Positions 1-64,000 of a stretch of 64,000 nt of DNA are shown in pieces. Numbering within the stretch: position 1 is the first letter of the stretch; the number at the start of each line of letters is the position of its first letter. The stretch is taken from contig QPGO01000054.1 in assembly GCA_008632985.1 (NCBI GenBank), positions 62,001-126,000 of the forward strand, read 5' to 3'. The position numbers and the translations under genes were made by a program. The DNA comes from Psammoneis japonica (lineage: Eukaryota). The notes below the pieces were generated by a model. That model searched no databases, had not been told where the DNA came from, and saw only the letters and a list, made by a program, of their open reading frames with translations.

Positions 1-299
1 GATGTTGTTGAAGTTCCGAATGGATCGTTTGATCCGAAAGTGGTGCTACGTAATCACGACCCGACCGCAACGCAACGCGACGTCAAATTTCTGGATTCTG
101 GATTCTGATGGATCCTCGTTCCTCGTTCGCAAACTGAAAACCGGCACCTTACTACTGCATATCTTCTATCTTCTGCCTTCACAGTCTCTTATTGTACCGT
201 TACAAAAGTTATCTCGAAAGAGTTTCACATTGAAGCGGTTGTTTCACGTCATCGTGATTGCCTTTTCGGTGTGTTTTGTCTTTGAAAGATCTTTCCAGA

Positions 300-2411
300 A
301 TGGGTCGCGGTGTTGCTCTTTTGGGCGGCTTTGTTCTGGGGTCGGTAGTCACTCTTGCGGTATCCAGTGCAATGGGGAAGAAAAAGAAAAAGACAGTGAA
401 ATTCGATGACGCTTCTCCTCACGTCAGCCCTCGCTCCAGATCGGCGGCTTCTTTGCTTGCTGCAACTCCTGACCAACAGGTTAACTTTCTTACCGACATC
501 ATGAATAGGCTTTGGAAACACATCAATGTTGCTGGCAGTGCTACGATCCGGGAGACCATTGAACCGATGCTTGAAGACATGCAACCTAGCCTCACCGTGA
601 AGACTGTTGATCTCGGAAAGATTCCGATTCGATTCGACAACATTGCTGTGCACACAATCAAAGGAGAGGGGAAGGATGAAAGGCTTCAATTTGATCTGGA
701 TATCCTTTGGGATAGTGAAATGGCTATCGAGATGCACGCTGATTATATCGGAGACTTTGGTGTCAGGAGTATCAAGTTGAAAGGAAGAATGACCTTTTTG
801 CTGAAACCTCTTTCTGATGAGCTACCCTGCATCTCGGCCATTCAGTATGCCTTTATTGATAATCCAGAGTTGGACCTGGACTTTACGGGACTGGCCAATA
901 TTGCCGAGGTTGGTGGCATCGACCAGAAGGTCCGCGACGTGTTGCAATCAACGCTTTCCAGTATGTTGGTCCTCCCGAATAGGATGTTGTACAAGATGGA
1001 CCTTGGATGTGATCTCAGGCAAATGTATCAACCACCCCTTGGTGTTGTGCGTATTACTGCTGTTGGTGGCCGGGGCTTTCAGATCGAGAAGAGAGCTCTG
1101 CGTGGTGGAGATATACCGGATGTTTACTTGAAGTTGTCCATGGGGGACAGAACTTGCACTACATCGACAATCAAGGATAATTTGGAACCTGTTTGGAACG
1201 AAGCATTTGATTTTGTCATTTGCTCTCATGATCAGATCATTCGTTTGCACGCATGGGATGAAGACAAGGGAGCTCTAGATGCTGATGACGATTTAGGAAC
1301 CGCCCAAGTCACTGTAGGGGATCTGATGCTTGCAGGGAAGACTGTTGAACTCGAACTACAGGACGATGATACTCCCACGGGTGCCTACATTACAATTCGT
1401 TGCGAGATCTACAAGCTCACGACAGACACAACCGCCGTGGAGACCCCATCTCTCCTCGAGGAGAAGCCGATCAAAGACGGACTTTGCGGACTACTTACCA
1501 TTATCGTGACACAGGCATTCAACGTACCTGTCAAGAAAAGCGAGGCAAACTCGTTTATCAAGGTCAAATGCGGAGATTCAGAGTTTTTGACCGGTGCTGT
1601 TGTCGATGCACCGGGATATGATTGCTTAAACCCGACGTACGATTGCGTCTTTTTTGTTCAACTTACGCCAGAGTTACTCAAGAAGCAGGCCAATGGCTGT
1701 CCTTCCGTGTCTTTTTCTCTCATGAATGGTGAAAAGGAATTGGGAAACCTCCTAATCGATGGGGCGTCAGTGCTGGCCACTCCGAACAAAGTCATCAACG
1801 AGACACGTGACATTGGTAGTAGTGGTGCTTCTCTAGCGTTTCTTGTGGGCGTTTACGGTATTGACCAGCCGCCTGAAGGGGGTCTTCCTAGTGATGCGTT
1901 GTCTTCCTCATTGACGCGGGCTTTGCCGGATTCTGGCGATGATGGCGTCATGGGCGTTAGCCCTACCCATGAAAGGGTGTTGAGTGGACACGGCTTCTCT
2001 GCTGTTGACCAAGGTGTTCCTGCGGGCATGGGTAATATCCGTGTCACGTTGTGGAGTGGACACGGCTTCTCGGCCGTGAAGAAGAGGAAGTTTCGCAAAG
2101 CCGATATTCCGGATGTCTATTGTAAGGTCAAGTTTGGATCCAGCCCAAGTGTTTGGAAGACAAAAATCGCCAAGGATAGCGTTTCACCCGTATGGAAGGA
2201 AGAAAAGACCTACATTCTCTCCAACCATAACCAGGTGCTTAACATTGTTGCGTTTGACGCCAACCGAAAGGGGCCCGATGACGAGCTTGGCAGTGCTAGA
2301 GTCACTGTGGGAATGCTTCTTCTAAGTGGGGCGCCAGTGGATGTTGAGTTAGAGAAAAATGGAGTCTGTACGGGAGCTTTCATCAAAGTACATGTGGAAA
2401 TGTCGTCGTAG
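300..2411 (+). CDS. Extended synaptotagmin-like protein (N-terminal TM, SMP domain, three C2 domains)
   Basis: Uninterrupted ORF. N-terminal hydrophobic helix; SMP-like FLTDIMNRLWKHIN...LDLDFTGLANIAE; C2 motifs DIPDVYLKL...LEPVWNEAFDF...AWDED and DIPDVYCKV...SPVWKEE. Confidence 0.88.
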   Translation: MGRGVALLGGFVLGSVVTLAVSSAMGKKKKKTVKFDDASPHVSPRSRSAASLLAATPDQQVNFLTDIMNRLWKHINVAGSATIRETIEPMLEDMQPSLTVKTVDLGKIPIRFDNIAVHTIKGEGKDERLQFDLDILWDSEMAIEMHADYIGDFGVRSIKLKGRMTFLLKPLSDELPCISAIQYAFIDNPELDLDFTGLANIAEVGGIDQKVRDVLQSTLSSMLVLPNRMLYKMDLGCDLRQMYQPPLGVVRITAVGGRGFQIEKRALRGGDIPDVYLKLSMGDRTCTTSTIKDNLEPVWNEAFDFVICSHDQIIRLHAWDEDKGALDADDDLGTAQVTVGDLMLAGKTVELELQDDDTPTGAYITIRCEIYKLTTDTTAVETPSLLEEKPIKDGLCGLLTIIVTQAFNVPVKKSEANSFIKVKCGDSEFLTGAVVDAPGYDCLNPTYDCVFFVQLTPELLKKQANGCPSVSFSLMNGEKELGNLLIDGASVLATPNKVINETRDIGSSGASLAFLVGVYGIDQPPEGGLPSDALSSSLTRALPDSGDDGVMGVSPTHERVLSGHGFSAVDQGVPAGMGNIRVTLWSGHGFSAVKKRKFRKADIPDVYCKVKFGSSPSVWKTKIAKDSVSPVWKEEKTYILSNHNQVLNIVAFDANRKGPDDELGSARVTVGMLLLSGAPVDVELEKNGVCTGAFIKVHVEMSS

Positions 2412-2727
2412 TCAATTGCTTTTCCGGACGTGAATGAAAAGAACAATGCAATCTGTTAAGTGACCGCTTCTACTTCTAGGTGAGTGGTCACGATTGTCAT
2501 TGATCCCGAGGAACCATACAAATTCGATCTAGCTACCTATCCACGAAGCGATACAGAAGTACAGTAATAGGTGGCAAGTATATGCTTCCGCCATCGCGTG
2601 CACCTTGCATATATGTTTTTTGTCTGATAAAGTACCGAGTTTACTCTTCACTGTTGTGTTTCTATTTCCTTATTATCACTAGGTACTTTATGCGTTTAAA
2701 CTCGCTAACTCTAGAATTTGCGTGCAA

Positions 2728-3893
2728 TTACGTCATTGTTGACGTCTCAATAGTGCACACTTGGTTATCTTTGCCGTACTTTGAGGCCACTGTCAGTGCG
2801 ACAAAATTCACAGCTTCAATAGCAGCGTCTTGGTGTTTCGTCATGTCGCTCTCTAGAAGATCAAGTCTCCTCTTTGCTTGAAGGTACCGGTTAGCGGACA
2901 GCTTTCCAACTGTATCGAGTGCTTCAAGCGAAACTAACTCTTGTTTTGCAAGCCTCTCTTTCCATATCGAGTTCTGCATTCGAAGGTCCTCCAAGTCCCG
3001 TTCACAAGTGGCTAAATCAGCCTGAGTCGCAACAAGGGTATTCTTCAACTCCAGAATATCATCCCTACCCTCTTGTGATTCGTTTTGCAACAAGCCCATT
3101 TCCGTTTCTCTCTTGTATAGGCTGACTTGACAACTATCGGTCTCCTTCATCTCCAGTCTTAGTTCCTCTCGCAATCTCAAAAGTTCATTTCGCAAGTCTT
3201 CGTTGGACTCCTTGTGGCTTGCAGTCTCTTCCTTCAGTAACTGTTGTGTTCTTGATATTTCACGTTGAGCTTCTTGCCATTGCCGCTGATAATTTTGACA
3301 CTGAGGAGAGAGCCGATGCGCCATCAAGACCCAAAGTCCGGCATTGCAAGTACAAGCAGCATTGCGCTAAACACAAATAATGCACGCCAACGAAATCCAG
3401 CTGAAGACGGCCGCGATTGATTAGGACATGGCGGTATTTCCTCTGAATAGAGTTGATGCGCCTTTCTGCCGTTTTTGTCGACTCCGACGCTTCTTCTGGT
3501 ATTTGTAGCTGCTAATTCATTCACGCAACATTCTTCCGAGACAACTCTGCTGGAAAGGCTTCTCGGTTGCAACAGACTATTGTCAGCGACGTTTGATTTG
3601 TTAGAAATCACAGGAGGAGCCAGAATATCTGACGATGCTGTTTCAGAAGGCGTTGTAATTTGTGGATGAATATCTCGCACATGCGATTCGGTAGAAACAA
3701 CAGCAAGTGCATTGGAGGAGGGAGGTGGCGCTTCAAACTCTTGTACATTTGCCTCCGGTGTGTCTCGCTTCGAGACGGCTCGTGATTGAGACTTCGATAG
3801 GACATGTTCTTTGCATACGGAAGACGAGGTCCGTGGTCTCTTGGGCAACTTGGCGTTGCCGTCAGAGGGTTGCAAGTGTCGCTTGGGTGACAT
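2728..3893 (-). CDS. Hypothetical protein: disordered N-terminus, one TM helix, C-terminal coiled coil; frameshift near 3325
   Basis: ORFs 3324-4001 and 2728-3327 abut in different frames with no intron-sized gap; TM WRALFVFSAMLLVLAM followed by heptad-rich sequence. Confidence 0.55.
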
Positions 3894-4426
3894 TTTCCGT
3901 GAAGAATACGCAAAGCAGTCGCAACAAGACTCCCTCAAATAAGAGTTAAGGCTGCCTTCGGACGGGAGATAGACTCTAGAGGTATGGTTGCATCCGCTCA
4001 AAGAACGACGGTGTATGTGCGGTCAACGGTCGCCATGGCAATTTTTTTGATGAACGCCCGAGTCAGTCATTTTGAATCTGGGTCGTGAGACTGTCCAATC
4101 TACGTGAATCTCCAGTGGGACAAAGATGGTTCGCGTTCGTTCGCAACATTCGCGCGTTGACCCAATCGCGCTCTCCCAACAGGTGCGTTACATAGCTTTG
4201 TATACTTCTACAGCACCGGTGACGAAACTACAGTAAGAATGAGGAAGGTGAGGTAATGCATCTACTGTAGGTTCCGGAATGATCATGATAGACCAACTAG
4301 AGAGTATATGCTGGTATCTGTAGTTCACGAGATACTTCCAGGATCGAATTGACGGTGACTTTAGTGTATAATCTCTTGTTGCAGGAGCGTGCGATTCAAA
4401 AAAGTGAAATTTTGCAGTCGACCTTT

Positions 4427-4520
4427 CTCGAATACGGTTGCAGAGCAGTCTCCATCCTCGATTAGTAATCACTAACCCTCGAATAGGGTAGCAGAACAGT
4501 CTCCATCCTCGACTAGCAGT
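4427..4520. repeat. Imperfect tandem repeat, 51-bp unit, about 1.9 copies
   Basis: ctcgaata...cagtctccatcctcga starts at both 4427 and 4478. Confidence 0.85.
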
Positions 4521-4551
4521 TGTGGCACTCAGCTCCCCCGAAACCTCTCTA

Positions 4552-6672
4552 ATCACCACGACGCATCCGTTCGACGCCATTCCCATCCCGCTGACACCTG
4601 AACCTGATCTTCATCTTCTTCATCAGAGGAGTCGCGGGTCTGCGACTTTGACGCATAGCGGGACTTCGGCGCAAAGTCAAATCCGATGCTCTCTAGCTTC
4701 AATCGACGCTCATCCGAAAGACTATTTGAGCTCTTCCCAGTCTTCTAAACTGCTTTCTCTGAACCTTGACCCAATTCAGCAATTTATTGTCACCGGGATA
4801 GGCCTGCATTAAATTGACTTGGAGTTGACGTCACCAAACCGAGCCTCCACATTTTTCATTTTCTCAAACTGCATATTGAAAGCGTCCTCGTTGCGTGGAC
4901 GGCCTCCCGCTCCAGTAGTCTTTTCCTTGTCTACCGAGAAATCAAACTAGAGCTCCTGCAACTTTTGATTCGCGTCTTGTCCAAAGACGTTTTCTCACCC
5001 TTGAGAAACTTTTGGTATGCTTGCCTTTGACTTTGAGCCCACATGCGAAGGCTTTTCTCTTTGTTTGTCAAGGTTGTTATTTCCTTTGAATTTGGTTTAT
5101 ACATTGGTATCTTGAGGTGGCCATCTAGAGTAAAGCACAAGAGAATGCAAAGAAGTTTTAGGAGAGAATAATTTTATCGACACAAGCGAAATCTACGGCA
5201 TGGACAAGAGACTTACGGGTTTGACGGAAATTTCGACATTCCTCGAGGCGTTCATCAAAGGTAGGATTAATTGTTCTGACCAGCCACTTGAAACCAATTT
5301 CCTCCAGTTTCTCAATCCGTTCTTGCTTCAATTCACCCTTTTGCTTTTGCCTACGAATTTGATGCGCCCATTCACCAAGATTGGGATCCTCTTTATAACT
5401 CGATCTCGGCATGTCGCAATGGCCAGACTTTTGCTTGAAGGTTTTCAAATTTTCAATGCGTTGGTCAAAAGGAATAGAAGGAGCAGCGACTCTCCACTCG
5501 AATCCAATATGTTTGAGTTGCTCCACCCGCTCACGAGTAAGATAGGTTGATCCTGGCAGCAATCCTTCCCCCGGGACGGGTGGATTATCGGGCGAATACC
5601 ACTTGTATGACGCGCGAAGGCTAGCCACCCACCGCCCAAGAAGAGGATCACGCAGTGGAACTCGAACATGGTTGTTTCGAAGCTTGAAGGTCTCCAGCTG
5701 TTTGAAACGTTCTTCAAACGTAACCACTGCAGGCGGTTCTGGATCTGGTTCGTGCGGCTTTTTCACCTGCGGTGGCGGTGGTCGTGGCGGTGCTGGATTT
5801 TCAGTCTTGACCTTGGCTCTAGCTTTGGCCAGTTCCTTTGCAAGATTTTCTCGCCAAATGCGATTGGTCTGCTCAGCTTTTGCCTCCGCATACTTGAGAT
5901 TGGTTTCGAGTCGAGCCACCTTTCTTCGTTCACTCGCTCGTTCCTTACTAGCTCTCTTTCGGACAAGCGAGACAAGTTCCTTGACATCATCCGGGACATC
6001 TTTTCGATGGGAAATACGCATGGTTTCGCTGACACGAGGCTTCTTGTTGGTGTCGTCTGGAGACTCATCAACACTGACCGCTGGCGGACCCTTTCGTTTG
6101 ACGCCGTCAAAAATGTCACTTTCCAATGCAGTGCTGACGTGTTCTTTGGAAAATGGAATTACAAATGGGAAGGATTCTTCTCTTAACGCTTCACCTACTC
6201 TATTTTCGATCAATAGAGTTACTCTTGTGGCACTCTCTTCGAATCGTTGTGCCTCCTGTTTCGTGGTATCTTTTGCTTGAAACTTTCCCTCTGCTAGAAA
6301 GCCTGTACCCTCTTTGAGCCTAATCACAATTGAGCAACGCGTCCACGACGCTGAAGGAATAGCATCGATGAGGTAATCGATAAACTTATTGTAACAAAGA
6401 TTCCGATTTCTCTTTCGGCTAGTTGTTGCCCCGCTCGTTTCGGGCAGAGATTCTGACGCTGCGGGGGGCTTTGCAACAAGTGCGGTATCTCTGGACTCTT
6501 CGTTTCGGTTCTCTTTCGATCCCTCCGGACTCTTTACCAGCTCGTCTTTTGTTGAAACATTCGGTTGCTTTCTGCTTGCGTTTTTATCGGGAATCTTTGA
6601 TGGACTTGAGTTCGCCCATGCCGCTTTCGCTGTCGGATCCTCGGTCGCTTGACGCTTCTTGTCGTCGCTCAT
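4552..6672 (-). CDS. Helicase-associated (HA) domain repeat protein; one intron at about 5126-5216 and frameshifts in the 3' exon
   Basis: Repeated HA motifs FEERFKQLETFKLRNNHVRVP...LGRWVASLR, FDQRIENLKTFKQKSGHCDMP...LGEWAHQIRRQ, ERIEKLEEIGFKW; GTAAGT donor; continues GHLKIP...LRMWAQSQRQ. The 3' end is approximate. Confidence 0.8.
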
Positions 6673-7099
6673 CTTTTGCACAAAGTCATCAATCCAGATA
6701 AAAGCTCTCTCTAGAGTACGTCATACGCAATCGAAACGACGATCACAATGACAGCAGCAGTGGACATCAGAGGACAGAGGTACGGTAAACGCATTGTCAT
6801 GTCATCGTTGGAGGTCTTTCTCTGCAAGTACTCGTAAACAGTGTTAGCGGTAGCGGTTAGAGAGTCTACCGTACCGTACCGTGTACCTACTGTATGTGGT
6901 GGGGGTTGGGGGGCGTCTTTGGAAGTGAGAGCGTCGAAGGCGGTCTGATCGCCAGTGCGTTTGGGGGGTTTCCCAGTACAATTTGTACGCACAAGAAAAC
7001 ACGTAGGATCTGTCCAGAGGTCCCAAATACCCAATCGCACTGATTGACAGACTGTTTTAGCACAAATTCTACGTAACTTTCTTCGACAGTCTCACTTCC

Positions 7100-7515
7100 G
7101 AAGACGTCCCCCAGGGTGGAGAGAAAAAGGGTGGGCCGAGGGTAGGGACAGACGGTTGAGAGGAAGAGTTGGCAGGTGACAGCAGGGTGGCTGAGGAGAA
7201 CAGCTTGACACGTAGAAAGATGGGTGGAGAGAGCAAAGCCTAAGTTAAGACTGAGGATTTGAGAGGCCCAGAGCAAGGGGGATGAAGTGTGGTGTGAGGA
7301 GCCGAAGAGGTCTTGAGAGAGTTGTTTCCAGGCCGCGTTGGAGTTGGCAAGGAGATCGGAGGGTGCGCGAAGAGTGAGTTGGTGAAGGCGGAGAAGGATG
7401 CTTGAGAGCTGGAAAAGGAGGAGGGCTTGTCCAGGGTGGTTGGGAGGAAGGGGTGGGATGGGATGGAGGAGGATGTTGTGGGACAAGTCAGCAGGTGGAT
7501 GCGGAAGTTTCATGT
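7100..7515 (-). mobile_element. Possible 3' fragment of a non-LTR retroelement ORF
   Basis: Strong purine/pyrimidine strand skew unlike neighbouring genes; Leu/Ser/Pro-rich frame (LLANSNAAWK...WASQILSLNLGFALSTHL); sits at the edge of a TpA-depleted domain. Family assignment rests on recollection only. Confidence 0.25.
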
Positions 7516-7534
7516 TGACATCCAGAGTGAATGC

Positions 7535-8700
7535 TCATCTGTCCAATGCTTGTGGCACCTCCTTGAGACAACCTTGTGGGAGCAGCTGTTGCTCTGCCTC
7601 TGTGATCAAAACAGTCTCAACTGTGGTGCCATCTTCTTGCTCAGGTGGAGGGGATGACAAGAGCGCATGACTGAGGGTCAAACTGGGATTGGCTGGTGTC
7701 TCCTTGTTGGCAATGCAGACGGCACCTTTCAAGAAAAACAGAAACATGATGAGCGACTGCGAAAGAGGAAGTTGGAGCTTGGGCACAACATGGTGCATGT
7801 GCAAGACTGCTGGTGCTCGTTCACTCTCTTTGATTCCTCCAACTGCTGCTCTGACACCTTGATTTTTGTGTCTCTTTTGGCAAGTTGCACATGGAGTCGT
7901 TTGCATTCTAAATTCCAACTCGAGTTGCTGGATCTTGCGGGCATTGGAATTGTCAGTGCTCTTTTCAGTTGCGGAAGGTTTTGCATTTGCTCCACATCAA
8001 GGTTCAGGGCCTCTGTTGTTTGCAGTGTGCCCTCGACCATCTGGAGGGACACTTTGCTGCTCAAACTCTGTGGCTGCAGCTGTCTTGGCTTTGGTGGGTG
8101 GAAGGTGGGACAAGAGTGCACGGTGGAAACTCTTGTTGCGTTGCTCATGCATCTTGCCTGTGAAGAGTTTCACTGTGATGCTTTTGCCATGGTGTTTTTC
8201 TTGACATGCAATGGCACACTCCATGGCTGCGGCTGCCATGTCCTCCAAACACAAGAATTCGTCCCCGGTCTTGGTGACTCAAAAAGATGAGAGGCAACAG
8301 ATCGAGTCTTTTAACTGCTCGGCAAAGATTCTCCTTTGGGGTCCGGCTCGCATCAACCAATGCATTGACTGCCTCTCCAAGTTGACATTTGATAACATGC
8401 TTGCCATTGTGGCAGCACTCCTTGCGATGTACGCTTTCGGTGACAGCCGCGACGAGATGTGCGATCTCGCGTGTCATTGGTGTGCCTTTTGCTTGCGTGC
8501 AGCTGAAAATGACTCCCACAAACTCATCTGTTGAGCATGATAGCATGGTGCTCGTTCCTGCTGCTATTCTAAAATGCTGATACGTCACCATGATGCTGTT
8601 ACGGTTTGAGCGACTCACGACTTGCTCGGCTCGGCTTCGATGATCGGCTCTCCGACTCTTTGACGCTTTGCTCTCGGCAGGTGGTGCAGGGCAGTGCAAA
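7535..8700 (-). pseudogene. Degenerate gene or TE-gene remnant, TpA-depleted
   Basis: Successive broken frames (8145-8699, 7997-8254, 7729-8148) that are almost Tyr-free and Cys/His-rich; only one TpA seen in 7501-7920 while several CpG remain. Confidence 0.6.
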
Positions 8701-9083
8701 TCGACTCTGTGGTGTGGTAGGTTGGTTTAAGTCACTTCTGGTTCATTGTCAAGGAAAGATGACTTTGAGCTTGTGTTGCTGTTGAGCTTTTGGTTTGGAC
8801 CGCACCGTTGTTGGTTTGCTGCTGGCGGGGATTGTCATTTCCAAACGGTGAGTTGTCGCGCATCAGTAAACGCGCGGCGTGATCAAGGGCAGTTGGCAAT
8901 AGATGTTCCAAAATCAAAATGCCGAGCGACAGGCGACAGGCAAAGATCTTCTCCAAGGAAGCGGCGGCGATGATGGTATGTTGATACACGCCACCTCAAA
9001 CCTGCAGACACGTGCTACCATAACTTGTTGTTATTGATTTGAAAAGCATCTCAACTCCCAAGGCATGCAAACGGTCGATCAGC

Positions 9084-9806
9084 ATGCTTCTTCATACCTC
9101 GGTTGCGTCCCGAGCGAGCCCGTTGTTGCAGGTTCAACCAGCCGGTAGCTTCCTGAAAAACTATGCAATCTCACCGACAACACTCCAGATGACTGCCATA
9201 TCGAAGGGTTCTGCTGAAGCGCTTCACAACTCGGTCTTTTGGTTTGCTCTCCGCGGCGGCGAGCTATTTGCCAAACACGCTGATAGTGCTTTGGATATCG
9301 GTAGGGTACGCATGAGGCTCGAAGGTCTTTCTGCTTATGCAACACTTTGTGCATTACTGGCAAATGGCTGCTTAAGACTGTATTCTGCAGTTAGTGAACC
9401 AAAGAAGGAAAAAGAAAAGGAAGACAAGATCAAGAAACGAGCCTACGATCTGTTCTATCTGTTCATTTCCGTCTCGATCATGTCGGGCTCGTATACAACC
9501 GTCGTCTTTACCCTTCTTGCACTCTTTTCTAAAACAGCCTTGGGTAGAGGTTATGATAAACAGTTTTTGAATTTCTGGGCAGCAACGGCCAATGTACGAG
9601 AGAGTGGCTTGGAAGCATTCCTTGCTTCCTGGTGTGTTTTGAGCTCGCATTCATCCTATCACTCTTTTTGAGAACAGAGGGAAATCGACGAAAGATCTCG
9701 TTTCGTTGGCGGTTGTGATGGCATTTTCTCATTTACGAGGTGGGCTGAGATAATGAGACTAGCAAGCTTACTGCTGTTCCCGCTACGAGCAGAAGCGGAG
9801 TACTAA
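9084..9806 (+). CDS. Hypothetical multi-pass membrane protein; frameshift near 9630
   Basis: ORF 9039-9671 with hydrophobic helices (RLEGLSAYATLCALLANGCLRLY; SYTTVVFTLLALFSK); a downstream frame ends AEIMRLASLLLFPLRAEAEY*. Confidence 0.6.
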
Positions 9807-10183
9807 GATAGCAAAGGTTTCGTTGATGAAAGCAGCTTGTCACAAGCTAGAGAAATCTCGCTCTCTCTTTTTAAAATTGACTTTATCTTTACAAGAACTA
9901 AGTTGTTTGCTTTTCTCCAGGTAGGAACAGCACAACTACTTAGAGAGGAAAAGTCGGAGCCGAGCGATGCCGATCTATGACCGGACATCGGACGGTCGGA
10001 CGGACCCGCGACGCGACACACACGACATACCGTACACACCAGCACGACGCATTTCAGTTGTTGTTGTTGTCGTCAATGCTTGTTACTAATACCAGGCAGC
10101 CATTGCTTGACCAGTTTAACAGAACGGCATCTCGCATCTTGAATCATCTGTCAGAAAAGCCCTTGAGATTCTTTGAATTTGAG

Positions 10184-11870
10184 ATGACGGAAGAGACAAA
10201 CGCTGCCACCGCTGCTGCCGATGCAAAAGCAGAATCCAAGTCGTCATCCAAGAAACGAAAGCGACCAGCAACAGCAAAGAAAACGAAAAAGACACCGGGA
10301 GCGCAACAAACACCGAAAACACCTCCTCCTACTTCCATTCTTATTATTGACAATGGTGGTGATACAGTCAAGTACGGATGGTCAAAAGATGACGGAGCAC
10401 CTATGTCTATGCCCAATGCAACAGCTCGTTTGCAGTATCAAATCAATACATTGGTTGGCGATGAGATCGAGACGGTAAAACCGAATCAACTCGAGTCGAC
10501 AACGCGATCCCTGGAACGAGGCCACATTGTCAACATAGGCAATCAGATTCAAGTATGGAAACGAATCATGGATAAACTTGGAATTCAAATCAGTAGCACG
10601 GCCGGGGGTGGTGGCGAAGCTGCTCAGGCTTTTGGTTGGAAGAAGACACGAAATACCAACTCGCCAACACCGGCGCTCATACATAGCAAGAATATTGCTG
10701 TATTTCTGTTGATCCAGCCTCATTGTCCGAGAGTGTTGATCGATTTGATGCTGCAGGTATGGATGGAAGACTTGGGGGTTTCTCATGTTGGCTTTGGAAT
10801 TCGGGTTCTTTTGCAGCGGTGATTTACAACAAACAGCAACAACTCAACAAGTCTTTAGAGTTTGGCGACACTGGTTGCTGCTGTGTTGTAGATGCTGGGT
10901 GGAGCGCAACGCATGTGCTGCCCACCTACAAAGGGAAAGTGTTGGACGGTACAATACGACGTGTGTCTTTGGGAGGGCGCCACTTTATAAACCTGTGGAG
11001 GTACTATGTGAGTTATCGTCAGTGGAATTTGATGGATCAGGAATGGATTCTGAGGGATGTTCAGCATCGCTTGGCGTTCTTCTCGACAGATCTTGCGGCA
11101 GACATGAAAGTGGCACGGCGGGTACCTCTTGGGAAACGACCGTGGGATCGTGACTATGTGTTGCCAGACATGCAGTCAACCAGTAAAGGAGAGGTACGTT
11201 TACCGCCGGGCTTCAACGAGCAATCGAGGAGGAAAAGAACGAGTCAAAAGACTCGAATGAAGCAACAGATGATGATGACGAAGACGATGAGGATCACAAT
11301 GGACAAGAGAGCAGCGATGGCGATGATGACGATGATTCTGATGAGGACGAGTCCGAGGAGGCGGTTCGGCGGCGAGTTATGCGTCAACGTCAAGAGGAAG
11401 AACGTCGACGTCGTGAAAGGGAGGCTGAGCAACAGGTGCTTTCAGTTTCTGTAGAACGATTCACCATACCTGAAGTTTTGTTCACTCCTTCTGATGCCGG
11501 TTTACCCAAAGACATGGCCGGTTTGTCACATGCTATTGTTCAATCCATTCAGGCCTGCCCACCAATATATCGAGCGGCACTCTATTTGAACGTGCATCTT
11601 ACCGGCGGTGTCTCAAACATTCCCAACTTTCAGCAGCGTCTGGAACAAGAGTTACGGAGCTTAGCCCCGTGTCAATATCGTGTGCGCGTTACTGTTTCTA
11701 AAGGCCCAAAAGACCAAGCTTGGTGCGGGGCGCGACATTGGATTCAACAAACCTCCCACGACCGAAAATGGAATGTCAGTAGGGATGAATGGGAAAATTC
11801 CAAGAAAGGCACCAAGGGAGTAAAGTGCTGGCATCAGCTTTTAGTTTCTAATGGTGGAATCTTTCTGTAA
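10184..11870 (+). CDS. ARP6: Actin-related protein 6 (SWR1 complex); frameshifts near 10800 and 11230
   Basis: ILIIDNGGDTVKYG; VVDAGWSATHVLP; VSYRQWNLMDQEWI; DYVLPD; ERFTIPEVLFTPSD; LTGGVSNIPNFQQRLEQELRSLAP. Confidence 0.88.
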
Positions 11871-12507
11871 AATGTTTGCGGAGCTCGAGCTACAGTTCAG
11901 AACTCAGCTCCTTTCCGAATAGCATCTCTGGAGACGAGAACACAATTAGCCCCTTCTTCTCTAGAGAATCGTAGAGGGGGAGAGCTAGAGAGTACGGTAG
12001 AGTACGGCCGTAGGTGGGATTGCCTTCAGGGTGAGGCCAGCGTGTGCGGTTTATCCGAGTAGTAGATGTGCTATTGCTTGCAATGTTCTAGAAACTTCTA
12101 AGTGTCTACTTTAGGTAACTGTCCGGGAGCATGGTACTAGGGCATGTCGCCGCTTCACTCTCTGTGTATCCATTGCTTCTCTAACATGTGCTAGTAGCTA
12201 GACCTGTTGATGATTCGACTCGACGATCGAATCAATCATTCGATCGCATTCTGAGTTAGCGTTCGGCCCGTCCTGCGTCAGAGTAGTTGGCAGCCGAGCA
12301 AGTCCTGACTTTGTGAGCTCTGACAAGTAGTCGAGTCAGTCATCTACTCGTAGCTTCTACGGCGATCTTGGTACATCAGTTTTTCCGCGTCAGTGCGAGC
12401 GGCCGCCAAGTCACAACTTGGATGCCATCTCACATTTTGCTCCAAACGCTCACAATTTCAAAACGAAGCATTGTAACACATCATCGATTCACAAAGCAAA
12501 TCGCAAC

Positions 12508-13050
12508 ATGACTCTCAAGGCCTTCACCTTCTTCCTCACAGCATTGCTGGCTACATCCAGTGTACATGCGTTTACTTCGCCAAACACACCGTCATCCCGT
12601 ACGTCACCACTTCACGCATACGTTCCCGATGGGCTGACACCGGAGCAATATCAAGCAATCAAGAAACAAGATAACAAGTTCAAGGGAAAGAATCTGGGCG
12701 CATTGGGACCAAGAGGTTTCAAGTCTCGATCCATGCAATCGTGGCAAGAAGCTTACGAAAAAGGTTTAACAGGCCACTCAATTGCTCCCTTTGGATACCG
12801 AGAAAAGTTGAACAAGGGTGAAATTAAGAAGGAGGATGTGCCATATATGGTTCGCGGAGGATCTTGGGACAACAGCGATGTCCGAGGAGCAAAGCGAAAA
12901 ACGTGGTTGAAATCGGATGTTGAGTACGCACGAGGTGGTTACAAAAAGGAACAAAGCGTATCAATCTTGGGATCTGGGCTCGGTTTCGATTGGACAGGGA
13001 CTCGTCCCCGTGAAGAGAACTTGAAGAGAGTTGTTCCGGGGCTCAGTTGA
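12508..13050 (+). CDS. Hypothetical protein with probable bipartite plastid presequence
   Basis: Signal peptide ending VHA|FTS (ASAFAP-like), Ser/Thr/Arg-rich transit peptide, then YVPDGLTPEQY and PYMVRGGSWDNSD. Confidence 0.75.
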   Translation: MTLKAFTFFLTALLATSSVHAFTSPNTPSSRTSPLHAYVPDGLTPEQYQAIKKQDNKFKGKNLGALGPRGFKSRSMQSWQEAYEKGLTGHSIAPFGYREKLNKGEIKKEDVPYMVRGGSWDNSDVRGAKRKTWLKSDVEYARGGYKKEQSVSILGSGLGFDWTGTRPREENLKRVVPGLS

Positions 13051-13337
13051 TTGCTTTTGTTACGAGAATACGAATAAAAATATTAGAGCACTGCATGTTT
13101 TTCACACTAAGACTCAATCATCGAATTGACTTCTGGCACCTCGTCAATTATGAGTCGAAAATTCCATACCGGTAGCAGACGACAGAAGCCTCATTGCAAA
13201 ACGAAAATATCACAACGTACGATTATTTTCATAAATGAGTGTGTGCTAAAAATGATTTGTACTTTTGCTTCAAGACCCCAAGGAGACCAAACACTGTGTA
13301 CATCGCCTTCCGCACTGTACGTGTCGCGTCAACTTTC

Positions 13338-14654
13338 CTAAGCCCCATTACCAAGAGAGTCGGCGCTGAGAGCGGTGGGCGAATCGGATACAGGCATCCC
13401 GGTACCAACCAACCCAGTCGTTGGTTTCGGGATAGAGTTGGGAGGCGGCGCTTCCACAGCAATATCACCCACGGGTGGTGGGGTAACATTCGTCATGGGC
13501 GACATATTAGTCATGGCAGCGGCTGCAGCAGCGACATTTTGCTGCTGCTGCTGCAACTGCTGGTCTGCAGCAGGTCCACCAGAAGCCTGTAAGGCAGCCA
13601 AATCTTGATCTCCCAGCATTTCCCAGAGATTGTTCAGCATGATGGAGCTCGCGCCACTTTCGGTCGAAAGTCCACGAGTCATACTCAAAGACAAGCCCCG
13701 AAGAGAATCAAAACGACCGGGGGGAATATTGATAGCTCCGGGTAGAGCCTGCTGAGTTGGAAGCTGTTTTTGCTTTGGGTGGGGTGGTAGCGTCGGAGGT
13801 GCCATGGCCTGCTGCTGCCCAGAAGAAGTTTGACGGTTTGGTACCGCCGCAGCATTCTTGTCAAAAGGAAGAGGATTCCACGGTTCTTGTGCGGCGGGTG
13901 CCATTGCCTGCGCCGAAGCAGTACTTGGTGTACGGGAAGGTTGCGTAACCGCGGCCTGCTGCATTTGAATCTGTTGATTCTGCTGCATCGCAAGCATCAT
14001 TTGCTCCATCTTGCCCAGCATGTCGAGCTCCAATCGCCTACTACGCTCCTCAAACTGCGCCTTCATGTTCTCCATTTCCTTTTCCATATCTTCCACCTTC
14101 TTTTTGAGGCTCTGAAGTTCCCTCTGATGTTCTTCATTGACGTTGTTGCCGCCCCCGCGCGTGGTCCTCTGAATCTGAGACAGCAAGTCACACCGTCCTC
14201 TCTTGAATTTCTCGTTGTAAAACGTCACGTGCTTGGCCGTATCAATGTTGAAGTCAGCGTTCCGAATAGGCTTGCTCTGCATCTTGCGAAAGCCGTAAAA
14301 ATTCAACTGACGAGCAAAGGAGGAGAACTTATTATGATCAAAATACTGAGGAATGATCGTCTTGGCAAACACATCGGGATCCTTCACCACAAACATATCG
14401 CCATCTGCAGTCCACGATGCAATCGCGGGATCACAAGTATCAATCATCTTGTATGTCTTTTTCAGGAAGATAGGAACCGTCTGCGCCTTTTTGCATTGGC
14501 TCGATTTTTCTTTTCTCTCCTCTGCCTCTTTGGGGGTGTTATTTGTCTGTGTTGACACGTTGCCTCCGCTTCTCATGCGACGGCGCTTGGTCGTTAACAT
14601 ATTGGCAAAGTTAAGCTTGCCATCGGGTGACGTCTCTGACATTACCATGCTCAT
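13338..14654 (-). CDS. Heat shock factor (HSF) family transcription factor
   Basis: HSF DNA-binding domain PIFLKKTYKMID...IIPQYFDHNKFSSFARQLNFYGFRK, then coiled coil and Gln-rich tail. Confidence 0.95.
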   Translation of the reverse strand: MSMVMSETSPDGKLNFANMLTTKRRRMRSGGNVSTQTNNTPKEAEERKEKSSQCKKAQTVPIFLKKTYKMIDTCDPAIASWTADGDMFVVKDPDVFAKTIIPQYFDHNKFSSFARQLNFYGFRKMQSKPIRNADFNIDTAKHVTFYNEKFKRGRCDLLSQIQRTTRGGGNNVNEEHQRELQSLKKKVEDMEKEMENMKAQFEERSRRLELDMLGKMEQMMLAMQQNQQIQMQQAAVTQPSRTPSTASAQAMAPAAQEPWNPLPFDKNAAAVPNRQTSSGQQQAMAPPTLPPHPKQKQLPTQQALPGAINIPPGRFDSLRGLSLSMTRGLSTESGASSIMLNNLWEMLGDQDLAALQASGGPAADQQLQQQQQNVAAAAAAMTNMSPMTNVTPPPVGDIAVEAPPPNSIPKPTTGLVGTGMPVSDSPTALSADSLGNGA

Positions 14655-15198
14655 AATTTCAGTAGTAGATAGATGAATGGACACTGTAGTTGGATATAAC
14701 AGAACAACAACAACACGCTCTTTCAAGCTGTGTGCTGTGCCGACATCAACATTTTGACGGCTTCCAGAACACCCTTCTTTAGTGTTCCAACGAGGCATCG
14801 AACGAAATTTTTGTACGCGACCTTCTGACGACGTGTTCAGTACAAATCCTACCGGTACAGCACGCGCGTGCCAGCATCAAACACTTCCTGAGCAGAATTT
14901 TGAAAAAACGAGACAAGCTCAGCAGCCTGTATTCAATAACATGTTTTGTCACTTAAATAAAGTATCCATGCATGAGGAACGAAGAAAATCTGCGTAAAAC
15001 TCAGCTCACTTTTTGATACGTTTTCTCTCTCACTACCGTACCGCATTTCCGCCTAAAACCTGATCACGACGCTACACCTAACGCGTTCTGTCTCTCTTTA
15101 TCAATAAAACATATAACCCATAAATTCGATTGACCAAAGCACAAGGCAGCATAGACCGTCGATATTACAATTGTGCTGTGCTTTTGCTGCCCCTGCTG

Positions 15199-15723
15199 AT
15201 GGAGAGTCTAGGCCATTATTTCGCTCTGACCATGTACTTTGTAAAAGAGAGATTCGACATACTGACGACAACGTCGATCGTTGTATCCATTGTCAGTGTT
15301 TATGCACTTTGCCACATCAGAAGATTGGAACAAGATATTGCACAGAAAGAGATTGACTCTTTGAAGGAACGCCTTCAGAACAAGACAAAGGCCATGCTTC
15401 AAATTACACACGAGCTCGAAGAACAAATCAAGCACCAAAGGACCCAAATTGAGCGAAAGAACATGGAATTACAAGCTTGTAAATTGAAAAATGATTCCAA
15501 GCAGAGATTGCATGAACGGGAGATTCGGAAAATCGAGTCCGAGACACATGATTTGAAGGGACGAGTCAAGAGGGCCATCAAGGAGAGGGACAACACAATT
15601 GCAAGGCAACGACGTGAACTCGAAGAACTCAAAGTGTCCAGCCGAGTATCGCGGTTCAAGTGCTTGGCTGAAATTGATGCCTTGAAAGAATCAACCACCG
15701 GAAACATCACTAATGAGAATTAG
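15199..15723 (+). CDS. Hypothetical TM plus coiled-coil protein
   Basis: Open frame with TM SIVVSIVSVYALC followed by a charged heptad region. Confidence 0.55.
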   Translation: MESLGHYFALTMYFVKERFDILTTTSIVVSIVSVYALCHIRRLEQDIAQKEIDSLKERLQNKTKAMLQITHELEEQIKHQRTQIERKNMELQACKLKNDSKQRLHEREIRKIESETHDLKGRVKRAIKERDNTIARQRRELEELKVSSRVSRFKCLAEIDALKESTTGNITNEN

Positions 15724-16841
15724 TTACTCTCTATTCTATATCCATTGCGGCAAATCGACTTTAATAGACATGAAGCTTCTGGGATTAAAAGATAAAATAA
15801 TCGAAATTAAAGCAAAGGACTTGACATCATCATCAAACAAAACTCAAGAGAGATGGATGGAATGGCAGAGGTGAGGAGGCTCAGTGACGGTTTTTTGAAT
15901 ACATAGTAATGACTGTGTACTGTGTAGTGTTCAAAGCATCTTTCGTATTCCTGTTTCCTTAGGCCAAGGTTCAAATCGATGCTGTTACTAACGTATTGCA
16001 GCCTAGCGTATTTGCCGGAACTCTCGTTTGGGAATTTTCATTCAGTCCGTTGACGTACGCATGTGCTTGCGTCCACGCTTTTTCTCTGACGAAGCATCAA
16101 AAGTCTTCATCTAAATTGCGATGTAACAGAAGCTACACGAGGGGTCGGTGCTCAAGTCACAGGAGTGCACATAATGTTCGAGATATCATTGTAAGCTGAC
16201 TGCCCCCCGCTTGGTAGGCACTCGTGGCCCGTGACATCAACGACGGGAGGACTGCCATCAAAGCTCCGACGGCATGGATGCATCAAGAGGGAATTGCTGC
16301 TTTGGAAGGAGTATGCTTGACGATTACCTACCCGCAGTCTTCAATAGTCTCTCTAACTTCCATTCTCAGCTTCCGCTTCTTGTCCCTCCAACTCGCACGC
16401 CTATATCTCTTTTGCAGTGTTCTTCTCAATCTCCTTTCTCTTCGCGCTTTCTTGGTCCAGCTTTGTAAGTTGTATATCTTGCTCACTCTCTACCTCCACG
16501 ATTTTCACCTCTAGTGCTATTTTCTTTATCTTCCGCTCATCTGTGAGTTCGTCAAGTTTCGCCTCCTCCTTCTTCTCCTTGATGAGCTGAAATTGTTCGA
16601 TTTATTTGCTCTTTGGCATCTACACCATGTTGACTAGGAGACTTCTGCTTGGCCTCGTTGTTTTCGTCAAAGTTGTCCCAGTTCGATCTTGTATGCACTA
16701 CAGGTCTGACTAGACGCAAGCGAATCATTATTTTTATGGCAGAATGAGCAGTAGCATCAGTCTGGAAGGAGCCCTTATACACCTGGAAACAGAATCAAAA
16801 CAGGAACTTTTAACATCTCCGATAGCCCCACTTCGCACGCA

Positions 16842-18352
16842 TTATACGGAATCGACCATTTCGAGATCCATGACTTTCGAGCCCCTCTCATCTTTTTGCG
16901 GAAGATCGCTATCCGACAGACCCCGTTCCTGTCGCGACTCACGAACCTCCTCCACATGACGATTCAAGTGGTTTTTGTAAGCATCGTATCGAATCTGTGC
17001 CTCCACCAATACCGCCTCTCGAAAGGCATTTACATGTGTTTCGTCTGCCTTCTTGCTAAAGGCACGCTCCTTCATTGCCTTGTCCACGGCATCTTGTGGA
17101 GACGGAGGCGCCGTGCATAAATCACTCACGGGGCTAACCTTCATGCCAGAAGGAAGCATGCGAGGAGGATAGACAAAGTGCGGACCAAAGTTAACCCGAA
17201 CACTGCCACCCATGTACGCCGAAATTGCAGGATAGTATGTCCCGTCCTGAATGTCTTCAAAGGCAGCGCCGCCTTCTCGCTTTCCCTTGGATATGACAAA
17301 GTGTCCCATGGCTTCGCCGTTTCGAAAGAAGCGAATGTGGTTGTTCCACGTACCCTTCTTTGGCGTTGCTGTCTCATCCTTGTTTCGATCATGACCAACA
17401 AGAGAAATGGCGAAGCCAACCACATCACCTGGCCCAAAGGCTTCGCCTCCCCACCGATCTTCACGCTTTGAGTTGTGACAACGAGATCCCATGATATCAC
17501 GCAATCCATACGACCACTTGTCGTATCCTACAGGTGCCTGAAGATCCCCGGTACGCATCGACCATCCAATCCTGACGTGTCCACCAACCGAAGGTGGCGG
17601 TGGATGCTGCTCCTCTAGCTTTCTCTTTTTGGATCTACCCTTGTTCTCTCCCTCATCTGCGTCTTTCTTCGTATCCTTTCTCCCTGCTCTTCTCGCAAGA
17701 GTTGCTCTTGAAGCTGCTTTTGAAACTTGGGTCCCAGTCTCACATTGGATGGCAAACTCGCTACGAGTTCCTTTGCTGTAGGCGACGGTAAAATCAAAAC
17801 CTCATAATAATACGTTCCCTCCGTGACTCCGTGCGTAGCTCGTGACATGCGATATCCTCTCATACCACCACGAAGAGTCAAACGCCGTCCCACAGAACCG
17901 TCTTCAATCTTGAGCTGTGTCGCCGAGTCTCGGTTGGACAAGTGCACATAGGGAGGAGCGTCGTTGACGGCTCGGGTGGCTGCCTGACGCACCTGATCCA
18001 ACGAGGGCATGGTGGTGGCTGTTGCCGGTACTCCTCCACTCGTCGTAGTCAAGAGCGTGTACAGACCCGTCAAACCACATAACTGTGCGACTTGAGCCCC
18101 AGCTGCTGCTGATGCGGCTGATACGGCGGCGGCTTGAGCAGCAGCAGCCGTAGCGTCGGCAACGGCAGTCTCTGAAGCCGTTGATTTCGTCGTGGTGGGA
18201 GATGCAGATCGTCCGCGCTTTCGACTCGAACGACCACTCGGAACAGAAGTTTCTGCTAGCTCTTCTTCTGTAGCAGTGGGTTCTATTTTCATTTCCTCTG
18301 TCGCCTCAGCTTGAGCGACAGCAGCACTGGCTGCTTCTCCTTCGTCCGCCAT
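16842..18352 (-). CDS. ASH2L/Bre2-like SPRY-domain COMPASS subunit; frameshift near 17600
   Basis: GGMRGYRMSRATHGVTEGTYYYEV; HVRIGWSMRTGDLQAPVGYDKWSYGLRD; FGPGDVVG; YYPAISAYMGGSVRVNFGPHF. Confidence 0.88.
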
Positions 18353-18601
18353 GGTGTGATGCGATGCTTGTGTTGTGCCGCAGCTCATGTGCGGACGGAC
18401 GGATGGACATACGATACAAGATTTTCAGACGACGTCTGTCCTTCCCACCACATACACGTCTTCAACGCGCGCGACAACCGCACATTTCAAAAAAGCCCGC
18501 GAAAACACACTGACTCAAAAATCTGCCAACCTCAACAATCACAATCGAGTTGATGCCATTCTGCGTTTCACTTGTGAATGAATATCGCTCGTGGGTTAAA
18601 G

Positions 18602-20093
18602 ATGAAGGGGAAAAGCTGCATTGCGTTTGTTTTGTTCTTGATAATATCATCCTGTTATGAAGATGTCGAAGGGTTTTCTTCGGTCGTTGGTCCAACGAGA
18701 ATCAGACGGCATTTATTGCGACTGCATGCCGACGACACCGACAGCAGCAACTCGGGTGAGGAGCATGGCGGCAGAGATGGACTTTCGAGAAGAGACGCCA
18801 TTGGTCTTGGTGTAACCGGCATAGTTTCTGTACTGGGAGGGAGTCAGCAAGCTTCTGCCTTTCCGTTTGGCGACAAGGACTCCCCATACAAACCCGCAAC
18901 TCGGCCCATGGCATATCGCGTGGACTCCACCAAGCCACCGACACTGCTTCCTCTCAATGCGAGAAAAGAAATTGCAGCTCTCAAGGGTATCGGACGTGGA
19001 CTGGGTACCAGTAAGGATCCTGTTATTGACGATCGAATCAATCTAAACAACGTGCTCAACAAGGCGGTTTACGGAACAATTGACGCGGTCAACTCTGTCG
19101 TTGCGCCAAAGGGCGATGAATCTAAATCAGGACCGGGGTATGCGTCGTTTGTATGCATGGGAGTCCCCAAAGACATTAGCAGTGAGGATATTGACTTGAC
19201 TCTTAGTCTGTTGAATGAAATTGCAAAGGCACGTAGCACCAGCGATGACATGGCCTTGGGTTTGTCGTTTGCACCCCTCAGCACACAGAGTGCGCTCGAC
19301 AGCTACATTCAAAACGGCAATGAACAAACCCTCACGGAAGCAATGACGAAATCGTCCGTGTCAGAATCAACTCTACAGCTATACTTGCCCTTGATGAGAT
19401 TTGCTCAATCTCGCAACGTTGCCCTCTTGGCGTTGGCGCCCGAAGCCGAGGATATTGAGACGGTTCGCAGTCAGGGACTTCAAAATGTCAATGTCGATCG
19501 CCGTGCCAACTACGTTGCAGACTCGGAAGGCTTTATAAGTTTGACGCAGGACCCGAAATTCAAACTGTACGCGGATCGATCTCTCTTGAAGGATTTTAAC
19601 CCCGATGCATCGTCCAAACAGGATAATCAGGGTAATTTCTTTGCGGAACGAATCCTGGTGCACGAGACTGCCGCCACGGCTGCGGCTCGCTATGCCGCCG
19701 CCAAGCCCGAATCGTTAGTAGCCATGGTTGTTCCGACTCCTGACGTTCGGTTCCTTGGTGGTATCAATGGAAGAATTCCTCGTCTTTGTCAATTCTTTAA
19801 TCCAGAGACAAACAAGGTGAACGAAGAAGCAGTTACAACGATACTCTTAAACCCGACAGCCAAGGTACGTCAAGTCTGTGTATGTGTTCTAAGATTGTAG
19901 AGTCTTGTGTTTTAGCTTAATTGCTGTCTGTGGTTTCTGCTGAATGCGACAGGAGACTTTGTCGTTGAGTCGATACCTACGGCTTGAAATCGGAACAGCG
20001 CCAGACACTTGGCAATATCAAAGCAAAGTTGCAGACTATCTTTGGTTTTCGAAAATGCCAAAAGTTAACACGATCCCACGGCTTATGAATTAG
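18602..20093 (+). CDS. Plastid/thylakoid-lumen-targeted protein, probably ChaN/DUF399-like; intron about 19865-19953
   Basis: Signal peptide ending VEG|FSS, twin-Arg SRRDAIGLG...ASA lumen signal, LYLPLMRFAQ and FFAERILVHET; GT-AG intron; last exon ends VADYLWFS...RLMN*. Confidence 0.7.
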
Positions 20094-20955
20094 CTATTAC
20101 TCTAGTAGAGAGCATTTCCTTTTCACTGTGGTCACGTGCGCCTGCAGCAAAGTAGCAGCTCGCTTGTGGTTGGACAAAGCACTCGCTTCTCCCAACCCAG
20201 AGCTGGACAGTAGTGCCAAAGGTAGGAAAGGTCGGAGCATTGTCTTTGCTTTTCAAAGCAATGATGGGAGAAGACACAAGAACTTTTCTGGCGCGACCGA
20301 CATCTCTCTAGATCTCTGGAGTGTACTCCCTAGACGGTATCCTCCTCCCACCACGTCGTACATTGACCATACCAAGGTGTCTTAGTCCTTATCGGTACAC
20401 TTTCGCTTTCATAGCGGTGTCCTGTGACGAGATGCATCGGAAGCCTCCTTGAAAAGTTCCCGGAAGAGCTTCTCAAGAAGATCACCAAGGCGCAGCGCTG
20501 TGGTGTGAACGGGCGTCTTATAAAACTCGGCCAAAGTCGTCCGTGACGATACTACTGGGATGTATCTTGGAGCGTCCGACTTTAGGGAAGATTATTGGTT
20601 TCAGTTCAATCGCGTTCGTGCTTGTGTGAAACCGGCAAACTACTCAATTTTCAGGGAGAAGAAGCCGAGTTGTCATCCCAATGAAGGCAGCAGAGTGAAG
20701 AACATATTCGTAAATGAGCATAATGTGGCTGGATGGAATGATCTTGTCAATTCTTGGTCAATTGTATTCTTTCTGATCAAGCCCCTCCTGCACTCAAACG
20801 CGACCTTGCTAATCTTGCCCTTTTAGAACTCAATCATGATCATACGGACCTCAACCACTGCCATGTTCTCTTGATGCTAGATAGTTGCTTTCCTTCATCA
20901 CAACTGCAAGCCCGTCTTCTTGGGTATAAATCACATTGAACATCCTATCAGCTAA

Positions 20956-21764
20956 TCAAAGAATCCCAGAGAAGCAGTCCATGTTGACATCAATTTTCCC
21001 GCCGGATGCTACAAGAGAGTCTACCAGGGTTTCCTGATCTTCAACCAAAAGAAAGAAGTCATCTCTTTGCTCATCGCGGCTCTTTTTCATTTCTTCGATG
21101 AGGGTTTTGGCATGATTCGGCCTACAAACAAACGGATATGCACCTGGAAAGCCCGGGTCAAAAATGCAACATCCCACCAGCTCGTTCTTATCAGAGCTGC
21201 GTAACTGCAGCGGTATCCGGTTACCAAGCTCCCGAGCCTCCAAAAATACTCCAGGGAACAGTCCTAACGAAGATTCGATTTCTGCTTCTTCCTCTGGCAT
21301 CACGGGTCTACACTCTGTCAGCCCTTCTGATGATGACAGCGTGCTCAAAATGTCCCATGTCAAATGTACTTCTGCTGCACCAAAACAGCGCTTCAGTCCA
21401 AACTTATGATACAATGCTACCGCTGCTTTGTTTTCGGGTACCACATGCAATCTCCAGCGACTGCATTGACGTGCCTTGAATTCCTTGACGACTGCATTCA
21501 GCAAGGCTGTGGCCACACCACGCCGCCTGTAACTCGCATCGACCATGAGATATTTCACTTGACCCTCTTCTGACCCAGTCGCTGCCCACCACCAAGTGTA
21601 TCCAATGGTTTTGTCGTCTAATTCCGCCACGAGGCTTGTAGGCATCATCTCCCTTGTCCAGCGCTCCAACCGTGGGGGCGGATTCGGATCGTCGAGCACG
21701 AGCCAAAGAGCCGCAACGTCAGCGTAGTCCTTCTGAGTTGCACTGCGAATGTGAAGCGCCATCA
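20956..21764 (-). CDS. GNAT family N-acetyltransferase, intronless
   Basis: Acetyl-CoA motif LMVDASYRRRGVATALL and LHVVPENKAAVALYHKFG; second domain FDPGFPGAYPF. Confidence 0.9.
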
Positions 21765-22266
21765 TTAGCGAGGTTATTGTCAAAAACGATAAGGAGAACA
21801 TGCATTGGAGAGGGATTTACGTGTCATTCCTCTCGCTTTTGCGTTGTTGTTATTGTTGTTTGTGTTGTTTCTTCTAAAACAGCAGAACCCGGAAACCATT
21901 CTCACAACATTATTTTGAACTCGCAACAGCGATGGGGTCACAACAATCGCAAATGAAACAAACAGATCTTCAAACGCTGTGGGACGTGGAGAATGCAGCT
22001 GATTAAGATGGGCCAGTGACCCAAAGGCTCATTGGGCCTGTTGGAGCTCAGACATGAGACGCTCAAAGAGCCGCTCAAGCGGTGTGAAGCACCTTGCAAA
22101 ACCTTTGCAAAAAAGGCTGCCCTCACCTCACCTTGGTCCTGGATGTCAGCAGGCATTCAGCATGCACTCAAAAAAATGCAGAGGCTGGCCCTCACATCAG
22201 AGAGGTAAGAAAGAGTGCATGAAATGCAGGCCACTGTTTGGCACTTTTGCACAGTGAGCACACTCT

Positions 22267-22677
22267 CTAATTCATTCTCATGTGGGCGCCCACCACTGCT
22301 GACTGAAATGCATTTCGCTCATTGGCAGTTGATCTTTTTTGTTTGTTGTTTCCACTTTCTTTTGGCGTGCACATGACTGTGCCCCAGGACCAAATTGTTT
22401 TGTTTTTTGGGTCTTGACTCAAGCACAACAACAGCTGTGACTGCCCGGCATCATTTTGTTCAAATGAAGACAGAGTTTCATTTGATTGTTGCCACACAGA
22501 CATTTTTCCATCAAGGAATTTTTCAAAATCATCATTGAATGTTGGCATGCTCGTTTGTCAGCCAGGGAGGGCAATGTCCAGAGCAAAGTAACCAGAAGAA
22601 AGCCACTTGGTCCATTGCATGAAACAACTTGTGTCACAGTTTTTTTGTCCTTGTTGTGAGACTTCCATTTGAATTTC
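22267..22677 (-). pseudogene. 3' part of a degenerate gene interrupted by the copia element (5' part at 28461 to about 29000)
   Basis: Removing the element joins two copies of an approximately 148-bp coding repeat (KFKWKSHNKDKKTVTQVVSCNGPSGF and KFVRKSHRNDKKTIVAQVTAHNGPSEF). Confidence 0.6.
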
Positions 22678-23010
22678 AGTTGAACCAGCAAATCAATGTC
22701 ACCAAACAGAAATCCCACCAGGCTTTCTGTGCTGCTTGTTGCACTTGCCTTGGTTTCTATGTCAGCTGCAGGTTGCCTGTGGTGCTGCAAAGCTTCTAAA
22801 CTGATGGTGCAAATGAGCACGCACCTGTCAACACTGAATGACAAATCTTGTGAACCAAATGATTCAATCCAAAGAGTGAGAACAAAATGAAAAACAAGGG
22901 TTGGAGATCAATGATGGTTCATTCTTGTTGAAGATCATTGTCATTCTTTACAACATCAGGACTCACCCACACATGTCGGAATTCCCTTTTTGACATCACA
23001 AACAGGATGC
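22678..23010 (-). repeat. 3' LTR of the copia element
   Basis: Aligns to 28117-28460 (tgtgctgcttgttgcacttgc, ggttgcctgtggtgc, ctgaatgacaaat, gatcaatgatggt); preceded on the minus strand by the purine-rich gacaggagtg. Confidence 0.85.
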
Positions 23011-26000
23011 ACTCCTGTCATCCTTTTGATTCTTAATTGCCTGTGATGGCTTGCTTAAACTTTCAGAACTTCTTGCCCTGCAACGGCTTTGTCATGAAGT
23101 CTCCAAACATGCCATCAGTTGGACAACACTGTGCTCTCAGGTTGCCCTTCTTTGCTTGATCAGCAATGAAGAAATGCCAAATGTTGAGTGTCCCAGACTG
23201 TTTCCCAGCACTCTTGCACCCATCAGTTGCCAGCAGTGTGGCACTTTTGTTGTCCTGACATGGGACATTCTTGTCAATTGGACAACCCTGGTGTTCCACA
23301 AACAACTTGCTCCTGAACTCCAGCTGGCTCAGCTTCTGTGCTGCTTTGGGCATTGAGCTCCTGTTGTTTGAACATTGTCTGTGCCCCTCCATCACCCATG
23401 GTCACAACTCCCCCTGTGCAGCTTTTAAAGTCCAGGTTCACCGCAAATGATGTGTCCACATGCCACTTGACAACTTGGAGGTCCTTTGCACTTAAAAAGT
23501 GGCAACTTCATTCCTTGTCCAGTTCAAACATTTGACACAACAGACTGGTTTCCCCCAATCCTTGTTGGTGAGTTCACTCACTTGCAATTGTGCTGCAGCA
23601 GCAGTTGGGTGCACATCTGTGTGGCCTCTCTTGGAAACAAACAGTCACTTGGCCACCCCTCTGTGGAAGGGTTGTGCTTTCTTCTTGGTCAGCAGTTGCA
23701 TGCTGCCAGTGTCAAACAGGTTCTCTGCAGCTGGCATCGTGGCAACATCCACACTCTTGATCTTCTCTGGGAACTTGTTGATCATCTTCTTGACACAGCC
23801 ACTCATGTCAACCTTCATTTTGCCCTTTGCACTGAAATCCAGGGTCATCCCCAGGCAGTTGTGCCTCTTTCCTTGAACAACAATGACCTCATTGTGGCTT
23901 CTGCACATCTTGTTGAGCCAGCTCAAGAATTTGTCATTGACCTTTGGGTTCCTGTGGCTTGACAACAGGTTGTCCACATGGAAATGAATCATGTGCTGTT
24001 TTCCATTGACATTTCCATTGGCAATGCAAGGATCACACAGGTTGAACTTAAGCCCAATTTTCTCCAAGTCTTTGCAGAATTGCTTGCACCACAGCAGAGC
24101 CATGACTGACATGCCACATGAGTCCCATGCAGCCCTGATGACTTGGACATGAAGGATGACTCTCTTCCCTTCTCCAGCCAGGACCACACATGGTCCATGT
24201 GGGTTGAAATCAATGCTCACAAGCATGTCAACCAACACTCCTGCAATCTTCATCATGATCTGGTCTTTGCCCTCCTTGGCAGGCTTTGGGATCAAAGTCT
24301 GCACAAATGTGTTGGGTGCATCAGTGTGCTCATTGTGTCATGCCCTTCTGCACCAGCATCAACGTAGGCTGTTGTTGGTGTTCCCTCTGGTTGTGACACC
24401 ATTGGGCTGGCTCAGTTGTCTTTGTCCAGCCATTGTCTTGTTGGTTTCTCATTGTGAACCTTTTGACCTCTTCTGCGACCATCTTGCTTCTCCACAAGGA
24501 ACACAAGAGCTGCCACAGCCCTTTTCCTCTCAGTCAGATTCACATCTTTAACTGACATTGGTGCAAAGCACACACTCTGTCATGGAATTGTCCAATCTCT
24601 TTTTCTGAGGCATCATGCCCTTTCTGGCCAAATGCTTTTGGACCTTTGTGCAGCAAATGCTTCTGGGCAAAGGAAACACCCTTTCCTGATTGGAGCTGGT
24701 CATTGATCTTGCACATGAACTGTGCCATTGTCATTTCCACATTTGAGTTGTGTTCCATGTCCTTTGGGTTTGGACTCATGTTTGTTCACAAATGGTGGCA
24801 GCACTCAAGTTCACTCCATTTACACTCCTCTTCAGTGGTGTTTGCCACTCCTGCAAACCAAACCTTTTTCTTCTTGTTGTTTGCCTGCAGGTGTGCTGGT
24901 GTGCCACAGCATTGCCAGAGGATCTGCCACTTCTGGTCCTCTTGGGTTCATCTTCTGATTTGTCTTCATCTTGGGAATCACCATGTCTTGCAACTCATCA
25001 CTGTCCTTTTTTGCTTCAGTGTCATCATCATCATGACAATTGCTTTTGGCTTTTGTGCTCTCATGCTCCTGTTGATTGGGTCTGGACCTTCCATTTGTGA
25101 GAATCTCACTCACTTCCTCACATTCATTGTCTGGGTTTTCTTCTTCATGATCTTAGTCATCAGAGTTTTGTCCTCATTTTCTTCCTCACTGTTGTTGCTG
25201 TCACTGTCATTGCCCATGTTGTCTGCTCCTGCAGTCCAATCAGCATTGCACATGTTGTCTCCACATTTGCCTGTAGATTTAAAATCTTTGATGCCTTGTT
25301 TGGTGATGCCATCTTCTTGACCACTTGTGCATGTGTGTTGGCAAGGGGTGCAGCAGTGCACTTGCAAGGGCTCAGGAGTTTCTTCATGTGCAGGTTTGTG
25401 GCGCAGCATCTGCTCTTTGGATTGTCAAAGTGTGGTTGCAGATGAACACTGACAGTGCCTCATGTGTCCATTGTGTTCATTGGATCTTTCCAGGCATGAG
25501 ACAGGACAAGAAATTCTCCAAAGGAAAACCAAAAGTGTTTGTTGCAGTTGAGGTTTCTGCATTGTGTGGTGGTGTGTGGGCTGTTTGAGTGTCAGCAATT
25601 TCTTCCTTTTGTAAGTGCATGTCAGTCATGACAGTGTTCTTGATTGCAGCATGCTTGTTGCACATTAACTTGGGTGATGCCTTGTGTGGTGGGTGGTGTG
25701 CAGTGGCTTGAATTTGCTCCTTGATGGTTTTGATGCTCTGCTCAACTTTCAAGCACAGTCCTTGGCATTTGTGCCAAAACATGGCCCTTGGTGTTTGCAG
25801 AAATCAACTCCAGATTCATGCCATCAGCAACTCTTCCCACAGCACCTCCTTTAACTTGGAATTGCACTCAACAAAATTGATCTTGAACAAAGCCATGTTG
25901 TGCTGTCACAAAATTGCATCCAGGGCACAGCACACATTGTCGTGCCACTTGGACTTCAGTTTCATGCTTGATTGGCATTTGACCGTCCAAGCAATCATGC

Positions 26001-28116
26001 GTGTGCTTCAATTTAACTTTGCATGCTTCCATGATGTCGATGCAGAGCATCATGCCCTCTCTTTGCCACTTGCAAATCTCCAGAGGAGTCACAATCATGA
26101 TGTTCCTCTCATGGGAATGATGTGCTTGTTTGATCTTGCCTTTCAAGGCATCCACTGGTTGGCTCCACATGGCCACCATCTTGTCCATGAAGTCTTTGGG
26201 TGCAAAGGACAAGTTCTTCTTCACCTGAGTGGATCACAAAAATTGCTTGAAGTCCCTCACACTTGGAATTTCAGCCTCATGATGCAGTCTGAGCATGTGC
26301 TCAGCATTTGCCACCTCCCTCTTGCAGCAGCCTGTGGTGGCACTTTGATCCATGGTCAGAACTGTGGTTCCTGATGCACTCCTGTGCTCCTTCTTCTTCT
26401 TCTTCTTCTTCTTCTGTTTCAACAGCATGCTTGCGTGAGACTCTTTCTCTTGAAACTCGTTGACACAGTCAAAAAAACTTCTCATTGGGTCTGAAAGCAC
26501 ACAGCCTGATGTCAACGATCTTGACTTGCCAGTCTTCTCATCCAGCAGGCAGAACTCATCTGAAGCTTGGTTGTTGCATGTGATGCAGCGCTTTTTTCTT
26601 CATGTCCTTCAAACTCAGGACATTTGCTGTTGCATTCTCTGACCCAAGCTTTGTGTCTCCCCATGATGGAATGGCACAGTCTTTGTCCAGTGCATCCACT
26701 CCTGCATTTGTGGGCAGATGATTGTTGTTCTTTGCCGGTTGCACAGTGTGCACAAACCTCCAGCTTGCTGCCATGCTGAGGGTCAATCATTGTTGAGGAT
26801 GATCTCATCCATCTTGATGTCCATGTTGGCTTGTGCCATGCTTGTTTCTGGTTGCTCACTTGTGAGTTGCAGCTTGTGCCATGCAGCACATCTGTTTCTG
26901 GCAGAACAGCTTGGTCTGTTGGATGTTGTGGTGTTGATGCTTGCACTGTCACCATCCACGAGTCTGTGCATGACTGTGTCCCCTGATGTCCAGCTTCTGT
27001 CCTGTGTCCTGAAACCAATTGTTCTGCAATGTGTCACCTTTGTGCAAGCAGCTTGGGGACTTGTGGCATGGCTCTGGTCTTTGCTGTTGCTGTTGTCATT
27101 GTTGCCATCCTCCTTCTTTTTGCCCTTTTTGTTGCTGTTTCTTGTCCTGATGCAGCTGTCCTTTGGATGGCTCAGCAATGCATTCGCAGCTGTCTCCAAG
27201 GTCTTTGGGCAGGAGGCATCCTTGTCTGGACTGCAGTCCCTCACAAAGCTCTTCTTGAGGCCCTTGCAACAATGACTGTTGCTGTGCTCTGAGAACAGGT
27301 GTGTCATCCACTTCTTGCATGCCTCATCCTTTCGCTGTCTCTGAGTGTCAGGATTTGCTTCTTGTTGTTGTTTTGTGTTGGCAATGAACCCATCAAACAT
27401 TTTCTTTCCCTGGCCTTTGCTCACAGCATCCTGCCAGTTCTTGAACCTTGACAAACAGTCATCACCTGTTCTTTTGTTCTCTTGCTGCCTCACATCCAGG
27501 AGGTTCTTCAGTGACTTGGTCAGCATGTGGAATGGATGACAACCTCTCATCGAGTCAAATGTCAGGGTCTGAATTGGCCTCAGCAGCTCAATCAGATTGT
27601 CCCTCAGTGCAGGACAGGCTGGATCATGTTGCACTTGTTGTCTCATTTGCCTGGAACAACAGTCATCCCATGTTGTGAAGAATGCAACAGTCTTGTTCTC
27701 TTTGAACTGCACAATCTTCTTGCGGCAATCATGCAATTCCTCCATGGTGCACCTCCACTCTGGCTCCTTGTTTTTGCACTCACACTGTTTTGGCAAGCTT
27801 TGGCAATTGGCGCCTCCTGGACCTGGTGCTGTCTTCTGGGACATCTTCAGAGTGGGTTTCTAGCAGTTGAAGTCCTTGCATTTTGTGTCCTCCAGTGATC
27901 TTGCCAGATGGACTCCTTGCTCATTTTCCTTCTGCATGTGTCAAATGATCCATTCAACATTGAAGGATGGAACTTCAGCTCAGGCTGAGAGCACTTCTTG
28001 TTGTTGGGACTGTCTGACCTGTGGCTCTTGTCATCTCTGTCTTGGCTGCCAACTTGGCCAGATTGCTTGCCACTCCCTCTGCCACTCATGGCACAGGAGA
28101 TCTCAGGGGAAGTGAA

Positions 28117-28460
28117 TGTTAAACCAGCAAGTCGGTGTTGCCAAAAGGGAATCCTTGCTGGGCTTCATGTGCTGCTTGTTGCACTTGCTGCCTTGGCTTC
28201 TGCATTGGCTTTGGGTTGCCTGTGGTGCCAATGTAAAACCTCTAAACTGACAACACAACAGGCACCTGTTGATGCTGAATGACAAATTGCGCAAACCAAC
28301 AAATGGCTCACTTGAAAGAGCAAAAACAAAACAAAAAACAAAGGCAGGGGGATCAATGATGGTGCACTCTTGTCAAAGATCATCATCATTCTTTGCTGTG
28401 CCAGGATTCAAAATTTCTTTTCTTCAACACTTCCAGGTCCCACATCTGGGTGTCCCAACA
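28117..28460 (-). repeat. 5' LTR of the copia element
   Basis: Canonical TGTT...AACA termini (tgttaaacc...cccaaca), immediately upstream of gag start MSGRGSG at 28089. Confidence 0.88.
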
Positions 28461-29049
28461 ATTTCACCCTGTCAACTTTTTCTCTCCTCCCTTGGCAAAG
28501 TCCAATGCAGTGTCAGTGGGCAGCCACAAATTCACTTGGTCCATTGTGTGCTGTGACTTGTGCCACAATTGTTTTTTTGTCATTTCTGTGAGACTTTCTC
28601 ACAAATTTCACCTCATCAATTTCTGCTTTCTTTGTTTTGACTGATGTCGACAGGGTGAGATTTGTGTGCACACCCCACAGGTGAGGAGAGGGCTGGAGGT
28701 GGCCATGGGGAATTCTCCTGAGCACCTTGTGGCTCCCTTTCTCAGTTCAAGAATGGCAGCAGATGGAGAGGAAAAAGTGTCAGACCCCTTTTCCAGCAAT
28801 TTTGAAGACTTTGCTGGTGATGAAAAAGAACAAGAGGCCATCTCTTCTCACTGATCACAGCACAGTGCAGGGAGAATGGAGCTGCTGCTGGCAATGACTC
28901 TCTTTGCAAACAATGAGCAGAAGGTGGCTGTGATGTCACCAGAAAAAATTGCACTTGTGTCACTCTCAAATGCAGTCACAAACAACTGAAATGTTTTTGC
29001 AACTTGGGGGGGGTGCAATTTTGAATCCACACAACTTTTTTCAGGTCAA

Positions 29050-32000
29050 GAGAAAACACAAAACAAGGAGGCCAACTTGCAACAATGCAAAGCAGCACCA
29101 CAGCATGTCACACACAACACAAAAGTTGTGAGAAAACACAGCAATTGCAGCTCAGAGACAGACCAGTCTCTGAGTGAGCAGACGCCGATGATGACAAGGT
29201 TGGCAGAGACATTGTCAAGGGTGAGAGACCACATCAAAGAAAAAGAGCCTCTCTGAGCATCACACTCACATTTGATGCAAAGCAATTTGAGGAAACAGGC
29301 ATGCTGTGTGAAGACAAAATTTGCTGCAAGTGTCATTGAGCAAGATGGAAAACCAACTCCCACATCTTGCTGTTTCTCATGATGCAGGGGTGCAAGAAGA
29401 CAAAGAAGCAAGAACTCTCTGCTCTGAGGCCAACAGATGTTGCAAGCAAGCTTGAGAGCATCATCAACAAGGGTTTCATGGAAACAGAAGTTGTCATGAA
29501 GAAGGGAAAGTGTGCAAGACACTCAAGCACTTTGCAGCAAGCAACTGGAACCCAGCAGAGGAAGACACAGGCAGAAGATGATGCAAAATGCCAAGGAAGA
29601 GCAAGGGATGGTTGATGAGAGCCAACAAGTTCTTCTGCAAGCTGTTCATGGAAATCAAACAAGACATTGCTTCAAGTGAATGACTGCTCCTCTGCTGACA
29701 GGAAGATTTGCACAAAAGAGCTGCAGCCAACTGTTGAAAGCAAACAGGAAAAGAGCTTGATGACTTGGGTGGTGAAGGAGACCACATGACAAGCTGCACC
29801 AAGATCTGTGAACTGGAGCCAGTGGTGGCAGTTTTGCAGACAAAAACCCACAAGCAGAATTTTTTTCATTGTTCAACATGAGATTCCAAGGCAACGCTCC
29901 ACTCCAGAAACTGCACTTTAGACAGCAACCATCAAGTTGAACATTTTGGGGGTGCAAACTTGGTGAGTTTTGCTGCACACTGACTGGGTTGACAAGATCT
30001 TGATTTGAAATCATGCACTCACACTCACACACCTTTTCTTGGACTGCAGTCCACTTTTCTTGGACTGCAGTCCACTCATCAGTCAGGGGGGGGGGGAGAT
30101 TCCCAAATTTGCCCCCCCCCGATGCCATGCAGTGGCTTCAGCCAATGCTCAGCAGACAACACAAACACTCAAAAAGTGCACTGGTCAGCAACACAACAAC
30201 TGCTCTTTGGGCATGCACAAGCATTTTGCAAATGCAAAAAGCAAAGTTCTTGCTGGCTGTTGTGGCAAATGTCCCCATTGGAAGCACGGGCTGCTTCTTC
30301 AACAGGCAGCCACCATTTTACATCAAGCTTGCTTCCAAAGACATGTGCAGTCAAATGCATGTGTGGAGAAAAGCCACCAAGAACCCAAGCCTTCAAATTT
30401 GCAAGGCAATCATGTGTGGATGATGTTCAATGACTGAACTCCAGCAGATTTGGCTTGCAACAAGAGCAAAACAATCAACTTGCGCACCTTTGGCAAAGAG
30501 CTGAAGTGGCCACATCAACAAAGATGATGATGTGTTCTTTTTCAAAAACATCAATGGAGATTTTTGTGAGCTCCATGCAACAACAACAAGCAAAGTGATT
30601 CAGAAACCCACATTGTTCCTGTGGTGTTTGCCATTTCAAAATTTTTGAGAATGGCGGGGGGAAACCAGCAGCGGTGTTTCGCTCTCACATTTGTGTGGCT
30701 TTTGCAAACCCCAATGCAGTGCATCAGTTGATTTGGCACAGTGCAAGCTCCAAACTCCAAGATTTCTTTTCCTCCAACCTTCATGCACCTCACTGCATTG
30801 TTGCATCATGTGTCACCCCCCTCACACACCCACAATGGCAGAAAAAACCACAAAGCCCACCATCACTGCAGTTGCATCACACAATGTCACAGTTTGGGAT
30901 GATTGGGCTCAATCAATTCCATGGCTGCACATTTGTGAAATTAACAGAGAGGGCTTTGACCACCAAAAGCAAATGCTGAGTCAGAATTTGACCACAGCAG
31001 CACACAAAAAGCAGAAAAAGAGCCCAGAAGGAATTGGAAGCAGCACATGAAGCACATCCTTTGCAAGACACAAGCAACAAAAAATCAACACAGCAGTGGC
31101 TGTTTGAGACTTCTGAATTGTACAAAATGGCAGCCTTTGGTGCATGCATTGGCAAAGCATGTTTTGCAGGGCACAATGCAATTGACAAGCTTTTTTGTGG
31201 TGGCTTTTTTGGTGGACATTGTGATGCAAGTTCTGCACAAAGCTGCCCAAGGCATGCGTGGTGCACAGCTTGTCATGGAAATGGCTTTTTTTTTAAGAAA
31301 TGGCAAGAAGAATCAGAGTGCATGTGAGCCATCCTCTTTTGCATTGCAAACACATTGGCACACCTTTCCTCTTGTTCAAAATGCTGTCTGTCTCATTTGG
31401 CGCCTTTTTTGGAATGGCACAAATGTGGATTGTGTGTTGCAATGGATCCTGGCACTCCAGCTGAGATTTGTTTAGCCTGAATGGCATCCATGGCCGGGGA
31501 TGACAATGTCTTGGCTGGCACTTTGTCCATCCTTGCCCTGTGCTGGTGTGCACATTGCTGAGTTTTGTCCTTCGCTGAAGACATTTGGAGATGTGCAACG
31601 TCTTTCTTTGGTTGCCAACTGTTGTGCAGTTTAATTCTAGCCTCACTCTTCACCCACTGCTGCTGTTCATCTCCAATCACAGTCAGCATCTTCATGCAAG
31701 AAATGGACAAGCAGTGGTGCAGTGGTTGGCAAGCTGCAGAGAGATTTGATCCATGAACTGCTTTGTGTCCGATTCCAGCACCACTTTGCCCCATGCACAA
31801 GAGAGTGAGGGGATTGGTTTGTCCCATGAAATTGCTGCAGCAGCTGGCAGGGAAGTCATCAGTGAATCCACAATGTTCACATCAAACAGTTGCTGTCATG
31901 CAAGCAACATCACCTCCTGTTCCATCACTGGGACAGGTGAAATTCAATGAGTTGATTGTGCAAAATCAGAGTTGCAAGTCATTTGAGCCACTCACAAATG

Positions 32001-33950
32001 CCAATGATTTTCACAGTTTGGAAGAAAATGAGTTGGCAAAAATGCATGCAAGCATGGCTGGCAGAATTGCAAAACTCTCACAAGCCTTGAAAGAGCCCTT
32101 CATGAAGCAGAAGCAGCCCAATGAGGAGTTGCAACAAGAATTTGAAGCCAGGCTCAACTGCTTTGAGAAACTTCATCTCAAGCAACATCAACAAAATGGC
32201 ACTGAGTCACAACAAGAGTTTGGTGCAAGGAGAAACTTTTTCAAGCACCACAACAATCAACAGCTGGACAGAGAGCAAGAGACAGCATTTTTTTACAAGC
32301 CCTTTGGTTGCCATGCAAGAACACAACAAAATTGCACCAACAAAAATGACCAATCCTGGGGAAGCATGCAAAGCACAAGCAATTCCAAACAGTCGCCATG
32401 ATTTGATGCGTCCAAGGTGCCAACACTGCATCAGATGCCAAGGTGCAATGCCTGCTCTTTTGTGAAAAGTGCAGATGAGACCATTGACCCCAGCCTGCGT
32501 GGGTGCACAACTGCAGAACTGTCCATGGGCAATCAAATCAGAAGACTGTTGTCACCAAAGCAGATGACCTTTTGCAGGTTTTTGGAGGCATTGGTTTTGT
32601 CTGAGGGGCGTGCCTTTTTAGGTGACATCTTAATGGCATTTAGACCAAACAGGTTGCTTGTGGGAAGTGACATGAAAGCATCCATTCCCAGCCTTTCAAA
32701 CAAGTGTGATGCAAAAGCCACAGAAGACTCCTTCAAAGCAGATGAAATGTCAGACTCACAGCACACATGTGCAACTGCAGCTTTTGAAATGATGGTTTTG
32801 AAGACAAGAACTTGACTCAGGAACAATTGCAGTGTGTCTCAAAAAAATTGTGCATGGCCATTGAATCAGGACAAAGCCAATGACGAGGCTGCTGCCCAGG
32901 GCCCCATTGGAAGGTTGTTGCTGGGGCTGACACAATGGCGACACAGGAAGCTGCCATGAGAAAAATGGTTTCCAGCAAAGAGCTCTCTCACTCTGATGAA
33001 ATGCTTGCTTTGGAGTTGCATCAAAAAGTTGTTGCCAGAAAGCACACAAGACCATCAATCAGAAGCAAGCCTTGACCTCAAACATCCCACAAGGGAAAGC
33101 ATCAAGCAATGCAAGGAAAAGCTTTGACACACTGGTTCATTTGCTGCTGAGGCTGCAAGCATGACCCAACAAGAGAGAAAGCCATCTTGAGTTGCTGTTG
33201 ACAATGTGGTGTCCAGCGCAGACTTTGATGTAGACCAGTCTGATGTGCACATCAAGTTGTTGTCAGGGGAGGACATCATGCCCAAAAAAAGGAGTTGTCA
33301 TCACTGGAAATTCAGCACATTGTTGCAGACAGAGGCTTGGAGAAGTCAGAAGAAGTGACGCTTTGGGAAATGACCAAGAGACAAGATCTTGCTCATGAAG
33401 AGACCAAGAGAAAATCAAGGCAGCTGCTGCTTTGCCAGATTTTTGTCTTGAACAATGACTTGCAGCTCAACAGCAAGAAAGCTTTTGTCTGATTGGTGTC
33501 CAGGAGTCAGGATCTTGCTTTGGAAGAGGAGGCTCTTGCCAAGTCTACAAGCCAACAAATTTCATTGAGCAAATGCTTGGCACAAAAAAGAAGCTGCAAT
33601 GCAGAAGGTGGTGTCAGGGGATGCTGTTTCTGATGAGGAAGTCCAGCTGCCTTTTTGGGCATGCCAGAAAATGTCCGAATCCAGATGAAATGTGCTTGGC
33701 AAGTCTCATGTGACAAGAGTGAGAGGTGACAGACATCAAGACAGGAGAGGTTGCTGTGATGATGCTTCAGAAAGTGCAGGCAGGAAAATCAATGAAAGCA
33801 AGAAGGGAGGCCATGCAGAAAATGGTGTGTGGCAAAGAGCTCTCTCAACAGAAGACACTTTAGACAGCTGGTGCAATGCAAGCCACAAACTCTCTCCAAC
33901 ACAAATGCATCCACAAACAAAATGAAGGTTGGGACAGAGTCTGGCTTCAC
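29050..33950 (+). pseudogene. Degenerate coding remnants of unidentified TE(s) or gene(s)
   Basis: Chain of broken plus-strand frames with protein-like composition once some Cys/His are read as Tyr (31034-31327, 31763-32401, 32417-32815). No family motif confidently recognised. Confidence 0.45.
30033..30074. repeat. Exact 21-bp tandem duplication, each copy containing the 14-bp palindrome TGGACTGCAGTCCA
   Basis: cttttcttggactgcagtcca at 30033-30053 and 30054-30074. Confidence 0.95.
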
Positions 33951-34183
33951 CAGTTGCTGTTCTGACAAGGACAAGAGCAAAGAAGAAGACTTCTTTGACC
34001 CCTTTTGAAAACTCAATGTCACTTAAGATCAGGAGAGCAGACTTGGACTTCCAAACTCCTCTGCAGAGTGAGAGGATCCCATGATGGTGTGCCAGCCAAC
34101 CTGACAACCGCAAACTGAGGTCATTGGTGGTGTCTGGTGGACCCCATGTGACAGTTTGAGAACTGTGGCTGGGCATTGCAAGG

Positions 34184-34467
34184 CCCAGTTTCTGCCCACC
34201 ACCAAGGGCATCCAATGGTTTTGTCATCTGGCTCCACCACAAGGTTTGTGGGCATGTCATCATTTCCCTTGTCTGGTGGTGCTCCAGCCATGCTGGGGGC
34301 GGGGTCGGACGGTCGAGGAGCACGAGAGCCAAAGCAAGCTGCAACATCAGTGCAGCCCTTCTGAGTTGCACTGCAAACATGATGAAGTTGGAGAGTGGTT
34401 CACGTGTTGTTGTGATGCTTTTTGACCTCACTGCTGCTCCCTCGTCCGGCAGCCAAACCCGGAAACC
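34184..34467 (-). pseudogene. Truncated, mutated duplicate of the GNAT 5' CDS and upstream region (source 21574-21897)
   Basis: Shared blocks ctgcccaccaccaag, atccaatggttttgtc, ccttctgagttgcactgc, ttggagag, aacccggaaacc in the same order and orientation. Confidence 0.92.
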
Positions 34468-34999
34468 TTGCAAGGTGTGGTTTTGTCGCAGACAATGCTT
34501 TGCCATTTGCCATTGCCCATTGCCAATGGCAGACTCTAGAGCAGGCCCAACGCTGCATCTCGCTCGCGATTGCTCATGATCGCGATGACACAGCACCGCT
34601 TTACCTTGCACTCTAGAGAGTGGACTCTAGAAGCAGCGGGAGCATCCATTGAGGGCTTGCAGTGCACTGATGCAAAGCAACCCATCGCCCTACGAAACCA
34701 TGAGTTCAGCATCATCTACGCTTGTCCGGGGGATGATCCATCGTTGCCATGAAGTCAAGCCTTCCAAAGTGTGAGAAGTGTTTTCGCAAGGACGGCGTGA
34801 CATCTGGGCATCCCAACCCATGTTTCCCGGATTTTTCTTTTCTCCCATGCCCCATGCGAGACTTTGTTCTTGATCCGACCCTTTGCTGTCTCTGCCACTC
34901 TTGCTCCCCTCTTGGGAGAACGAAGCGATGCCATTGCTGCCCGTGTGTTTCGTGTCATGCCAGCACCAGCACGGCTTGTGCACAACAAGAAGGTTGACA

Positions 35000-36090
35000 A
35001 AAAATGACAACAACAAAGACGGAGTGGGAAGCACGGCGAGGAACTCAATCATGCATGTTGTGCCTTCCTCAAAGACTCCAAAGTTCACGCCTCCGTCTGA
35101 CATGCAAAGTGCTTTTGTGGGTGCCATTGCCTTTACGTGCAGCACCATTTCAGATGTTGTGTCGGCTGCCATGATGCCTGAGCAAATGAAAAAAAAGGTT
35201 CGAAGCCATGGCGCGACTCAAAGCTCACCCATTTGGATGCATCTGGTGTGGGAGATGAGCTTGAAGAGGTGAGCCAAGATGTTGCATGGACAACAGAAGC
35301 TGACTCATTCCCGCTTTTTCAATTTTCAGGCCCTCATGAAACCCATGTTGTGAGGGCGTTTGCTTGACAATGTGAAGATCTTGAATGACATCCAGGAGAA
35401 GAATGACGCTGATCATTGCGAGAAGGCTCAGTCTCGCAATGTCAGCAACATTGATGAAGAAGCCAAAGAAGGAAATCGATGCATGAGGTTCGCTGCAGCA
35501 GGCAAGGCGCGCACGCACACAAGTCTTCAATTGTGCTTTTCCAACTTTTGTTTGACTCACTCAACCATCTCCAAAACATCGACATTCCCAGCTTGCACAA
35601 CCGAAATGATTCGGAGCGCCATTGACAAAGAGGTCCATCCAGAAGAATTGCAAGATCAAAAGACGGCGATTGCTCGTCATGCCATGACATCTCCTGAGGA
35701 CGTGAAACTCTTGTGCGCAAAGGACGACAGCAATGACTGCCATGTTCTGCACCACTTTGTAGCTGTGGACACAGAAAACGAGTCAATCGTGTGGTCATTG
35801 CGAGGTGCACCATCAATGTCTGGATCCATCGTGGACATTCAGGGCATGGAATGTGAGTGGCAGGTGTTTCTCATGCTGCGTTCTCACTGCAGGCACAGAA
35901 CGAACCCGGTCATGACAGGCGAAACCTGCAAACAAGGAGTCTCAATGGCCCATGCGCACAGCACGTTCAGTGATCACTTTTACTTTACACCGAGATTGCA
36001 GACTTTTTCGCATCCCGTTGGTTTTCTCAACCGCTCAGGCAACTGCATGAGGCATGCCTGAGCATGGGGCATGGCCAAGATCCCGCCCCC
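35000..36090 (+). pseudogene. Class 3 lipase (DAG-lipase-like) pseudogene
   Basis: CMRFAAAG (cf. YMRFA.AAYG), HFVAVDTENESIVWSLRGAPSMSGSIVD (cf. IVLSIRGT.S..D), GMAKI; no catalytic GHSLG found; stops and frameshifts. Ends approximate. Confidence 0.65.
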
Positions 36091-37787
36091 AGGTGTTCCG
36101 CACCGGCACATTATGACAATCGCGAACAAAACCAGTTTTCTCATCGCCAAGCTGCGTTTCTTCCTGTTGTGAATCGAAGTGGACCAGGCAAAGGCAAGCC
36201 GGAGCACAGCCGCAATTCACTCATCTCTCGTGCAGAGCAATGAGTCCAGATGCCCCGTCGAAACTGGGTGCTGCAGCACCACAGCCGCAGCCGAGAAAGT
36301 TCGACAGCAGGCACTTGTGGAATCATCTTGAAGCTCTTGATCAATGACATCGTTGTGATTTTTCCGGCGCTCGACATGTTCACAGGTTGCGCACCTTTCG
36401 ACAACATCTTTAATTCTCTCCGCTTCATGAAAGACTGCTGAAGACAAGACGTCTACTCGCAAAAGCAACAGTGCGTCGAAAACAGCAGCGACGGCATCAG
36501 AGTGCCGTGCGCGAGAGTTACGACCGTCAACATGGTCCATTGACGTACGTACGGAACAAATGGCATGCAAATAAAGATTGCTGTGCTGCACTTTTAGTCT
36601 TTCCACTTCTCTGTTGTAAAGGTTCAAAGTGTGTTTCGAATGTTTGAAACACGCCAATGTCAAAAGTTGATGGAAATTGGTCGCGTGGGATTACATTGCC
36701 TCAAGAGCACCATCATTAGATGGCGCTCAAGCTTTTTCCTATTTTTGGGGTGGAAAACCACCCCAAAAAAAAGAAAAAGGGGGGACGTGCTGCGGAGACA
36801 GCAAGAGAAACTTGCGAGTCAACCGCGTGCTAAATCAACACTCCCTGCGAGTGAAGACTTGCCGCACCACATCGCTGATGCAACGGAACCCCAAACCCCG
36901 CGTTCCGTCAATGGAACGATCTGCTCAGTGAGCTTTTGCTGCTTCGCAGACGAACGCTGCTGTCTGTTTCAACAGCCGTGACCTGACGGGTCAAGCGAAC
37001 AGGCAACTTCCTGCGGTCAAAGACACAGGAGTGACATGGGCTCCAGGCCGGAGACACACATTTGATTTGCCCTGACCTCCGGACTTAACTGGCAACACCT
37101 GCGCTGCCGATTTCAACAGCACACTTGTGCTGAAGCAACTTTGACAAAAAAAGAGAGACAAACCGCCAGCATTGGAATCAAGCTCAAGGTGAGCTGAGGA
37201 AAAAGAAGGACTCAATCACATCGTGCGGGTTGACAAATTGAAACTGAAGCAGTTCCCTCTTTTTGTCGCTCCTCCGACATCGTCAGTTCCCATCTCGAAT
37301 GATGAAGCGAAAGAGAAGTGCTTGATCCTTCTCCACGGACGGAATGCCAGCCTGAAACAGACGGTGTCGACGCTCCACAGGTGGGGTTCTTTACACTTCT
37401 CTTCACCCATGGCACCATCATCGTTCCCGCACCAATCACTGATGATTCCCTTGCGGCGTTTGTGCGGAGATGAACAGATTTTTGAAAACGGGCGTCGTTT
37501 GAAAATGGAGGGAAATGATGTGGCTGGAAAACCAACGGGTGTGTTTTACTGTCACATTTTGTGTAATTTGTGCGAACCCCTACGACGTCAGCCGAACTTC
37601 AAACAGCGCGAGCTCCGAACTCCAGATTTCCTTGTCTCTCCACTCCACACACACCGCACCGCATATTCCTACTACCGTACTACCCATGGTGGACGGCGTT
37701 CGTCATCATGTCAATGTCGTGCTGAACTTCACCGGTATCATAACATGCTAAAAGCACCCTTAATCATAGGCTGAAGTAGGGATAAGA

Positions 37788-38625
37788 ATGTTTCATCTCA
37801 TGAGATCGTATCGGTGTGGCGGATCAAAAGGTCGGCGATACCGATGGATGACAGGCAGATCGGCATCGAGTCGTCGGCCCAATCCGTTGTTTGTCAATGC
37901 GAGCAACGCCCCGGATGACTTTGATCCATCCGGAGCTGTGGTTTACGACTCCTTTGTATCACATGAAGAAGGAGAATCTCTAGTGTCTGATATAATGGCT
38001 CGAATGCGTCGGTAAGCTACGTGAGCTTCATCCAGAAAAGTGCCTTTTTACTTCCGACACATACACACTCACAACCTACTTCTGTTGATGCAACGCCACT
38101 AGCCGTCGGTACGAAAAGGGACACTGGGATGCAGTCATTACGGACTACAAAGAAGTGGAGCTCTTGGATGAATCCGTACTTGGCGACGCTTCCAGAACTG
38201 CAATGGATCGTGTTCGAGAGCAATTGTTGACCCATCATTTGCCCACTTCCAGAGAAGAAATTACGTTTCTGCCGTGTCACGCGATTGATTTGAAAAAGGA
38301 TGGCGAGCTCAAGGCTCATGTCGACTCTATCAAATTCTCTGGAGATGTCGTTTCCGGAATTAGTCTGCTATCTTCCAGTATTATGAGACTCAGACCAGAA
38401 ACAACGCAACAACGAGGCAATGATTCAGAGGAGCAGTCGGAAGGATGGGTCGACTTGCATCTTCCACCCTTGTCACTCTATGTTTTATCAGGATCGACTC
38501 GATATCATTACACACATGAGCTACTTCCCTCTGGCTCTGTCTTTGAAGCGCCCGACGGAACAACTGCGACGGTTATTCGTGATCAACGACTCAGTGTGAT
38601 TTTTCGTGATGCCAAGGATTCGTAA
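37788..38625 (+). CDS. ALKBH7: AlkB homolog 7-like 2OG-Fe(II) dioxygenase; intron about 38012-38102
   Basis: RRYEKGHWDAVITDYKEVEL; HAIDLKKDGELKAHVDSIKFSG; SLLSSSIMRL; RYHYTHELL; RLSVIFRD. Confidence 0.88.
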
Positions 38626-39518
38626 ATGGTATGTGGTGTGCTAGTAGCTCTCATTACGTATTGCTTGAACGTGGTTCCTTCTCTTTGGATGGCTCTTGAT
38701 TAATGCATATATGGAATTACCGTCTGACGTACGAGTTCGCGCTTGTATTGAAAGGACGACGACACTGCGGCTTGAATGAAGCTTCACAAAAGAGAAACTC
38801 CTGTCTGTTCATTATACTCTATTGATCTATCCAGATTCCATTGCACTCACTCCCATCTTGTCTTGTTCTTCTTGCAATCAAGATCCGGCTTTGCGACCTT
38901 TGTCGTTGAGCGGGCAGGCTTTTTCGTGCTCTCCACGTCACAGTCACACCGGTATTCATTTCAAAATGTCACCGGGGAAGATCAGGCTGGAGCTCTGTTT
39001 TGTGATTCGTAGACACTTTTTGTCACTTGTCTGTAACGGATGGTGACACAATCGTTGCTCGAGACGCAAATGTATGGTCATTCATGACATTCTTCTCACA
39101 TTGGTTAGAGTATTTCGCTGCTTTCGAGTGCCGGCAAGCACGAACTATGGTAATATTGCAAGCCTCAAACGAATCGTCTGTTTGTTTGAAAGTATCGTAG
39201 GTGTTGTGAATGAAAATAAATAGTAAACTGCTCTAGAGTACCGGTACCGGTAATAGAGTACTTAGTATCGATCATATCATTGGTAACAGCCTCTGCTCTG
39301 CCAGACTCTCGTCATCTGCCCATTTGGGCCATCGCGCGGACCACTCATTTTTTTCTGCACGGGGACCAATAAGTTCACGTTCTCAGGTCAATTTTTTTTT
39401 CAAGAGATAACGAAGCTGTTGCAAGCTCAAGAGCAATAGGCGGAACAAAAGAAGTGCATTTCTCTAAGGTAGTTTATCAGAGAAGAATTATCTTTCTTTA
39501 AAATTTCGCAAACAAAAA

Positions 39519-41152
39519 ATGACCTCCAAGGCAATTCCGCATGTCGACAAAATACCGTTGGAATCGAGCAAGGAGGAATACAATGATCTCTTGATGCAAG
39601 TCCGAGGACTCACGGTGGATGAAGCCAAGGAGGAGATTTTGGATTGTGCAAGGTACGGAGAGGTTGATGCGGTCCGTGCTATCCTTCAAATCTACGGACG
39701 TGATGGGGTCGTAGACACGACGGATGATAGTGGAAGCACGCCTCTTCATAAAGCGTGTGGCAATGGGCATGTTTCAACGACTCGACTACTGCTACTCAGT
39801 GGTGCACACCACGTACCAAACAAAGCAGGTAATACGCCTCTTCATTGGGCATCTGCTGCTGGTCATGATGAGATTGTAAAGCTGCTCTTGGATCATGATC
39901 CTTTCAAAGCCGACATGGATGTTTTGCAAAAGAACAATTTTGGTCGGTCGTCCTTGACGGAAGGATTCTCGAGTAAGAATACTCAACTTGTTAAATTACT
40001 ATTGGAACATGATTCTTCGACAGAAGAGAGACTTTTAAGTGGTGGAAAGGAAATAGATCAAGATGATGACGGTGAGGAGGCTACTGGAAAGAAAAGCGAG
40101 GGCGATTCATCCGCAAACGGAAAAAGTAAAGTCGTCGTTCACGAATTTGACTTTCGCATTCAGCCATCGATTGGCACTGATGGAGATTCCAAACAAGAAG
40201 AAATCTCACAAGAGCATGTTGACGAACTCGATAGAAATGATGAGCCACGCAAGAAGCTGCTTATTCGCGAACTCGTACGTTTGTCTCCTTACGACGTTTC
40301 TTTCTTCTTAATCTGTCGACGTTCAATTCCACCTCACGCGGATTCGTGTATTGTTCTATATATTGTTTAGCCCATTGCCCACGCAGATAATCCATTTGGC
40401 GACTCGGCGGTGGAAGATACGACAGGTTACGGCATTTGGTGTGCCTCTCTAGCCATGGCGAGGTGGATGGCAACGCCGGAAATGTGCTCTCGATTTGCAG
40501 GGAAATCTGTTTTGGAACTTGGTGCGGGCTGTGGTGTGCCTGGTCTAGCTGCAGCGCTGTACAGGTACGTTGACGTGTGTTCAAGTAAAAAGTGAAAGGC
40601 TCCGCATGAATTTGTGTACAACTAAAACTCGCGCTATCTTATTCCGGTCGATTCAGTGACGCGCGGAGAGTATTCATTACAGATCTCAACCCGACGACAG
40701 TAAGAAATGCGCAACACAACATTGATTTGAATGCAGCTGAACTACAGACGTCTGGTAAAAATAACGGCAATGAACAGCGTGTTCTAGCCTTTGCAATCGA
40801 CTGGGACGATGAAACGACGTGGCCGACCGAAAAGCTTGACTATGTGATTGGCTCGGACTTGATCTATCAATCGAGTATTGTTCCATTGTTGAAAAAGGTT
40901 GTGTTGGGTTTGCTAAAATCCGAAAAGGGACGATTCTTGTACGTGGCTCCGGATGATGGTCGAGACGGGTTTCCAGAGTTTATTGAAAGCATGAAAGTTG
41001 ATGGTTGCCGCCTTGTAAGCCAGCAAGTTGCCCCTTCGTCCTTTCACGCCAACCCATTGTCTAACCAAGACGACGATGAGTGCTTTGTCCATTTTCATGA
41101 GCTTGCATCTTCGACGTACATTCTTTATGAATTTGAGATTTTGCGAAGCTAG
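39519..41152 (+). CDS. Ankyrin-repeat protein fused to a family-16 (METTL21/EEF2KMT-like) SAM methyltransferase; introns about 40275-40370 and 40565-40656
   Basis: ANK GSTPLHKACGNGH and GNTPLHWASAAGH; DTTGYGIWCAS, KSVLELGAGCGVPGL, DYVIGSDLIY. Confidence 0.88.
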
Positions 41153-41170
41153 ATTATAACAGATGCAAGT

Positions 41171-42676
41171 TTACGAAATTTTCTTTTTGCTGTCGTCGTC
41201 TCGCTTTTCTGGCCAGACCTTCCTCCACCACCAAACAATACCGTATGACGTTGGATACTGCCGCTTGCTATTCAGGTTGTTGATAACTGAAGCGCAAAAG
41301 ATGGCGATCGCATTCCCGAGTAACATCATTCCCATTTGAATCCATCCTTTTGAGCCATCTGAAAACAAAAGTGCTGCTGCGCCTGCCGGAGGATGTGTGA
41401 AACCAAATTTTACCATACAGAAAATGGATAACGATGTTCCGAGAGATTGGCGAAGAAACACATCGAGGTCATCCAAGTAGCCAATCCCAAGTGCAATGGA
41501 AAGCGAAATCGCCTGTCCCATGATTGCGTTCATTGGCTGTGACGCTGGAGCCGCGGTTAGCCCGTACTGAAGAGTCATCAATGCACCAAAGGGACCCAAA
41601 ACAATGCTGTGATCTGATCCGTATGTTTCAGTTAAGTACTCGTTGAGCTTGGTCAGAATCAAAAGTGTGAGTAGCGCTCCGACAAATGACCATAGGGCTT
41701 GCCTCCAATCAAAAGCTGGTGGTGGCTGAACGCCTGGACCCTTCATCTTCTTCAGTGTTACGATAACCTTGGTTTTGGTGGCCAAAGCAAATTCTTTTAA
41801 AAACTCTGGGCAGCGATTGGTTGGTTCCTCCGTAAGCTCCACGCTTACAACTTGTTCCACCTCAATCTTTTGACTCTCGATCTTATGAACGTGACGCTTC
41901 AAACCTATTCCAAGTCTTGATAGGGCAATAAGTTTGGTACGCATTCTTCTAATGGCAGCATCCCTTTCCATCATTCGTTCTTGAACAGCTGTTTGACGAG
42001 GACCTCTCATGGCCCACGCCGCACCAATAAGATCCGCTGCACTCTTCAAGTATGCTTCGTTGGACGGAGACCGCAGTTTTTGCACGTTTGTAGTTGCTCG
42101 AGCCATGTACGCAACTAGACCCTCTTGACCACCAATTCGAAATCCAACAGAGGCGGCTAAGCCAATTCCAGCTTCTGCAATGACCTCAAGTCGCTCGTTG
42201 TATGGTTGGTCTGGATCATCCAACATGCTCTGCACATTCTTCCAAATAATTTTTCTGGAATCTGAAGCTTGCCTACCGTTCCTAGGCAAGACCGGAGTCG
42301 ACAGTTCTGTAAACAACGAACCAGCTATTCCTTCGCCGATTGCAACTTTCTTTGCGGGGCAATAGTTGTCAACGGACTCGTCCGTCAAACGACACACGGC
42401 ACACGTGTTGTTTTCTTTTTCTCCTTTACAATTCTGATGAAACATCGGATCTAACCAATACCCTCCATCTGGGCGAAAGAGCGACGTGCCTTTACTGACC
42501 CATACTTCGACGTAAATAGTACCGTACGCCCAACGGCCAGCGTCGTGAATCGCACGTTGAAGTAAGTCGTCGTCAACACTTGAAGAATCTGCTGGAACTA
42601 AGCGTGGTTTTTCTTTTTTCTCAACAGCGTCGTCCTTTATATCAAGCGCTACAAATTCTTTCTCGTGCGGTGCCAT
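41171..42676 (-). CDS. HPP-family membrane protein with long soluble N-terminal extension
   Basis: LGPFGALMTLQYGLTAAPASQP and THPPAGAAALLF in the C-terminal TM domain. Confidence 0.88.
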   Translation of the reverse strand: MAPHEKEFVALDIKDDAVEKKEKPRLVPADSSSVDDDLLQRAIHDAGRWAYGTIYVEVWVSKGTSLFRPDGGYWLDPMFHQNCKGEKENNTCAVCRLTDESVDNYCPAKKVAIGEGIAGSLFTELSTPVLPRNGRQASDSRKIIWKNVQSMLDDPDQPYNERLEVIAEAGIGLAASVGFRIGGQEGLVAYMARATTNVQKLRSPSNEAYLKSAADLIGAAWAMRGPRQTAVQERMMERDAAIRRMRTKLIALSRLGIGLKRHVHKIESQKIEVEQVVSVELTEEPTNRCPEFLKEFALATKTKVIVTLKKMKGPGVQPPPAFDWRQALWSFVGALLTLLILTKLNEYLTETYGSDHSIVLGPFGALMTLQYGLTAAPASQPMNAIMGQAISLSIALGIGYLDDLDVFLRQSLGTSLSIFCMVKFGFTHPPAGAAALLFSDGSKGWIQMGMMLLGNAIAIFCASVINNLNSKRQYPTSYGIVWWWRKVWPEKRDDDSKKKIS

Positions 42677-43145
42677 TGATGAGAAGGTAGTCAAGGACTT
42701 TAACACGTTTTTGGCAAGACCACAGATTGCACTTCTCGAGGTTGTAAGGTTTACCGTGTCAACAAACGAACAACATTGCCAACTTGCGAAGAAGGTGCGG
42801 AAGTTGTCGATGGTTGGTTGTTGCGACACAAGTAACGCCACTAAATTAAAACGTCATTGACACGACTGAATCCACGTAGAATTAGTACCAAGGTTTCTGT
42901 TTTTGTTGGATGCAGTTTTGGGAAATATTTTGTGCGTTTTGATTGGCCATCTCACTGAATGATTCATCTACGACTCCTAAATAAAAGCGAATAAAGGCAA
43001 AATCCGACTGATTCCAACAGATTTTGACAATTAATTGACGATTGACGATGACGCGCAATGACCGGTCCATGTCGGCGCCCCCCCCCGCCACGCAGCGAGC
43101 TCCCGCATGTCGGATGCGTTGAGCTGTTAGCCATATCGAATCAGG

Positions 43146-46100
43146 ATGGAACCGGAAGAATGTGAAGGAAGCCTTGTGACGACCTTTGCTGGCGGCGAGG
43201 AGTCTTACGGAATTATTTTTGATGTGCAGACTTTGCGAAGTGCCGTGTCAATTGTGGGTATGGATCTGCATATAGTAAACAACACTCAAGTCGTTTATGA
43301 GATATATACCAAACCCAGAAGTTTCCTTGATGACCCCATTGACGACATGGAAACGTGGACGAGCCTAGTCAAGGGCGTCGTCATGGGTCTCGGTGAAGGA
43401 GTGGGAACGCCAGTGAACTTTAATTCTGTTTCAATTGGACCCGACGCGATTCGCTCTTTCTACGTGACGTTAACGAATCCAGGCCTCGCCTACACAATAT
43501 CTTCTGAAACTGCCAACGATGATGAGCTGGAAATTCTCATTGGTATCGGCGTGGGAAGCTACCCACTTGGTCAGAACGCCCAGTTGTTTCGCTCTCGTGT
43601 CTGGAACGGACGTCTCTTTTATCAATTGCAAAGCTGCTTGCCTGCGACCCCTGTCCCAGTACCTGGAACAGTAAAGCCCTCTTCAGTTGTTTACTCTGAA
43701 CGAGAAGCTCTTGGGATATTCTTTCGAGCGACCGGCGGCATTCGCTGGAAGAACAAAGAAGGCTGGGTCCAGGATTCGGCCGATGTATGTACATGGTTTG
43801 GGATTGAGTGCGATTCCTCAGGATCAGTAATTTCAATTGTCCTGGTAAACAACACTATGGTAGGAAATACTCCACCAGAGCTGTTCTTTTTAGAATTCCT
43901 CGAACGAGTCGCGCTGGATAACAACGTTGTGGACTTCGGCTTTCAAGGCATCGGCACCGCGTCCTCTCTTCGTTCCATCAGTCTCAGTTATACTCGAACC
44001 ACATCACTGGATGGGATATCTGATGCCGTTGCTCTTTCTGGCCTCAACCTTGGGAACACTGCTCTTTCTGGAGAACTGTCTAGAGAAATCTTTGCCGTGA
44101 GCACGTTGGCTTCTTTGGACCTGGGAGGGACCTCGTTGTCGTCAACAATCCCGCCTGAAATCGGGCTTCTGACCAATCTGAGGGCCTTCTCGGCGCAGGT
44201 CGCCGGATTCGGTGGTCCCATTCCGACAGAGATTTCCAATCTTGTCCAGCTCAGCTTCTTAGACTTGTCAAGCAACCGTTTGTCAGGTCCAGTTCCTACA
44301 GAGATTGCCAACCTTGTCCAGCTCAACGTCTTGAACCTGTCAAGAAACAGTTTATCAGGTATGATACCACAGGAGATAGCCTCAATGACAGGGTTGCAAC
44401 AACTTATGTTGGCGCAGAACAAGCTTATTGGTCCTCTTCCGTCTTTTAGCTTCTCGACCGCTTTGCGGAACATAGACTTGAGCTCGAACATACTAGCGGG
44501 GGAGCTTCCGGTCGATTTATTGGCCGCTATCCAAGACAAGACGAGACTAGTCACTCTTAATTTGACCTCCAACTCTATTACGGGTAGCATACCCTCTCTG
44601 TTACGAGAATTCGATATGCTGGATATATACTTGGCAGACAACAGGATTGAAAGTATTCCACGTGAACTATGCGGAAAATCAGCATGGATGGGAGGAGATG
44701 TCGGGCTTTATAGCTGCGATGCAATCCTCTGCCCACCAGGTACCTTTACCAGTGTTGGGCGACAAGATGCTGTAGACAATCCATGCCGTGTCTGCTCAGA
44801 TGATTTGGATATCTTCGGCTCTACCTCTTGCCGCAGTGCACCGACGATGCCTCCGGTATTGCGTCCGTCATTTGCTCCCACCTCAACCCTGGCTCCTGGA
44901 AGTCTTCTTTCGGAGGAAAAGGCGATGGAGCTCTTTTTCAACGTCACGGATGGCCCATCCTGGACCGACTCAAGAGGATGGCTTGTGGAAGGGGCCCCGG
45001 TATGCGAGTGGTTTGGCATTGCCTGCGACAGGAATGGGAAAGTTCTATCAATTTCTCTTGCCTCCAATGGCTTGATTGGAACAACACCACAGGAGCTATT
45101 TCATCTGCAATCATTGGAAAATGTTCGGCTGAACGGTAACGAAGTCGACTTTACTTTTTCTGGAATTGAGGTCGCTCCGATTCTTCGAACCATCCAAATA
45201 TCAGATACCATGACTAAATTACTGAGGGTGTTGGTGGTGCGCAGCAGCTTACGTCGCTCAGTCTGGGTCGAACCCTGATTACGGGTGAGACGGCTGGAGA
45301 GATATTCAATGTGAAGACTTTGGAAGTTTTGGAAATGGGCAACAACCAAATCAATCTAGAGCTACTCCCTTTCATGCTTGACGGCCTCCCCAACCTTCGT
45401 ACTTTTGCCGCGCCATCGGCTGGTATCTCTGGCGTTTTACCGAATGAGCTAACGAACTTAGCGGGACTGACATTCCTTGATCTTTCTAATAACAGAATCT
45501 CAGGGCCGCTTCCATTTCAAATGAATCAGCTTGAGAGCCTCCAAACTTTGCGTCTGCGTTCAAATAGACTCGAAGGAGGACTTATTGGTTTTGAGGAGCA
45601 GATTGAGCTGAGAGATCTTGACTTGAGCAACAACTTGCTAGAAGGGGTTGTTCCAGACCACTTACTGCCGAACGTCGCAGCATCTGATAGGCAAATAAAT
45701 ATCGACCTGAGTTCAAACATGCTAACTGGGACAATGCCCGAGACGCTAGCTCGTTTTGAGCGTCTCAAAATTGATTTAACTGGTAACAAGATCAACACCG
45801 TCCCCGATGAGCTATGTCAGCAAACAAATGGATGGATGGCGCTGTGGGACTTTATGGCTGCTCGGCCATTATGTGTCCACCGGGATCCTTTAATGCAATT
45901 GGCCGACAGAATTCTAGCGGTACTCCTTGTCTAGCATGTCCGAGAGAAACAAGTCCCGAATACTATGGATCGACCAGCTGCATGTCTTTGCCACCTCCAC
46001 CAAACCCTCCAGTGACACCCCCGAGAGTTCCGGCCCTGCTCCCAGCCCGAGGACGTCATCCCCAACAGAAGTCAAGGATAGCTCTGAAACATGCTCAGAC

Positions 46101-46895
46101 GGCCTCGTTTGTGAGAATGGTGGAAGCTGCGTAGAAAGTTCATTCGCCAGTGAAGGCTTCTACTGTGACTGCACTACTGTCGTCGGTGGAGGGCCGCATG
46201 CGGGTCTTCGTTGTGAGTATCCGGCTACATCGTTGTGTGCCAGTGGCGGACCTCCGTATAATGCCTTTTGTACCAACGGAGGGGCTTGTATTAGCATAGT
46301 TCAACCTGGCCAGCTGCATCCTGGGTGTCGCTGTCCCGCTGGTTTTGATGGAGCGTTTTGTCAGTTTTCTGCGGCTGGCAAGCAGGGCGATGGAGGAAAC
46401 GATGATTCTTTCCCAACTTGGGCGATACTTCTGATAGCAGTACTCTCAGCCGTCGGATGTTGTCTTCTTCTTGTCTGGTGGTGGTGGCGACGCCGGTCAT
46501 TGGGTAGTGGCAGTGAAGCAAGTGGCGTTGCTGAAGGAGACGAATCGGGCAAGAGTACAGTTGAAGACAATTCTGGAGGTGGTGCAGGTCCACCTCTGGA
46601 TAACGTCGATGAGTCAGATAGCTCTCACGATCAAGAGGCACAGATCTCTAGAGAGGTTAGTTCAGCAGTAGGTGCTCCAAAGGACGGAGAAATAGAGGAG
46701 AAAGTTGTGGACGAGTCACAGATCCATGATGATGGTAGCTCAACATCTTTGGACGCTGAGGAGGAGAAAAGGGAGTTCGACACAGATGATGAGGAGCTAC
46801 CTCGCGTTTATGGAGAAGAGGTCGTAGTAGGAGAGGAATTTGAAACATCAGATCACGATCAGCACACGGATTCTGATGACTCCAGTGGACAGTGA
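43146..46895 (+). CDS. LRR receptor-like protein (two LRR modules, EGF-like repeats, TM, acidic tail, no kinase); several frameshifts
   Basis: Plant-type LRRNT (FFRATGG.RW...VCTWFGIEC) twice; LxxLDLSxNxLSGPIP repeats; CDAILCPPG caps; CENGGSC and CTNGGAC EGF-like; TM WAILLIAVLSAVGCCLLLVWWWW. Confidence 0.85.
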
Positions 46896-47251
46896 CAAAG
46901 CTGCGATCATTGGAGGAGGATCGCTTAAATGAGTGCTACGGTAGAATAGAAACATAAACCTGACGTCCGCACCGCGCCGCCCAATTTCGATAGCTCAAAG
47001 CGCTAGGCCAAAAGCGAGGAGTGTGGGTCTTAGGGTTTGTGAACAAGAAACTCTTACCTTCACAGTACGGTATGACTAGCTCTCCCTAGAGTAGCTCTAG
47101 AGAGTGTTAATAGAGGGAGGCAAGCAAAGAGGTCTAATGTTTTTTTCAAAAAAGTATCAGACCTCTAATGGTTTTTATCTGGACCTCAGACCTCGCGACT
47201 CACTAACAGAGAAGATAACCTTACCGGTAGACTACCGTATTCGTTTGCACC

Positions 47252-48424
47252 ATGATGAGCTTACTGGATTGGTTTCAAGTGCCAAACTCTTCTCCCTCTA
47301 TTTTGTTGCTTGATGGTGGTGTCAGTACCTTTTTGGAGTCGACGCTGAAGAAAAAGAATCAAGTGTTTCGACATCGTTCCCTGTGGTCGTCCTCGTTGCT
47401 CCTGACACAAGAGGGTAGAGACGATATCTTGGCATGTCATGAGGAGTTTCTTTCGGCCGGTGCTGATATTTTGTCAACAGTTACATATCAGTGTCACTTT
47501 CACGTCTATGATGAAGGTATGAAGATGCACGCTATTCAAGAAGTGGATGAAGCGACAATGACGGAAATGTTGAGAGAAGGAGTGCGATTGGCGCGAATGG
47601 CAACGCAAAGAAGAAATAGTCAGCATCCGACGTGGGTAGTCGCTAGCAGCGGGTGCTATGGAGCAGCCCTCGCAGATGGATCCGAGTATACCGGAAATTA
47701 TGGACTAACAGAGAAGGAGCTCATGGAGTTTCATCGTCGAAAAGCGCAGATTCTCGTGAATCAAAAACCACATGCACTTGCGTTCGAAACCATTCCATGC
47801 TCTTTGGAACTAAGAGCGATTGTGAAACTATTGCAAGAGAACGCCACTTCAGAATCATGGAGGCATATTGCGGTGTGGATCTCTTTTGCGTGTCAAAACG
47901 AGTCTCAACTTAACGATGGTTCGTCTCTTGAGGAGGCGCTAGACTTGCTTCATTCAATGGACCCGGAAGCTTCGCTTGTTCACGCTGTTGGTATCAATTG
48001 CTGCAATGTGCAGTATGGTAAGTGAAAGTTTGCAAAGATAGTCCAGTCAGCATCATATTGAGGCATTTTTGGTTACTTGTCTCAGCTTTTGATATACTTC
48101 ACACTGTCAACAGTTGCTCCGCTGATTCAACGCTTAGTACGACACATGGCCGAAGAAGGAACTCGACGAGGAATACTTATGTATCCGAATAGTGGAGAAG
48201 AATGGGATGCAGCAAATCAGCAATGGCTACAAGAAACAGGGTGTACGGCTCCAAATGAATTTGCTGAAAGAATGGCGGAGGCCGTTGAGGTTGTTCGCAA
48301 CACTTGGAACGAAAAGCAGAACGTCAACGGTGTTGCTCCTCCAAAGATAATTGTTGGTGGTTGCTGCCGAACCAGTCCTTCGACGATCAAGGCTATACGA
48401 AAACAACTTGATACAATAATGTAG
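47252..48424 (+). CDS. Homocysteine S-methyltransferase; intron about 48018-48112
   Basis: LLLDGGVSTFLE, FLSAGADILSTVTYQ, GCYGAALADGSEYTGNY, LAFETIP, VGINCC, YPNSGEEWD, IVGGCCRTSP. Confidence 0.93.
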
Positions 48425-48471
48425 TTTTTGTGCTATCTATTGGAGCAAATTCAGAATGAAGCGTTATCGAG

Positions 48472-50827
48472 TTACTGGACGACTGGCGGGTCTGAATTCC
48501 TCCTTACTTGGACGGAAGAAGCAGCGATGAAACCAGATACACCAGGTACAGCGCTACAGCCGCGTATCCATACCCTTTTGGGATTGTTCCTTTGTTGAGG
48601 ACAACGCCTGTGCCGAGAATCATTATACCATTTAGCATAATGAACACCATTCCCGTAATGACCGAAGCAGACATTTTGACAGTCGCTCCGCTTCGCCTGT
48701 CTGCGCACTCAATGCGGAAAACCCAAGGCCAAGTCCAATAAGGATATTGAAGACCGGTCCAGCAAAGCAGGCAGTCATGGCCATATTTGCCAATCCCTTT
48801 CGAGCCATCGTCATGTTAGCACTCAAGTCTCCCATGGAGTTGCCCCAGGCTAACACTGTCATGCCCATTACCGAACCAGGAATCCTAAATATAATTCCCA
48901 GAAAGTCCAACAGTGTCACTAGATGATCGGCGATGGTGTCAATCCATGTTGCAGCAAAAATAAACCCATAAAAGGCAATAGGCGCTGAAACTAGAAGAGC
49001 CATCGTGCCATCTCCTGCAGGGGCGTAGCGAAGAATCAAGGCACCCACAAGGGTAGAAGGAATAAGCATGATCGCGACAAACGAGAGTCCATGCATCCAA
49101 AACAGATTAATTTCGTGTTCGGTCCACAAGTAAAAACCAAACCAGACTGGTGAAACCAAGACGGAGAGAGCTACCAAGGTACGGCAGTAGTAACCCTCGC
49201 ACGGAATTGGAACCGTAAGCTACACACGAGCAAGAAATAAGTTGAGAACCCCCATGACACTAACAAGTCCCACGTCCTCGACGCAAAGCACCCTCTTACC
49301 TTTCTCATGCATGTAAAGGGAAGCTCACATACGAGCAAGAACTTGTCCAGCGCGTTGTTGTCCTCGTTGTGAACAATATCATCCCAAACTTCTGTGAAAT
49401 GCAGACGCAGCTCATGCTTTCCATCATGCATGGCACCAACCCAATTATACGCACTATGCTCACTTGAATCGGGAGCGATACACAGTTCATCCATGTGGTT
49501 CTCCATCATGGTATACGGCGAGGTGGGGTCAAGCTCGATGTTCTCGTCGCTTTCAATTCTGTTGGGCGTGTGGTGGTGCCTATTCAAAATACCATTGGCA
49601 CCGTGCAGAATGACGGGACGCTCATGCATGATATCGTCGCTTTCCACACCCCCCATCCGAAGCAGCAGTTGAATCAGCACCCGGACGGTTCGGATCCCGT
49701 CCGTCATCGTAGTTGCTGAGTGCCTCCAAGACAGACGTGATGGCACGGTTGACAGGATTGGGACGATCGCCGTCAAATTCCTCCTCCGGAGGCTGATCTC
49801 CTCCCTGTTCCATGCCATCAGCGCTACCCTGCGCATTTGCAAGATCGTCGAGCGCTGCTCCAGCCTGTTCTGTGGCATGCTGCTGTTCTTGAAGCTGCCG
49901 CTGCCGCTCTTGATGATCCAACTGCCGCTGCATTCTTGGTAGAACGACCGCGCGGTGGTAAATATCCGCTATTAGCACAATGACGACGAATACAAGGTAG
50001 AGGGCGACAAATAGAGTAACAGATGTTGGTCCAATCTTGCCGTGCGCCAAGACACTCGACACCACAATCGCCGTGATTAGCAAAGCACAAACATCTCGCA
50101 CCAAGGCACCACGACACCGCACGCCTTCTGCCACTACAATCACCATTCCCGCTACGACACAGCCCACAAACATGGAAGCACCCGTCAGAGCACCCAACGA
50201 TATGTGGTATCCGTTGTTGGGATCGCTGGTAATGGCATTGACCGTGGCAGAAACATCCGCAGCACCGTTGCCCAAAGCCAGCAGTGACACACCCGCAAAT
50301 CGCGGTGGCAATCCCAGCTTTACAGAAAACATTTCCAGACTGGGCGAAAAGAAATCTTCAGCCGTGGAACCCAACATTCGAAACAGCACCACCAACCAAA
50401 TTGTCAAAAAGGGCGACAACACCCAGCACCAGTGAGCAGTACTCATGGTGGATGTTCTGCAAAACACCACGGGCGCAAACAACCCATCGCCGCCGTTGCA
50501 TGTCTTTGCAAAAGCGCAGCGTTGATCGATATTATCGTCGGATGTCATGGAATAGATTTTGTTGCAACTATAAGCAGAATAATCGTCGTAAGGTACTGTA
50601 TTGTCGTCGTCGGCAGCATCGCCGTTGTTGTTGTTCTCGTCCAACATGCGATGCCATTCCCATTCGTCTAGTTCTCGCTGCTCGGCGGAATAAATCCACG
50701 ATGCCCCAATCAACACCACGGAAAACACAAGAAAAGCCACAAGAGCAGCGTTGGTATGGAATCGATGCCTCCGCGGTGACAGCTTGCTACTAGAAGCAAC
50801 GTTGTTGCTGCGTACCGATACCGTCAT
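48472..50827 (-). CDS. Cation/Ca2+ exchanger (CCX/NCLX-like); intron about 49219-49299 and frameshifts
   Basis: Alpha-1 repeat AGVSLLALGNGAADV and alpha-2 repeat GMTVLAWGNSMGDLSAN...ACFAGPVFNILIGLG. Confidence 0.9.
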
Positions 50828-51404
50828 AATGTTGCGAGTGCTTGCGTTTCGGGAACGGATTCAGCTGCTTCCCTTTTTCGCTCGTTTCGTTCGAGAAAAA
50901 GAAAAGCCTATCTAATAATGAAAGGAAGGCTTCGCTATGACAATTAAGAGTCGTGGAGAAGAAGAGCGAGGGTATGGCAAGGTCAAAGGCGGAATGGCGG
51001 CGTGTGCTGCGGTGCAATGCAGGAAGCGTCGAACCGTTGGGAAGCGCGCGTTTTCGCGCTTCTTGAAGGCACTTACGCCTAAATCGAATAGACTTTTTCA
51101 CGTTAGAAAGTTGAACGCGAATGACTCTGGACGAAATTTCTACTGATGGTCACTACGTAGAAATGACATAAATCCGACTCTCCGAAATAGGCCCTTCATG
51201 CTTGTGCTTTGATGAGGCCATAGTAAACGCATAAAGGCATAAATCTCCGCAAATAAACAAAGCCATTTTTACTCTCACATAATGACCTCAAACCCGCCTC
51301 GACCGCGAAAAATGTGGCGGTCTTCGCGATAGTCACACAACTTGGAGCAACTCGGAACGAAAACGCACAGCTAGGCCACCAACCTTTGTAATTAGCACAT
51401 CACC

Positions 51405-51854
51405 ATGAGACAGAGCAGAAGATTTTCGATGCCCGTAGCGTCGTCGTTCGAATCCGATGCGGAGAGAAAAGGATCGTTTTCTCAAAAAGACGAAGCGGCA
51501 CCGCAAGAATTGTCATCGTCCCCCATGGGGAAACGGCGCAACTCCTCACCCAACCTGGCACATGATTTAGCACTCGCAAGTCTCAAGGAGCAACAAGAGT
51601 CTGCCCTTCGTGAGCAGCAGAAACGGTTGAGCAGTCTCAATCTTGGGGATACGGGAAAAGACAGTGATTCAGACAGCGAGGCCGATGAGGACGAATTGTT
51701 TACCATGTTCCGATGGTCAACAACGCCATCAAAGAAAACTACCGAAACTAGTGGGTCTACTCCGAAAAGCGAAAAGCTTCTGTCAAGTGCATCGATAAAT
51801 GAAAGTGTCATGAAGCGTAGAGAATCGGTAGAATATTGTCGAGCCATTCTGTGA
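51405..51854 (+). CDS. Hypothetical small Ser-rich protein
   Basis: 149-aa ORF with caccATG context and RRxS motifs; ends CRAIL. Confidence 0.55.
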   Translation: MRQSRRFSMPVASSFESDAERKGSFSQKDEAAPQELSSSPMGKRRNSSPNLAHDLALASLKEQQESALREQQKRLSSLNLGDTGKDSDSDSEADEDELFTMFRWSTTPSKKTTETSGSTPKSEKLLSSASINESVMKRRESVEYCRAIL

Positions 51855-52099
51855 ACATTTCATCAGACGCTCAGCAAGCAAGGATCTAGACCCTGGCTAG
51901 ACCTGTCAGTTTCGGTCGAGAAGTCCCAGATGCATATACATAATGCTCTCTATTAGAATTTGAACAGCAATTGAATCATTCTCTCCTACAGCAGTCGTTT
52001 GCAGTTGATGTGAGTGTTGAAGTGTTGACCTCCGTCCCGCATACCGTACCCGCATACCATGTTGAACGGACGCACGCGCAACGCACAACGAACCCACGC

Positions 52100-52127
52100 G
52101 ACGCACGACGCACGACGCACGACGCAC
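52100..52127. repeat. (GACGCAC)4 CpG-rich microrepeat upstream of DECR2
   Basis: Four exact heptamers about 110 bp before the ATG at 52238. Confidence 0.85.
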
Positions 52128-52237
52128 GACGATGACGCGACTAACTGGACGAGATTTATTGCGAGCGACTCTCCACACTCCACCACAACGACGTTACGAG
52201 ACGGGTATGCCCTTACATACCAATTGTTGCAAAGACC

Positions 52238-53125
52238 ATGGCTACTAGTTCTCCTTTCAAAAGTGACTGTCTTGATGGGAAGGTAGCCCTCGTGACAGGA
52301 GGTGGATCAGGAATTTGCTTTGAGATTACAAAGCAGCTTCTCATGCATGGTTGCGCCGGAGCAGTGATTTGTGGTCGTCGCGAGAATTTCTTAGAAAAGG
52401 CATCGGCATCACTTGAGCAAATTTCAGGAAAGAAATGTCTGTTTTATAGATTGGATGTACGTGATGCGGATGCTTGTGCGTCTGCCGTCGACTTTGCGGT
52501 GCGATCTTTCGGACGGCTTGATATTCTTGTGAATGGAGCGGCCGGAAATTTCCTAGCAGAAGCCAAGTCTTTGACACCAAAAGGATTTCGAACTGTAATG
52601 GAAATCGATACCTTGGGAACATATCACATGTCCCACGCATCTCATGGTGCTCTTTCAAAAGCTAATGGGGTGATTATCAACATCACAGCCACACTGCAGT
52701 ACGGAGCTACGTGGTACCAGTGCCATGCATCAGCAGCCAAGTCGGCTGTCGACTCGCTCACGCGTAGCTGGGGTCTCGAATGGGGTTCAGACAACATTCG
52801 TGTCGTCGGTATTGCACCAGGACCTATTGCAGACACACCGGGAACAACAAAGCTTGCTCCTGGTGTTGAGGCTTCCGATGTTGCGGAGATGGTGAAAGAG
52901 GGTATTCCACTCGGTCGAATGGGAAAAGCATGGGATATCGGTATGGCTTCTGTGTTTCTTTGTAGTGAAGCTGGGAGCTTCATCACAGGTGAGGTTCTGG
53001 TTGTTGATGGCGGTCAATGGTTGTATAATCCACCAATGGTACCCAGGGAAATGGTTGCCGAGCTGTCGCGACGAGTTGAAGCAAAGAGTCGAGCGCAAGC
53101 ACCCAAATTAGCCTCCAAGCTGTAG
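52238..53125 (+). CDS. DECR2: Peroxisomal 2,4-dienoyl-CoA reductase (SDR)
   Basis: TGGGSGI, LDILVNGAAGNF, HASAAKSAVD, IAPGPI, VVDGGQW; C-terminal PTS1 SKL. Confidence 0.93.
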   Translation: MATSSPFKSDCLDGKVALVTGGGSGICFEITKQLLMHGCAGAVICGRRENFLEKASASLEQISGKKCLFYRLDVRDADACASAVDFAVRSFGRLDILVNGAAGNFLAEAKSLTPKGFRTVMEIDTLGTYHMSHASHGALSKANGVIINITATLQYGATWYQCHASAAKSAVDSLTRSWGLEWGSDNIRVVGIAPGPIADTPGTTKLAPGVEASDVAEMVKEGIPLGRMGKAWDIGMASVFLCSEAGSFITGEVLVVDGGQWLYNPPMVPREMVAELSRRVEAKSRAQAPKLASKL

Positions 53126-53780
53126 TCTAGCATTGAAACTAATTGATCGCGTTCCTCGGTCCTCGATCTACACGTATTCTTGGAAGAAATCGGTGGGTAC
53201 TTGTAGGATTCAGTGGGGAACACGATCTTGTCAAACTAGCGTACAGACAGTGAGGTCAGGCACTAACCATTCGACGAAAGAGGCTCAAACCAAATAAGGC
53301 TGCGACGCCTCTTCCGGTTTGAAATTGCCAAATGATCTCAGCTTTGATCGTTTTGTTGACTGGGATCAAATTCAATATTAGACTCTACTAGGATGAAGGA
53401 TGCTGATCATTTCGGCTCGGATCGCCGGATGGACGCGCGAAACAAGTCGTGTCGCTCGGTCGTCGTCGCGTCGTGGCTCACGACTCATGACTCGTGACTC
53501 CTATCCAACGCATGCACACATCATTACTGTACACGGTATCATGCACACAACAGTGACACCAGTTCTCAGCTCGACAATAGCAAGAAAGTAAACTGAATCT
53601 TGGAGAAGACATAAGACAGCGATAGCTAAACCAAACAAAAAGTAGATCGCTTCAGGAGACGAATTATAATAGGCTCGAAAGCAGTCGACAAAAAGCACGA
53701 GATTCACAGTAGGAAATCTTGCTTTTGACGCGTGAGGAGAGGTATTGCGTACAGTTATTGTCAGAAGAAGAAATAGACTA

Positions 53781-55889
53781 ATGGTGAAATTCGGACGCCA
53801 TCAACAGGTTTTCGTCGAGAACGAGCTTCATGACAATGCTCTGTATACGGTTCCTTACAATGATGTCAAGTGGAAATGCATCCCAACGGAGGAACACCCG
53901 GATGCCAATGCGGATTTGTTCGAGGCGGAATGGCGAAAGTGTTTAGAGGAGTGTAGTCAAGATTTTGCCGTTCAATCTAAAAAGTTTTGGAAAATTGTCT
54001 TTGGCGGTATCAGCACTGTATCAGAAGCGCGAGGGGCTCTTCCCGACACCGCGTTGAGTCTCTTTCTCAATCTTGCGGAAGAGACCCAGATTCACGAGCT
54101 GCACACCATGCTCAAGGATGTTCATTCAACCGCGTTGCTCAACTCGGAGGCTTTGAGAAAGCTTGTCAAGAAATACGACAAAACTTGCGGAGGGGGCGAT
54201 TGCTCCAGCTTCTTATCGTTTCACCTGTTGCCAGAAGTCTATGCTGCCAACTTCACCATGGGACAAGAAACAATTGAAGCCGGCTTATCGGTGTTTCGAG
54301 CACGTTTAGGGCTAGATGATGAGGAGGATGAAGATGACACTGAGCAGCAATATGAAAAAACAATGACAAGGCTGCGGTCACTCACCGTTGGCGACGAGGA
54401 GGACCTTTCAGCATATTACAAGAAGAAGCCGCACAAAGACGACGCACTTGTTGACAAAAGAAGTTCCGAATTGAAGTGGCTAAATAAGTTTACCAGCTCA
54501 ATGGATCCATCTCTTATCGGGAAACTTGTTGGCCATCGTGGGTTTCACAATGTGCGGGATAGATCAGACGTTCGTCCAATAGAAAACAGGTACGTGTCCA
54601 CAAGCTGTTCCGAAAAGCAGTTTCTACTTTTCTCATTTTACGTCGTTGTCGGTGTTTAAACTTTTGCTTCTGTTTCCAATAGCTTGAACGCTTACGAAGC
54701 TGCCTGGACGAATGGTGTGCATCTATGCGAGTGTGATATTGCTCTGACAAAGGATGAAAAGCTAATATTGGCGCACGACGAAGACTTTTCGAGGCTTGCT
54801 CTAGACAAGACAAACCCATTGACAACGAAAAAAGTGCGGGAACTAACCTTCAAGGAGATTTTGGCACTTAGATTAAAGTCAGGTGTACGGCCTCCGTTGT
54901 TGTATGATGTGCTGAGATCGGCCCATGCCATTGGTGGTGGGGCCAAAATGATTGTGGAGATCAAGCCGGGCAACGTCGATTGTGGTACGGCGCTTGCAAA
55001 ACTCTTTGCCCGCCACCCTTATCTCATGGAGCGTTGTGCTGTTGTCATGTCCTTTGATGCTTTTGCTATGCACAAGTTCAAAAAAGAGTTGACCCATGTA
55101 TTGGAGCAGCAGCAACAACAAGACGCTATGCTCCAAACGCCAGAAAAGCCCACCCACCGACATCAACGTTCTCTATCTAATGCATCCATTACTATTCCTA
55201 CCACCATGAGCATCGGGGCTAACTTGGGAGGAGAGGGTGCTTTAGCGGGTCACCATCGCGTGGATTCGACAGACATGTTTGGGCTTGGCATGTCTTTGAC
55301 AAGAGTTGATTCGTTCAAGTTTCAACTCTTTCAATCCGGCGATCGCAAAAACAGCATCCCCAAAGAGCGAGGAACCGTGACAGAGGGTGGTGGCGCGCCA
55401 AAACGAGGAAGTATCACTGACAATGCGCTTGCCCCTATCCCATCCCACAAACCCAAAGTTCATCCGCTCGCGTCACCGTCCACCACATTTTCTGCCGATG
55501 GCATGTACAGGCCGAAACTGCTACTAATTACTGTATGCGAGCCACCAAAACAAGAATGTGAATTGTTCACGGATGTTTCCGATTTTTCGAGGGTTGATAG
55601 TTGGCTGCAGGCAGGGGATACGGGATCGTTGGATGGCCTTTATCTTCAATACCAACCCAGCATGCTGGAGCCACATGGTATCGAGGCCATGAAGTTGTTG
55701 ACTGCGAGATACGATGTTGGCGTTTGGGGAGCCAATCCAAAGCCAGACAATTTCGAAACATTCAATGCTCTCGTGACAGAATGTGGAGTTTCCTATGTCA
55801 ATTCCAGTCTTCCCCGAAGATTTATGAAACACAGCAGCACTGACAGCCTTGGAAGTAGTCACAGTCGTCGTTCGAGTAACAACAACTAG
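53781..55889 (+). CDS. SPX domain plus glycerophosphodiester phosphodiesterase (GDPD); intron about 54590-54682
   Basis: SPX MVKFG...Y and LNSEALRKLVKKYDK; GDPD VGHRG...PIEN...ECDIALTKD...LAHD...VEIK. Confidence 0.88.
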
Positions 55890-56318
55890 CTAGTGATGGT
55901 CATGGTTTCCTTTCTCTAACTTTCTTGATTGAAGCAAGTCAAGCTCTGACACACAATATATCATAATAGGCGACCCCGCCCGAGGAGGTGTGTGCGTACT
56001 GTACCACCAAAAGCAAAATGAAAAGGCTTTTTGAAATTTTGAAACAACGTCACTGTATTGCCCTACGAAAAGGTCATGGACATTGGACATACTGTATAAT
56101 ATTAGACGAGCGGGTCATTGGTGGGATTAGCACCTGCCTGTAGAAATCTACGGCGGCATGTATGGAAGCATGGAATACTGTAGGGCCCTATCACGATCAG
56201 ATCGTCACTCGGCCGCCGCCGATGGCGTTGACACAACACTCAACACGACTTGGACTTCAGTGTTCAGACTTATTCATGGGAGGTGCATTTCTGTTGCAGC
56301 AACAGCAAAAGCAAAGCC

Positions 56319-57035
56319 ATGACCCACATTCTCGGTTCCAAGGAGCTCAGTCAATGCATAAATACAGAGGAATGGATGCGAGTCATTCAGATATGCCAGG
56401 CTCACCCGAACGCAGCGAGGATTTGGTCTCAACGAGAAGGTTTCTTTGAGGGTATAAAGACTGCCGACGTGTTGCCGCTCCATGAAGCACTTGCTTGTGC
56501 AAACGGCGCTCCCATGCAAGTAATTGAAGCTCTAATCACCGCATATCCCGGTGCTGTCTCTGTTCAGGAGACTGCCTATTCTCGGCTACCACTTCACATT
56601 GCATGCCGAAAGAACGCAGACGTAAACGTCATTCGGTTGCTAATGGATAGATACCCTCGCGCTTCTGTTGAAGCTGACAAATTGGGACGATTACCTATTC
56701 ACTATGCGATTTCAAACCATCTCCCTGATGAGGCTATCGATATTCTACTCGAGGATCCCGGTGCTGCTCGTGGTGTGGATGGAAGAGGGTGGATACCGCT
56801 CCACGTTGCCTGCAGTGTCGGCACTTCGACTCACGTCGTGACGCGCTTGCTCGAGGCCTATCCCGAGTCCATCTTGGAGAGAACTCGAAAAGGTACGACT
56901 GTCATCAAGTGTGCAAGTAGTTCTCGTGCGCAAAACAGTGCAGAAATTGTGGCCATTCTAGAAAAGGCTCAGCAAGAGTTCGAGGCGAACTGGAGAGTTG
57001 CAGAGACCATGACATCCGAGCGAATTATCGTCTGA
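56319..57035 (+). CDS. Ankyrin-like repeat protein
   Basis: Repeated LPLHxAC...V...L.AYP motifs. Confidence 0.85.
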   Translation: MTHILGSKELSQCINTEEWMRVIQICQAHPNAARIWSQREGFFEGIKTADVLPLHEALACANGAPMQVIEALITAYPGAVSVQETAYSRLPLHIACRKNADVNVIRLLMDRYPRASVEADKLGRLPIHYAISNHLPDEAIDILLEDPGAARGVDGRGWIPLHVACSVGTSTHVVTRLLEAYPESILERTRKGTTVIKCASSSRAQNSAEIVAILEKAQQEFEANWRVAETMTSERIIV

Positions 57036-57160
57036 CCGTACTTTGCAATGTTCACGAGGATTAGCTACATACCGGTACCAGGCCGGACGCGGCTTTTAGA
57101 AATTGTCTAGTTAAAAAGCAAACTGATATATCGTACCGCACAGACGCAACACACCCAATG

Positions 57161-57905
57161 TTACATTTTAACGATCTCTCCAACACGCCCCTTCTTGCTC
57201 TCGGACGGGCATTTGATCAGCCTATGAGCTCTTTCAGTTTCGCGCTTGGTGCGTTCAAGAAAGTCAATCACCTCGTGTGCAGGGTCGTCTTTGTAGAATT
57301 TCTTGGCAAAGCACAATGGGGTTTTGCCGTCGTTTGAACAGTTGTGTACCGCTTGTGGATTCACCTTGACAAGCCAACGAATCATGACCAAGGGGGCTCC
57401 TACACCACAAGCCACATGCAATGGAGTCCACCCACGATAATCCGAAACTTGTGTAGCTTGAGGGGCGAGCTTTATGAATTTAGAAATGAGTTCCAGTGAT
57501 TGACCGTTTGCAATCGCATAAAAGAGTGGCGTGCGGCCTAGATTGTCTTGTTTACCCAAAGCCTGTGGATAATGTTCACAAGAGCCATGATGATATCCAA
57601 ATCGGCTTGATTGTGCAATGCCGTGTGGAGAGCAAGGCGGTCATACGCGGTCTCCTTGATTTCTGTTCCCTGCCTGTAGGCACTGAGCAAAATCATTACT
57701 ATACGAACCGGAGCATGGGCTGCACATGCATAGTGCAATGGTAAAGCTTTGGACCTTTTGTTTTCTTCGTCCAGAAATTGGCAGTAGGATAGTTTCCAGC
57801 TTCGCGAGGATGCGTCTTGCAACGTGCTTCGATCGCTGCCCAATCCTTTCGAAGTATGAGTTGGTGCAAGCTAGGCTGCCCAAGTAGAGCAAGGAGGTCA
57901 AGCAT
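57161..57905 (-). CDS. Ankyrin-like repeat protein, paralog of 56319-57035; two frameshifts
   Basis: LPLHYACA, KETAYDRLALH (cf. QETAYSRLPLH), GRTPLFYAI, RGWTPLHVACGVG, split over three frames. Confidence 0.8.
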
Positions 57906-58819
57906 GCTGTTCCCTTTTTGCGGTGATGAAAAAGGTAATGGACGTCAACAATGGCAGCGTAAAATGAGTTCTATCGTGATGTTCACTCGTCGATTGGTCC
58001 TTCTTTTCGTTCCCGCCTTTTTTTGGTTTGCGTCGGTAGGTTTAGTTTTGTTCATGTAGAAATCCACGCGTGAGTCGTCGTACTTGGTCGTGGTTGATGA
58101 TTCCCATGGCGACCACCAACAGTTTGCGTGCATACAGTACTATCGACCCGTTTTACCGCACAGAATAATGGGGCAATCCTCTAGTAGTCAGCCTGCAAAG
58201 AATGATACGTAAGCTTTCCGAAGAGAAACCAAAGATTTCGTAACCCGTGCAACTACTTCTAGTTAGGGCGAACTTTCAGAGTATCAGCTACTGTAGGTAT
58301 CGTAACTACTTCTACTCCGAGTACCAAGCAACAAAGATAAATCAAATCGATTATTCATGTTTCGGATGCTGTTGTTGTCTTCTCTTTTTCTAGCTCTATG
58401 CAAAAAACTATCTAGGGCTAACGAAAAAATAGAGTCTATGGACGGATAGATGGAGAGCTGTTCGTTTTCGGAGGGGGGCGGCGGCGGGAGCTGGGCGGGA
58501 GGAAGGATGCAAACCCGGAAAATGGTGAGAATCATCACATATGTATAAAATAAATAACATGTTTTCCTGCATTCTGATTGGCTTGTTCCGTCTATGACGA
58601 TGGCTAAATAACTGTTCCACGTAGCCTTGTGTAGGAACACTACGGGAGCTCCGAACACGCACGCACCTCCTTCTTTTTCATTTTTTTATCGCGTCGTAGT
58701 CGTCTTGCGAAATTGCTCTGCGGCATACAGTTCATACTTAATGTTCCGGCTGCTGTCCCGTTTCACAGGAGTAGGCTTCTCAACAACACTATTATATATG
58801 CAAAGACGAGAGCAGCACC

Positions 58820-61136
58820 ATGCCTTCGCCTCCTTCACGCTCCTCGGCAAATCCTCAAGGCGATACGCGGTCTTCATCTTCTTCTTCAAGCGGAGCTGAG
58901 TTTGGGAAGAAGAAAAATACCGATCTGCCACCTCTGTTTTACTACATGGAAATGGGGTTCTGGGACAAAGCGTTCGACAGAGCTCGTCGTCATCCTCGAG
59001 ATGTAAAGACGTGGGCGACAATACGCACAAAGACAATGGCATCGGAGGGGGGACAAACGACAGTGTCTGGTACAAAGCGACTGGCGTTGCACCACGCGTG
59101 CTTTAAACTGCGATCGAGTGCGAGCATGGCTGCTCTGGACGTTTCAGAAGACCCCTTTTTAGATGTGTGTCGCTTTGTCTTGTTCCTGATCAAAATGTAT
59201 CCAGAAGCAACGGGTATGAGAGAGTCGCGCCATGGCTGTCTTCCGCTGCACTTGGCTTCGTTTGCTTCGTGCTCTCCACGATCGTCGGCTTCTGGGGACG
59301 AGCCACAAAGCATTGGGTCGCTCATGTCTTCGCCTTCTCGAACCGTAGTAATGGCATCGTCAACTCCTCCTCGACGATCAGCTTCCGGTGTCGCGCGCCC
59401 AAAATCTGTAACGACCCGATCCACTTCAGTCTCTTCCACAGACACGGGCAACACGTCTCATACCGGCATGACAGCGGCGTATGCCGAAGAGCACTGGACG
59501 GGCAATCAAACCATGGAGCAAATGCAAGACACGAGTTTTAGCAACTCTCCTCATATGATGGGCTCAAAAAAATCGCTAAACAAACCATCCACTCCATCTC
59601 GTGCAATCTCGTGTCCTTCTCCACGAGGTGAAGTGTACGCGTCTTCACCGGCGTCTTCCACAGATCTACGGATTATTTGATATCTGCCAAGCGCGAGGAA
59701 ATGGCTGTCCATGTGGTGAACGCATTGCTGGATGCATACCCCAAGGGAATTCGCGTGATTCTGAAGGAGGTCGACTTCCTCTACATACTGCATGTGCCGG
59801 ACGAGCAAGCCCCAAGGTGATTGCTACATTGTTGCAGGCGTACCCGCTGCAGCACGGCACCGCAACAAGGATGGCTTTTTGCCGCTCCACCTGGCTGCAC
59901 ACTGGGGAGTGTCTCATCCGAGCGTTGCTGTCAACCTCTTGAAAGCCTACCCAGATGCAACTGTGGGGCGCAACCGTTGGGAACGAACGCCTCTCGAAGA
60001 AGCATTGGCCATGGCGGGAGAGAATGGAAGACCGCATCAAGCGTCTCTTGTCAGGGCGTTGAGAAAGCATCCTGACTATTGGACCTTGCCGTCGCCAGAG
60101 TTACTGAGAGAACCGTCCAGATCTAGAACCTTGGTGGATGTCGACGAAGCTATTGATGATGATTCGTCCAGCGACGAAGGAAACCCATATATGGAAGAGT
60201 AAGTGTTTATGTTTTCGCGTTTACACTCTCGAGTTGACTACGACACCCTTCTTACCCGTGTACACGACATGTATTTGATTGCATAGTCCATTTGGTCCCA
60301 TGGGGCGGACAACACCACGGAGCAAGGGACGGAAACATTTCTCAATGTCGCCGCGTAGCAGAGCTTCACCACGAGCAGTTCCGGATTTAGACTTGAAGGC
60401 ACTCATCAAGAGCCAAAAGTGGCGAGCTGCGCTTCAGCGACTGGAAACTCATCCCTTCGAGGCTTGTCGAGAAATCAAGGCCATGACTCGCGGTGGGTTT
60501 GCATCCATATCTGGGTTTTCGCCATTGCACTATGCTTGTGAACGAAGTCCTCCTCATCAGGTTGTGGAAGCCTTGATCCGGGCAACCCCGAGGCGGTGAC
60601 TGTACGGCTCAATCCGGGCGGCTATCTTCCGCTACACATTGCATGCACTTGGGCATCGTCACCACACGTGGTGTCTTTGCTCCTCTCTGCAGCTCCTGCA
60701 GCGTGCAGAGTGGTGGATGAGCTTGGGAATGTACCATTGCACTGTGCGGTTTATTCTGGAGCAGTCGTCAACATTGTGGACATGCTTGTTCGGGCCAATC
60801 CCAAAACAGTCTTGGCGCGTAACAAACAAGGGAGTCTACCCGAAGAAATATGCAGAAGACTTCGACATGAAAACCGCAAGCCTGTGTTGGGTCTCTTGGT
60901 CTCACGCAGAGAGGCTATTCTGAGTCACCGCCGGAGTTCAAGTTCTGGTGAGGCAAATCGACTAGCCATGGCTGCCATGGAAATGAATATGAGAGAAGGA
61001 CGCCCACTACGAGGAGACCAGGGCCCAACTCGATGCACTCTCGGTCACCTCAAGGCAGCTCTATTGAGGAAATGACAAAGCTAGGTGTGGAAGTGTCAAT
61101 GGATGCAACGGCAATGACAATTTGCAGTGGATATGA
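58820..61136 (+). CDS. Large ankyrin-like repeat protein; intron near 60199 and several frameshifts
   Basis: GCLPLHLA, GRLPLHTAC, GFLPLHLAAHWG, FSPLHYAC, GYLPLHIAC, GNVPLHCA. The 3' end is approximate. Confidence 0.78.
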
Positions 61137-61374
61137 CGGACGAGAGAACTGGGACTACAGGTGGACGCAATAAGATGCGTCCCCAACATACCTACTGTAT
61201 GGGTAGTAGGCTTGTAACTTGATAGAAGTAACGACGGTTGGAAGGGGCTTTCCTCTAGCTAGTTCGCAGGCCAGGGTAGCAACAGACAAAATAATTGTAT
61301 TGCCGTTCAGTATCGAACTGTATTTCGGGTGTGTTAAGTATGTGTTCAAATTTGCTTGTCAATTCTCCCTCAGC

Positions 61375-61704
61375 CTAGATACGCGAAGGATAAAGCATAA
61401 CACGAACCTTGCCCCCAATGGCTTGCGGAGGCAAATCTCGGCGGAACCTGCACCTGACAACACCATTGGATCCATGAGAACGGCAGACCTTTCCCCAGTT
61501 CACACGGTATTTGGATCCATTCTTTCCTGTTCCCTTGGTAATATAGGCAATCTTCTTTCCAAGGTAAAACTCGGTTTCCTCCTTTGAATCAACGCCCTTG
61601 ATCTTGATGAGAGAAACGCTGTTGTTTTGATTACGGAGACCACGCTGGTAGCCAAGAATGGCGCCGTTCACGTAGAGACGGGGTTCTCTCTTTGATTCAG
61701 ACAT
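61375..61704 (-). CDS. RPL35A: 60S ribosomal protein L35a (eL33)
   Basis: RLYVNGAILGYQRGLRNQ...FYLGKKIAYI...WGKVCRSHGSNGVVR...RVMLYPSRI. Confidence 0.97.
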   Translation of the reverse strand: MSESKREPRLYVNGAILGYQRGLRNQNNSVSLIKIKGVDSKEETEFYLGKKIAYITKGTGKNGSKYRVNWGKVCRSHGSNGVVRCRFRRDLPPQAIGGKVRVMLYPSRI

Positions 61705-62536
61705 GTTTTATTGATCGACAGTATCTATGAACTGTGGTGGACAACAACAAAGCAAACAAAAATGTGAGCTGCAATGCACGCAAAAGTACGGTAGGAGTCC
61801 GTCTGTCGCCTCATGATTTCCGCGGACCGCAGGTGCCGCCATGATGACTGGGTTTCGCCGTTCTGCAACGCTTCAAACATCTTACGACAACAAGAGTATC
61901 AACCAAACTCATACATATCATGCAATACAACAGACTGTAACGAGAGTAACGATTGTCGGAAACGAAAGACAGAAATTCAAGCGCCATGGCGGTACCTTCA
62001 CGACGTGTTCGCACTCACCGCTTGGAGAACTGTGCGAGTTTGGGCTGCAGAGCTGTTCTGCGTAGCATCTGGTACAAAATCAACGCATCTTGATTTGAGC
62101 TCAGAGCCTGGAAAAGTGGTAAGCGGTAAATGAGTGACGTCCAGACACCCCGTGGAAATCAGTACGAAGTCTACGTAGCTTTCCGAGAAGTGCCTCCGCA
62201 CCGCTCGACATCTCGCATTGTGCTTGAAATAACCAGACTGTCAAGGTGAGAACGATGGCCAAGAAACAAAAGAGCGCAACTGCGGTGCCAGGAATTTTGC
62301 GATACGATAGCATGATCATTCGAGTTATATGGTGGATTCAAGAGTGCAAAGAGTGGTTGCTGTCGACAACGTTGCACACCGGCGTCATGTTCATGGTCAC
62401 CGCTCCTCCTCCCACCGCAATCGTTGTCGTGATGATGCGCGTATCGCGCGGACTTGCTCCTTCTCACATTTTCAACACACAACACGAGCCTCACACATTT
62501 TTGTGTACTTTGACGTTCCTCTTGTTTTTGTTGCAG

Positions 62537-63192
62537 ATGGTGCGCATGTCAGTACTAGCGGATTGTCTCAAGACAATCTCAAACGCCGAAAAACGCGGAA
62601 GGAGGCAGGTTCTTATCCGTCCATCATCAAAGGTGGTGATCAAGTTCCTTCAATGCATGCAGCAGCATGGTGAGTACTTTATCTCTCAAACTTTTTCCCA
62701 ATTGATCACTTTGGGGATCATCTCTTTCTGTTTCGGCCAGCGCCTGCATATTGTTGTACGAGCTGCGATTACCCGATGCAAGTAAACTCCCCACAAACTG
62801 AAATGCGCGCATGTCGCTTTTCACACTCACGGGACCTTGCATGTTTCGTCAAGACTCCTGCCGTATGACATGCCACAATTAATTGTTATTTTTCTTACAC
62901 ACGCTCGTGTCTTTTTCGCAAATGGTCTGTAGGTTACATTGGGGAGTTTGAAATTGTGGACGATCACCGTGCCAACAAGATTGTGATTGAACTCACTGGG
63001 CGTCTCAACAAGTGTGGCGTCATTTCGCCCCGATTCGACGTGGCATACGACGAAATTGAGAAATGGATTGTCAATCTGTTGCCATCTCGTCAGTTTGGTC
63101 ACGTTATTTTGTCTACTACCTACGGTATCATGACTCATGAAGAAGCCAGGCGTAAGAAGACGGGTGGAAAAATCCTTGGCTTTTTCTATTAA
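62537..63192 (+). CDS. RPS15A: 40S ribosomal protein S15a (uS8); intron 62670-62932
   Basis: [38 protein letters not shown]...[38 protein letters not shown]...GGKILGFFY. Confidence 0.97.
62710..62880 (+). ncRNA. Candidate intronic box H/ACA snoRNA
   Basis: Two hairpins (tgggga/tcccca; gcatgtc/gacatgc with upper stem cggga/tcctg), ACA at 62875-62877 lying 14 nt from the upper stem. The hinge is not a perfect ANANNA. Confidence 0.5.
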
Positions 63193-63289
63193 AACAAAAC
63201 AAAGTAAAAACAACCAGTCTACACGATACAGAATGCTTGTGATAATTCGTTGTGCCTAATGGATGTAGCTGGGGCTGTGTTGTGCGCTG

Positions 63290-64000
63290 TGTCTTTCGCT
63301 TTGCTATTCGTGTCGCTCGCTTTGACATGCTGTATGAAACTGAAAGTGGCATCAAGAATCGGTGTGGCGTGAGACAAAAGGAGGGATTTTGCTCTCTTAA
63401 CTTTGAAAAGTGGCGCAGCAGCTTTGTAGAGTAGGTCACAGACACAATAAGGAAGTGAGAAGGCATCAGCATGCACGGTGCTGAATGTCTGGTTCTCGCA
63501 ATTGCTGTGTTTCTGTCAGATCTCGATGTGACCAGCTGCAACGTCATGTCTCTCTGACTTGATTGCTCAACCTTGAGCTTCACAGAATGCCAACGCACCC
63601 CTTCTTGAATCACACCACCAGCCTGGGAATCCTCTCTCTCCCAACTGTGCGCAAGTGGCTGTGGGGACACACCCTCAGCACAAAAGCACAATTTTTGAAG
63701 GTTGTGGCTCTGGCGACACTTTCCTGCAGTCACACCACTGATGGTGTGAGGCTGCTTCTGTTGGTTTTGTGTGCACCACAAATTTTGAAAAGCACTCCTC
63801 TGCAGCAGCAGCAGCACTGGCATCTCTTTATCCCAGATCCTTTCCCTTCTGCACTTCTGAGAAACTCTTTGTCTGATTGCAGCCAGATGGAGGAACTCAA
63901 CAGATTGAACTCAGAGGTGACCACTGGGCTTGGAATTTGAAATGAATCACAGCCAAGACACAGGCCCAATCATCAGAGAATGACACAATTGAGTGCTCTT
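63290..64000. other. Start of another TpA/CpG-depleted degenerate domain (runs off the window)
   Basis: After about 63460 TpA is almost absent and CpG rare; translations are Cys/His-rich and Tyr-poor. Confidence 0.8.

Follow-up and report, generated by a model that had tools for sequence, protein, structure and literature searches.

What has removed nearly all TpA steps, and most of the CpG steps with them, from one block of a diatom contig? The block lies in a 64,000-nt stretch of Psammoneis japonica contig QPGO01000054.1, which is referred to here as the window. It extends from 21,950 to 37,600 and contained 0–2 TA per 200 bp in most intervals, compared with 4–12 outside. Counts in 200-bp intervals placed a sharp left border at ~21.95–22.0 kb and an equally sharp right border at ~37.6 kb; the genes on either side both have their 5' ends towards the block. 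A preliminary description of this DNA had reported a sharply bounded TpA-poor domain of ~15.6 kb with excess TG/CA, in which TpA fell from 14 to 1–2 and CG from 19 to 2 per 420 bp; our counts (16 to 1.4 and 24 to 2) agreed with it. The block was not of low complexity and held just two small tandem arrays. Its DNA was multi-copy: 1417 contigs of sequencing run X1 were related to positions 19,500–39,000, and an X1 contig break with loose ends at 21,974–22,003 coincided with the left border. Run X3 gave no matching contig. As for the proteins, the named best matches of the flanking HPP protein were all from diatoms (28–48% identity), and diatom leads for the HA-domain protein were weak in an Atlas search (scores 0.76–0.79).

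The block consisted of two parts. In the core (22,000–34,000), TpA and CpG were both depleted ~11–12-fold; in the edge (34,001–37,600), TpA was depleted ~5-fold and CpG was nearly normal. Core densities were 3.4 TpA and 4.8 CpG per kb, versus 38.5 and 56.8 per kb in the rest of the window. The 12 kb of core contained 41 TA and 58 CG, where the background rate predicted ~462 and ~682, and it contained 1362 TG and 1361 CA. Observed/expected ratios in 1-kb intervals were 0.01–0.09 (TA), 0.04–0.20 (CG), 1.66–1.90 (TG) and 1.70–2.39 (CA) at 22,001–34,000, and 0.43–0.83 (TA) and 0.74–1.29 (CG) elsewhere in the window. The share of pyrimidine-purine steps stayed constant (0.235 in the core versus 0.240), and the combined loss of TA and CG (87/kb) approximately balanced the combined gain of TG and CA (82.5/kb). 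Core GC content was lowered by 1.8 points, with 1.7 predicted from the TA and CG conversions. The two changes roughly offset each other in GC, as first suggested. The CpG loss originally ascribed to the domain held for the core but not for the edge, which at 34.4–37.6 kb contained 7.4 TA/kb and retained 47.4 CpG/kb, with a GC content of 51.1%. Dinucleotide ratios were 0.09 for CG, 0.98 for CC, 1.12 for GC and 1.08 for AA. TT and AT, like AA, were not depleted, and GC-biased gene conversion was rejected for this reason.

Two further patches in which the same texture had been noticed were real but weaker. The second patch (7,200–8,500) had 0–3 TA per 200 bp and partly lowered CpG. TG far exceeded CA there (225 versus 137 at 7,001–9,000), and a homolog search with its ORF at 7,667–8,290 found none. 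The third patch (63,400–64,000), which is truncated by the end of the window, had 3, 0 and 1 TA and 6, 2 and 0 CG per 200 bp.

The texture is a mutational footprint of TA>TG/CA plus CG>TG/CA. This direction, proposed at the outset, was confirmed by a mutated gene copy and by the codons of a reverse transcriptase (RT) remnant. The intact GNAT acetyltransferase gene flanking the block (20,956–21,801, minus strand; Pfam Acetyltransf_1, E 9e-19) had normal TA (5–7 per 200 bp) and was used as the unmutated reference. A degenerate copy of its 5' part was located at 34,184–34,382 (minus strand; 76% identity to 21,574–21,754). In this copy, TA had changed to TG or CA at all 4 sites and CG at 8 of 13, with 3 CG kept; TG was retained at 10 of 12 sites and CA at 14 of 15. 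The footprint was restricted to the repeat block and halted at the flanking genes. The multi-copy contigs and the borders bore out the earlier claim of repeat targeting as far as confinement to repeated, non-genic DNA is concerned. The part of that claim that implied RIP-type homology pairing was unsupported: RIP mutates both duplicates, whereas the intact GNAT gene was untouched despite ~180 bp in common with the mutated copy, a length that is possibly too short. A TA-depleted, lipase class-3-like pseudogene (34,690–36,058, plus strand) had five relatives at E values between 5e-31 and 5e-13, of which one carried PF01764, and two of its conserved Tyr residues (in AYG and LY) had become Cys. 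An X2 contig matched 34,690–35,856 of this pseudogene and omitted 35,267–35,327, a 61-nt segment with GT..AG ends.

A hypermutated Ty1/copia-type pol remnant, running from the reverse transcriptase to the C-terminus, was located with RT relatives by tblastn at 22,934–24,875 (minus strand). A full-library HMMER search with ORF 23,648–24,337 (minus strand) found 2910 library relatives at E ≤ 1e-3 (best 1e-60). Pfam gave no match for the ORF itself; RVT_2 covered the aligned part in 8 of the 9 relatives tested. Judged by this resemblance, part of the core is Ty1/copia, with RVT_2 assigned indirectly, through the relatives. We compared the remnant at 87 columns conserved among 150 relatives. All 7 conserved Tyr were replaced (5 Cys, 1 His, 1 Trp), whereas replacements affected 13 of the remaining 80 conserved columns (Fisher p = 1.3e-5 for the Tyr excess). 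The actual codons accounted for 16 of the 20 replacements, 9 by TA>TG/CA and 7 by CG>TG/CA, and 4 fitted neither process. When 18 long copia relatives were used in tblastn, the window matched solely at 22,934–24,875, with no hit at 24.9–37.6 kb or in the second and third patches. Pfam scans gave no credible family in 18 large ORFs, in the 115 ORFs of at least 70 aa in the block, or in six frames of 22.9–28.2 kb with stops read as X. An origin could be assigned to no more than 1.9 kb within the core and ~1.6 kb within the edge.

The mutations occurred in place, at the DNA level, after duplication. Two LTR-like direct repeats, repeat A (22,679–22,965) and repeat B (28,118–28,410), lie 5.44 kb apart, and A abuts the pol C-terminus on its downstream side. 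Over 282 aligned positions they differed by 59 transitions and 10 transversions, with 16 CA<->TG flips. Adjacent double transitions numbered 23, versus 11.9 ± 2.8 in 10,000 shuffles, 2 of which reached 23; 21 of the 59 transitions lay outside flips or retained CG/TA. The repeats may be an LTR pair, a tentative reading because an additional 61-nt match (22,604–22,664/28,533–28,596) is not collinear with them. A second genomic copy in X1 showed 5 CA<->TG flips relative to the window over ~190 nt, and it had CACA at a site where the window retains CGTA. Between-copy differences in X1 comprised 1013 transition places and 327 transversion places. A 1035-nt X1 contig, with a word depth of 71.5, had 0 differences from 21,974–23,008 of the window, which answers the basecalling question raised earlier; X1 may be the source data of the assembly and therefore does not count as independent sequence support. 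TpA conversion was strand-symmetric: TG equalled CA in the core, and the scatter of the per-500-bp TG-CA z value was 1.35 inside the block and 1.25 outside.

The conversion followed a tetranucleotide rule, in which ATA/TAT is hottest and TTAA is most refractory. When the four depleted regions of the window were pooled, observed/expected counts were 0/49 for ATAT, 0/103 for ATAC, 2/76 for ATAG and 5/85 for ATAA, and the GTAC context was also erased. The count for TTAA was 21/21.7; its ratio depends on the reference: 1.07 with the window background, ~0.5 when copia relatives of normal composition serve as the reference, and 0.20 for the metagenomic segments. Depleted metagenomic segments totalling 15.3 kb ranked the contexts in a similar order.

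The losses of TpA and CpG can be separated. The same footprint was found in contigs of unrelated metagenome assemblies, and Tyr-free RT relatives were present in public data. For the homologous RT segment, all four combinations of TA and CpG loss occurred: TA/CG counts were 30/24 and 29/31 in normal metagenomic relatives, 1/29 and 1/27 in two relatives with TA-only loss (L012, L018), 24/3 and 16/6 in two with CpG-only loss (L025, L014), and 1/1 in the window. Within the window, CpG loss was found solely where TA loss was complete. Together with the edge, these relatives upheld the view that CpG decay and the TA process are distinct, and the separable losses point to a second process and not to a variant of the first. 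Depleted relatives showed a bias of CA>TG towards the sense strand over whole segments; it was inconsistent in the homologous RT part and was dropped.

A 2026 preprint on Bigelowiella natans (Mettrop et al., bioRxiv 10.64898/2026.01.13.699255) has reported A:T>G:C hypermutation, at TpA only, in viral DNA that had integrated from NCLDV and virophage. According to that preprint, the genome contains 124 TpA-poor, CpA+TpG-rich clusters; the two viral regions acquired 231 mutations, of which 230 were A>G or T>C and all of these lay on TpA; and the de novo rate in mutation-accumulation lines was ~1000-fold above that of the genome. The essentials of the preliminary description stood; its remark that it knew of no described system with this signature is outdated by this preprint. 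A full-text literature search found no further report of TpA-specific DNA hypermutation, and a term search of Maumus 2009 (PMC2806351) gave nothing on hypermutation. In both organisms TpA changes to TpG or CpA by strand, regionally, in foreign or non-genic DNA and with a gain in GC; the B. natans clusters are described as enriched for RT and DDE domains, and ADAT2 is proposed there as a candidate. The two cases differ in host, a diatom (stramenopile) here and a chlorarachniophyte (rhizarian) there, and in target: a copia retrotransposon and multi-copy pseudogene-bearing repeats as opposed to single-copy viral insertions. The footprint here is saturated (TA o/e 0.01–0.09 versus a Rho of 0.45 given for the NCLDV region), and our evidence is a fossil footprint, whereas de novo mutations were measured in B. 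natans. The edge and the relatives with TA-only loss match the TpA-only pattern of B. natans; the core does not, as CpG loss overlies TpA loss there. The main text of the preprint mentions neither CpG loss nor a flanking-base rule.

We propose, with a probability of about 75%, that two separable transition processes, each with its own sequence context, mutated the DNA of the transposon and pseudogene repeats in situ, one driven by a deaminase and one by 5-methylcytosine (5mC). The first process converts TpA to TpG or CpA (A:T>G:C) on both strands about equally and has reached near saturation across the whole 15.6 kb. Our leading guess for its enzyme is a putative ADAT2/TadA-like DNA adenine deaminase, which would be recruited to silenced or foreign chromatin and would change adenine to hypoxanthine in DNA. 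It appears to be the same kind of targeted hypermutation as in the B. natans lines, an analogy drawn from the signature, because no CpG component is described there and the targets are single-copy viral DNA. The second process converts CpG to TpG/CpA and is saturated in the 12-kb core alone. It is most likely 5mC deamination in DNMT5-methylated transposons, possibly aided by RID-related DNMT4, which occurs in 31 of 60 diatoms without known function. Diatom transposable elements are reported to be CpG-methylated via DNMT5a (PMC9998398).

The same targeting and footprint with another chemistry, either a modified thymine at TpA or error-prone repair synthesis, is unlikely but is the strongest competitor. 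TpA is palindromic, so that A>G is indistinguishable from T>C on the opposite strand and thymine chemistry fits equally; TG also equals CA. For example, TET/JBP-type oxidation to 5-hydroxymethyluracil could be followed by mispairing or misrepair to C. In dinoflagellate DNA, 5-hydroxymethyluracil reportedly prefers TpA and TpC, which counts for a modified thymine; a literature search found no evidence of thymine modifications of this type in diatoms. Glycosylase-driven repair should add transversions, whereas transition places predominated among the X1 copies. Pol-eta-type WA>WG mutation, an earlier suggestion, is disfavoured: it predicts an AA loss that is contradicted by the AA ratio.

A single programmed machine for both changes, such as a dual A/C deaminase or a deaminase combined with RID-like DNMT4, is less probable still. 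It would make CpG loss part of the defence instead of passive 5mC decay. The confinement of CpG loss in the window to sites of complete TA loss and the distribution of DNMT4 among diatoms fit such a machine, and amphioxus ADAT2 is described as performing both C-to-U and A-to-I DNA deamination (PMC10354150). However, the edge lost TA yet kept CpG, each loss occurs alone among the metagenomic relatives, and the changes reported in B. natans are at TpA alone.

A-to-G editing of retrotransposon RNA at UA by an ADAR- or ADAT-like enzyme, fixed by reverse transcription and reinsertion, is largely refuted and very improbable. It would suit the copia part of the core, and A-to-I RNA editors are noted to prefer U at −1 (bioRxiv 10.64898/2026.01.13.699255). 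It is contradicted by the equality of TG and CA, with Tyr becoming both Cys and His; moreover, 16 flips separate the two direct repeats of a single insertion, a host-gene fragment was also mutated, and the mutated lipase pseudogene retains the 61 nt that the X2 contig skips. Finally, it is hardly credible that the texture is a base-calling artefact on modified DNA, or that this is foreign DNA always kept TA- and CG-poor by selection: although X1 is possibly the assembly's own data and the sequencing platform of the window is not given, an artefact is contradicted by the accurate-read contig that matches the left border exactly, other copies carry CA for the window's TG, each at single-locus word depth, the footprint recurs in unrelated metagenome assemblies, and conserved Tyr codons and the intact GNAT gene prove an ancestral TA.

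The proposed two-process mechanism can be compared with other systems. Like RID/DNMT4-dependent fungal RIP, it involves dinucleotide-specific transitions that destroy repeats, spare neighbouring genes and leave a compositional scar. RIP changes CpA to TpA, producing a TpA excess and lower GC, whereas TpA is erased here (11-fold depleted, with CA enriched 1.6-fold), and the earlier characterization as the opposite of RIP was correct. CpG/TCG hypermutation has been reported in basidiomycetes (PMC3318451). CG>TG/CA changes in the core, with the other C contexts spared, resemble 5mC CpG decay in vertebrates and plants; that decay explains neither the TpA loss nor an edge without CpG loss. APOBEC/ADAR footprints in retroelements, as described in PMC4866542, are likewise clustered deaminase-type transitions in mobile elements, but they are strand-specific, favour other contexts and are introduced into cDNA or RNA in the course of retrotransposition, whereas the changes here are symmetric, made in place and present in non-retroelement DNA too.

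The diatom host, the retrotransposon and pseudogene targets, the saturation, the tetranucleotide rule and the Tyr-free RT relatives in public data are new here. The same signature in a diatom indicates that the TpA process is no one-species curiosity and that its targets extend beyond viral insertions to retrotransposons and duplicated gene fragments. Coding capacity can be wholly destroyed, with all Tyr codons lost and TAA and TAG stops removed. The process escapes GC-content and RIP-index scans and makes transposon proteins undetectable by Pfam, and thus diatom repeat annotation may be systematically incomplete. The flanking-base rule provides a fingerprint for testing candidate enzymes, and diatoms have genetic tools. 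A broader idea, possible though doubtful, is that an ancient SAR-wide defence, shared by diatoms and chlorarachniophytes, uses a chromatin- or RNA-guided TpA adenine deaminase that obeys the tetranucleotide rule (ATA/TAT hot, TTAA spared) and is paired in diatoms with RID-like DNMT4 or 5mC decay. If true, its two arms would together serve a function analogous to RIP by removing both self-complementary pyrimidine-purine steps from invading DNA, and the metagenomic copia relatives that lack Tyr would be the widespread fossil traces of its action.

Dinucleotides were counted across the window (GC 48.1%, N = 0). In the core of the depleted block (22,000–34,000), TA occurred at 3.4 per kb (41 sites), CG at 4.8 per kb (58 sites), TG at 113.5 and CA at 113.4 per kb; the corresponding counts in the rest of the window were 38.5, 56.8, 73.3 and 71.1 per kb. 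Observed/expected ratios per 1-kb window in 22,001–34,000 were 0.01–0.09 for TA, 0.04–0.20 for CG, 1.66–1.90 for TG and 1.70–2.39 for CA, against 0.43–0.83 for TA and 0.74–1.29 for CG outside the flagged regions. The remaining dinucleotides all stayed within a factor of 0.78–1.24. The share of pyrimidine-purine steps was unchanged (0.235 in the core, 0.240 in the rest), the fall in TA plus CG (87 per kb) was balanced by the rise in TG plus CA (82.5 per kb), and the GC shift of −1.8 points agreed with the predicted −1.7. The sequence was not of low complexity, and the block had sharp limits, at ~21.95–22.0 kb on the left and ~37.6 kb on the right. The counts and boundaries confirmed the bounded loss of TpA and CpG with an excess of TG/CA claimed in the preliminary description; its recurrence at 7.2–8.5 kb and 63.4–64.0 kb was also real, though weaker than in the main block. 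An addition to that description is the edge at 34.4–37.6 kb, where TA was depleted (7.4 per kb) and CpG retained (47.4 per kb). The TA-depleted patch at 7,200–8,900 showed a strong strand asymmetry (TG 225 versus CA 137, and G 30.5% versus C 21.0%, over 7,001–9,000), whereas the main block was symmetric; the ORFs of this patch yielded no Pfam family and no homolog in our searches.

The flanks placed the window in a diatom, not in Bigelowiella. The named best matches of an HPP-family protein were all diatoms (28–48% identity), and the HSF and HA-domain genes, whose families are typical of diatoms, fit these matches. Elsewhere in the window, a gene for an LRR protein (43,146–45,278) contained an ordinary 72-nt tandem duplication (44,214–44,360, 82% identical) coding for repeated LRR units. 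Inside the block, a Pfam search found no family. A full-library HMMER search with the ORF at 23,648–24,337 (minus strand) returned 2910 relatives (best E = 1e-60), and RVT_2 covered the aligned part in eight of the nine relatives tested. Using 18 long relatives, tblastn placed a Ty1/copia-type pol remnant at 22,934–24,875 on the minus strand, the sole match in the window. Direct repeats at 22,679–22,965 and 28,118–28,410 flanked the remnant, and one repeat directly adjoined the C-terminal end of pol; they may be LTRs, a reading kept tentative by a further 61-nt match that falls out of collinear order. Recognisable in the edge were 180 bp copied from the adjacent GNAT gene (20,956–21,801, minus strand) and a lipase class-3-like pseudogene.

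From sequencing run X1, 1417 contigs with a likeness of at least 85% mapped to 19.5–39 kb. The summed X1 word depth, which does not equal copy number, was 180–780 in the block versus 67–75 over the GNAT gene, and a contig break with loose ends at 21,974–22,003 coincided with the left boundary. The contig number, the raised depth and the break together indicated that the block is repeated DNA. By far the highest summed depth (~4000) was found at 36,426–37,076, a TA-depleted stretch with normal CpG that contains a 48-nt imperfect palindrome (36,732–36,779) and probably marks where a highly abundant element ends. Depth was also elevated across the 5' region of the GNAT gene (21,453–22,103; 374) and over the right flanking gene (37,700–39,000; 160–194, with a second contig bearing 35–57 differences), which could reflect paralogues or a diverged second haplotype.

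To follow the direction of change, copies were compared with their relatives. Relative to the intact GNAT gene, all four TA sites were altered in the copy (two to TG, two to CA), 8 of 13 CG sites had become TG or CA and three were retained; TG was kept at 10 of 12 sites and CA at 14 of 15. The reverse transcriptase (RT) remnant was compared with 150 relatives over 87 conserved columns. All seven conserved Tyr were substituted (five Cys, one His, one Trp), compared with 13 of the 80 other columns (p = 1.3e-5); at the codon level, TA>TG/CA accounted for nine of the 20 substitutions and CG>TG/CA for seven, leaving four unexplained. The lipase pseudogene likewise had Cys in place of two conserved Tyr. 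If they are LTRs, the direct repeats started out identical when the element inserted. Over 282 positions, they now differed by 59 transitions and 10 transversions, among them 16 flips (CA in one copy where the other has TG, or the reverse). There were 23 adjacent double transitions versus 11.9 ± 2.8 in shuffled data, where 2 replicates of 10,000 attained 23. Ancestral sequence of 0.29 kb is expected to hold ~28 CG and TA sites, and an independent choice of TG or CA in each repeat would yield ~14 flips, close to the number observed. Another genomic copy in X1 showed five flips over ~190 nt and read CACA where the window retains CGTA. These comparisons indicated that the ancestors had TA and CG, and that conversion followed duplication and took place separately in every copy.

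RT relatives were surveyed as 50%-identity cluster representatives, taking the 150 best of 2910. In twenty of these, Tyr was missing from every conserved Tyr column, and Cys or His stood at all or all but one (overall Tyr 0.23%, Cys 4.0%, His 4.9%, Arg 3.4%); 93 retained Tyr (Tyr 3.83%, Cys 1.4%, His 3.0%, Arg 5.2%), and 37 were mixed. Ten of the relatives, most of them lacking Tyr or poor in it, derived from Logan and ENA assemblies. Scanning metagenomes yielded 27 loci, reduced to 23 by removal of the near-duplicates L005, L022, L023 and L026. Eight of the 23 carried nine TA-poor segments (at least 800 bp, at most 3 TA per 400 bp; 15.3 kb in total), with 2.3–6.7 TA and 18–63 CG per kb. Over the homologous RT segment (~650 bp), TA/CG counts were normal in L001 (30/24) and L002 (29/31); TA only was lost in L012 (1/29) and L018 (1/27), CpG only in L025 (24/3) and L014 (16/6), and both in the window (1/1). 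All four combinations being present, the two processes are independent. Sharply bounded TA-depleted segments in microbial-mat contigs (L020:1–2850, L017:251–3300, L018:101–1850; 2.3–3.4 TA per kb) retained CpG (33–45 per kb), L020 returning to normal TA within ~500 bp. In the copia relatives L025 (3501–6500) and L014, CpG was nearly absent (2–8 per 500 bp in L025) and TA normal (18–24 per 500 bp); these are cases from another host in which CpG has decayed in the absence of the TpA process.

Residual TA contexts, pooled over four depleted regions with the window background as expectation, followed a flanking-base rule. Observed/expected numbers were ATAT 0/49, ATAC 0/103, ATAG 2/76, ATAA 5/85, GTAC 4/55, CTAC 11/97, CTAG 5/38, GTAA 17/86, CTAA 14/60 and TTAA 21/21.7. 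An additive flank model fitted these data, with A 5' of TA (equivalently T 3') hottest, G and C intermediate, and T 5' (A 3') coldest. With normal copia relatives as reference, TTAA in the core fell to ~0.5, still the highest context. The metagenome segments ranked similarly (ATAC 0/72, ATAT 0/48, GTAC 0/45, TTAA 8/40, CTAA 16/51), their counts being biased downward by selection for low TA. CpG contexts were fairly uniform (0.04–0.26).

Adenine deamination by an ADAT2/TadA-like enzyme is our tentative reading of the TpA chemistry, at a probability of about 0.45. A thymine-modification or repair route is less likely, and the rest of the probability goes to something unknown. Pol eta-type synthesis (WA to WG), an earlier candidate, is argued against by the fact that AA was not depleted.

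The readings as a sequencing artefact and as RNA editing were also examined. A 1035-nt X1 contig matched 21,974–23,008 with 0 differences at a word depth of 71.5; the platform of X1 is not on record and the run may be the assembly's own data, so this match is perhaps not independent. However, the same kind of footprint was present in contigs from unrelated metagenome assemblies. Editing of an RNA intermediate is opposed by the strand balance of the core (TG 1362, CA 1361, with local TG–CA scatter no larger than background), by the occurrence of both Tyr to Cys and Tyr to His within single relatives, and by the flips found between the paired repeats of a single insertion. In the lipase pseudogene, 61 nt that a contig of run X2 skips with GT..AG ends are still present, which suggests a DNA-level duplicate, conditionally since the kind of run X2 is not on record.

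The proposal that, beside CpG decay, a second mutagenic process acts specifically on TpA and is targeted to particular regions was right in essentials, TA and CpG loss being separable. The TpA process is the opposite of fungal RIP, which creates the TpA that the block has lost. The preliminary description knew of no such system, but a precedent exists in Bigelowiella natans, the sole description of a TpA-type signature found in our full-text literature searches (bioRxiv 10.64898/2026.01.13.699255). According to that preprint, 231 of 302 nuclear mutations in mutation-accumulation lines lay in integrated NCLDV and virophage regions; 230 of the 231 were A>G or T>C, all are stated to fall on TpA, and the rate was ~6e-7 per site per generation. 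It reports 124 genomic clusters of TpA-poor, CpA- and TpG-rich windows, enriched in RT and DDE domains, and proposes ADAT2 as the enzyme; CpG, diatoms and the wider sequence context go unmentioned in its main text. Diatom TEs are described as CpG-methylated through DNMT5a, and RID-related DNMT4, of unknown function, as present in 31 of 60 diatoms (PMC9998398); the CpG arm could rest on either. Methylation is predicted for the core but not for the edge.

The block is thus a further case of a very recently described kind of hypermutation. Its signature is that of B. natans, but it belongs to a different SAR lineage, targets retrotransposon and pseudogene repeats, is saturated, is overlaid by CpG decay and has a flanking-base rule. 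TAA and TAG have been erased from 22,000–37,600, and with TGA as the sole remaining stop, spurious ORFs as long as 358 aa arise on both strands. Pfam is blind to the real RT remnant, and these ORFs would mislead gene finders.

Follow-up and report, generated by a model that had tools for sequence, protein, structure and literature searches.

Joint loss of CG and TA dinucleotides through transitions in and around a decayed copia element of a diatom

Introduction

How do the two long terminal repeats (LTRs) of one retrotransposon insertion, once identical, come to carry CA in one copy where the other carries TG, and what does this say about when, on which strand and by what process the changes were made? 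We consider this question for a decayed element in a 64,000-nucleotide stretch of the Psammoneis japonica genome, referred to below as the window, after a preliminary description had drawn attention to the exchange of CA and TG between the element's LTRs.

A decayed Ty1/copia element

The element and its parts lie as follows, in window coordinates.

22670-28410, minus strand: decayed Ty1/copia LTR retrotransposon, with two LTRs and an RVT_2-type reverse transcriptase (RT) match
22670..22965, minus strand: left LTR (the 3' LTR in element orientation), with ends TGAAT...ACTCA
28113..28410, minus strand: right LTR (the 5' LTR in element orientation), with ends TGAAT...ATTCA
22966..28112, minus strand: internal region of the element, 5147 nt, with many stops and frame changes
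23045..24755, minus strand: Ty1/copia-type RT/RNase H remnant (phmmer, tblastn), its end about 80 nt short of the 3' LTR
22673..22677, unstranded: left ATTTC, a candidate target-site duplication (TSD) whose contact with the LTR requires an LTR start at 22678
28413..28417, unstranded: right ATTTC, 2 nt past the LTR end at 28410 and so not an exact TSD

Judged by its sequence, the element is old and dead, an LTR retrotransposon of the Ty1/copia type that reads on the minus strand; the genome is that of a pennate diatom. Pfam scans of the element in all frames detected no family directly; 23066-24337 on the minus strand matches proteins with a phmmer E-value of 1.1e-88 (5216 hits at E <= 0.001), and the proteins matching the RT remnant carry RVT_2, some being named Ty1/copia-type RT in Cylindrotheca closterium. 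The remnant holds 4 stops in 424 codons and not one tyrosine codon (0/424 aa, against a median of 3.5% tyrosine in 119 homologues). Because the RT/RNase H ends so close to the 3' LTR, an integrase could not fit downstream of it. The roughly 3.3 kb upstream of the RT/RNase H gave no integrase match by Pfam or tblastn in the decayed sequence, and in full-length homologues RVT_2 lies C-terminal to at least 900 aa, with a zinc knuckle at 364-379 in one of them.

The LTRs, 296 and 298 nt long with TG...CA ends, are spaced 5443 nt apart on either side of the internal region of about 5 kb, and they are direct repeats with a transition-tolerant local score of 368, against at most 60-63 anywhere else in the window. 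If a 4-nt TTCA is counted as flank and not as an indel, the start of the left LTR moves to 22678. The preliminary description had placed the end of the element at 28460, overshooting the LTR end (28410) by 50 nt. It had also taken an ATTTC duplication to be still visible; ATTTC is indeed found at both sides, but the duplication is inexact, the right copy being 2 nt off. The flanks outside the TG...CA ends (22670/28410) read CCATT and AAATT, and TSD support for the insertion is weak.

Reciprocal swaps between the LTRs

The LTR alignment, which MAFFT reproduces with default scoring, has 287 columns, 218 of them identical (75.96%), and 20 gap columns; transitions make up 59 of its 69 mismatches and transversions the other 10. 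Sixty-three pyrimidine-purine (YR) steps are aligned between the two copies. Forty are concordant (22 TG/TG, 18 CA/CA), 16 are reciprocal swaps (8 CA/TG, 8 TG/CA), 6 show one-sided differences and 1 is TA/TA. Double transitions occur at these 16 of 63 YR steps, at 5 of 64 RY steps, at none of 58 YY steps and at 2 of 75 RR steps; permuting the differing columns gives an expectation of 2.8 +/- 1.5 YR doubles, and 16 or more arose in 0 of 5000 permutations. Such an excess contradicts a divergence independent of context, and the even division of swaps by direction contradicts both strand bias and changes common to both LTRs. Transitions affect 30% of YR sites against 13% of sites elsewhere (21 at 161 sites).

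All five LTR differences quoted in the preliminary description were found as written, and the excess of CA/TG swaps that it noticed is real; that the LTRs differ "mainly" in this way goes too far, since swaps account for 32 of the 69 mismatched positions, about half, and all YR-step transitions together for 38 of 69. It had further read each swap as two hits on an ancestral CG or TA. A swap can also come from an ancestral CA or TG by way of a TA or CG intermediate. The expected effect on dating proved right in sign and modest in size: the Kimura two-parameter (K2P) distance falls from 0.313 for the full set of sites to 0.228 when YR sites are left out (transversions 10/287), so that LTR dating is modestly inflated. 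The frequency of transitions outside YR steps suggests that the element is old, or that weaker contexts were mutated too.

Regional extent of the loss

Depletion of CG and TA extends well beyond the element, over the following features.

21932..34181, unstranded: CG- and TA-poor block (CG 62 vs 661 expected; TA 42 vs 875 expected)
34200..37400, unstranded: multi-copy stretch adjoining the block, with TA loss only (TA 25 vs 191 expected; CG 157 vs 208 expected)
35354-36061: lipase-like pseudogene remnant, within the TA-loss-only stretch

From base composition one would expect 316 CG and 384 TA in the element itself; 25 and 22 remain, and the earlier phrase "near saturation" is borne out. Observed-to-expected ratios (o/e) in the block are 0.09 for CG and 0.05 for TA, compared with 0.97 and 0.57 elsewhere in the window, and in the block CA and TG are nearly equal (about 1379-1385 and 1386-1391, o/e 1.8-1.9). 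YR steps have kept their overall number and the bases their proportions, GC being 46.5% in the block against 48.4%, a drop close to that predicted from roughly 630 CG and 415 TA losses, and AA is undepleted (o/e 1.26 vs 1.15). No clustering by strand was detected in the block (runs test z = -1.05), and along the element both polarities are present (CA 599, TG 725; runs test z = -0.39).

From 34.2 to 37.4 kb o/e is 0.13 for TA and 0.75 for CG, and the lipase-like pseudogene there, which is not a retroelement, carries the same kind of changes as the block. A second TA-poor island, at 7251-8250, has 1 TA and 21 CG. CG loss and TA loss are decoupled in the window, and because TA loss is the wider of the two, reaching 37.4 kb and including the 7.3-8.3 kb island, two processes are likely.

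Direction of change

Three polarised comparisons place the direction of change from CG and TA to CA or TG. For the first, we took 246 RT/RNase H columns conserved in 10 homologues. The element differs at 99, of which 62 are explicable by a single base change, and 34 of these 62 are CG>CA (10), CG>TG (6), TA>TG (10) or TA>CA (8), the rest being 9 other transitions and 19 transversions. Among the residues altered are Tyr>Cys (7), Tyr>His (3), Arg>Gln (4) and Arg>Cys (2), and in the RT codons 18 TA changes stand against 5 other A>G/T>C changes.

The second comparison pairs a gene fragment beside the block with its normal copy.

34182..34497, unstranded: hypermutated partial duplicate of a GNAT acetyltransferase gene (5' end and upstream region), with its normal counterpart at 21572-21931

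Relative to the normal copy, CG has become CA at 6 sites and TG at 6, and is kept at 5; TA has become CA at 4 and TG at 3, and is kept at none. In all, 19 changes run from CG or TA to CA or TG and 0 in reverse, in a short alignment with many gaps (297 columns, of which 82 are gap columns), and 3 CA-versus-TG differences fall outside a simple one-step model. By context, A>G is found at 9/17 TA, 11/46 AA, 7/40 CA and 5/39 GA. These A>G changes outside TpA, together with the frequent non-YR transitions of the LTRs, imply either that specificity is not absolute or that ordinary divergence is large. Third, in metagenomic relatives TA o/e is at least 0.30 in 79 of 79 (range 0.30-1.04), and some show CG loss alone: L058 (CG 0.18, TA 0.77), and also L010 and L029.

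Proposed mechanism and rival explanations

We consider it highly probable that the locus records mutation of DNA after integration, acting on two strands and specific to CG and TA. That the LTRs of one insertion have diverged by swaps means that both strands of already integrated, chromosomal DNA were altered; the preliminary description had argued for this, and the 8 versus 8 swaps, the parity of CA and TG in the block and the similarly mutated GNAT fragment agree with it. The direction of change, its dinucleotide specificity, timing after integration, strand symmetry, site independence, regional extent and the decoupling of the two losses are all established by the comparisons above.

The element would lie in an island of multi-copy and probably heterochromatic DNA in this pennate-diatom genome, and the whole island would gain dinucleotide-specific transitions after integration, on either strand and independently at each site. 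One process would convert CpG to TpG or CpA through 5-methylcytosine deamination in methylated transposons, and a second, quicker or wider than CpG decay, would convert TpA to TpG or CpA (A>G on one strand or the other). Palindromic CG and TA would each resolve randomly to CA or TG in every copy, which would leave reciprocal swaps at about half of the former CG/TA sites in once-identical LTRs. Deamination of 5-methylcytosine is the usual cause of CpG -> TpG/CpA, and cytosine methylation is the probable cause of the CG part. As the cause of the TA part, an adenine deaminase seems to us an even chance, and the targeting signal would presumably be chromatin state or repeat status. More tentatively, and at slightly less than even probability, we suggest that diatoms may possess a DNA-level defence against repeats or heterochromatin in which a TpA-specific adenine deaminase, or an equivalent, edits the adenine of 5'-TA-3' steps in either of the two strands. 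Such a defence would be the system of the chlorarachniophyte Bigelowiella natans, old within SAR; it would outpace CpG decay, TA-only islands being younger, and with CpG methylation it would erase both palindromic YR steps.

The alternative that survives best, which we nonetheless think unlikely, is a DNA-level TpA process without adenine deamination: a modified T (5hmU, 5fU, J-like) pairing with G, or pol-eta-type WA>WG repair synthesis in a methylated island. In sequence, A>G looks identical to T>C of the opposite strand, and symmetry and site independence fit a symmetric mark on a palindromic dinucleotide. A single small data set ranks A>G beyond TpA as T>A>C>G, and a WA-type polymerase would raise AA too. 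Against this, TA changes in the RT codons (18) far exceed those in AA context (3) although AA is much the commonest, and AA is undepleted in the block. We know of no such thymine modification in diatoms.

A sequencing artefact is unlikely, and strongly so. Were the reads of the two strands to disagree at modified bases in CG and TA, with the consensus picking CA or TG randomly, base calling or assembly would produce a pattern like the one seen, symmetric, independent from site to site and limited to a domain. The Logan contigs of run X1, however, are identical to the window, with word depth 58-76, over 20500-23008, 24987-25313, 25535-25819 and 32462-32831, across the block edge and the left LTR; they are built from exact 31-mers, and X1 is possibly the assembly's own sample, so that this support is not independent. 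Between the window and the contigs that stem from other copies there are 462 transitions and 118 transversions, adjacent CA/TG swaps included. Indels, transversions and frameshifts also indicate real age, and the Illumina-based experiment described for B. natans reports the same signature as real mutation.

Slightly less probable still is ordinary 5mCpG decay with neutral drift, TA loss being incidental. CpG-context methylation of diatom transposable elements (TEs), as described in PMC2806351, and the relatives with CG loss alone would favour it. Neutral drift biased from GC to AT makes TA and does not remove it, however, and here only 42 TA remain in 12.2 kb (o/e 0.05, background 0.57), TA is lost without CG at 34.2-37.4 kb, and the conserved Tyr codons have all gone.

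Editing of RNA or cDNA before integration (ADAR-like, APOBEC-like), or reverse-transcription error, we hold to be just as improbable. It is well known that retroelements can be hypermutated in a single cycle. The neighbour favoured by ADAR is a U on the 5' side (Discussion of 10.64898/2026.01.13.699255). Editing in a single cycle would leave one polarity and changes common to both LTRs, and what we find is 8 CA/TG and 8 TG/CA swaps at affected sites within one insertion, both polarities along the element with no strand runs (z -0.39), and like changes in the GNAT fragment and the lipase-like pseudogene, neither of them a retroelement. The earlier case against RNA editing and single-cycle reverse-transcription error is thereby upheld.

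Least probable of all is a native, selected composition: joint CpG and UpA suppression is a known RNA-virus pattern, but the changes here ruin conserved residues and leave stops and frameshifts, relatives have normal TA, the LTRs differ by swaps, and no intact, transcribed member with a CG- and TA-poor composition appeared among 79 loci or 119 word-search hits (the 9 Tyr-poor sequences among 150 phmmer hits are all fragments of unknown origin).

Significance and comparison with known systems

Post-integration mutation of CG and TA on both strands, as we favour for this locus, bears on a phenomenon with one precedent: TpA-targeted hypermutation of integrated DNA has been reported only once before, in a 2026 preprint on a chlorarachniophyte, and the window displays, in a diatom, the end state of that B. 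natans-type TpA signature. If the process is general, LTR-divergence ages, Kimura landscapes and homology-based TE annotation would be systematically wrong in such genomes, the last being at risk given the complete failure of Pfam on the copia element; joint loss of CG and TA would offer a simple marker of silenced DNA; and diatoms, several of which are gene-editable, would provide a system for seeking the responsible enzyme.

Hypermutation by ADAR or APOBEC shares with this locus deaminase-type transitions with a neighbour preference, but acts on RNA or single-stranded replication intermediates with one polarity, whereas here the changes are symmetric and follow integration. Fungal repeat-induced point mutation (RIP) likewise inactivates repeats by dinucleotide-biased transitions on both strands and inflates LTR divergence, and diatom DNMT4 is described as related to RID (PMC9998398). 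RIP converts CpA to TpA, raising TA and lowering GC; here TA is down about 10-fold and GC barely altered (46.5% vs 48.4%), strand-coordinated runs are absent, and the live GNAT gene has escaped mutation in the part that was duplicated. In common with 5mCpG decay, CG gives way to TG or CA on either strand within a repeat island, and relatives with CG loss only exist; a CG o/e of 0.09, with 12 CG>CA/TG changes in the GNAT fragment and 16 in the RT codons, is consistent with that pattern. The locus differs from such decay in that TA is also removed and that CG loss spans less of the window than TA loss.

Mutation-accumulation lines of B. natans yielded 231 mutations in two integrated viral regions; 230 of them were A>G or T>C changes, every one at a TpA, and adenine deamination by an ADAT2/3-like or other deaminase was proposed as the cause (Mettrop et al., 2026; 10.64898/2026.01.13.699255). 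There, too, TpA goes to TpG or CpA on integrated foreign DNA (NCLDV and virophage), at the DNA level and on both strands, with long-term TA depletion and a gain of CA and TG in window clusters, and the TpA-depleted coding sequences described are enriched in TE-type domains such as reverse transcriptase and DDE (10.64898/2026.01.13.699255). The present host is a diatom, hence a stramenopile and not a chlorarachniophyte, and mutation has struck an LTR retrotransposon and repeats of genic origin within an island of multi-copy sequence, whereas the main B. natans target is single-copy viral insertions. TA depletion is near total here (o/e 0.05, against a Rho of 0.45 in the B. natans NCLDV region), weaker A>G outside TpA is possible, and CpG, a word that does not occur in the B. 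natans report, is lost as well. What the two share is the concentration of A>G/T>C on TpA and action after integration, known in the diatom as a signature left in the sequence.

Structure and decay of the copia element

The element examined here is a decayed Ty1/copia retrotransposon lying on the minus strand at 22670-28410, for which we place the following parts:

22670-22965 and 28113-28410: direct repeats, the element's LTRs (alignment of 287 columns, 75.96% identity, 20 gap columns)
23045-24755, minus strand: reverse transcriptase (RT)/RNase H remnant, placed by protein matches of its translation

The LTR alignment is unchanged under MAFFT default scoring. With its 4 stops written as X, the RT/RNase H translation matches 5216 proteins at E <= 0.001 (best 1.1e-88); RVT_2 is present in matching proteins, and some matches, in Cylindrotheca closterium, are named as Ty1/copia-type RT. 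About 80 nt separate the end of the remnant from the LTR, which gives a copia-like gene order. Pfam searches of ORFs and all six frames of 22678-28463, 28411-34184 and 34498-37802 returned zero TE domains, tblastn of the element with five long homologues returned nothing beyond RT/RNase H, and neither search recognised an integrase. On inspection by eye, neither PBS nor PPT was recognisable in the element. A purine-rich simple tract at 26379-26424, which the minus strand reads as consecutive Lys codons, was left out of the read comparison as a repeat.

The preliminary description reported an ATTTC target site duplication (TSD). ATTTC does occur on both sides, but the duplication is inexact, with its right copy 2 nt past the LTR end. 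In the host DNA, a diverged direct repeat of ~100 nt (22570-22666 and 28494-28598) flanks the element, one copy abutting the left LTR and the other lying 83 nt past the right LTR. The element thus inserted into DNA that was repetitive beforehand, and this makes the TSD harder to read.

Reciprocal swaps between the LTRs

The two LTRs of one insertion are identical at the start, and a CA in one opposite a TG in the other requires one hit per strand across the two copies. All five examples of LTR differences quoted in the preliminary description were found in the sequence. The 69 mismatches comprise 10 transversions and 59 transitions; pyrimidine-purine (YR) steps hold 38 of the transitions, and positions outside such steps the remaining 21. 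Of the 63 aligned YR steps, 40 read the same in both LTRs (CA or TG), 16 carry reciprocal CA/TG swaps (8 each way), 6 are one-sided and 1 is TA in both. Adjacent double transitions occur in 16/63 YR, 5/64 RY, 0/58 YY and 2/75 RR steps; when the differing columns were shuffled, YR doubles numbered 2.8 +/- 1.5 and 0/5000 shuffles reached 16, so the swaps are real and far above chance. It had been claimed that the LTRs differ mainly by such swaps, but these account for only about half of the differences (32/69 positions) and are not the majority.

The expectation that LTR divergence would give too high an age is borne out, with a K2P of 0.313 over all sites vs 0.228 at non-YR sites (transversions 10/287). 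On this measure the excess is tens of percent, and the non-YR value may be inflated too. No third LTR-like place exists in the window, the next scores in a transition-tolerant alignment being 60-63 vs 368, and an RY-coded seed search of the window concurs in finding no additional copy; the LTRs are therefore without an in-window outgroup.

A block nearly free of CG and TA

The element sits in a block (21932-34181) within a repeat-rich island, in a window of 48% GC. The gene content of the window indicates a pennate diatom; it encodes an HSF-type factor whose best matches are from diatoms (Nitzschia, Seminavis, Cylindrotheca, Pseudo-nitzschia and Epithemia, 55-58% identity), along with helicase-associated-domain proteins and others. 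Between 21.9 and 34.2 kb there are 62 CG vs 661 expected from base composition and 42 TA vs 875 expected, while observed/expected (o/e) outside the block is 0.97 for CG and 0.57 for TA. CA (1385) and TG (1391) are both nearly doubled and mutually equal, and the YR-step total is kept (23.5% vs 24.1%, by hand arithmetic from the dinucleotide table). GC is 46.5% in the block vs 48.4%, a small fall that is approximately the amount expected from converting roughly 630 CG and 415 TA. Along the block, CA and TG follow one another without runs (z = -1.05), giving no sign of processive events on one strand; sites were thus resolved independently of each other.

TA loss extends beyond CG loss in the window. 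From 34.2 to 37.4 kb, TA stands at 25/191 expected (o/e 0.13) and CG at 157/208 expected (o/e 0.75), a stretch that includes the following remnant:

35354-36061: lipase-like pseudogene remnant; conserved positions show Tyr>Cys, and the sequence holds an intron-like insert

A second small island at 7251-8250 holds 1 TA and 21 CG in 1 kb, with TG in excess; by RY-coded seed search it has no relative in the window and is unlike the main block in sequence.

Could the CA/TG pattern be a base-calling artefact? The reads argue against this. The stretch was found in a single public study (runs X1, X2 and X3), which may be the source sample, and no RNA run is listed among its public holders. X2 and X3 have little or no coverage of the block, but Logan contigs of X1 reproduce the window exactly, at a word depth of 58-76, over 20500-23008, a segment that includes the left boundary of the island and the left LTR, as well as at three internal sites. 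X1 may have been the run behind the assembly, and no platform is recorded for it; an artefact is unlikely. Summed X1 depth is 130-3700 over 21.7-37.3 kb vs 60-75 in the flanking 20.5-21.7 kb, so the TA-poor domain coincides with multi-copy DNA; the most repeated part lies within 34200-37400, where summed depth reaches 3700 (36727-37327). Between the window and the other copies there are 462 transitions and 118 transversions, adjacent CA/TG swaps among them.

Direction of change

Three polarised comparisons, using RT codons, a GNAT duplicate and metagenomic relatives, concur on the direction of change. In the first, the element differs at 99 of the 246 RT/RNase H columns used, each conserved in 6 or more of 10 homologues. 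One base change can explain 62 of these differences, and the other 37 require two or more. The 62 include 34 of the form CG>CA (10), CG>TG (6), TA>TG (10) or TA>CA (8), the rest being 9 other transitions and 19 transversions. Tyr>Cys/His and Arg>Gln/Cys predominate among residue changes, and Tyr is missing from all 424 codons of the element's RT/RNase H, while 119 homologues have a median Tyr content of 3.5%.

The second comparison concerns a gene at the block's edge:

20956-21816, minus strand: ORF of a GNAT acetyltransferase gene
21572-21931 (normal copy) and 34182-34497 (island copy): direct repeat of the GNAT 5' end and upstream sequence, 320-360 nt

These fragment copies, 12.6 kb apart, bracket the entire CG/TA-free block; only the distal one is hypermutated, and no other part of the gene has a second copy. 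Measured against the normal copy, CG in the island copy became CA at 6 sites and TG at 6 and was kept at 5, TA became CA at 4 and TG at 3 and was kept at 0, and reverse changes occur at 0 sites. The pair also has three CA-versus-TG differences, in a gappy alignment (297 columns, 82 of them gap columns).

Among metagenomic relatives of the element, TA o/e is 0.30-1.04 in all 79 loci, from the 80 best of 520 relatives. These best-scoring loci are biased to intact copies, which makes the missing TA-free loci weak evidence on the frequency of the process. Four loci (L058, L010, L029 and L031) have CG o/e of 0.18-0.35 with normal TA (0.47-0.77), so CpG decay without a TpA process exists in other hosts. 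Separately, 9 of 150 phmmer matches to RT/RNase H (proteins P0131, P0137, P0149, P0157, P0184, P0206, P0212, P0229 and P0268, from ENA and Logan contigs) are almost devoid of Tyr (0-1 in 159-541 aa) and enriched in Cys+His+Gln+Trp+Met (16-23%), the footprint that the same TA/CG loss leaves in proteins. They may share the element's organism and are not counted as independent.

Mechanism and comparison with known systems

Symmetry, site independence and saturation characterise the hits, which also fall in non-retroelement sequence, namely the GNAT fragment and the lipase-like pseudogene (35354-36061). The earlier proposal of post-insertion, both-strand, near-saturating mutation of DNA holds. Together with the LTR swaps, these observations exclude RNA editing, or one round of reverse transcription, as the cause, and native composition as well.

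A diatom copia element has been reported to be CpG-methylated (PMC2806351), and the CG loss is the pattern that methylated diatom TEs should show. TA loss cannot be derived from cytosine chemistry. We suggest that a slower CpG decay is overlaid by a process at TpA that is faster or reaches more widely, with an adenine deaminase as its candidate cause. Thymine modification is a possible source of the TpA changes, as is an error-prone repair polymerase. In RT codons, TA changes number 18 vs 5 other, and in the small GNAT-fragment set, A>G is also seen with A, C or G as the preceding base, the ranking being T>A>C>G.

Fungal RIP does not fit, because it produces TA whereas the window has lost it; diatom DNMT4 is nevertheless described as related to RID (PMC9998398). 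In the literature covered, which is incomplete and leaves subscription journals mostly outside, we found no report of TA loss, alone or with CG loss, in diatom repeats. The sole described counterpart is in a preprint on Bigelowiella natans (10.64898/2026.01.13.699255), whose accessible text contains nothing on diatoms, CpG or LTR elements. Among 231 new mutations counted there in two viral regions that had integrated, 230 are A>G or T>C, all such mutations are on TpA, the rate is about 6e-7 per site per generation, and an ADAT2-like adenine deaminase is the proposed cause. The window thus carries the same kind of signature as this very recently described system, but at saturation, in another lineage and in a different target class.

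Follow-up and report, generated by a model that had tools for sequence, protein, structure and literature searches.

TpA hypermutation of repeated DNA in the diatom Psammoneis japonica and its coding shadow in a dead copia retrotransposon

The conserved tyrosines of a dead Ty1/copia retrotransposon in the diatom Psammoneis japonica have been replaced by cysteine and histidine as a by-product of hypermutation at the DNA level: TpA steps have been turned into TpG or CpA, and the Cys/His residues are the trace of that change in the coding sequence. The element lies in the window analysed here, a stretch of 64,000 nucleotides of assembly GCA_008632985.1 (contig QPGO01000054.1, positions 62,001–126,000; numbers below count from the first letter of the window, and L and C numbers are our own labels for loci and contigs). 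A preliminary description of this DNA had proposed a process that removes Tyr; the recoding is real, but Tyr is not what is hit: every TpA is a target, in all frames and in non-coding DNA. Across the reverse transcriptase (RT)/RNase H part of the element (23063–24780) base composition predicts 112.2 TA and 97.5 CG, but only 5 of either are present; the six frames combined hold a single Tyr codon. We hold with high confidence that the change takes place on DNA after insertion, equally on the two strands and at single sites; that TA becomes either TG or CA, with loss of the target on both strands and a random end mix of Cys and His; that A before C or T is changed about three times faster than A before A or G; and that a slower CpG decay acts in the same domains, adding TGA stops and losses of Arg.

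Table 1. Positions of the features in the window
Feature	Position	Strand	Remarks
Intact GNAT acetyltransferase frame	20956..21816	(-)	normal TA and CG; unmutated control adjoining the block
Block with TpA and CpG erased	21950..34200		contains the dead copia pol
Dead Ty1/copia pol remnant	23036..26584	(-)	integrase side, then RT and RNase H; stops and frameshifts
RT/RNase H part of the dead copia pol	23063-24780	(-)	stretch under study
RNase H motif CCPT (TGT)	23117-23128	(-)	homologues Tyr in 109/120
RNase H motif IWHFF (TGG CAT)	23168-23182	(-)	homologues Tyr in 119/120
RNase H motif CQDNKS (TGT)	23243-23260	(-)	homologues Tyr in 98/120
HNCLGM (CAC AAC TGC)	23846..23863	(-)	homologues Tyr in 114/120
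FHVDNL, RT active-site motif	23966..23983	(-)	homologues HVDD; second Asp to Asn; His native
FNLCDPC (CTG TGT)	24026..24046	(-)	homologues Tyr in 120/120; P>L fits CpG decay
LLWC (TGC)	24086..24097	(-)	homologues LLWY, Tyr in 120/120
Further copia pol piece	27026..27955	(-)	same block as the dead pol; tblastn
Mutated paralogous piece of the GNAT gene	34184..34382	(-)	
Multi-copy stretch, TpA erased, CpG mostly retained	34200..37500		
TA-normal stretch	37600..38500		one mutated and one mostly unmutated paralogue

The pol remnant was located by tblastn with intact homologues as queries (23036–24872, 25307–25582 and 26030–26584), and the assignment to copia was also made by alignment to the TA-richest copy of the family in the same genome, itself a Pfam RVT_2 match (E 4.8e-10); a six-frame Pfam search of the window's own pol pieces returned no significant family. 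Two Ty1/copia features, an RVT_2-type RT and an integrase upstream of it, are present when read via sister copies, and paired LTRs with TG...CA ends and 5-bp target duplications were found in related copies; no LTR pair bounding the window's own copy was delimited. Diatom Ty1/copia retrotransposons bear the label CoDi. Our family is like them in the RVT_2 match of the sisters, the order of integrase before RT, the LTR ends and the 5-bp duplications, whereas the window copy is dead, fragmentary and enclosed in a duplicated block, and is not assigned to a CoDi group. Loss of Tyr may have destroyed the function of this copy, which also carries stops, frameshifts and HVDN for HVDD.

Homologues from other sources (the best 120 of 1,104 matches to the RT/RNase H region) define 14 columns with Tyr in at least 80% of the 120 sequences, 13 of them from an automatic tally and the 14th taken from the printed alignment list. 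At these 14 columns the window has 9 Cys, 4 His, 1 Trp and no Tyr; it retains 131 of the 162 conserved columns that are neither Tyr nor Arg, and only 3 of the 13 conserved Arg columns. All six recoded motifs claimed for the element were found in their places on the minus strand, the homologues bear out the consensus Tyr that had been assumed for each of them (Table 1), and the reading of Y>C as TAY>TGY and of Y>H as TAY>CAY is supported. The codons of P>L, R>W and D>N fit the CpG decay to which these substitutions had been ascribed; the ancestral codons in that comparison are reconstructed rather than seen. That the Cys and His residues are native to the family, or an artefact of sequencing, has in our view a negligible probability. 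The TA-richest own copy does also carry CQDNKS, IRHFF and HCPT, but the homologues have Tyr at the six motif columns in 98–120 of 120 cases; no more than 1 of 120 carries Cys at any of the 14 columns, and no more than 8 His, so that the change is derived; and sisters of the window copy show Cys or His at random at one and the same codon. Contigs from a public short-read run also match the window, spanning all 30 bins of 19000–38500, and one is identical over 23972–24251; the run may come from the window's own sample, and it speaks only against an assembly artefact.

The 91.4-Mb genome contains 158 matches to the RT piece, and the 30 loci examined form a series from near-normal TA (one copy) through loss of TA with CG largely kept to loss of both, along which the Pfam RVT_2 match fades from E 4.8e-10 to 3.9e-7, to 4e-4 and then to no match. 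Compared with the TA-richest copy, three sisters read TG or CA at 163/187, 153/188 and 144/189 TA steps and are changed at 68/303, 55/302 and 56/303 CG steps; transitions number 432, 416 and 334 against 30, 27 and 9 transversions (more than 93% transitions), and TA has become CG in only 0, 3 and 1 cases. In the reference copy 3 of 13 Tyr columns are already altered, as are about 72 inferred sites, and no pristine own copy was found among the copies examined, so these rates are lower bounds. The sisters differ in the outcome (TG or CA) of one and the same TA at 41/87, 36/84 and 25/92 sites; the outcome is thus random per site, and each Tyr codon therefore ends as either Cys or His.

TA loss is separate from CpG decay, and ahead of it. 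The wording of the preliminary description implied that the two are one process, a view that fails on copies with 76–87% of TA lost but only about 20% of CG. The genome gives the same order in a sample of 20 hand-picked 10-kb stretches on contigs C1–C150, of which 19 were used; these amount to 190 1-kb windows, a small sample biased to large contigs. The TA ratio falls below 0.2 in 77 of the 190 windows (about 40%), with none between 0.2 and 0.25; 54 of these 77 TA-erased windows are also CG-poor, and CG-poor windows with normal TA number 0 of 190. It is accordingly very improbable that methylation and deamination of CpG bring about the TA loss passively, within a single process: the window's own copy, in which both steps are erased to equal depth, could be read in that way, but deamination of 5-methylcytosine cannot alter A or T, and copies and windows with TA gone and CG kept exist, whereas the reverse does not occur in the 190 windows.

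The two LTRs of one element are identical at insertion. Twelve LTR pairs, drawn from self-matches of the copies, show 249 differences: 61 swaps between TG and CA, 60 of TA against TG or CA, 52 of CG against TG or CA, 42 other transitions and 34 transversions. The partners differ at TA-derived sites, and the change therefore took place afterwards, on chromosomal DNA. Among LTRs adjoining unmutated host DNA, some retain more TA than their partner (13 vs 6, 14 vs 4). These pairs bear on a further explanation, namely A-to-I editing of the element's RNA by an ADAR-like enzyme and its fixation by reverse transcription; ADARs prefer a 5' U (as cited in bioRxiv 10.64898/2026.01.13.699255) and the genome holds two editase-domain genes, but the LTRs of a single insertion differ at TA steps, both strands are equally affected, and a host-gene duplicate and segmental paralogues are mutated as well, all of which makes RNA editing extremely improbable.

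A second family (11 copies, L035–L045) has changed at 63–82% of 152 TA-class sites and 15–31% of 146 CG-class sites, the site classes being defined from observed states, which caps the CG-class loss at half and misses sites where all copies went one way. A>G at AA was seen at 62 of 6,934 copy-sites in this family, and outside TA it reaches at most 2.5% in any triplet. These rare A>G changes outside TA favour an A followed by C or T two- to threefold over one followed by A or G, the same 3' preference as at TA. A competing-risk fit to the two families gave relative rates by the base at +1 of 2.0/1.7 for T, 1.7/1.6 for C, 0.6/0.7 for G and 0.5/0.6 for A; the pyrimidine preference is present in each family separately, effects at +2, −2 and −3 are smaller, and TAY is changed about threefold faster than TAR. 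Since TAY (TAT, TAC) is the preferred context, Tyr codons are lost first. With context fitted, the strand ratio is 0.94 and 1.11, which amounts to no strand effect, and an apparent coding-strand bias (about 57:43) is gone. A secondary CAY target (0.11–0.12) was likewise discarded: the 11 copies give CA>CG at 54/4,827 and TG>CG at 42/3,165, and the apparent figure stems from decay in the reference copy. Runs of change on one strand were found in none of 15 copies, where many overlapping rounds could blur such patches, and distance to the nearest CpG had no influence on TA survival (0.15–0.19 kept in all four bins).

These patterns constrain the mechanism. An error-prone polymerase of the pol eta or pol iota type could fill repair gaps in methylated repeats and place G opposite T behind T, with the repair of deaminated 5-methylcytosine as its trigger; TA loss and CpG decay do occupy the same domains, A>G behind T is common to our copies and to somatic hypermutation by pol eta, and pol eta is reported to be error-prone at template TW, that is, at WA hotspots (PMC6423074). 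We nevertheless consider this explanation unlikely. The WA motif includes AA, which is nearly spared here while 63–87% of TA is changed; more than 93% of the changes are transitions, whereas one in four in vitro errors of pol eta is reported at C/G (PMC6423074); and the strand runs and patch clustering expected from gap filling are absent, as is any link to CpG distance. A diatom polymerase may have a narrower preference. The sequence cannot separate a lesion on A from a lesion on its partner T, and a third explanation places the lesion on the thymine of TpA, which an enzyme would modify, for instance by oxidation to 5-formyluracil, so that it mispairs with G. Oxidised thymine can mispair with G, and the outcome would be the same T>C/A>G change, symmetric and site by site; with no precedent at such saturation found in the literature, however, we regard modified thymine as quite improbable.

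Our own proposal is a host process that would turn A:T into G:C at TpA in silent, repeat-rich domains of diatom DNA. We rate as slightly better than even the chance that the adenine of TpA is deaminated to hypoxanthine, which is copied as G when the DNA next replicates, and that this is the work of a deaminase of TadA/ADAT or editase type, recruited to silenced (probably methylated) chromatin and not to paired homologous copies; a weaker suggestion is that the process may protect the genome from transposons and other foreign DNA. A TadA-like deaminase would be a better fit than gap filling by pol eta because of the near-pure transitions, the strict 5' T and the sparing of AA. Off-targets of TadA-derived editors are reported to be 94% A>G/T>C with a TA preference (PMC13225742), and A>G with a TA preference on DNA is described for such editors and for ADAT2/3 (PMC13225742, PMC12265680); the type of change and the preference are those seen here, but the enzymes concerned are engineered or act on tRNA. 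Against a deaminase, a long single-stranded DNA substrate should give strand-coordinated runs, and the 15 copies contain none.

The genome has 9 matches to the deaminase domain PF00383, 5 to PF14437 and 4, at 2 loci, to PF02137. By motif we take the genes to be dCMP-deaminase-like, TadA-like, ADAT2-like and RibD-like, with one more small deaminase and two editase-domain genes; no chromatin-reading domain was found on the deaminase genes, and the set looks ordinary. The second editase-domain (PF02137) gene, at C79:344558-345390 (L113/L114), has named relatives in diatoms only. This gene lies a few hundred bases from a TA-poor stretch. Elsewhere on C79 (L063:313-1785), a zinc-dependent deaminase domain shares one frame with a 2OG-Fe(II) dioxygenase. 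The diatom-wide editase-domain gene on C79 and the ADAT2-like gene on C26 are candidates for the putative enzyme. Knockouts are practical in a diatom host, which makes both enzyme and targeting testable; a natural enzyme that deaminates chromosomal adenine at TA would, if real, be new biology and a lead for tools.

The surroundings of the element show what is hit and what is spared. Over 22001–34500 the observed/expected ratio is 0.05 for TA and 0.10 for CG; outside, the values are 0.56 and 0.96. Other contigs carry paralogues, 85–95% identical, of the greater part of the block and of the copia piece in it, and the block is therefore a duplicated nest and not one fresh insertion; aligned to its paralogues, the window shows 43 TG/CA swaps in 3,632 bases and 13 in 1,313. 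The left edge of the block lies within a few hundred bases of the intact GNAT gene, and the frames flanking the block belong to ordinary eukaryotic genes (HSF, helicase-associated, LRR, ankyrin, GNAT) with normal TA. Sequences of a public run (X2) contain intron-like joints in the flanking genes and leave most of the block uncovered, which says nothing on expression. The mutated GNAT piece reads TG or CA at 4/4 TA and 8/13 CG, counted over a core of 183 aligned bases only, the alignment being unreliable outside 21574–21760. For 37501–38500, one paralogue (L052) has changed 25 of 29 TA, whereas another (L054, 93% alike) has kept 26 of 39; as the window stretch and L054 keep most TA while L052 is erased, duplication alone is insufficient. 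The co-location of TA loss with CpG decay and the existence of unmutated duplicates point to silent domains as the target, and not to pairing of copies, with the proviso that selection on working genes could look alike.

All three TA-poor stretches that were searched against the genome are multi-copy. LTR elements are not the only DNA erased: a LINE-like stretch, with weak matches to an endonuclease and to zf-RVT, has lost its TA too, as have DNA-methylase frames and the GNAT piece. Of 29 TA-poor frames, Pfam recognised three as DNA methylase and gave one a weak zinc-finger match, with nothing else, and PHROGs on 17 such frames gave a methylase in 1. Frames for C5 DNA methylases (L103–L108 on C297 and C301; L073–L075) lie inside long regions in which TA is erased and CG kept, one of them near a weak match to an FtsK-like ATPase (E 0.014). 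The TA-erased methylase regions gave only methylase PHROG matches besides this FtsK-like one, and they are possibly a mobile or viral element that carries a methylase; PF00145 has 27 matches in the genome.

The closest known counterpart is found in the rhizarian alga Bigelowiella natans, where integrated NCLDV and virophage DNA undergoes TpA hypermutation (Mettrop et al., bioRxiv 10.64898/2026.01.13.699255). According to that report, 231 de novo mutations in two integrated viral regions are nearly all A>G/T>C at TpA; the process is ongoing at a roughly 1000-fold rate and active only in some lines; RT and DDE domains are over-represented among TpA-poor coding sequences; and its authors propose an adenine deaminase (ADAT2), without proof (bioRxiv 10.64898/2026.01.13.699255). 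Judged by the sequence signature, the diatom and B. natans undergo one kind of process, in which A>G/T>C changes fall only on TpA and yield TpG or CpA, on both strands of genomic DNA. It is described there as confined to silent foreign DNA, and here strikes foreign or repeated DNA and spares the flanking host genes. The host here is a diatom, thus a stramenopile; the demonstrated targets comprise LTR elements, segmental duplicates and a piece of a gene; and about 40% of the sampled windows (77/190) are at saturation, compared with 124 clusters of at least 3 kb. CpG decay accompanies TA loss here, whereas the main text of that report mentions neither CpG nor diatoms; the TAY preference is measured here, whereas that main text gives no wider context; and the mutations were measured de novo there, whereas we read them from old copies. 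In a literature search mostly confined to papers outside subscription, no report of TpA hypermutation in a diatom was found. A process so far measured in one rhizarian alga is thereby extended to a diatom; new are the supergroup, the retrotransposons and duplicates shown to be hit, the saturation across a large part of the genome and a measured TAY motif.

In its logic the process also resembles repeat-induced point mutation (RIP). RIP, known from Neurospora and other ascomycetes, is repeat-confined, transition-only, dinucleotide-specific and post-insertion, and it kills transposons; it changes C to T at CpA or related steps, is premeiotic and depends on RID/DNMT4. The first four of these properties are common to both, but the chemistry is opposite: RIP makes TpA from CpA, whereas TpA is removed here, a direction fixed by the conserved Tyr. 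Strand-coordinated runs are absent here, and not all duplicates are hit, as the spared stretch 37501–38500 and L054 show against L052, a difference to which selection on functional copies could contribute. RIP is named in a paper on DNMT5-dependent methylation of diatom transposons (PMC9998398), the accessible part of which mentions neither deamination nor adenine. As a tentative generalization, to which we give somewhat less than an even chance, diatoms and probably other plankton would edit the adenines of their own silenced DNA with a natural base editor, a deaminase guided by repressive chromatin that acts at TAY-centred TpA until some 40% of the genome is TA-free, and this would be an A:T counterpart of RIP common to stramenopiles and rhizarians.

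TA erasure has consequences for annotation. Deletion of TAA and TAG stops had been offered as the cause of the dense spurious reading frames; the effect is real (1.6-fold) but modest, for TAA and TAG together drop from about 1.7% of triplets to 0.27% while TGA rises from about 1.9% to 2.67% and offsets most of the loss, so that total stops go from 3.57% to 2.95% (−17%). Markov controls gave 35.7 against 22.9 open reading frames of at least 100 amino acids per 12 kb; the block has 36.7 such frames per 10 kb and the gene-bearing flanks 22–25, and at 150 amino acids or more the block (10.8) equals the flanks (9.6–10.4). Because no in-frame stop arises from TA loss alone, long frames can survive in the copies, and one copy retains a frame of 1,723 codons with 13 Tyr. 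Long stop-free, Tyr-poor frames of this kind seem intact or are called as genes, and TA erasure in addition hides dead elements from Pfam and inflates LTR-based age estimates.

The Tyr-depleted, Cys/His-rich protein models that had been predicted do exist. Among the best 150 matches in public collections, 26 have less than 1% Tyr and carry Cys or His at 143 of 167 conserved Tyr positions, as against 56 of 882 in the 114 matches with at least 2% Tyr; low Tyr was the selection criterion, the Cys/His outcome was not, and the 10 intermediate matches were left out. On look-up, 20 of the 26 low-Tyr proteins were ENA, Logan or JGI metagenome-type records; one has at most 44% identity to the whole genome, and all 26 have at most 58% to the loci examined. 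Known as protein only, they probably come from other organisms. A homologue search with a short protein gave 16 matches, none of them Tyr-free, and a scan of metagenome DNA gave 1 relative among 56 candidates, with normal TA (0.48).

Some further repeats and patches were noted. A 1,077-codon open frame with one Tyr (L078:1919-5149, C1) is multi-copy (80 matches) and hence a repeat family; it had no Pfam, PHROG or usable protein-atlas match. Identical or nearly identical matches on the contig pairs C41/C317 and C26/C397 suggest leftover haplotype duplicates in the assembly. Within the window, 36519–37108 is a repeat of about 600 bp with at least 30 further copies at 83–90% identity, some of which retain TA, and smaller TA-poor patches beyond the main block lie at 7500–8500 and 63500–64000.

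Follow-up and report, generated by a model that had tools for sequence, protein, structure and literature searches.

A block of repeats in the window analysed here (the whole stretch of 64,000 nucleotides) has lost nearly all of its CpG and TpA dinucleotides, and a broken copy of an acetyltransferase gene lies at the edge of this block, some 12 kb from its intact source. The pair raises the question of how the copy came to be mutated in this way: whether it was struck as a duplicate, as a neighbour of transposons, or through the ordinary decay of a pseudogene. Fragment and parent form a natural before/after pair that fixes the direction of change, and the surrounding DNA shows how far the same changes extend.

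A truncated, non-functional copy of a GNAT gene

The window contains many genes with few introns at a GC content of about 48%, and encodes HSF-type DNA-binding, helicase-associated (HA) domain, SMP-C2, ankyrin and LRR proteins. Where the relatives of its transposon and lipase proteins are named, they belong to the diatoms Epithemia, Cyclotella, Cylindrotheca and Seminavis, and the source is therefore treated here as a diatom or something closely related. The intact GNAT acetyltransferase ORF (20956–21801, minus strand, 281 aa) matches PF00583 at 8e-19, and its orthologues are 72% (best match) or 47–59% identical at the protein level. An X1 contig covering 21000–21984 and an X2 contig covering 21000–21827 match this gene with 0 differences. 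The parental segment of the duplication (21574–21897, minus strand) lies within and upstream of the gene and is undepleted.

The region 34184–34467 (minus strand) had been described in the initial annotation as a dead duplicate of the GNAT gene, and we arrived at the same view. A blastn self-search of the window matched 21574–21754 to 34184–34382, both in the same orientation, with 75.9% identity in an alignment of 199 columns (E = 5e-31). Recoding the bases as purines and pyrimidines lifted the identity to 88.6% over 201 columns, which indicates that most of the differences between copy and parent are transitions. MAFFT extended the homology to ~21897/34467, spanning a gap of 45–48 bases; past 21574/34184 and past ~21897/34467 we found no homology, local alignment scores being no better than those of shuffles. 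The copy comprises only codons 16–76 and ~96 upstream bases. Since the start codon and start region (the 45–48 bases) are missing and the frame is broken by indels of 5, 3, 3, 5 and 2 bases, the copy is dead; the conserved residues R19, Y26, R47, W48, A59 and Y68 are also replaced in it.

The fragment contains DNA upstream of the end of the X2 contig on the GNAT gene (21827), and a lipase relic next to it, described below, retains a 61-base GT..AG segment. Therefore, neither fragment is a retrocopy. Along the DNA, the parental segment is followed by 12.3 kb of repeats, the GNAT copy, ~220 bases and the lipase, a layout suggestive of a 324-base duplication on either side of an insertion; alternatively, the GNAT copy could be the remnant of an ancestral divergent GNAT–lipase pair. 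A first metagenome scan for orthologous GNAT DNA, as an outgroup or for synteny, found no relative. Twelve loci from a second, alignment-based scan were only 23–37% identical; these are not orthologues and were left out.

TpA and CpG are preferentially changed in the copy

The hand alignment behind the initial annotation had all five alignable TpA altered, about nine CpG turned into CA or TG, and four to five CpG retained. The MAFFT alignment reproduced these counts. The parental TpA at 21599, 21725 and 21818 read CA in the copy and those at 21619 and 21639 read TG, while 9 of the 17 aligned CpG in 21574–21897 became CA or TG and 5 were kept, the four examples quoted earlier among the changes. 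In the core alignment of 181 bases we observed 32 mismatches, 27 of them transitions (13 A>G/T>C vs 14 C>T/G>A). Its four parental TpA gave two CA and two TG, the fifth site (21818) lying outside the core, and its 15 parental CpG gave six CA and three TG, with three kept and three changed otherwise; these fates move by 1–2 with a second aligner. In total, the parental segment has 10 TpA and 22 CpG, and the copy has 0 and 9. The remaining five parental TpA were unusable, three lying in the 45–48-base stretch that is absent from the copy and two in poorly aligned upstream DNA.

Counted per dinucleotide, with the neighbours of CpG and TpA left out, 5/5 TpA and 12/16 CpG were changed, compared with 34/143 of the others (Fisher p = 0.001 for TpA and 8e-5 for CpG), the numbers from this fragment alone being small (5 TpA, 16–17 CpG). 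Only 1.2% of 673 flank intervals of 284 bases have no TpA, the median being 10. The TpA/CpG pattern in the GNAT copy exceeds chance.

At other sites, the background divergence between copy and parent is ~10% (15/143). This divergence implies that the fragment is old, and a slow bias could have operated instead of bursts. The other-site changes in the core tend towards A>G and T>C (9/15), and TAAT>TGGC clusters occur both in the GNAT pair and in a second pair of repeats (30659–30818/37526–37685, see below), so that the A>G process also acts at some sites other than TpA.

Orthologous proteins side with the intact copy

The intact copy had been taken as the ancestral state; this assumption agrees with the outgroup proteins. 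We aligned six orthologous proteins to the GNAT gene and mapped the codons of the copy onto the alignment. At all nine nonsynonymous differences that fall in ortholog-invariant columns (R19, Y26, D38, N40, R47, W48, S56, A59 and Y68), the intact copy has the conserved residue. Among them, Y26 and Y68 are TpA losses (both TAC>TGC), and R19 (CGC>TGC), R47 (CGC>CAC) and A59 (GCG>GTG) are CpG losses. We read the GNAT fragment as carrying the derived states because the orthologous proteins side with the intact copy at every informative codon, both tyrosines included. Outgroup polarity of this kind covers two of the five TpA and three CpG sites, at the protein level; the other three TpA (a synonymous codon junction, a variable column and upstream DNA) are out of reach of protein comparison.

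The copy lies at the margin of a hypermutated repeat block

The GNAT fragment sits where a ~12-kb repeat block (22004–34183) ends on the right; in this block CpG and TpA are nearly all converted (o/e 0.09 for CpG, 0.05 for TpA, 1.88 for CA and 1.78 for TG). The base composition is almost unchanged, GC being 46.4% in the block vs 48.4% in the left flank. In the flanks, CpG o/e is 0.93–0.97 and TpA o/e 0.53–0.57, and in flank DNA outside long ORFs the values are 1.01 and 0.71. Therefore, the depletion of the block is not genome-wide neutral decay.

We also examined the limits and the contig support of the block. X1 contigs 21000–21984 and 21974–23008 cover the left boundary with 0 differences, so it is not an assembly artefact. 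Four X1 contigs agree with the window up to 22003 and then, judged by eye, appear richer in CpG and TpA over the next 30 bases. This is weak evidence that the left limit at ~22004 falls inside a repeat, beside the GNAT promoter and ~180 bases upstream of the end of the X2 contig; such a position would weakly favour promoter-chromatin protection or selection over recognition of repeat units. Diverged other-copy contigs span the entire block, with 642 transitions vs 186 transversions against the window, and their 40 listed differences include several CA/TG swaps. X2, which is labelled 'DNA?', gives no cover over most of the block, and this is uninformative on expression.

Because TAA and TAG stops and Tyr codons are almost gone, the block is full of long false ORFs: 68 stop-to-stop ORFs of at least 90 aa were counted on both strands in 22000–36600. 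Pfam returned nothing meaningful for 46 ORFs of at least 90 aa in 22419–36690. Blocks of this kind are an annotation trap, giving long false ORFs while the real transposon genes escape Pfam. In 28610–34183 we found neither a copia nor a Pfam match, and this part is repetitive by contig depth only.

A Ty1/copia element mutated after insertion

By its similarity to known polyproteins, the element beside the GNAT fragment is identified as a Ty1/copia LTR retrotransposon with permuted repeats and mutated ORFs that lack a Pfam match. The polyprotein remnant runs from gag to the C-terminus over 23036–27955 on the minus strand, full-length relatives mapping from 27955 to 23036. Its RT ORF (23648–24337, minus strand) was missed by Pfam and recovered by phmmer at 1e-55; 22 relatives were found at E ≤ 3e-24, of which 18 carry PF07727 (copia-type RT). 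There is no Tyr codon in this ORF of 230 aa. In the comparison with 14 relatives, 124 columns were conserved at 70% or more. All eight conserved Tyr columns were lost (five to Cys, two to His and one to Trp) and all four conserved Arg columns were altered (two Gln, one Cys and one Gly), with further changes of D>N (3), V>I (3) and A>T (2). These changes, polarised by the protein family, are the footprints that TA>TG/CA and CG>TG/CA leave in amino acids.

Self-comparison of the window placed LTR-like direct repeats on both sides of the element, at 22570–22965 (left) and 28118–28610 (right). The two are 72% identical in bases and 91% identical in purine/pyrimidine code, and over 282 aligned bases we counted 14 CA-vs-TG dinucleotides, which make up 28 of the 68 mismatched bases. 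Such differences are expected if each LTR-like copy resolved ancestral CG/TA sites on its own, whereas editing of a shared RNA template would not give them; the changes therefore occurred at the DNA level, once the element had inserted.

The segment order is permuted between the two repeats (B–A on the left, A–gap–B on the right), so that they are not colinear. Other-copy contigs connect both LTR-like regions at several points, and solo-LTR or tandem-LTR forms elsewhere in the genome are suggested.

TpA loss extends beyond CpG loss into a lipase relic

The right-hand limits of the two depletions differ. CpG loss ends at ~34300, within the GNAT fragment, while TpA loss continues to ~36400 and in a patchier form to ~37600. 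In the zone 34468–36400, which is depleted of TpA only, TpA o/e is 0.10 and CpG o/e 0.72. The initial annotation had spoken of one mutation spectrum: the changes that it named are present, but they do not make up a single spectrum, CpG and TpA loss being spatially separable. The different limits argue against a single mechanism, and favour two activities, or one activity with a methylation requirement at CpG. The unequal ranges also offer a handle for separating both activities experimentally.

TpA loss without CpG loss thus reaches ~2–3 kb past the block, across a pseudogene (34688–35860, plus strand; tblastn 4e-50) of a sn1-diacylglycerol lipase (Lipase_3 relatives). This relic, directly to the right of the GNAT fragment and head-to-head with it, corresponds to the N-terminal two thirds, aligning to residues 16–~350 of diatom sn1-diacylglycerol lipases of 481–671 aa; PF01764 is present in all ten relatives found. 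It has four in-frame stops and ends before the catalytic half. Its 391 codons include 1 Tyr, 14 Cys and 18 His, and in three well-aligned blocks the Tyr of the relatives is Cys in the relic. TpA has been lost from the relic (o/e 0.10), and most of its CpG is retained (0.72). A 1902-base X2 contig aligns to the relic with 91 differences and 24 gaps and omits the 61-base GT..AG segment. From this we conclude that a ~90% identical lipase copy, spliced or intron-less, exists elsewhere in the organism.

The earlier statement that host-derived DNA is mutated, made for the GNAT fragment, therefore extends to a second relic. The process is regional and goes beyond the transposon itself, so that host promoter and coding DNA near repeats are at risk. 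The summed contig depth over 34041–36308 is ~6–7x single copy. The GNAT and lipase fragments may thus by now belong to a repeated unit, and this depth leaves 'host-derived bystander' and 'part of a repeat' without a clean distinction.

Three features of this margin are recorded as side observations. Immediately to the right of the fragment, three of the few surviving TpA (34537, 34614 and 34628) all fall in CTCTAGA(G/A), a short motif repeated almost identically within 100 bases. The segment 36309–37442 is a high-copy repeat by its X1 summed depth (~2400–2700 vs ~60 for single-copy DNA), and is TpA-poor with normal CpG. Among 11 ORFs searched with Pfam in 35974–39046, only a weak AlkB-like match was obtained: an ORF at 38089–38625, outside the TpA-poor zone, matched PF13532 (2OG-Fe(II) oxygenase, AlkB-like) at 2e-06, below the curated cut-off, and its position beside that zone is probably a coincidence.

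Other sequence pairs and the effect of flanking bases

The enrichment persisted in every comparison available within the window, four beyond the GNAT pair. One of them is a repeat pair that was detected only after purine/pyrimidine recoding. Its hypermutated copy (30659–30818, plus strand) lies inside the block and has 0 TpA, and its little-mutated partner (37526–37685, plus strand) lies at the outer edge, where CpG and TpA are still present. From the partner to the block copy, 9 of 13 CpG became CA or TG and none was kept, and of eight TpA, four became TG or CA and one became CG. A double hit of this kind (TA>CG), like the TAAT>TGGC seen in two independent pairs, suggests that a single episode can strike both strands.

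We then asked which TpA survive. We tallied by tetranucleotide, and per base, the 52 TpA left in 22004–36400 and the 1795 of the flanks, and observed a strong dependence on the flanking bases. Survival relative to the flanks was 0.87 for TTAA (16 vs 62), 0.19 for CTAA, 0.18 for GTAA, 0.17 for CTAG and 0.09 for CTAC; it fell to 0.02 for GTAC, 0.017 for ATAG and 0.015 for ATAA, and was 0 of 129 for ATAT and 0 of 277 for ATAC. A simple model in which each flank adds its own hazard (A > G > C >> T in the position preceding the T, with both strands read) accounts fairly well for the mixed classes. The rule is built from survivors and not from polarised events, so part of the TTAA could be newly created. 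GCA/TGC (1.79) and ATG/CAT (1.75) show the highest trinucleotide enrichment in the TpA-only zone, which fits ATAC>ATGC. Among surviving CpG, GCGC is relatively enriched (0.26 vs 0.04–0.13 for the other classes). The flank dependence, with TTAA spared and ATAT/ATAC erased, constitutes a testable specificity for candidate enzymes.

How the copy was probably mutated

The copy is a non-functional, DNA-level duplicate of the GNAT gene, and we consider it probable that it was a bystander at the edge of a repeat block that was hit by two context-specific transition processes. The duplicate, promoter-proximal and 284 bases long, lies at the right edge of transposon-derived repeats. Both processes acted after insertion on one continuous stretch of chromosomal DNA with the repeats at its centre, and they went nearly to completion. 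The simplest account of CpG>TpG/CpA would be deamination of 5-methylcytosine in methylated repeat chromatin. TpA>TpG/CpA amounts to A>G on either strand, possibly by an ADAT2-like adenine deaminase with activity on DNA, as proposed for integrated viral DNA in Bigelowiella natans. The GNAT fragment and the lipase relic were caught in the margin of the block, and the fragment would have been mutated because of its position. The targeting may follow a chromatin domain, one of the options named in the initial annotation, or the repeats. The parent may have escaped by lying outside the block (boundary ~22004), by purifying selection, or by both. The methylation, the deaminase and the targeting of the block are what we infer from the pattern. 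One enzyme for both contexts is conceivable, as the B. natans preprint cites ADAT2 enzymes that deaminate A as well as C.

A process triggered by homology, in which the duplication or its repeat family is recognised and mutated as in repeat-induced point mutation (RIP), with the diatom DNMT4 as a candidate agent, seems to us unlikely. It would explain why all the mutated DNA is duplicated or repetitive, with other diverged copies spanning the whole block and the GNAT and lipase surroundings at several-fold depth, and the diatom DNMT4, in the accounts available, groups with fungal RID. However, the parent copy is unaffected (CpG o/e 1.21 in 21600–21799), and direction and context are reversed, TpA being destroyed rather than created and GC unchanged. 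Moreover, the depletion runs without interruption across the borders of elements, and its left limit apparently falls, on weak evidence, inside a repeat. Ordinary neutral decay of a pseudogene under a general mutation bias, with selection making the parent look unmutated, appears very improbable. TpA o/e is already ~0.55 in the flanks, the parent is constrained with conserved orthologues, and the background divergence leaves a long time for decay; yet flank DNA outside long ORFs retains its CpG and TpA, the limits are sharp, the depletion comes in discrete patches (22004–34183, ~7300–8300 and ~63400–64000), and the survival of TpA depends on flanking bases (TTAA 0.87, ATAC 0 of 277) in a way that the flanks do not show.

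We give equally little credence to editing of a retroelement intermediate before integration by an ADAR-like or APOBEC-like activity, with the fragment carried along in a chimeric transcript. An LTR retrotransposon is indeed present in the block, and the Discussion of the B. natans preprint notes a preference of ADAR for a U ahead of the edited A. But the 14 CA-vs-TG dinucleotides between the LTR-like copies require mutation after the copies had separated, and the mutated zone takes in GNAT promoter DNA and the intron-bearing lipase relic and crosses element borders unbroken. We also considered a few chemical sources of the TpA changes. Known 6mA sites are ApT and not TpA, which bears on the idea of 6mA as the source of TpA loss; another idea was that a TET/JBP enzyme oxidises thymine and 5mC. 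Errors of Pol-eta at WA motifs after mismatch repair were considered as well, and AA is not depleted in this DNA (o/e 1.26).

Beyond the bystander reading, the window might record a hypermutation system of genome defence in diatoms, SAR-wide, that deaminates the adenine of TpA on either strand of chromosomal DNA with ATA/GTA sensitive and TTAA immune, can strike both strands at a given site (TA>CG, TAAT>TGGC), is accompanied by CpG deamination and spreads over ~2–3 kb; we regard this as possible though somewhat doubtful. The agent might then be a single ADAT2-like enzyme with activity on both A and C, and neighbouring host genes would be killed or reshaped.

Relation to known systems

The closest described case is that of B. 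natans (bioRxiv 10.64898/2026.01.13.699255, Mettrop et al.). According to the main text of that preprint, mutation-accumulation lines yielded 231 new mutations in two viral regions, of which 230 were A>G or T>C changes, every one of these on TpA, at a rate of ~6e-7 per site per generation; TpA-poor, CpA+TpG-rich clusters were enriched in RT and DDE domains, and an ADAT2-like adenine deaminase that works on DNA is put forward as the agent. The likeness lies in TpA>TpG/CpA transitions confined to foreign or mobile DNA and in such clusters. The same transitions occur here in discrete foreign or mobile regions, with spill-over into the GNAT and lipase relics. However, B. natans is a chlorarachniophyte (Rhizaria) with giant-virus and virophage insertions and laboratory-measured rates, in which, as the preprint describes it, TpA is only about halved, whereas the window has a diatom-like host, copia and other repeats, a TpA o/e of 0.05, loss of CpG as well, mutated host fragments and dependence on flanking bases. 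The changes in the window are not strictly TpA-only either, as CpG is also lost (12/16 in the fragment) and some A>G fall at AA. The window shows the end state of a B. natans-like signature in a diatom-like host.

As far as the available text of the preprint goes, the terms CpG, diatom and trinucleotide are not mentioned, and our full-text literature search found no paper linking the TpA signature to diatoms or to CpG loss; the supplements of the preprint may hold context data. The TpA signature thus appears, from these sources, to have been described once so far, in a 2026 preprint, in one chlorarachniophyte and for integrated viruses only. New here are the diatom-like host, the coupling to CpG loss, the spill-over into host-derived fragments, and the flank rule (TTAA spared, ATAT/ATAC erased). 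The GNAT fragment serves as a sound internal control and is no discovery of its own.

RIP resembles the present case in that repeats accumulate dense transitions, by which transposon ORFs are killed. It is reported to leak into adjacent unique DNA. The initial annotation had nevertheless set the locus apart from classic RIP, on the ground that only one copy is mutated, and this distinction is upheld by our data. RIP, as summarised for RIPCAL, is C:G>T:A mainly at CpA and mutates both sequences; it creates TpA and lowers GC. Here, TpA is lost and not gained, the transitions include A:T>G:C, GC is 46% vs 48%, and the parent is intact, keeping 22 CpG, 10 TpA and the conserved residues, with the caveat that selection may have kept them.

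CpG decay through 5-methylcytosine resembles the present case in CpG>TpG/CpA changes restricted to repeats (here 9/17 CpG in the fragment and a block CpG o/e of 0.09), but it does not account for TpA. Diatom transposons are CpG-methylated through DNMT5a, and DNMT4, related to fungal RID, has no known function in the accounts available. Hyper-editing by animal ADAR or APOBEC enzymes likewise gives clustered A>G or C>T in repeats, with U/T preferred before the edited A; however, these enzymes act on RNA or on reverse-transcription intermediates, and here chromosomal DNA was mutated after insertion.

Other features of the window

A patch at 7300–8300 has the composition of the block, with 0–1 TpA, 1–5 CpG and ~40 CA+TG per 200 bases. 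It overlaps an ORF of 207 aa (7667–8290) with no Pfam match, and could represent a solo LTR or some small repeat. A TpA/CpG-poor, CA/TG-rich composition appears again from ~63400 to the end of the window (64000). Finally, actin-like matches in 9977–11454 are divided between two overlapping ORFs (9977–10822 and 10759–11454), a split that points to an intron, to a frameshift or to a divergent actin-related gene.

Follow-up and report, generated by a model that had tools for sequence, protein, structure and literature searches.

Two distinguishable transition processes have probably rewritten the silent DNA of a diatom-like genome, as judged from a single 64-kb window of Psammoneis japonica (GCA_008632985.1, contig QPGO01000054.1, positions 62,001 to 126,000 of the forward strand) and one clear locus outside it. 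The first converts TpA to TpG or CpA (A:T to G:C) on both strands, and the second would be the CpG-to-TpG/CpA decay of methylated DNA. Their separation is visible in a block, called the halo here, that lost most of its TpA while keeping its CpG and that adjoins a core in which both dinucleotides were lost (Table 1).

Table 1. Features of the 64-kb window; positions count from its first letter
Feature	Position	Strand	Evidence
Second mutated island, TpA near absent, CpG partly lost	7246..8312		Block counts
Intact GNAT acetyltransferase gene, at the left border of the mutated domain	20956..21801	-	Pfam Acetyltransf_1, E = 8.4e-19
Unmutated left copy, GNAT 5' end and upstream region	21574..21900	+	Direct repeats D2 and D4; alignments
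Left margin, TpA-poor with CpG retained, ~170 bp	21912..22081		Change points
Core, CpG and TpA both lost, CpA/TpG excess	22100..34290		Dinucleotide ratios, block counts
Repeat, first member	22599..22965		Pairs with 28118-28610, ~72-73% identity
Ty1/Copia-type pol remnant (reverse transcriptase, RNase H region)	22934..24794	-	tblastn with 7 long relatives
Repeat, second member	28118..28610		Partner of 22599-22965
Mutated right copy of GNAT 5' fragment, spans the core/halo boundary	34184..34475	+	Alignment to left copy
Flagged TpA-only block (halo)	34291..37547		TpA/CpG positions, block counts, change points, empirical windows
Lipase class-3 family pseudogene	35030..35860	+	Five homologues, 33-48% identical, of which one has PF01764
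High-depth repeat in the halo	36607..37140		Summed contig depth (not a copy number) 4568-5678 versus ~120-300 in flanks
2OG-Fe(II) oxygenase-like gene, spliced and expressed, at the right border of the domain	37672..38625	+	X2 contig, Pfam
Third mutated island, truncated by the window end	63448..64000		Block counts

Loss of TpA in a block that keeps CpG

Expected counts were taken from the genic background of the window (38.6 TpA per kb), which substitutes for the ancestral sequence of each block. By this measure, the halo (34281-37570; GC, 0.508) contains 27 TpA versus 126.9 expected (ratio, 0.21; Poisson p = 5.5e-27) and 166 CpG versus 187.0 expected (ratio, 0.89; p = 0.065). All five sub-blocks behave in the same way, with TpA at 0.09 to 0.41 of background and CpG at 0.75 to 1.22. 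No background window of 3290 bp held fewer than 101 TpA (0 of 3616), and none of 420 bp held fewer than 5 (0 of 4477). The original prediction had described 1 TpA and about 18 CpG at 35521-35940, where there are exactly 1 (at 35760) and 18. It had also placed the return of CpG at about 34290 and the end of TpA scarcity, apart from one small patch, at about 37570; both positions agree with the letters, since the final core CpG lies at 34109 and the next at 34300, and TpA stays rare until 37547-37581, the sole patch being 7 TpA at 36454-36617. A general neutral decay of TpA was ruled out because ordinary window DNA outside long open reading frames (ORFs) keeps TpA at an observed/expected ratio of 0.70 and CpG at 1.04.

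Observed/expected ratios in the core are 0.09 for CpG, 0.05 for TpA, 1.88 for CpA, and 1.77 for TpG; it retains 41 TpA versus 466 expected and 56 CpG versus about 687 to 693. AA is not depleted there (1.26 versus 1.15 in the background). The two islands hold 2 TpA versus 41.2 expected with 24 CpG versus 60.6 (7246..8312) and 2 TpA versus 21.3 with 7 CpG versus 31.4 (63448..64000). None of the four depleted blocks of the window has lost CpG more completely than TpA.

Substitutions recorded in aligned copies

Comparisons of aligned sequences for the GNAT fragment, the Copia reverse transcriptase, and the lipase pseudogene demonstrate that the losses are real mutations, from TpA to CpA/TpG and from CpG to CpA/TpG. 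The GNAT gene has normal TpA and CpG levels, and its duplicated 5' fragment is marked by direct repeats spaced about 12.6 kb apart. All 4 TpA of the left copy were converted in the right one (2 to CpA, 2 to TpG); of its 13 CpG, 3 were kept, 8 became TpG or CpA, 1 became TT, and 1 became GG. No site has TpA or CpG solely in the right copy, and the remaining aligned sites differ at 17 of 150. The left copy is intact despite being the repeat partner of the right one, which fits poorly with a simple repeat-triggered mechanism.

Codon losses in the two protein remnants are directed. Compared with 46 homologues, the Copia pol remnant keeps none of 11 conserved Tyr (7 Cys, 3 His, and 1 Trp instead) and 4 of 16 conserved Arg, all with AGR codons, the lost ones having become 6 Gln, 2 His, 1 Cys, 1 Trp, 1 Lys, and 1 Gly. 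In tblastn alignments, the lipase pseudogene keeps neither of 2 Tyr (both TGC) and 5 of 10 Arg, 4 of them CGN, with two other CGN codons converted (TGA and CAT). A premature TGA and a frame shift interrupt its reading frame, and it has kept two introns (~35267-35327 and ~35502-35598), whose splice joints are visible in X2 contigs.

A-to-G and C-to-T changes would also be expected from enzymatic editing or from miscalled modified bases, and a retrotransposon is present in the core. Even so, it is highly improbable that RNA or cDNA was edited in the course of retrotransposition, by an ADAR-like (A-to-I) or APOBEC-like activity, or that the pattern is an artefact of assembly or base calling. The two strands are affected about equally, and neither the halo pseudogene, which retains introns, nor the GNAT fragment, which extends into upstream DNA, is a retrocopy; the directed Tyr and Arg codon loss in the protein alignments likewise speaks against both versions. 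As for an artefact, contigs of run X1, which may be the window's own assembly data, match the window exactly at 32462-32831 in the core and at 34378-34652 in the halo. The signature is also identical in two separate metagenome assemblies of an outside locus (L042 and L043, one locus assembled from two metagenome samples, with 99.9% mutual identity).

Dependence on flanking bases and strand symmetry

TpA loss follows a rule set by the flanking bases and acts on both strands. Among the TpA survivors pooled over the four depleted blocks, TTAA occurs 18 times versus 21.9 expected, ATAT 0 times versus 47.6, and ATAC 0 times versus 102.2; compared with uniform survival, the contexts differ with a chi-square of 147.8 (p = 2.5e-27). 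CTAG survival (0.136) lies above that of ATAT and ATAC, both at 0. A multiplicative per-strand model was fitted on palindromic contexts and applied to mixed ones, for which predicted and observed survival were 0.165 and 0.133 (TTAC), 0.275 and 0.215 (TTAG), and 0.045 and 0.059 (GTAG).

The strand balance, (TG-CA)/(TG+CA), stays within +/-0.2 per kb. Models of polarity, which differ in the base that is hit and in whether the rule reads the -1/+1 or the -2/+2 neighbour, are contradicted from both sides: among halo tetranucleotide products, ATAA to ATGA suits one model and GTAA to GCAA the other, and the Tyr fates in the Copia remnant include single cases against each.

Domain edges and doses

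Edges were located as maximum-likelihood change points with support intervals. On the right side of the core, CpG changes at 34300 (support, 34261-34300) and TpA at 37547 (37494-37664); on the left, TpA changes at 21912 (21876-22035) and CpG at 22081 (22081-22121). The left margin between these points confirms that CpG is kept at the edge, as anticipated for 21930-22100, and the block 21912-22205 has 1 TpA versus 11.3 expected and 8 CpG versus 16.7. A similar edge had been expected at 63.3-63.7 kb; the order there is as foreseen (TpA at 63449, CpG at 63543), but the CpG support interval (63319-63749) overlaps that of TpA. A displacement of the TpA edge outside the CpG edge was resolved at two of the five window boundaries (169 bp and 3247 bp). 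The support for TpA loss spreading further than CpG loss is weak; of the other three boundaries, none resolved, two lean toward TpA outside and one the opposite way.

TpA and CpG are lost in unequal doses. The TpA dose was computed from contexts of intermediate sensitivity (GTAC, CTAC, and CTAG), which survive 9 times in the halo versus about 35.6 expected and 7 times in the core versus about 132; the CpG dose was based on the CpG counts given above for the two blocks. The halo has about 47% of the TpA dose of the core but about 5% of its CpG dose, and a single proportional process is therefore excluded. A fixed TpA:CpG rate ratio would predict about 57 CpG in the halo, where 166 are present. 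The proposal that the two losses are separable, which was the core of the original prediction, holds on these figures, and L042 repeats the pattern. Expressed as r_CG/r_TA, the balance falls from about 1.0 in the core through about 0.6 and 0.3 in the islands to about 0.08 in the halo.

Recurrence outside the window

The TpA-loss signature and its decoupling from CpG loss recur in L042, a contig unrelated to the window. The two share only 94 nt of reverse-transcriptase similarity, and the nearest protein clusters of L042 are oomycete- and perkinsid-like. The locus (L042/L043) is TpA-poor across 1-3200. In L042, positions 1-1601 are TpA-poor yet contain 71 CpG, and 1602-2990 are poor in both, with a sharp CpG step at 1602; at the right edge, CpG is back near 2992 and TpA near 3104-3200. 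Survival by context is 0.81 for TTAA, 0.66 for CTAG, and 0 for ATAT, ATAC, and GTAC, with the flank order found in the window. Among 80 metagenome Copia loci (1212 windows of 500 bp), CpG was below 0.2 in 38 windows, and these keep a median TpA of 0.615; CpG loss without TpA loss is therefore common elsewhere.

Read as 0.08, 0.3, 0.6, and 1.0, the r_CG/r_TA values resemble a time series. A single clock with two speeds would produce such a series if TpA conversion were fast or burst-like and CpG decay slow, with halo, islands, and core representing young, middle-aged, and old silenced DNA; the completeness of TpA loss relative to CpG loss in 4 of 4 window blocks suits it as well, and with 91 differences over about 1009 aligned bases between the lipase copy and an expressed relative, the halo need not be ancient. 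We consider this account unlikely. By its differences at non-CpG, non-TpA sites, the GNAT fragment on the core side of the halo is not young, and CpG density changes in steps without a gradient (from 34109 to 34300 in the window and at 1602 in L042). The age model itself requires a TpA-specific process, which makes it a variant of the two-process explanation, not an alternative. It corresponds to the option, raised in the original prediction, that TpA mutation acts "earlier or faster".

Loss of TpA might instead be collateral to the repair of T:G mismatches after 5-methylcytosine (5mC) deamination, with a G:C bias or error-prone patch resynthesis fixing T-to-C changes at TpA. It would then be a by-product of methylation, opposite to what had been inferred at the outset. 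Models for G:C-biased T:G repair exist in the very-short-patch repair that erases CTAG in Escherichia coli and in TDG-type glycosylases acting on G:T after T. Where the order is resolved (two of five window boundaries and the right edge of L042), the TpA-poor domain encloses the CpG-poor one; every TpA-poor block of the window shows some CpG loss in or near it, and TpA loss may therefore depend on methylation; and a methylated but faithfully repaired halo could keep CpG while losing TpA. Even so, collateral repair seems quite improbable. At the far end of the halo, 3 kb from the core, TpA (37141-37570; 3 versus 16.6 expected) is as depleted as next to the core. AA is kept, whereas a WA-motif process of the polymerase-eta type would reduce it, and CTAG is among the less affected contexts. 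Erasure of nearly 100% together with the immunity of TTAA resembles site recognition rather than an error hotspot. Outside the window, the majority of Copia loci with CpG decay retain TpA, which would make the effect lineage specific at best.

Relation to known mutational systems

Transposon-directed hypermutation is known as C-to-T chemistry, in the form of repeat-induced point mutation (RIP), 5mC decay, and APOBEC activity. Fungal RIP resembles the process described here in its dense, near-saturating transitions, its dinucleotide preference, its action on both strands of repeat and transposon DNA, its conversion of genes into pseudogenes, and its occasional brief leakage into adjacent DNA. 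It differs in changing C:G to T:A, mostly CpA to TpA, which creates TpA and lowers GC content; here TpA is destroyed (A:T to G:C) and GC is up in the TpA-only block. Instead of raised TpA, the core has a TpA ratio of 0.05 with CpA/TpG at 1.77 to 1.88. RIP acts before meiosis, depends on RID or DIM-2, and mutates both copies of a duplicate. On duplicates the observations here point both ways: the core holds a mutated repeat pair and the halo has several variant contigs in run X1, but the left GNAT copy is untouched and the right one has lost 4 of 4 TpA. PMC9998398 describes diatom DNMT4 as related to RID and of unknown function.

CpG decay by 5mC deamination accounts for the CpG-to-TpG/CpA changes and CpA/TpG excess shared by the core and many of the 80 Copia loci. 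Such decay leaves TpA alone and cannot yield the halo, with 27 of 127 TpA and 166 of 187 CpG; other dinucleotides were affected in both blocks, as the core loses TpA too and the halo loses TpA while keeping CpG. In E. coli, G:C-biased T:G repair by Vsr counters 5mC deamination and depletes CTAG, so that there, too, a TpA-containing word turns into CpA/TpG words as a side effect of repair. The Vsr effect, however, concerns a single Dcm-linked tetranucleotide, whereas CTAG is less affected here and ATAT and ATAC most. Somatic hypermutation of immunoglobulin genes mutates A:T pairs at WA through noncanonical mismatch repair and polymerase eta; it likewise places A-to-G changes beside deaminated cytosines and reaches hundreds of bases from the initiating lesion. 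It is strand biased and hits AA as well as TpA, in contrast to the symmetric, near-saturating, AA-sparing process seen here (AA, 1.26 in the core versus 1.15 in the background). ADAR hyperediting would affect one strand and retrocopies, but the CpA and TpG gains are nearly symmetric and the halo pseudogene keeps two introns. Our search of the openly accessible literature returned no paper on TpA-to-CpA/TpG hypermutation of repeats in diatoms or algae.

Proposed mechanism

In the two-process explanation that we favor, the TpA process prefers (A)TA / TA(T) far above (G)TA / TA(C), then (C)TA / TA(G), and far above (T)TA / TA(A), which leaves TTAA essentially immune. It covers all 15.6 kb that separate the promoters of two active genes (~21912-37547) as well as the two islands. 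The CpG process, which we infer to depend on 5mC, reached completion in the Copia-bearing core (22.1-34.3 kb) only. The 3.3-kb halo received about half the core's dose of the first process and about 1/20 of its dose of the second.

Specificity and completeness alone suggest that enzymes direct the TpA process at silenced or repeated DNA. Candidate agents would be a deaminase acting on DNA adenine at T-A-B or an enzyme oxidizing thymine at V-T-A to a G-pairing base. More tentatively, and with some doubt, we propose that a dedicated TpA-editing genome-defence mutator, a chemical mirror image of RIP that is independent of cytosine methylation, may exist in this diatom lineage and in one or more further lineages of protists, including that of L042. 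Such a mutator would use adenine deamination at T-A-B or thymine oxidation at V-T-A, and silenced transposons, pseudogenes, and repeats would lose their Tyr codons and TAA/TAG stops.

If true, nuclear DNA would be subject to a near-saturating, site-specific A:T-to-G:C process, which would add a second chemistry to genome defence and indicate a natural DNA adenine or thymine editor. It would also explain the ordinary GC content of dead elements (0.46-0.48) and their invisibility to RIP indices. The tetranucleotide rule (ATAT/ATAC erased, TTAA spared) can be applied genome-wide as a test, and TpA-poor blocks with CpG kept offer a handle for separating the TpA process from cytosine methylation.

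Contents and borders of the mutated domain

Core ORF 23648-24337 has 2910 relatives at E<=1e-3; of the seven that were scanned, four carry RVT_2 above the Pfam cutoff, two carry it just below, and one does not. By this homology, the core element carries the remnant of an RVT_2-type reverse transcriptase and is a Ty1/Copia retrotransposon. Pfam gave nothing usable on the core ORFs themselves (55 ORFs at E<=0.01 and 15 ORFs at E<=10); the disappearance of all Tyr and CGN Arg codons would, if true, explain such failure on dead elements. The repeat pair in the core is probably the pair of long terminal repeats of the Copia element. Adjacent double differences between its members are CA<->TG exchanges in 17 of 41 cases, and the two copies therefore mutated independently. 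Two tandem Copia copies were ruled out, as the halves share only ~370-490 bp. The core from 28.6 to 34.2 kb has no similarity to seven Copia polyproteins, Rfam gave no matches over 21-39 kb, and ARAGORN found no tRNA genes in the whole window.

The halo is decayed multicopy DNA that comprises the copied start of the GNAT gene, the pseudogene of the lipase-3 family, and the repeat of high depth. This degenerate, multicopy character, and the fact that the TpA-only block of L042 is its transposon's own pol region, run against the view that the halo spread from the transposon into neighboring DNA. The high-depth repeat has 6 TpA versus 20.6 expected and 29 CpG versus 30.4, and it contains a 48-nt palindrome (36732-36779). 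Within the window, there are no further halo copies besides the GNAT fragment and this palindrome; in run X1, 3 to 7 distinct variant contigs overlap at single halo positions. The 14 ORFs within 34121-37774 had no Pfam family at E<=0.01, and a HAMP candidate for ORF 35974-36243 (E, 0.024) was judged a chance match, 17 ORFs having been scanned in all.

For the gene on the right, ORF 37770-38015 had no Pfam match, and ORF 38089-38625 matched 2OG-FeII_Oxy_2 with E = 2e-6 and 28.6 bits, below the cutoff of 31.2. One X2 contig spans 37672-38010 and 38102-38493 of this gene with one difference and a GT..AG joint.

TA depletion beyond the CG-depleted core

Ordinary DNA of the window, which supplied the expected counts, contains 38.6 TA and 56.8 CG dinucleotides per kb (observed/expected, ~0.56 and ~0.96, respectively). 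In the core (22100-34280), CG and TA are depleted (observed/expected, 0.09 and 0.05), and CA and TG reach 1.88 and 1.77. The adjoining halo (34281-37570) has 27 TA versus 126.9 expected (p = 5.5e-27) and 166 CG versus 187.0 expected (p = 0.065). Fewer than 101 TA occurred in 0 of 3616 background windows of 3290 bp, and fewer than 5 in 0 of 4477 windows of 420 bp. The observation in the original prediction is confirmed, and its count for positions 35521-35940 (1 TA and about 18 CG) was exact on recount. Three TA-free gaps in the halo (417, 513, and 626 bp) contain 19, 11, and 25 CG, respectively; background TA gaps have a 99th percentile of 130 bp. Right of the core, change points place the return of CG at 34300 and that of TA at 37547.

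TAA and TAG are nearly absent from 22100-37570. Long open frames therefore run through all six frames, with 58 ORFs of 90 aa or longer in the core, and automated gene or ORF prediction would call too many genes across this stretch.

Direction of change

The TA and CG losses are mutations of known direction. A 300-bp piece of the neighboring GNAT gene is repeated on the core/halo border, and the functional copy was taken as the ancestral state. All four TA were changed in the right copy (two to CA, two to TG); of 13 CG, eight became TG or CA, three were kept, and one each became TT and GG. Differences affected 17 of 150 other aligned sites, and no TA or CG in the alignment was unique to the right copy.

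Features of the window discussed in the text
Feature	Position	Strand	Remarks
GNAT gene piece, left copy	21574-21900		Gene intact; normal composition
Repeat pair, probably the Copia LTRs	22599-22965 / 28118-28610
Copia pol remnant	22934-24794		Delimited by tblastn
Core ORF	23648-24337	-	2910 relatives at E<=1e-3
Mutated GNAT fragment	34184-34475		Leftmost halo component; repeat of GNAT gene piece
Lipase class-3 family pseudogene	35030-35860	+	5 homologues (33-48% identity), one with PF01764
High-depth stretch	36607-37140		X1 summed contig depth 4568-5678 vs ~120-300 in flanks (summed depth is not copy number)
Near-palindrome	36732-36779		48 nt; T/G run, then C/A run
2OG-Fe(II) oxygenase (AlkB-like) domain gene	37672-38625	+	Pfam E = 2e-6, 28.6 bits, under cut-off
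Tandem 72-nt units	44214-44357		24-residue plant-type leucine-rich repeats

Seven relatives of the core ORF were scanned; RVT_2 was above the Pfam cut-off in four, just below it in two, and absent from one. Compared with 46 homologues, the Copia pol remnant kept none of 11 conserved Tyr residues (7 Cys, 3 His, and 1 Trp instead) and 4 of 16 conserved Arg residues, every one encoded by an AGR codon; the lost Arg residues became Gln (6), His (2), and Cys, Trp, Lys, and Gly (1 each). Other conserved residues were mostly kept in a separate 12-homologue alignment (e.g., Leu 12/14, Lys 6/6, Phe 7/8). Between the probable LTRs, CA<->TG swaps make up 17 of 41 adjacent double differences, the pattern expected if one ancestral CG or TA had resolved independently in the two copies. 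General neutral decay was ruled out, as ordinary DNA outside long ORFs has observed/expected values of 0.70 for TA and 1.04 for CG. The second half of the core (28610-34184, 5.6 kb) had no Pfam match and did not resemble any of 7 Copia polyproteins.

Composition of the halo

The halo is not naive flank. Its lipase pseudogene carries a CGA>TGA stop and a frame shift and retains two introns. Neither of two conserved Tyr residues was kept, and four CGN Arg codons were kept versus two converted, a codon-level image of TA/CG decoupling. At single halo positions, 3 to 7 distinct contigs of sequencing run X1 carry another letter (7 at 34772 and 7 at 36566); therefore, several versions exist at at least 85% identity. 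A second run, X2, has the character of a transcript assembly (GT..AG joints), and a spliced 1902-nt relative in it shows 91 differences from the window over ~1009 aligned bases. Among 11 listed differences (34690-35856), three restore TA, two restore CG, two constitute one CA<->TG swap, and four are of other kinds. The near-palindrome lies inside the high-depth repeat.

Unequal doses and boundaries

Doses, defined as -ln(survival), were estimated for TA from intermediate contexts only (GTAC, CTAC, and CTAG), which avoids saturation and immunity. TA survival was 7 of ~132 in the core and 9 of ~35.6 in the halo (doses, 2.94 and 1.38; ratio, 0.47), versus 56 of ~693 and 166 of ~187 for CG (doses, 2.51 and 0.12; ratio, 0.05). 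These ratios support the original prediction that TpA loss is decoupled from CpG loss. One process acting at a constant TA:CG ratio was rejected, since it predicts ~57 CG in the halo, where 166 are present. A two-speed clock for TA and CG loss is an unlikely account, and it would still require a TA process. Two further mutated blocks fall between core and halo: island 1 (7246-8312) retains 0.05 of expected TA and 0.40 of expected CG, and island 3 (63448-64000) retains 0.09 and 0.22, respectively. In all four blocks of the window, TA loss is at least as complete as CG loss.

Five boundaries were examined for the further claim that the TpA activity spreads farther. TA loss lay outside CG loss at the two resolved ones, by 169 bp left of the core and 3247 bp right of it. 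Support intervals overlapped at the other three: the right edge of island 1 (116 bp) and the left edge of island 3 (94 bp) lean TA-outward, and the left edge of island 1 leans the opposite way (93 bp). Spreading is thus weakly supported. The 3.2-kb halo is an outlier in size and fits targeting of this repeat DNA in its own right better than it fits spreading.

Flank specificity

Across the four depleted blocks, 17.1 kb in all, TA survival was not uniform among contexts (chi-square 147.8, p = 2.5e-27).

TA survival by context, pooled over four depleted blocks; expected counts are from background density, i.e., without depletion
Context	Observed	Expected	Survival
TTAA	18	21.9	0.82
TTAG	13	58.7	0.22
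TTAC	18	84.3	0.21
CTAG	5	36.8	0.14
GTAG	8	95.5	0.08
GTAC	3	52.8	0.06
TTAT	3	83.2	0.04
CTAT	2	74.7	0.03
ATAT	0	47.6	0
GTAT	0	102.2	0

Rates fitted on palindromic contexts of the core gave good predictions for the mixed ones (predicted versus observed, 0.165 versus 0.133, 0.275 versus 0.215, and 0.045 versus 0.059), so that each strand seems to be read on its own. The rule can be written as A>G in T-A-N, with N ranking T >> C > G >> A, or as T>C in N-T-A, with N ranking A >> G > C >> T; TA product counts and Tyr codon fates give contradictory indications both on which form holds and on whether the neighbor that matters is the adjacent one. CG loss depends only weakly on context. Gains of CA and TG are nearly symmetric, indicating that both strands are hit, and RNA or cDNA editing is disfavored on this ground.

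Recurrence in metagenomes

Scanning metagenome contigs by reverse-transcriptase alignment yielded 80 Copia loci, most with ordinary TA (0.45-0.9). CG was below 0.2 in 38 of 1212 500-bp windows, with a median TA of 0.615; therefore, CpG decay without TA loss is common elsewhere. Four loci (L068, L049, L041, and L028) with strongly depleted CpG (observed/expected, 0.12-0.35) and ordinary TpA (0.60-0.76) represent plain methylation decay in which the TA process is absent.

TA was below 0.2 in 26 windows, 22 of them from L042 and L043, which are one locus in two samples (99.9% identity), and one each from L018, L046, L031, and L060. L042 is TA-poor over 1-3200, with TTAA (0.81) and CTAG (0.66) spared and ATAT, ATAC, and GTAC gone. 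CG steps down at 1602 (71 in 1-1601 and 13 in 1602-2990), replicating the decoupling. Because the pol ORF itself falls in the TA-only half (reverse transcriptase at 151-804), the "halo" of L042 is transposon body. Similarity to the window is limited to a 94-nt reverse-transcriptase match, and the clusters nearest to a CorA-like protein in the flank of L042 are oomycete- and perkinsid-like. Such recurrence speaks against an artefact confined to a single assembly, a reading likewise disfavored. Two short contigs, L018 (251-750; TA 0.06, CG 0.61) and L046 (751-1250; TA 0.14, CG 0.30), may be further carriers of the same process.

Mechanism and bounding genes

The data demonstrate a TA-specific A:T>G:C process that acts on both strands, is flank dependent and near saturation, and occurs only in silent or repeated DNA, at a dose not tracking CG decay. 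We infer, as the favored reading, that a dedicated activity would act on the DNA in situ. One candidate is a TadA/ADAT-like adenine deaminase; the natural target of these enzymes, U-A-C, resembles the T-A-Y preference. Another is a JBP/TET-type thymine oxidase, whose product, 5-formyluracil, pairs with G. It is unlikely that TA loss is collateral damage inflicted when T:G mismatches in methylated DNA are repaired; if true, this would overturn the original prediction's claim that the loss is no by-product.

Among the papers covered by the literature search, none described a TpA>CpA/TpG hypermutation that affects repeats of diatoms or other algae. A passage on diatom DNMT4 enzymes relates them to fungal RID and states their function as unknown (PMC9998398), and another mentions CpG methylation of a Copia element, in that passage without such a mutation pattern (PMC2806351). 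The phenomenon appears undescribed in the literature searched and is of high interest.

Genes outside the flagged region encode, among others, an HSF-type DNA-binding protein, a helicase-associated (HA) domain protein, plant-type LRRs, and ankyrin proteins. For the HSF protein, the closest clusters in the protein atlas come mostly from Bacillariophyta, and the DNA was therefore treated as nuclear and as belonging to a diatom or close relative. The TA-poor domain ends ~110 bp upstream of the GNAT start codon on the left and ~100 bp upstream of the mapped start of an expressed, spliced gene on the right; it therefore fills the entire space between two active genes. Expression and splicing of the right-hand gene, the 2OG-Fe(II) oxygenase-like one, are evident from X2 contigs. 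Some members of this family repair or demethylate DNA bases; the gene's adjacency to the domain is probably a coincidence.

The tandem leucine-rich repeats lie within a 710-aa LRR protein. Over 31000-39000, many stretches have a second X1 contig of similar depth and only ~88-92% identity (e.g., 57 differences over 38449-38919, and 35 differences plus gaps over 37707-38174), which suggests strongly diverged haplotypes or homeologous subgenomes.
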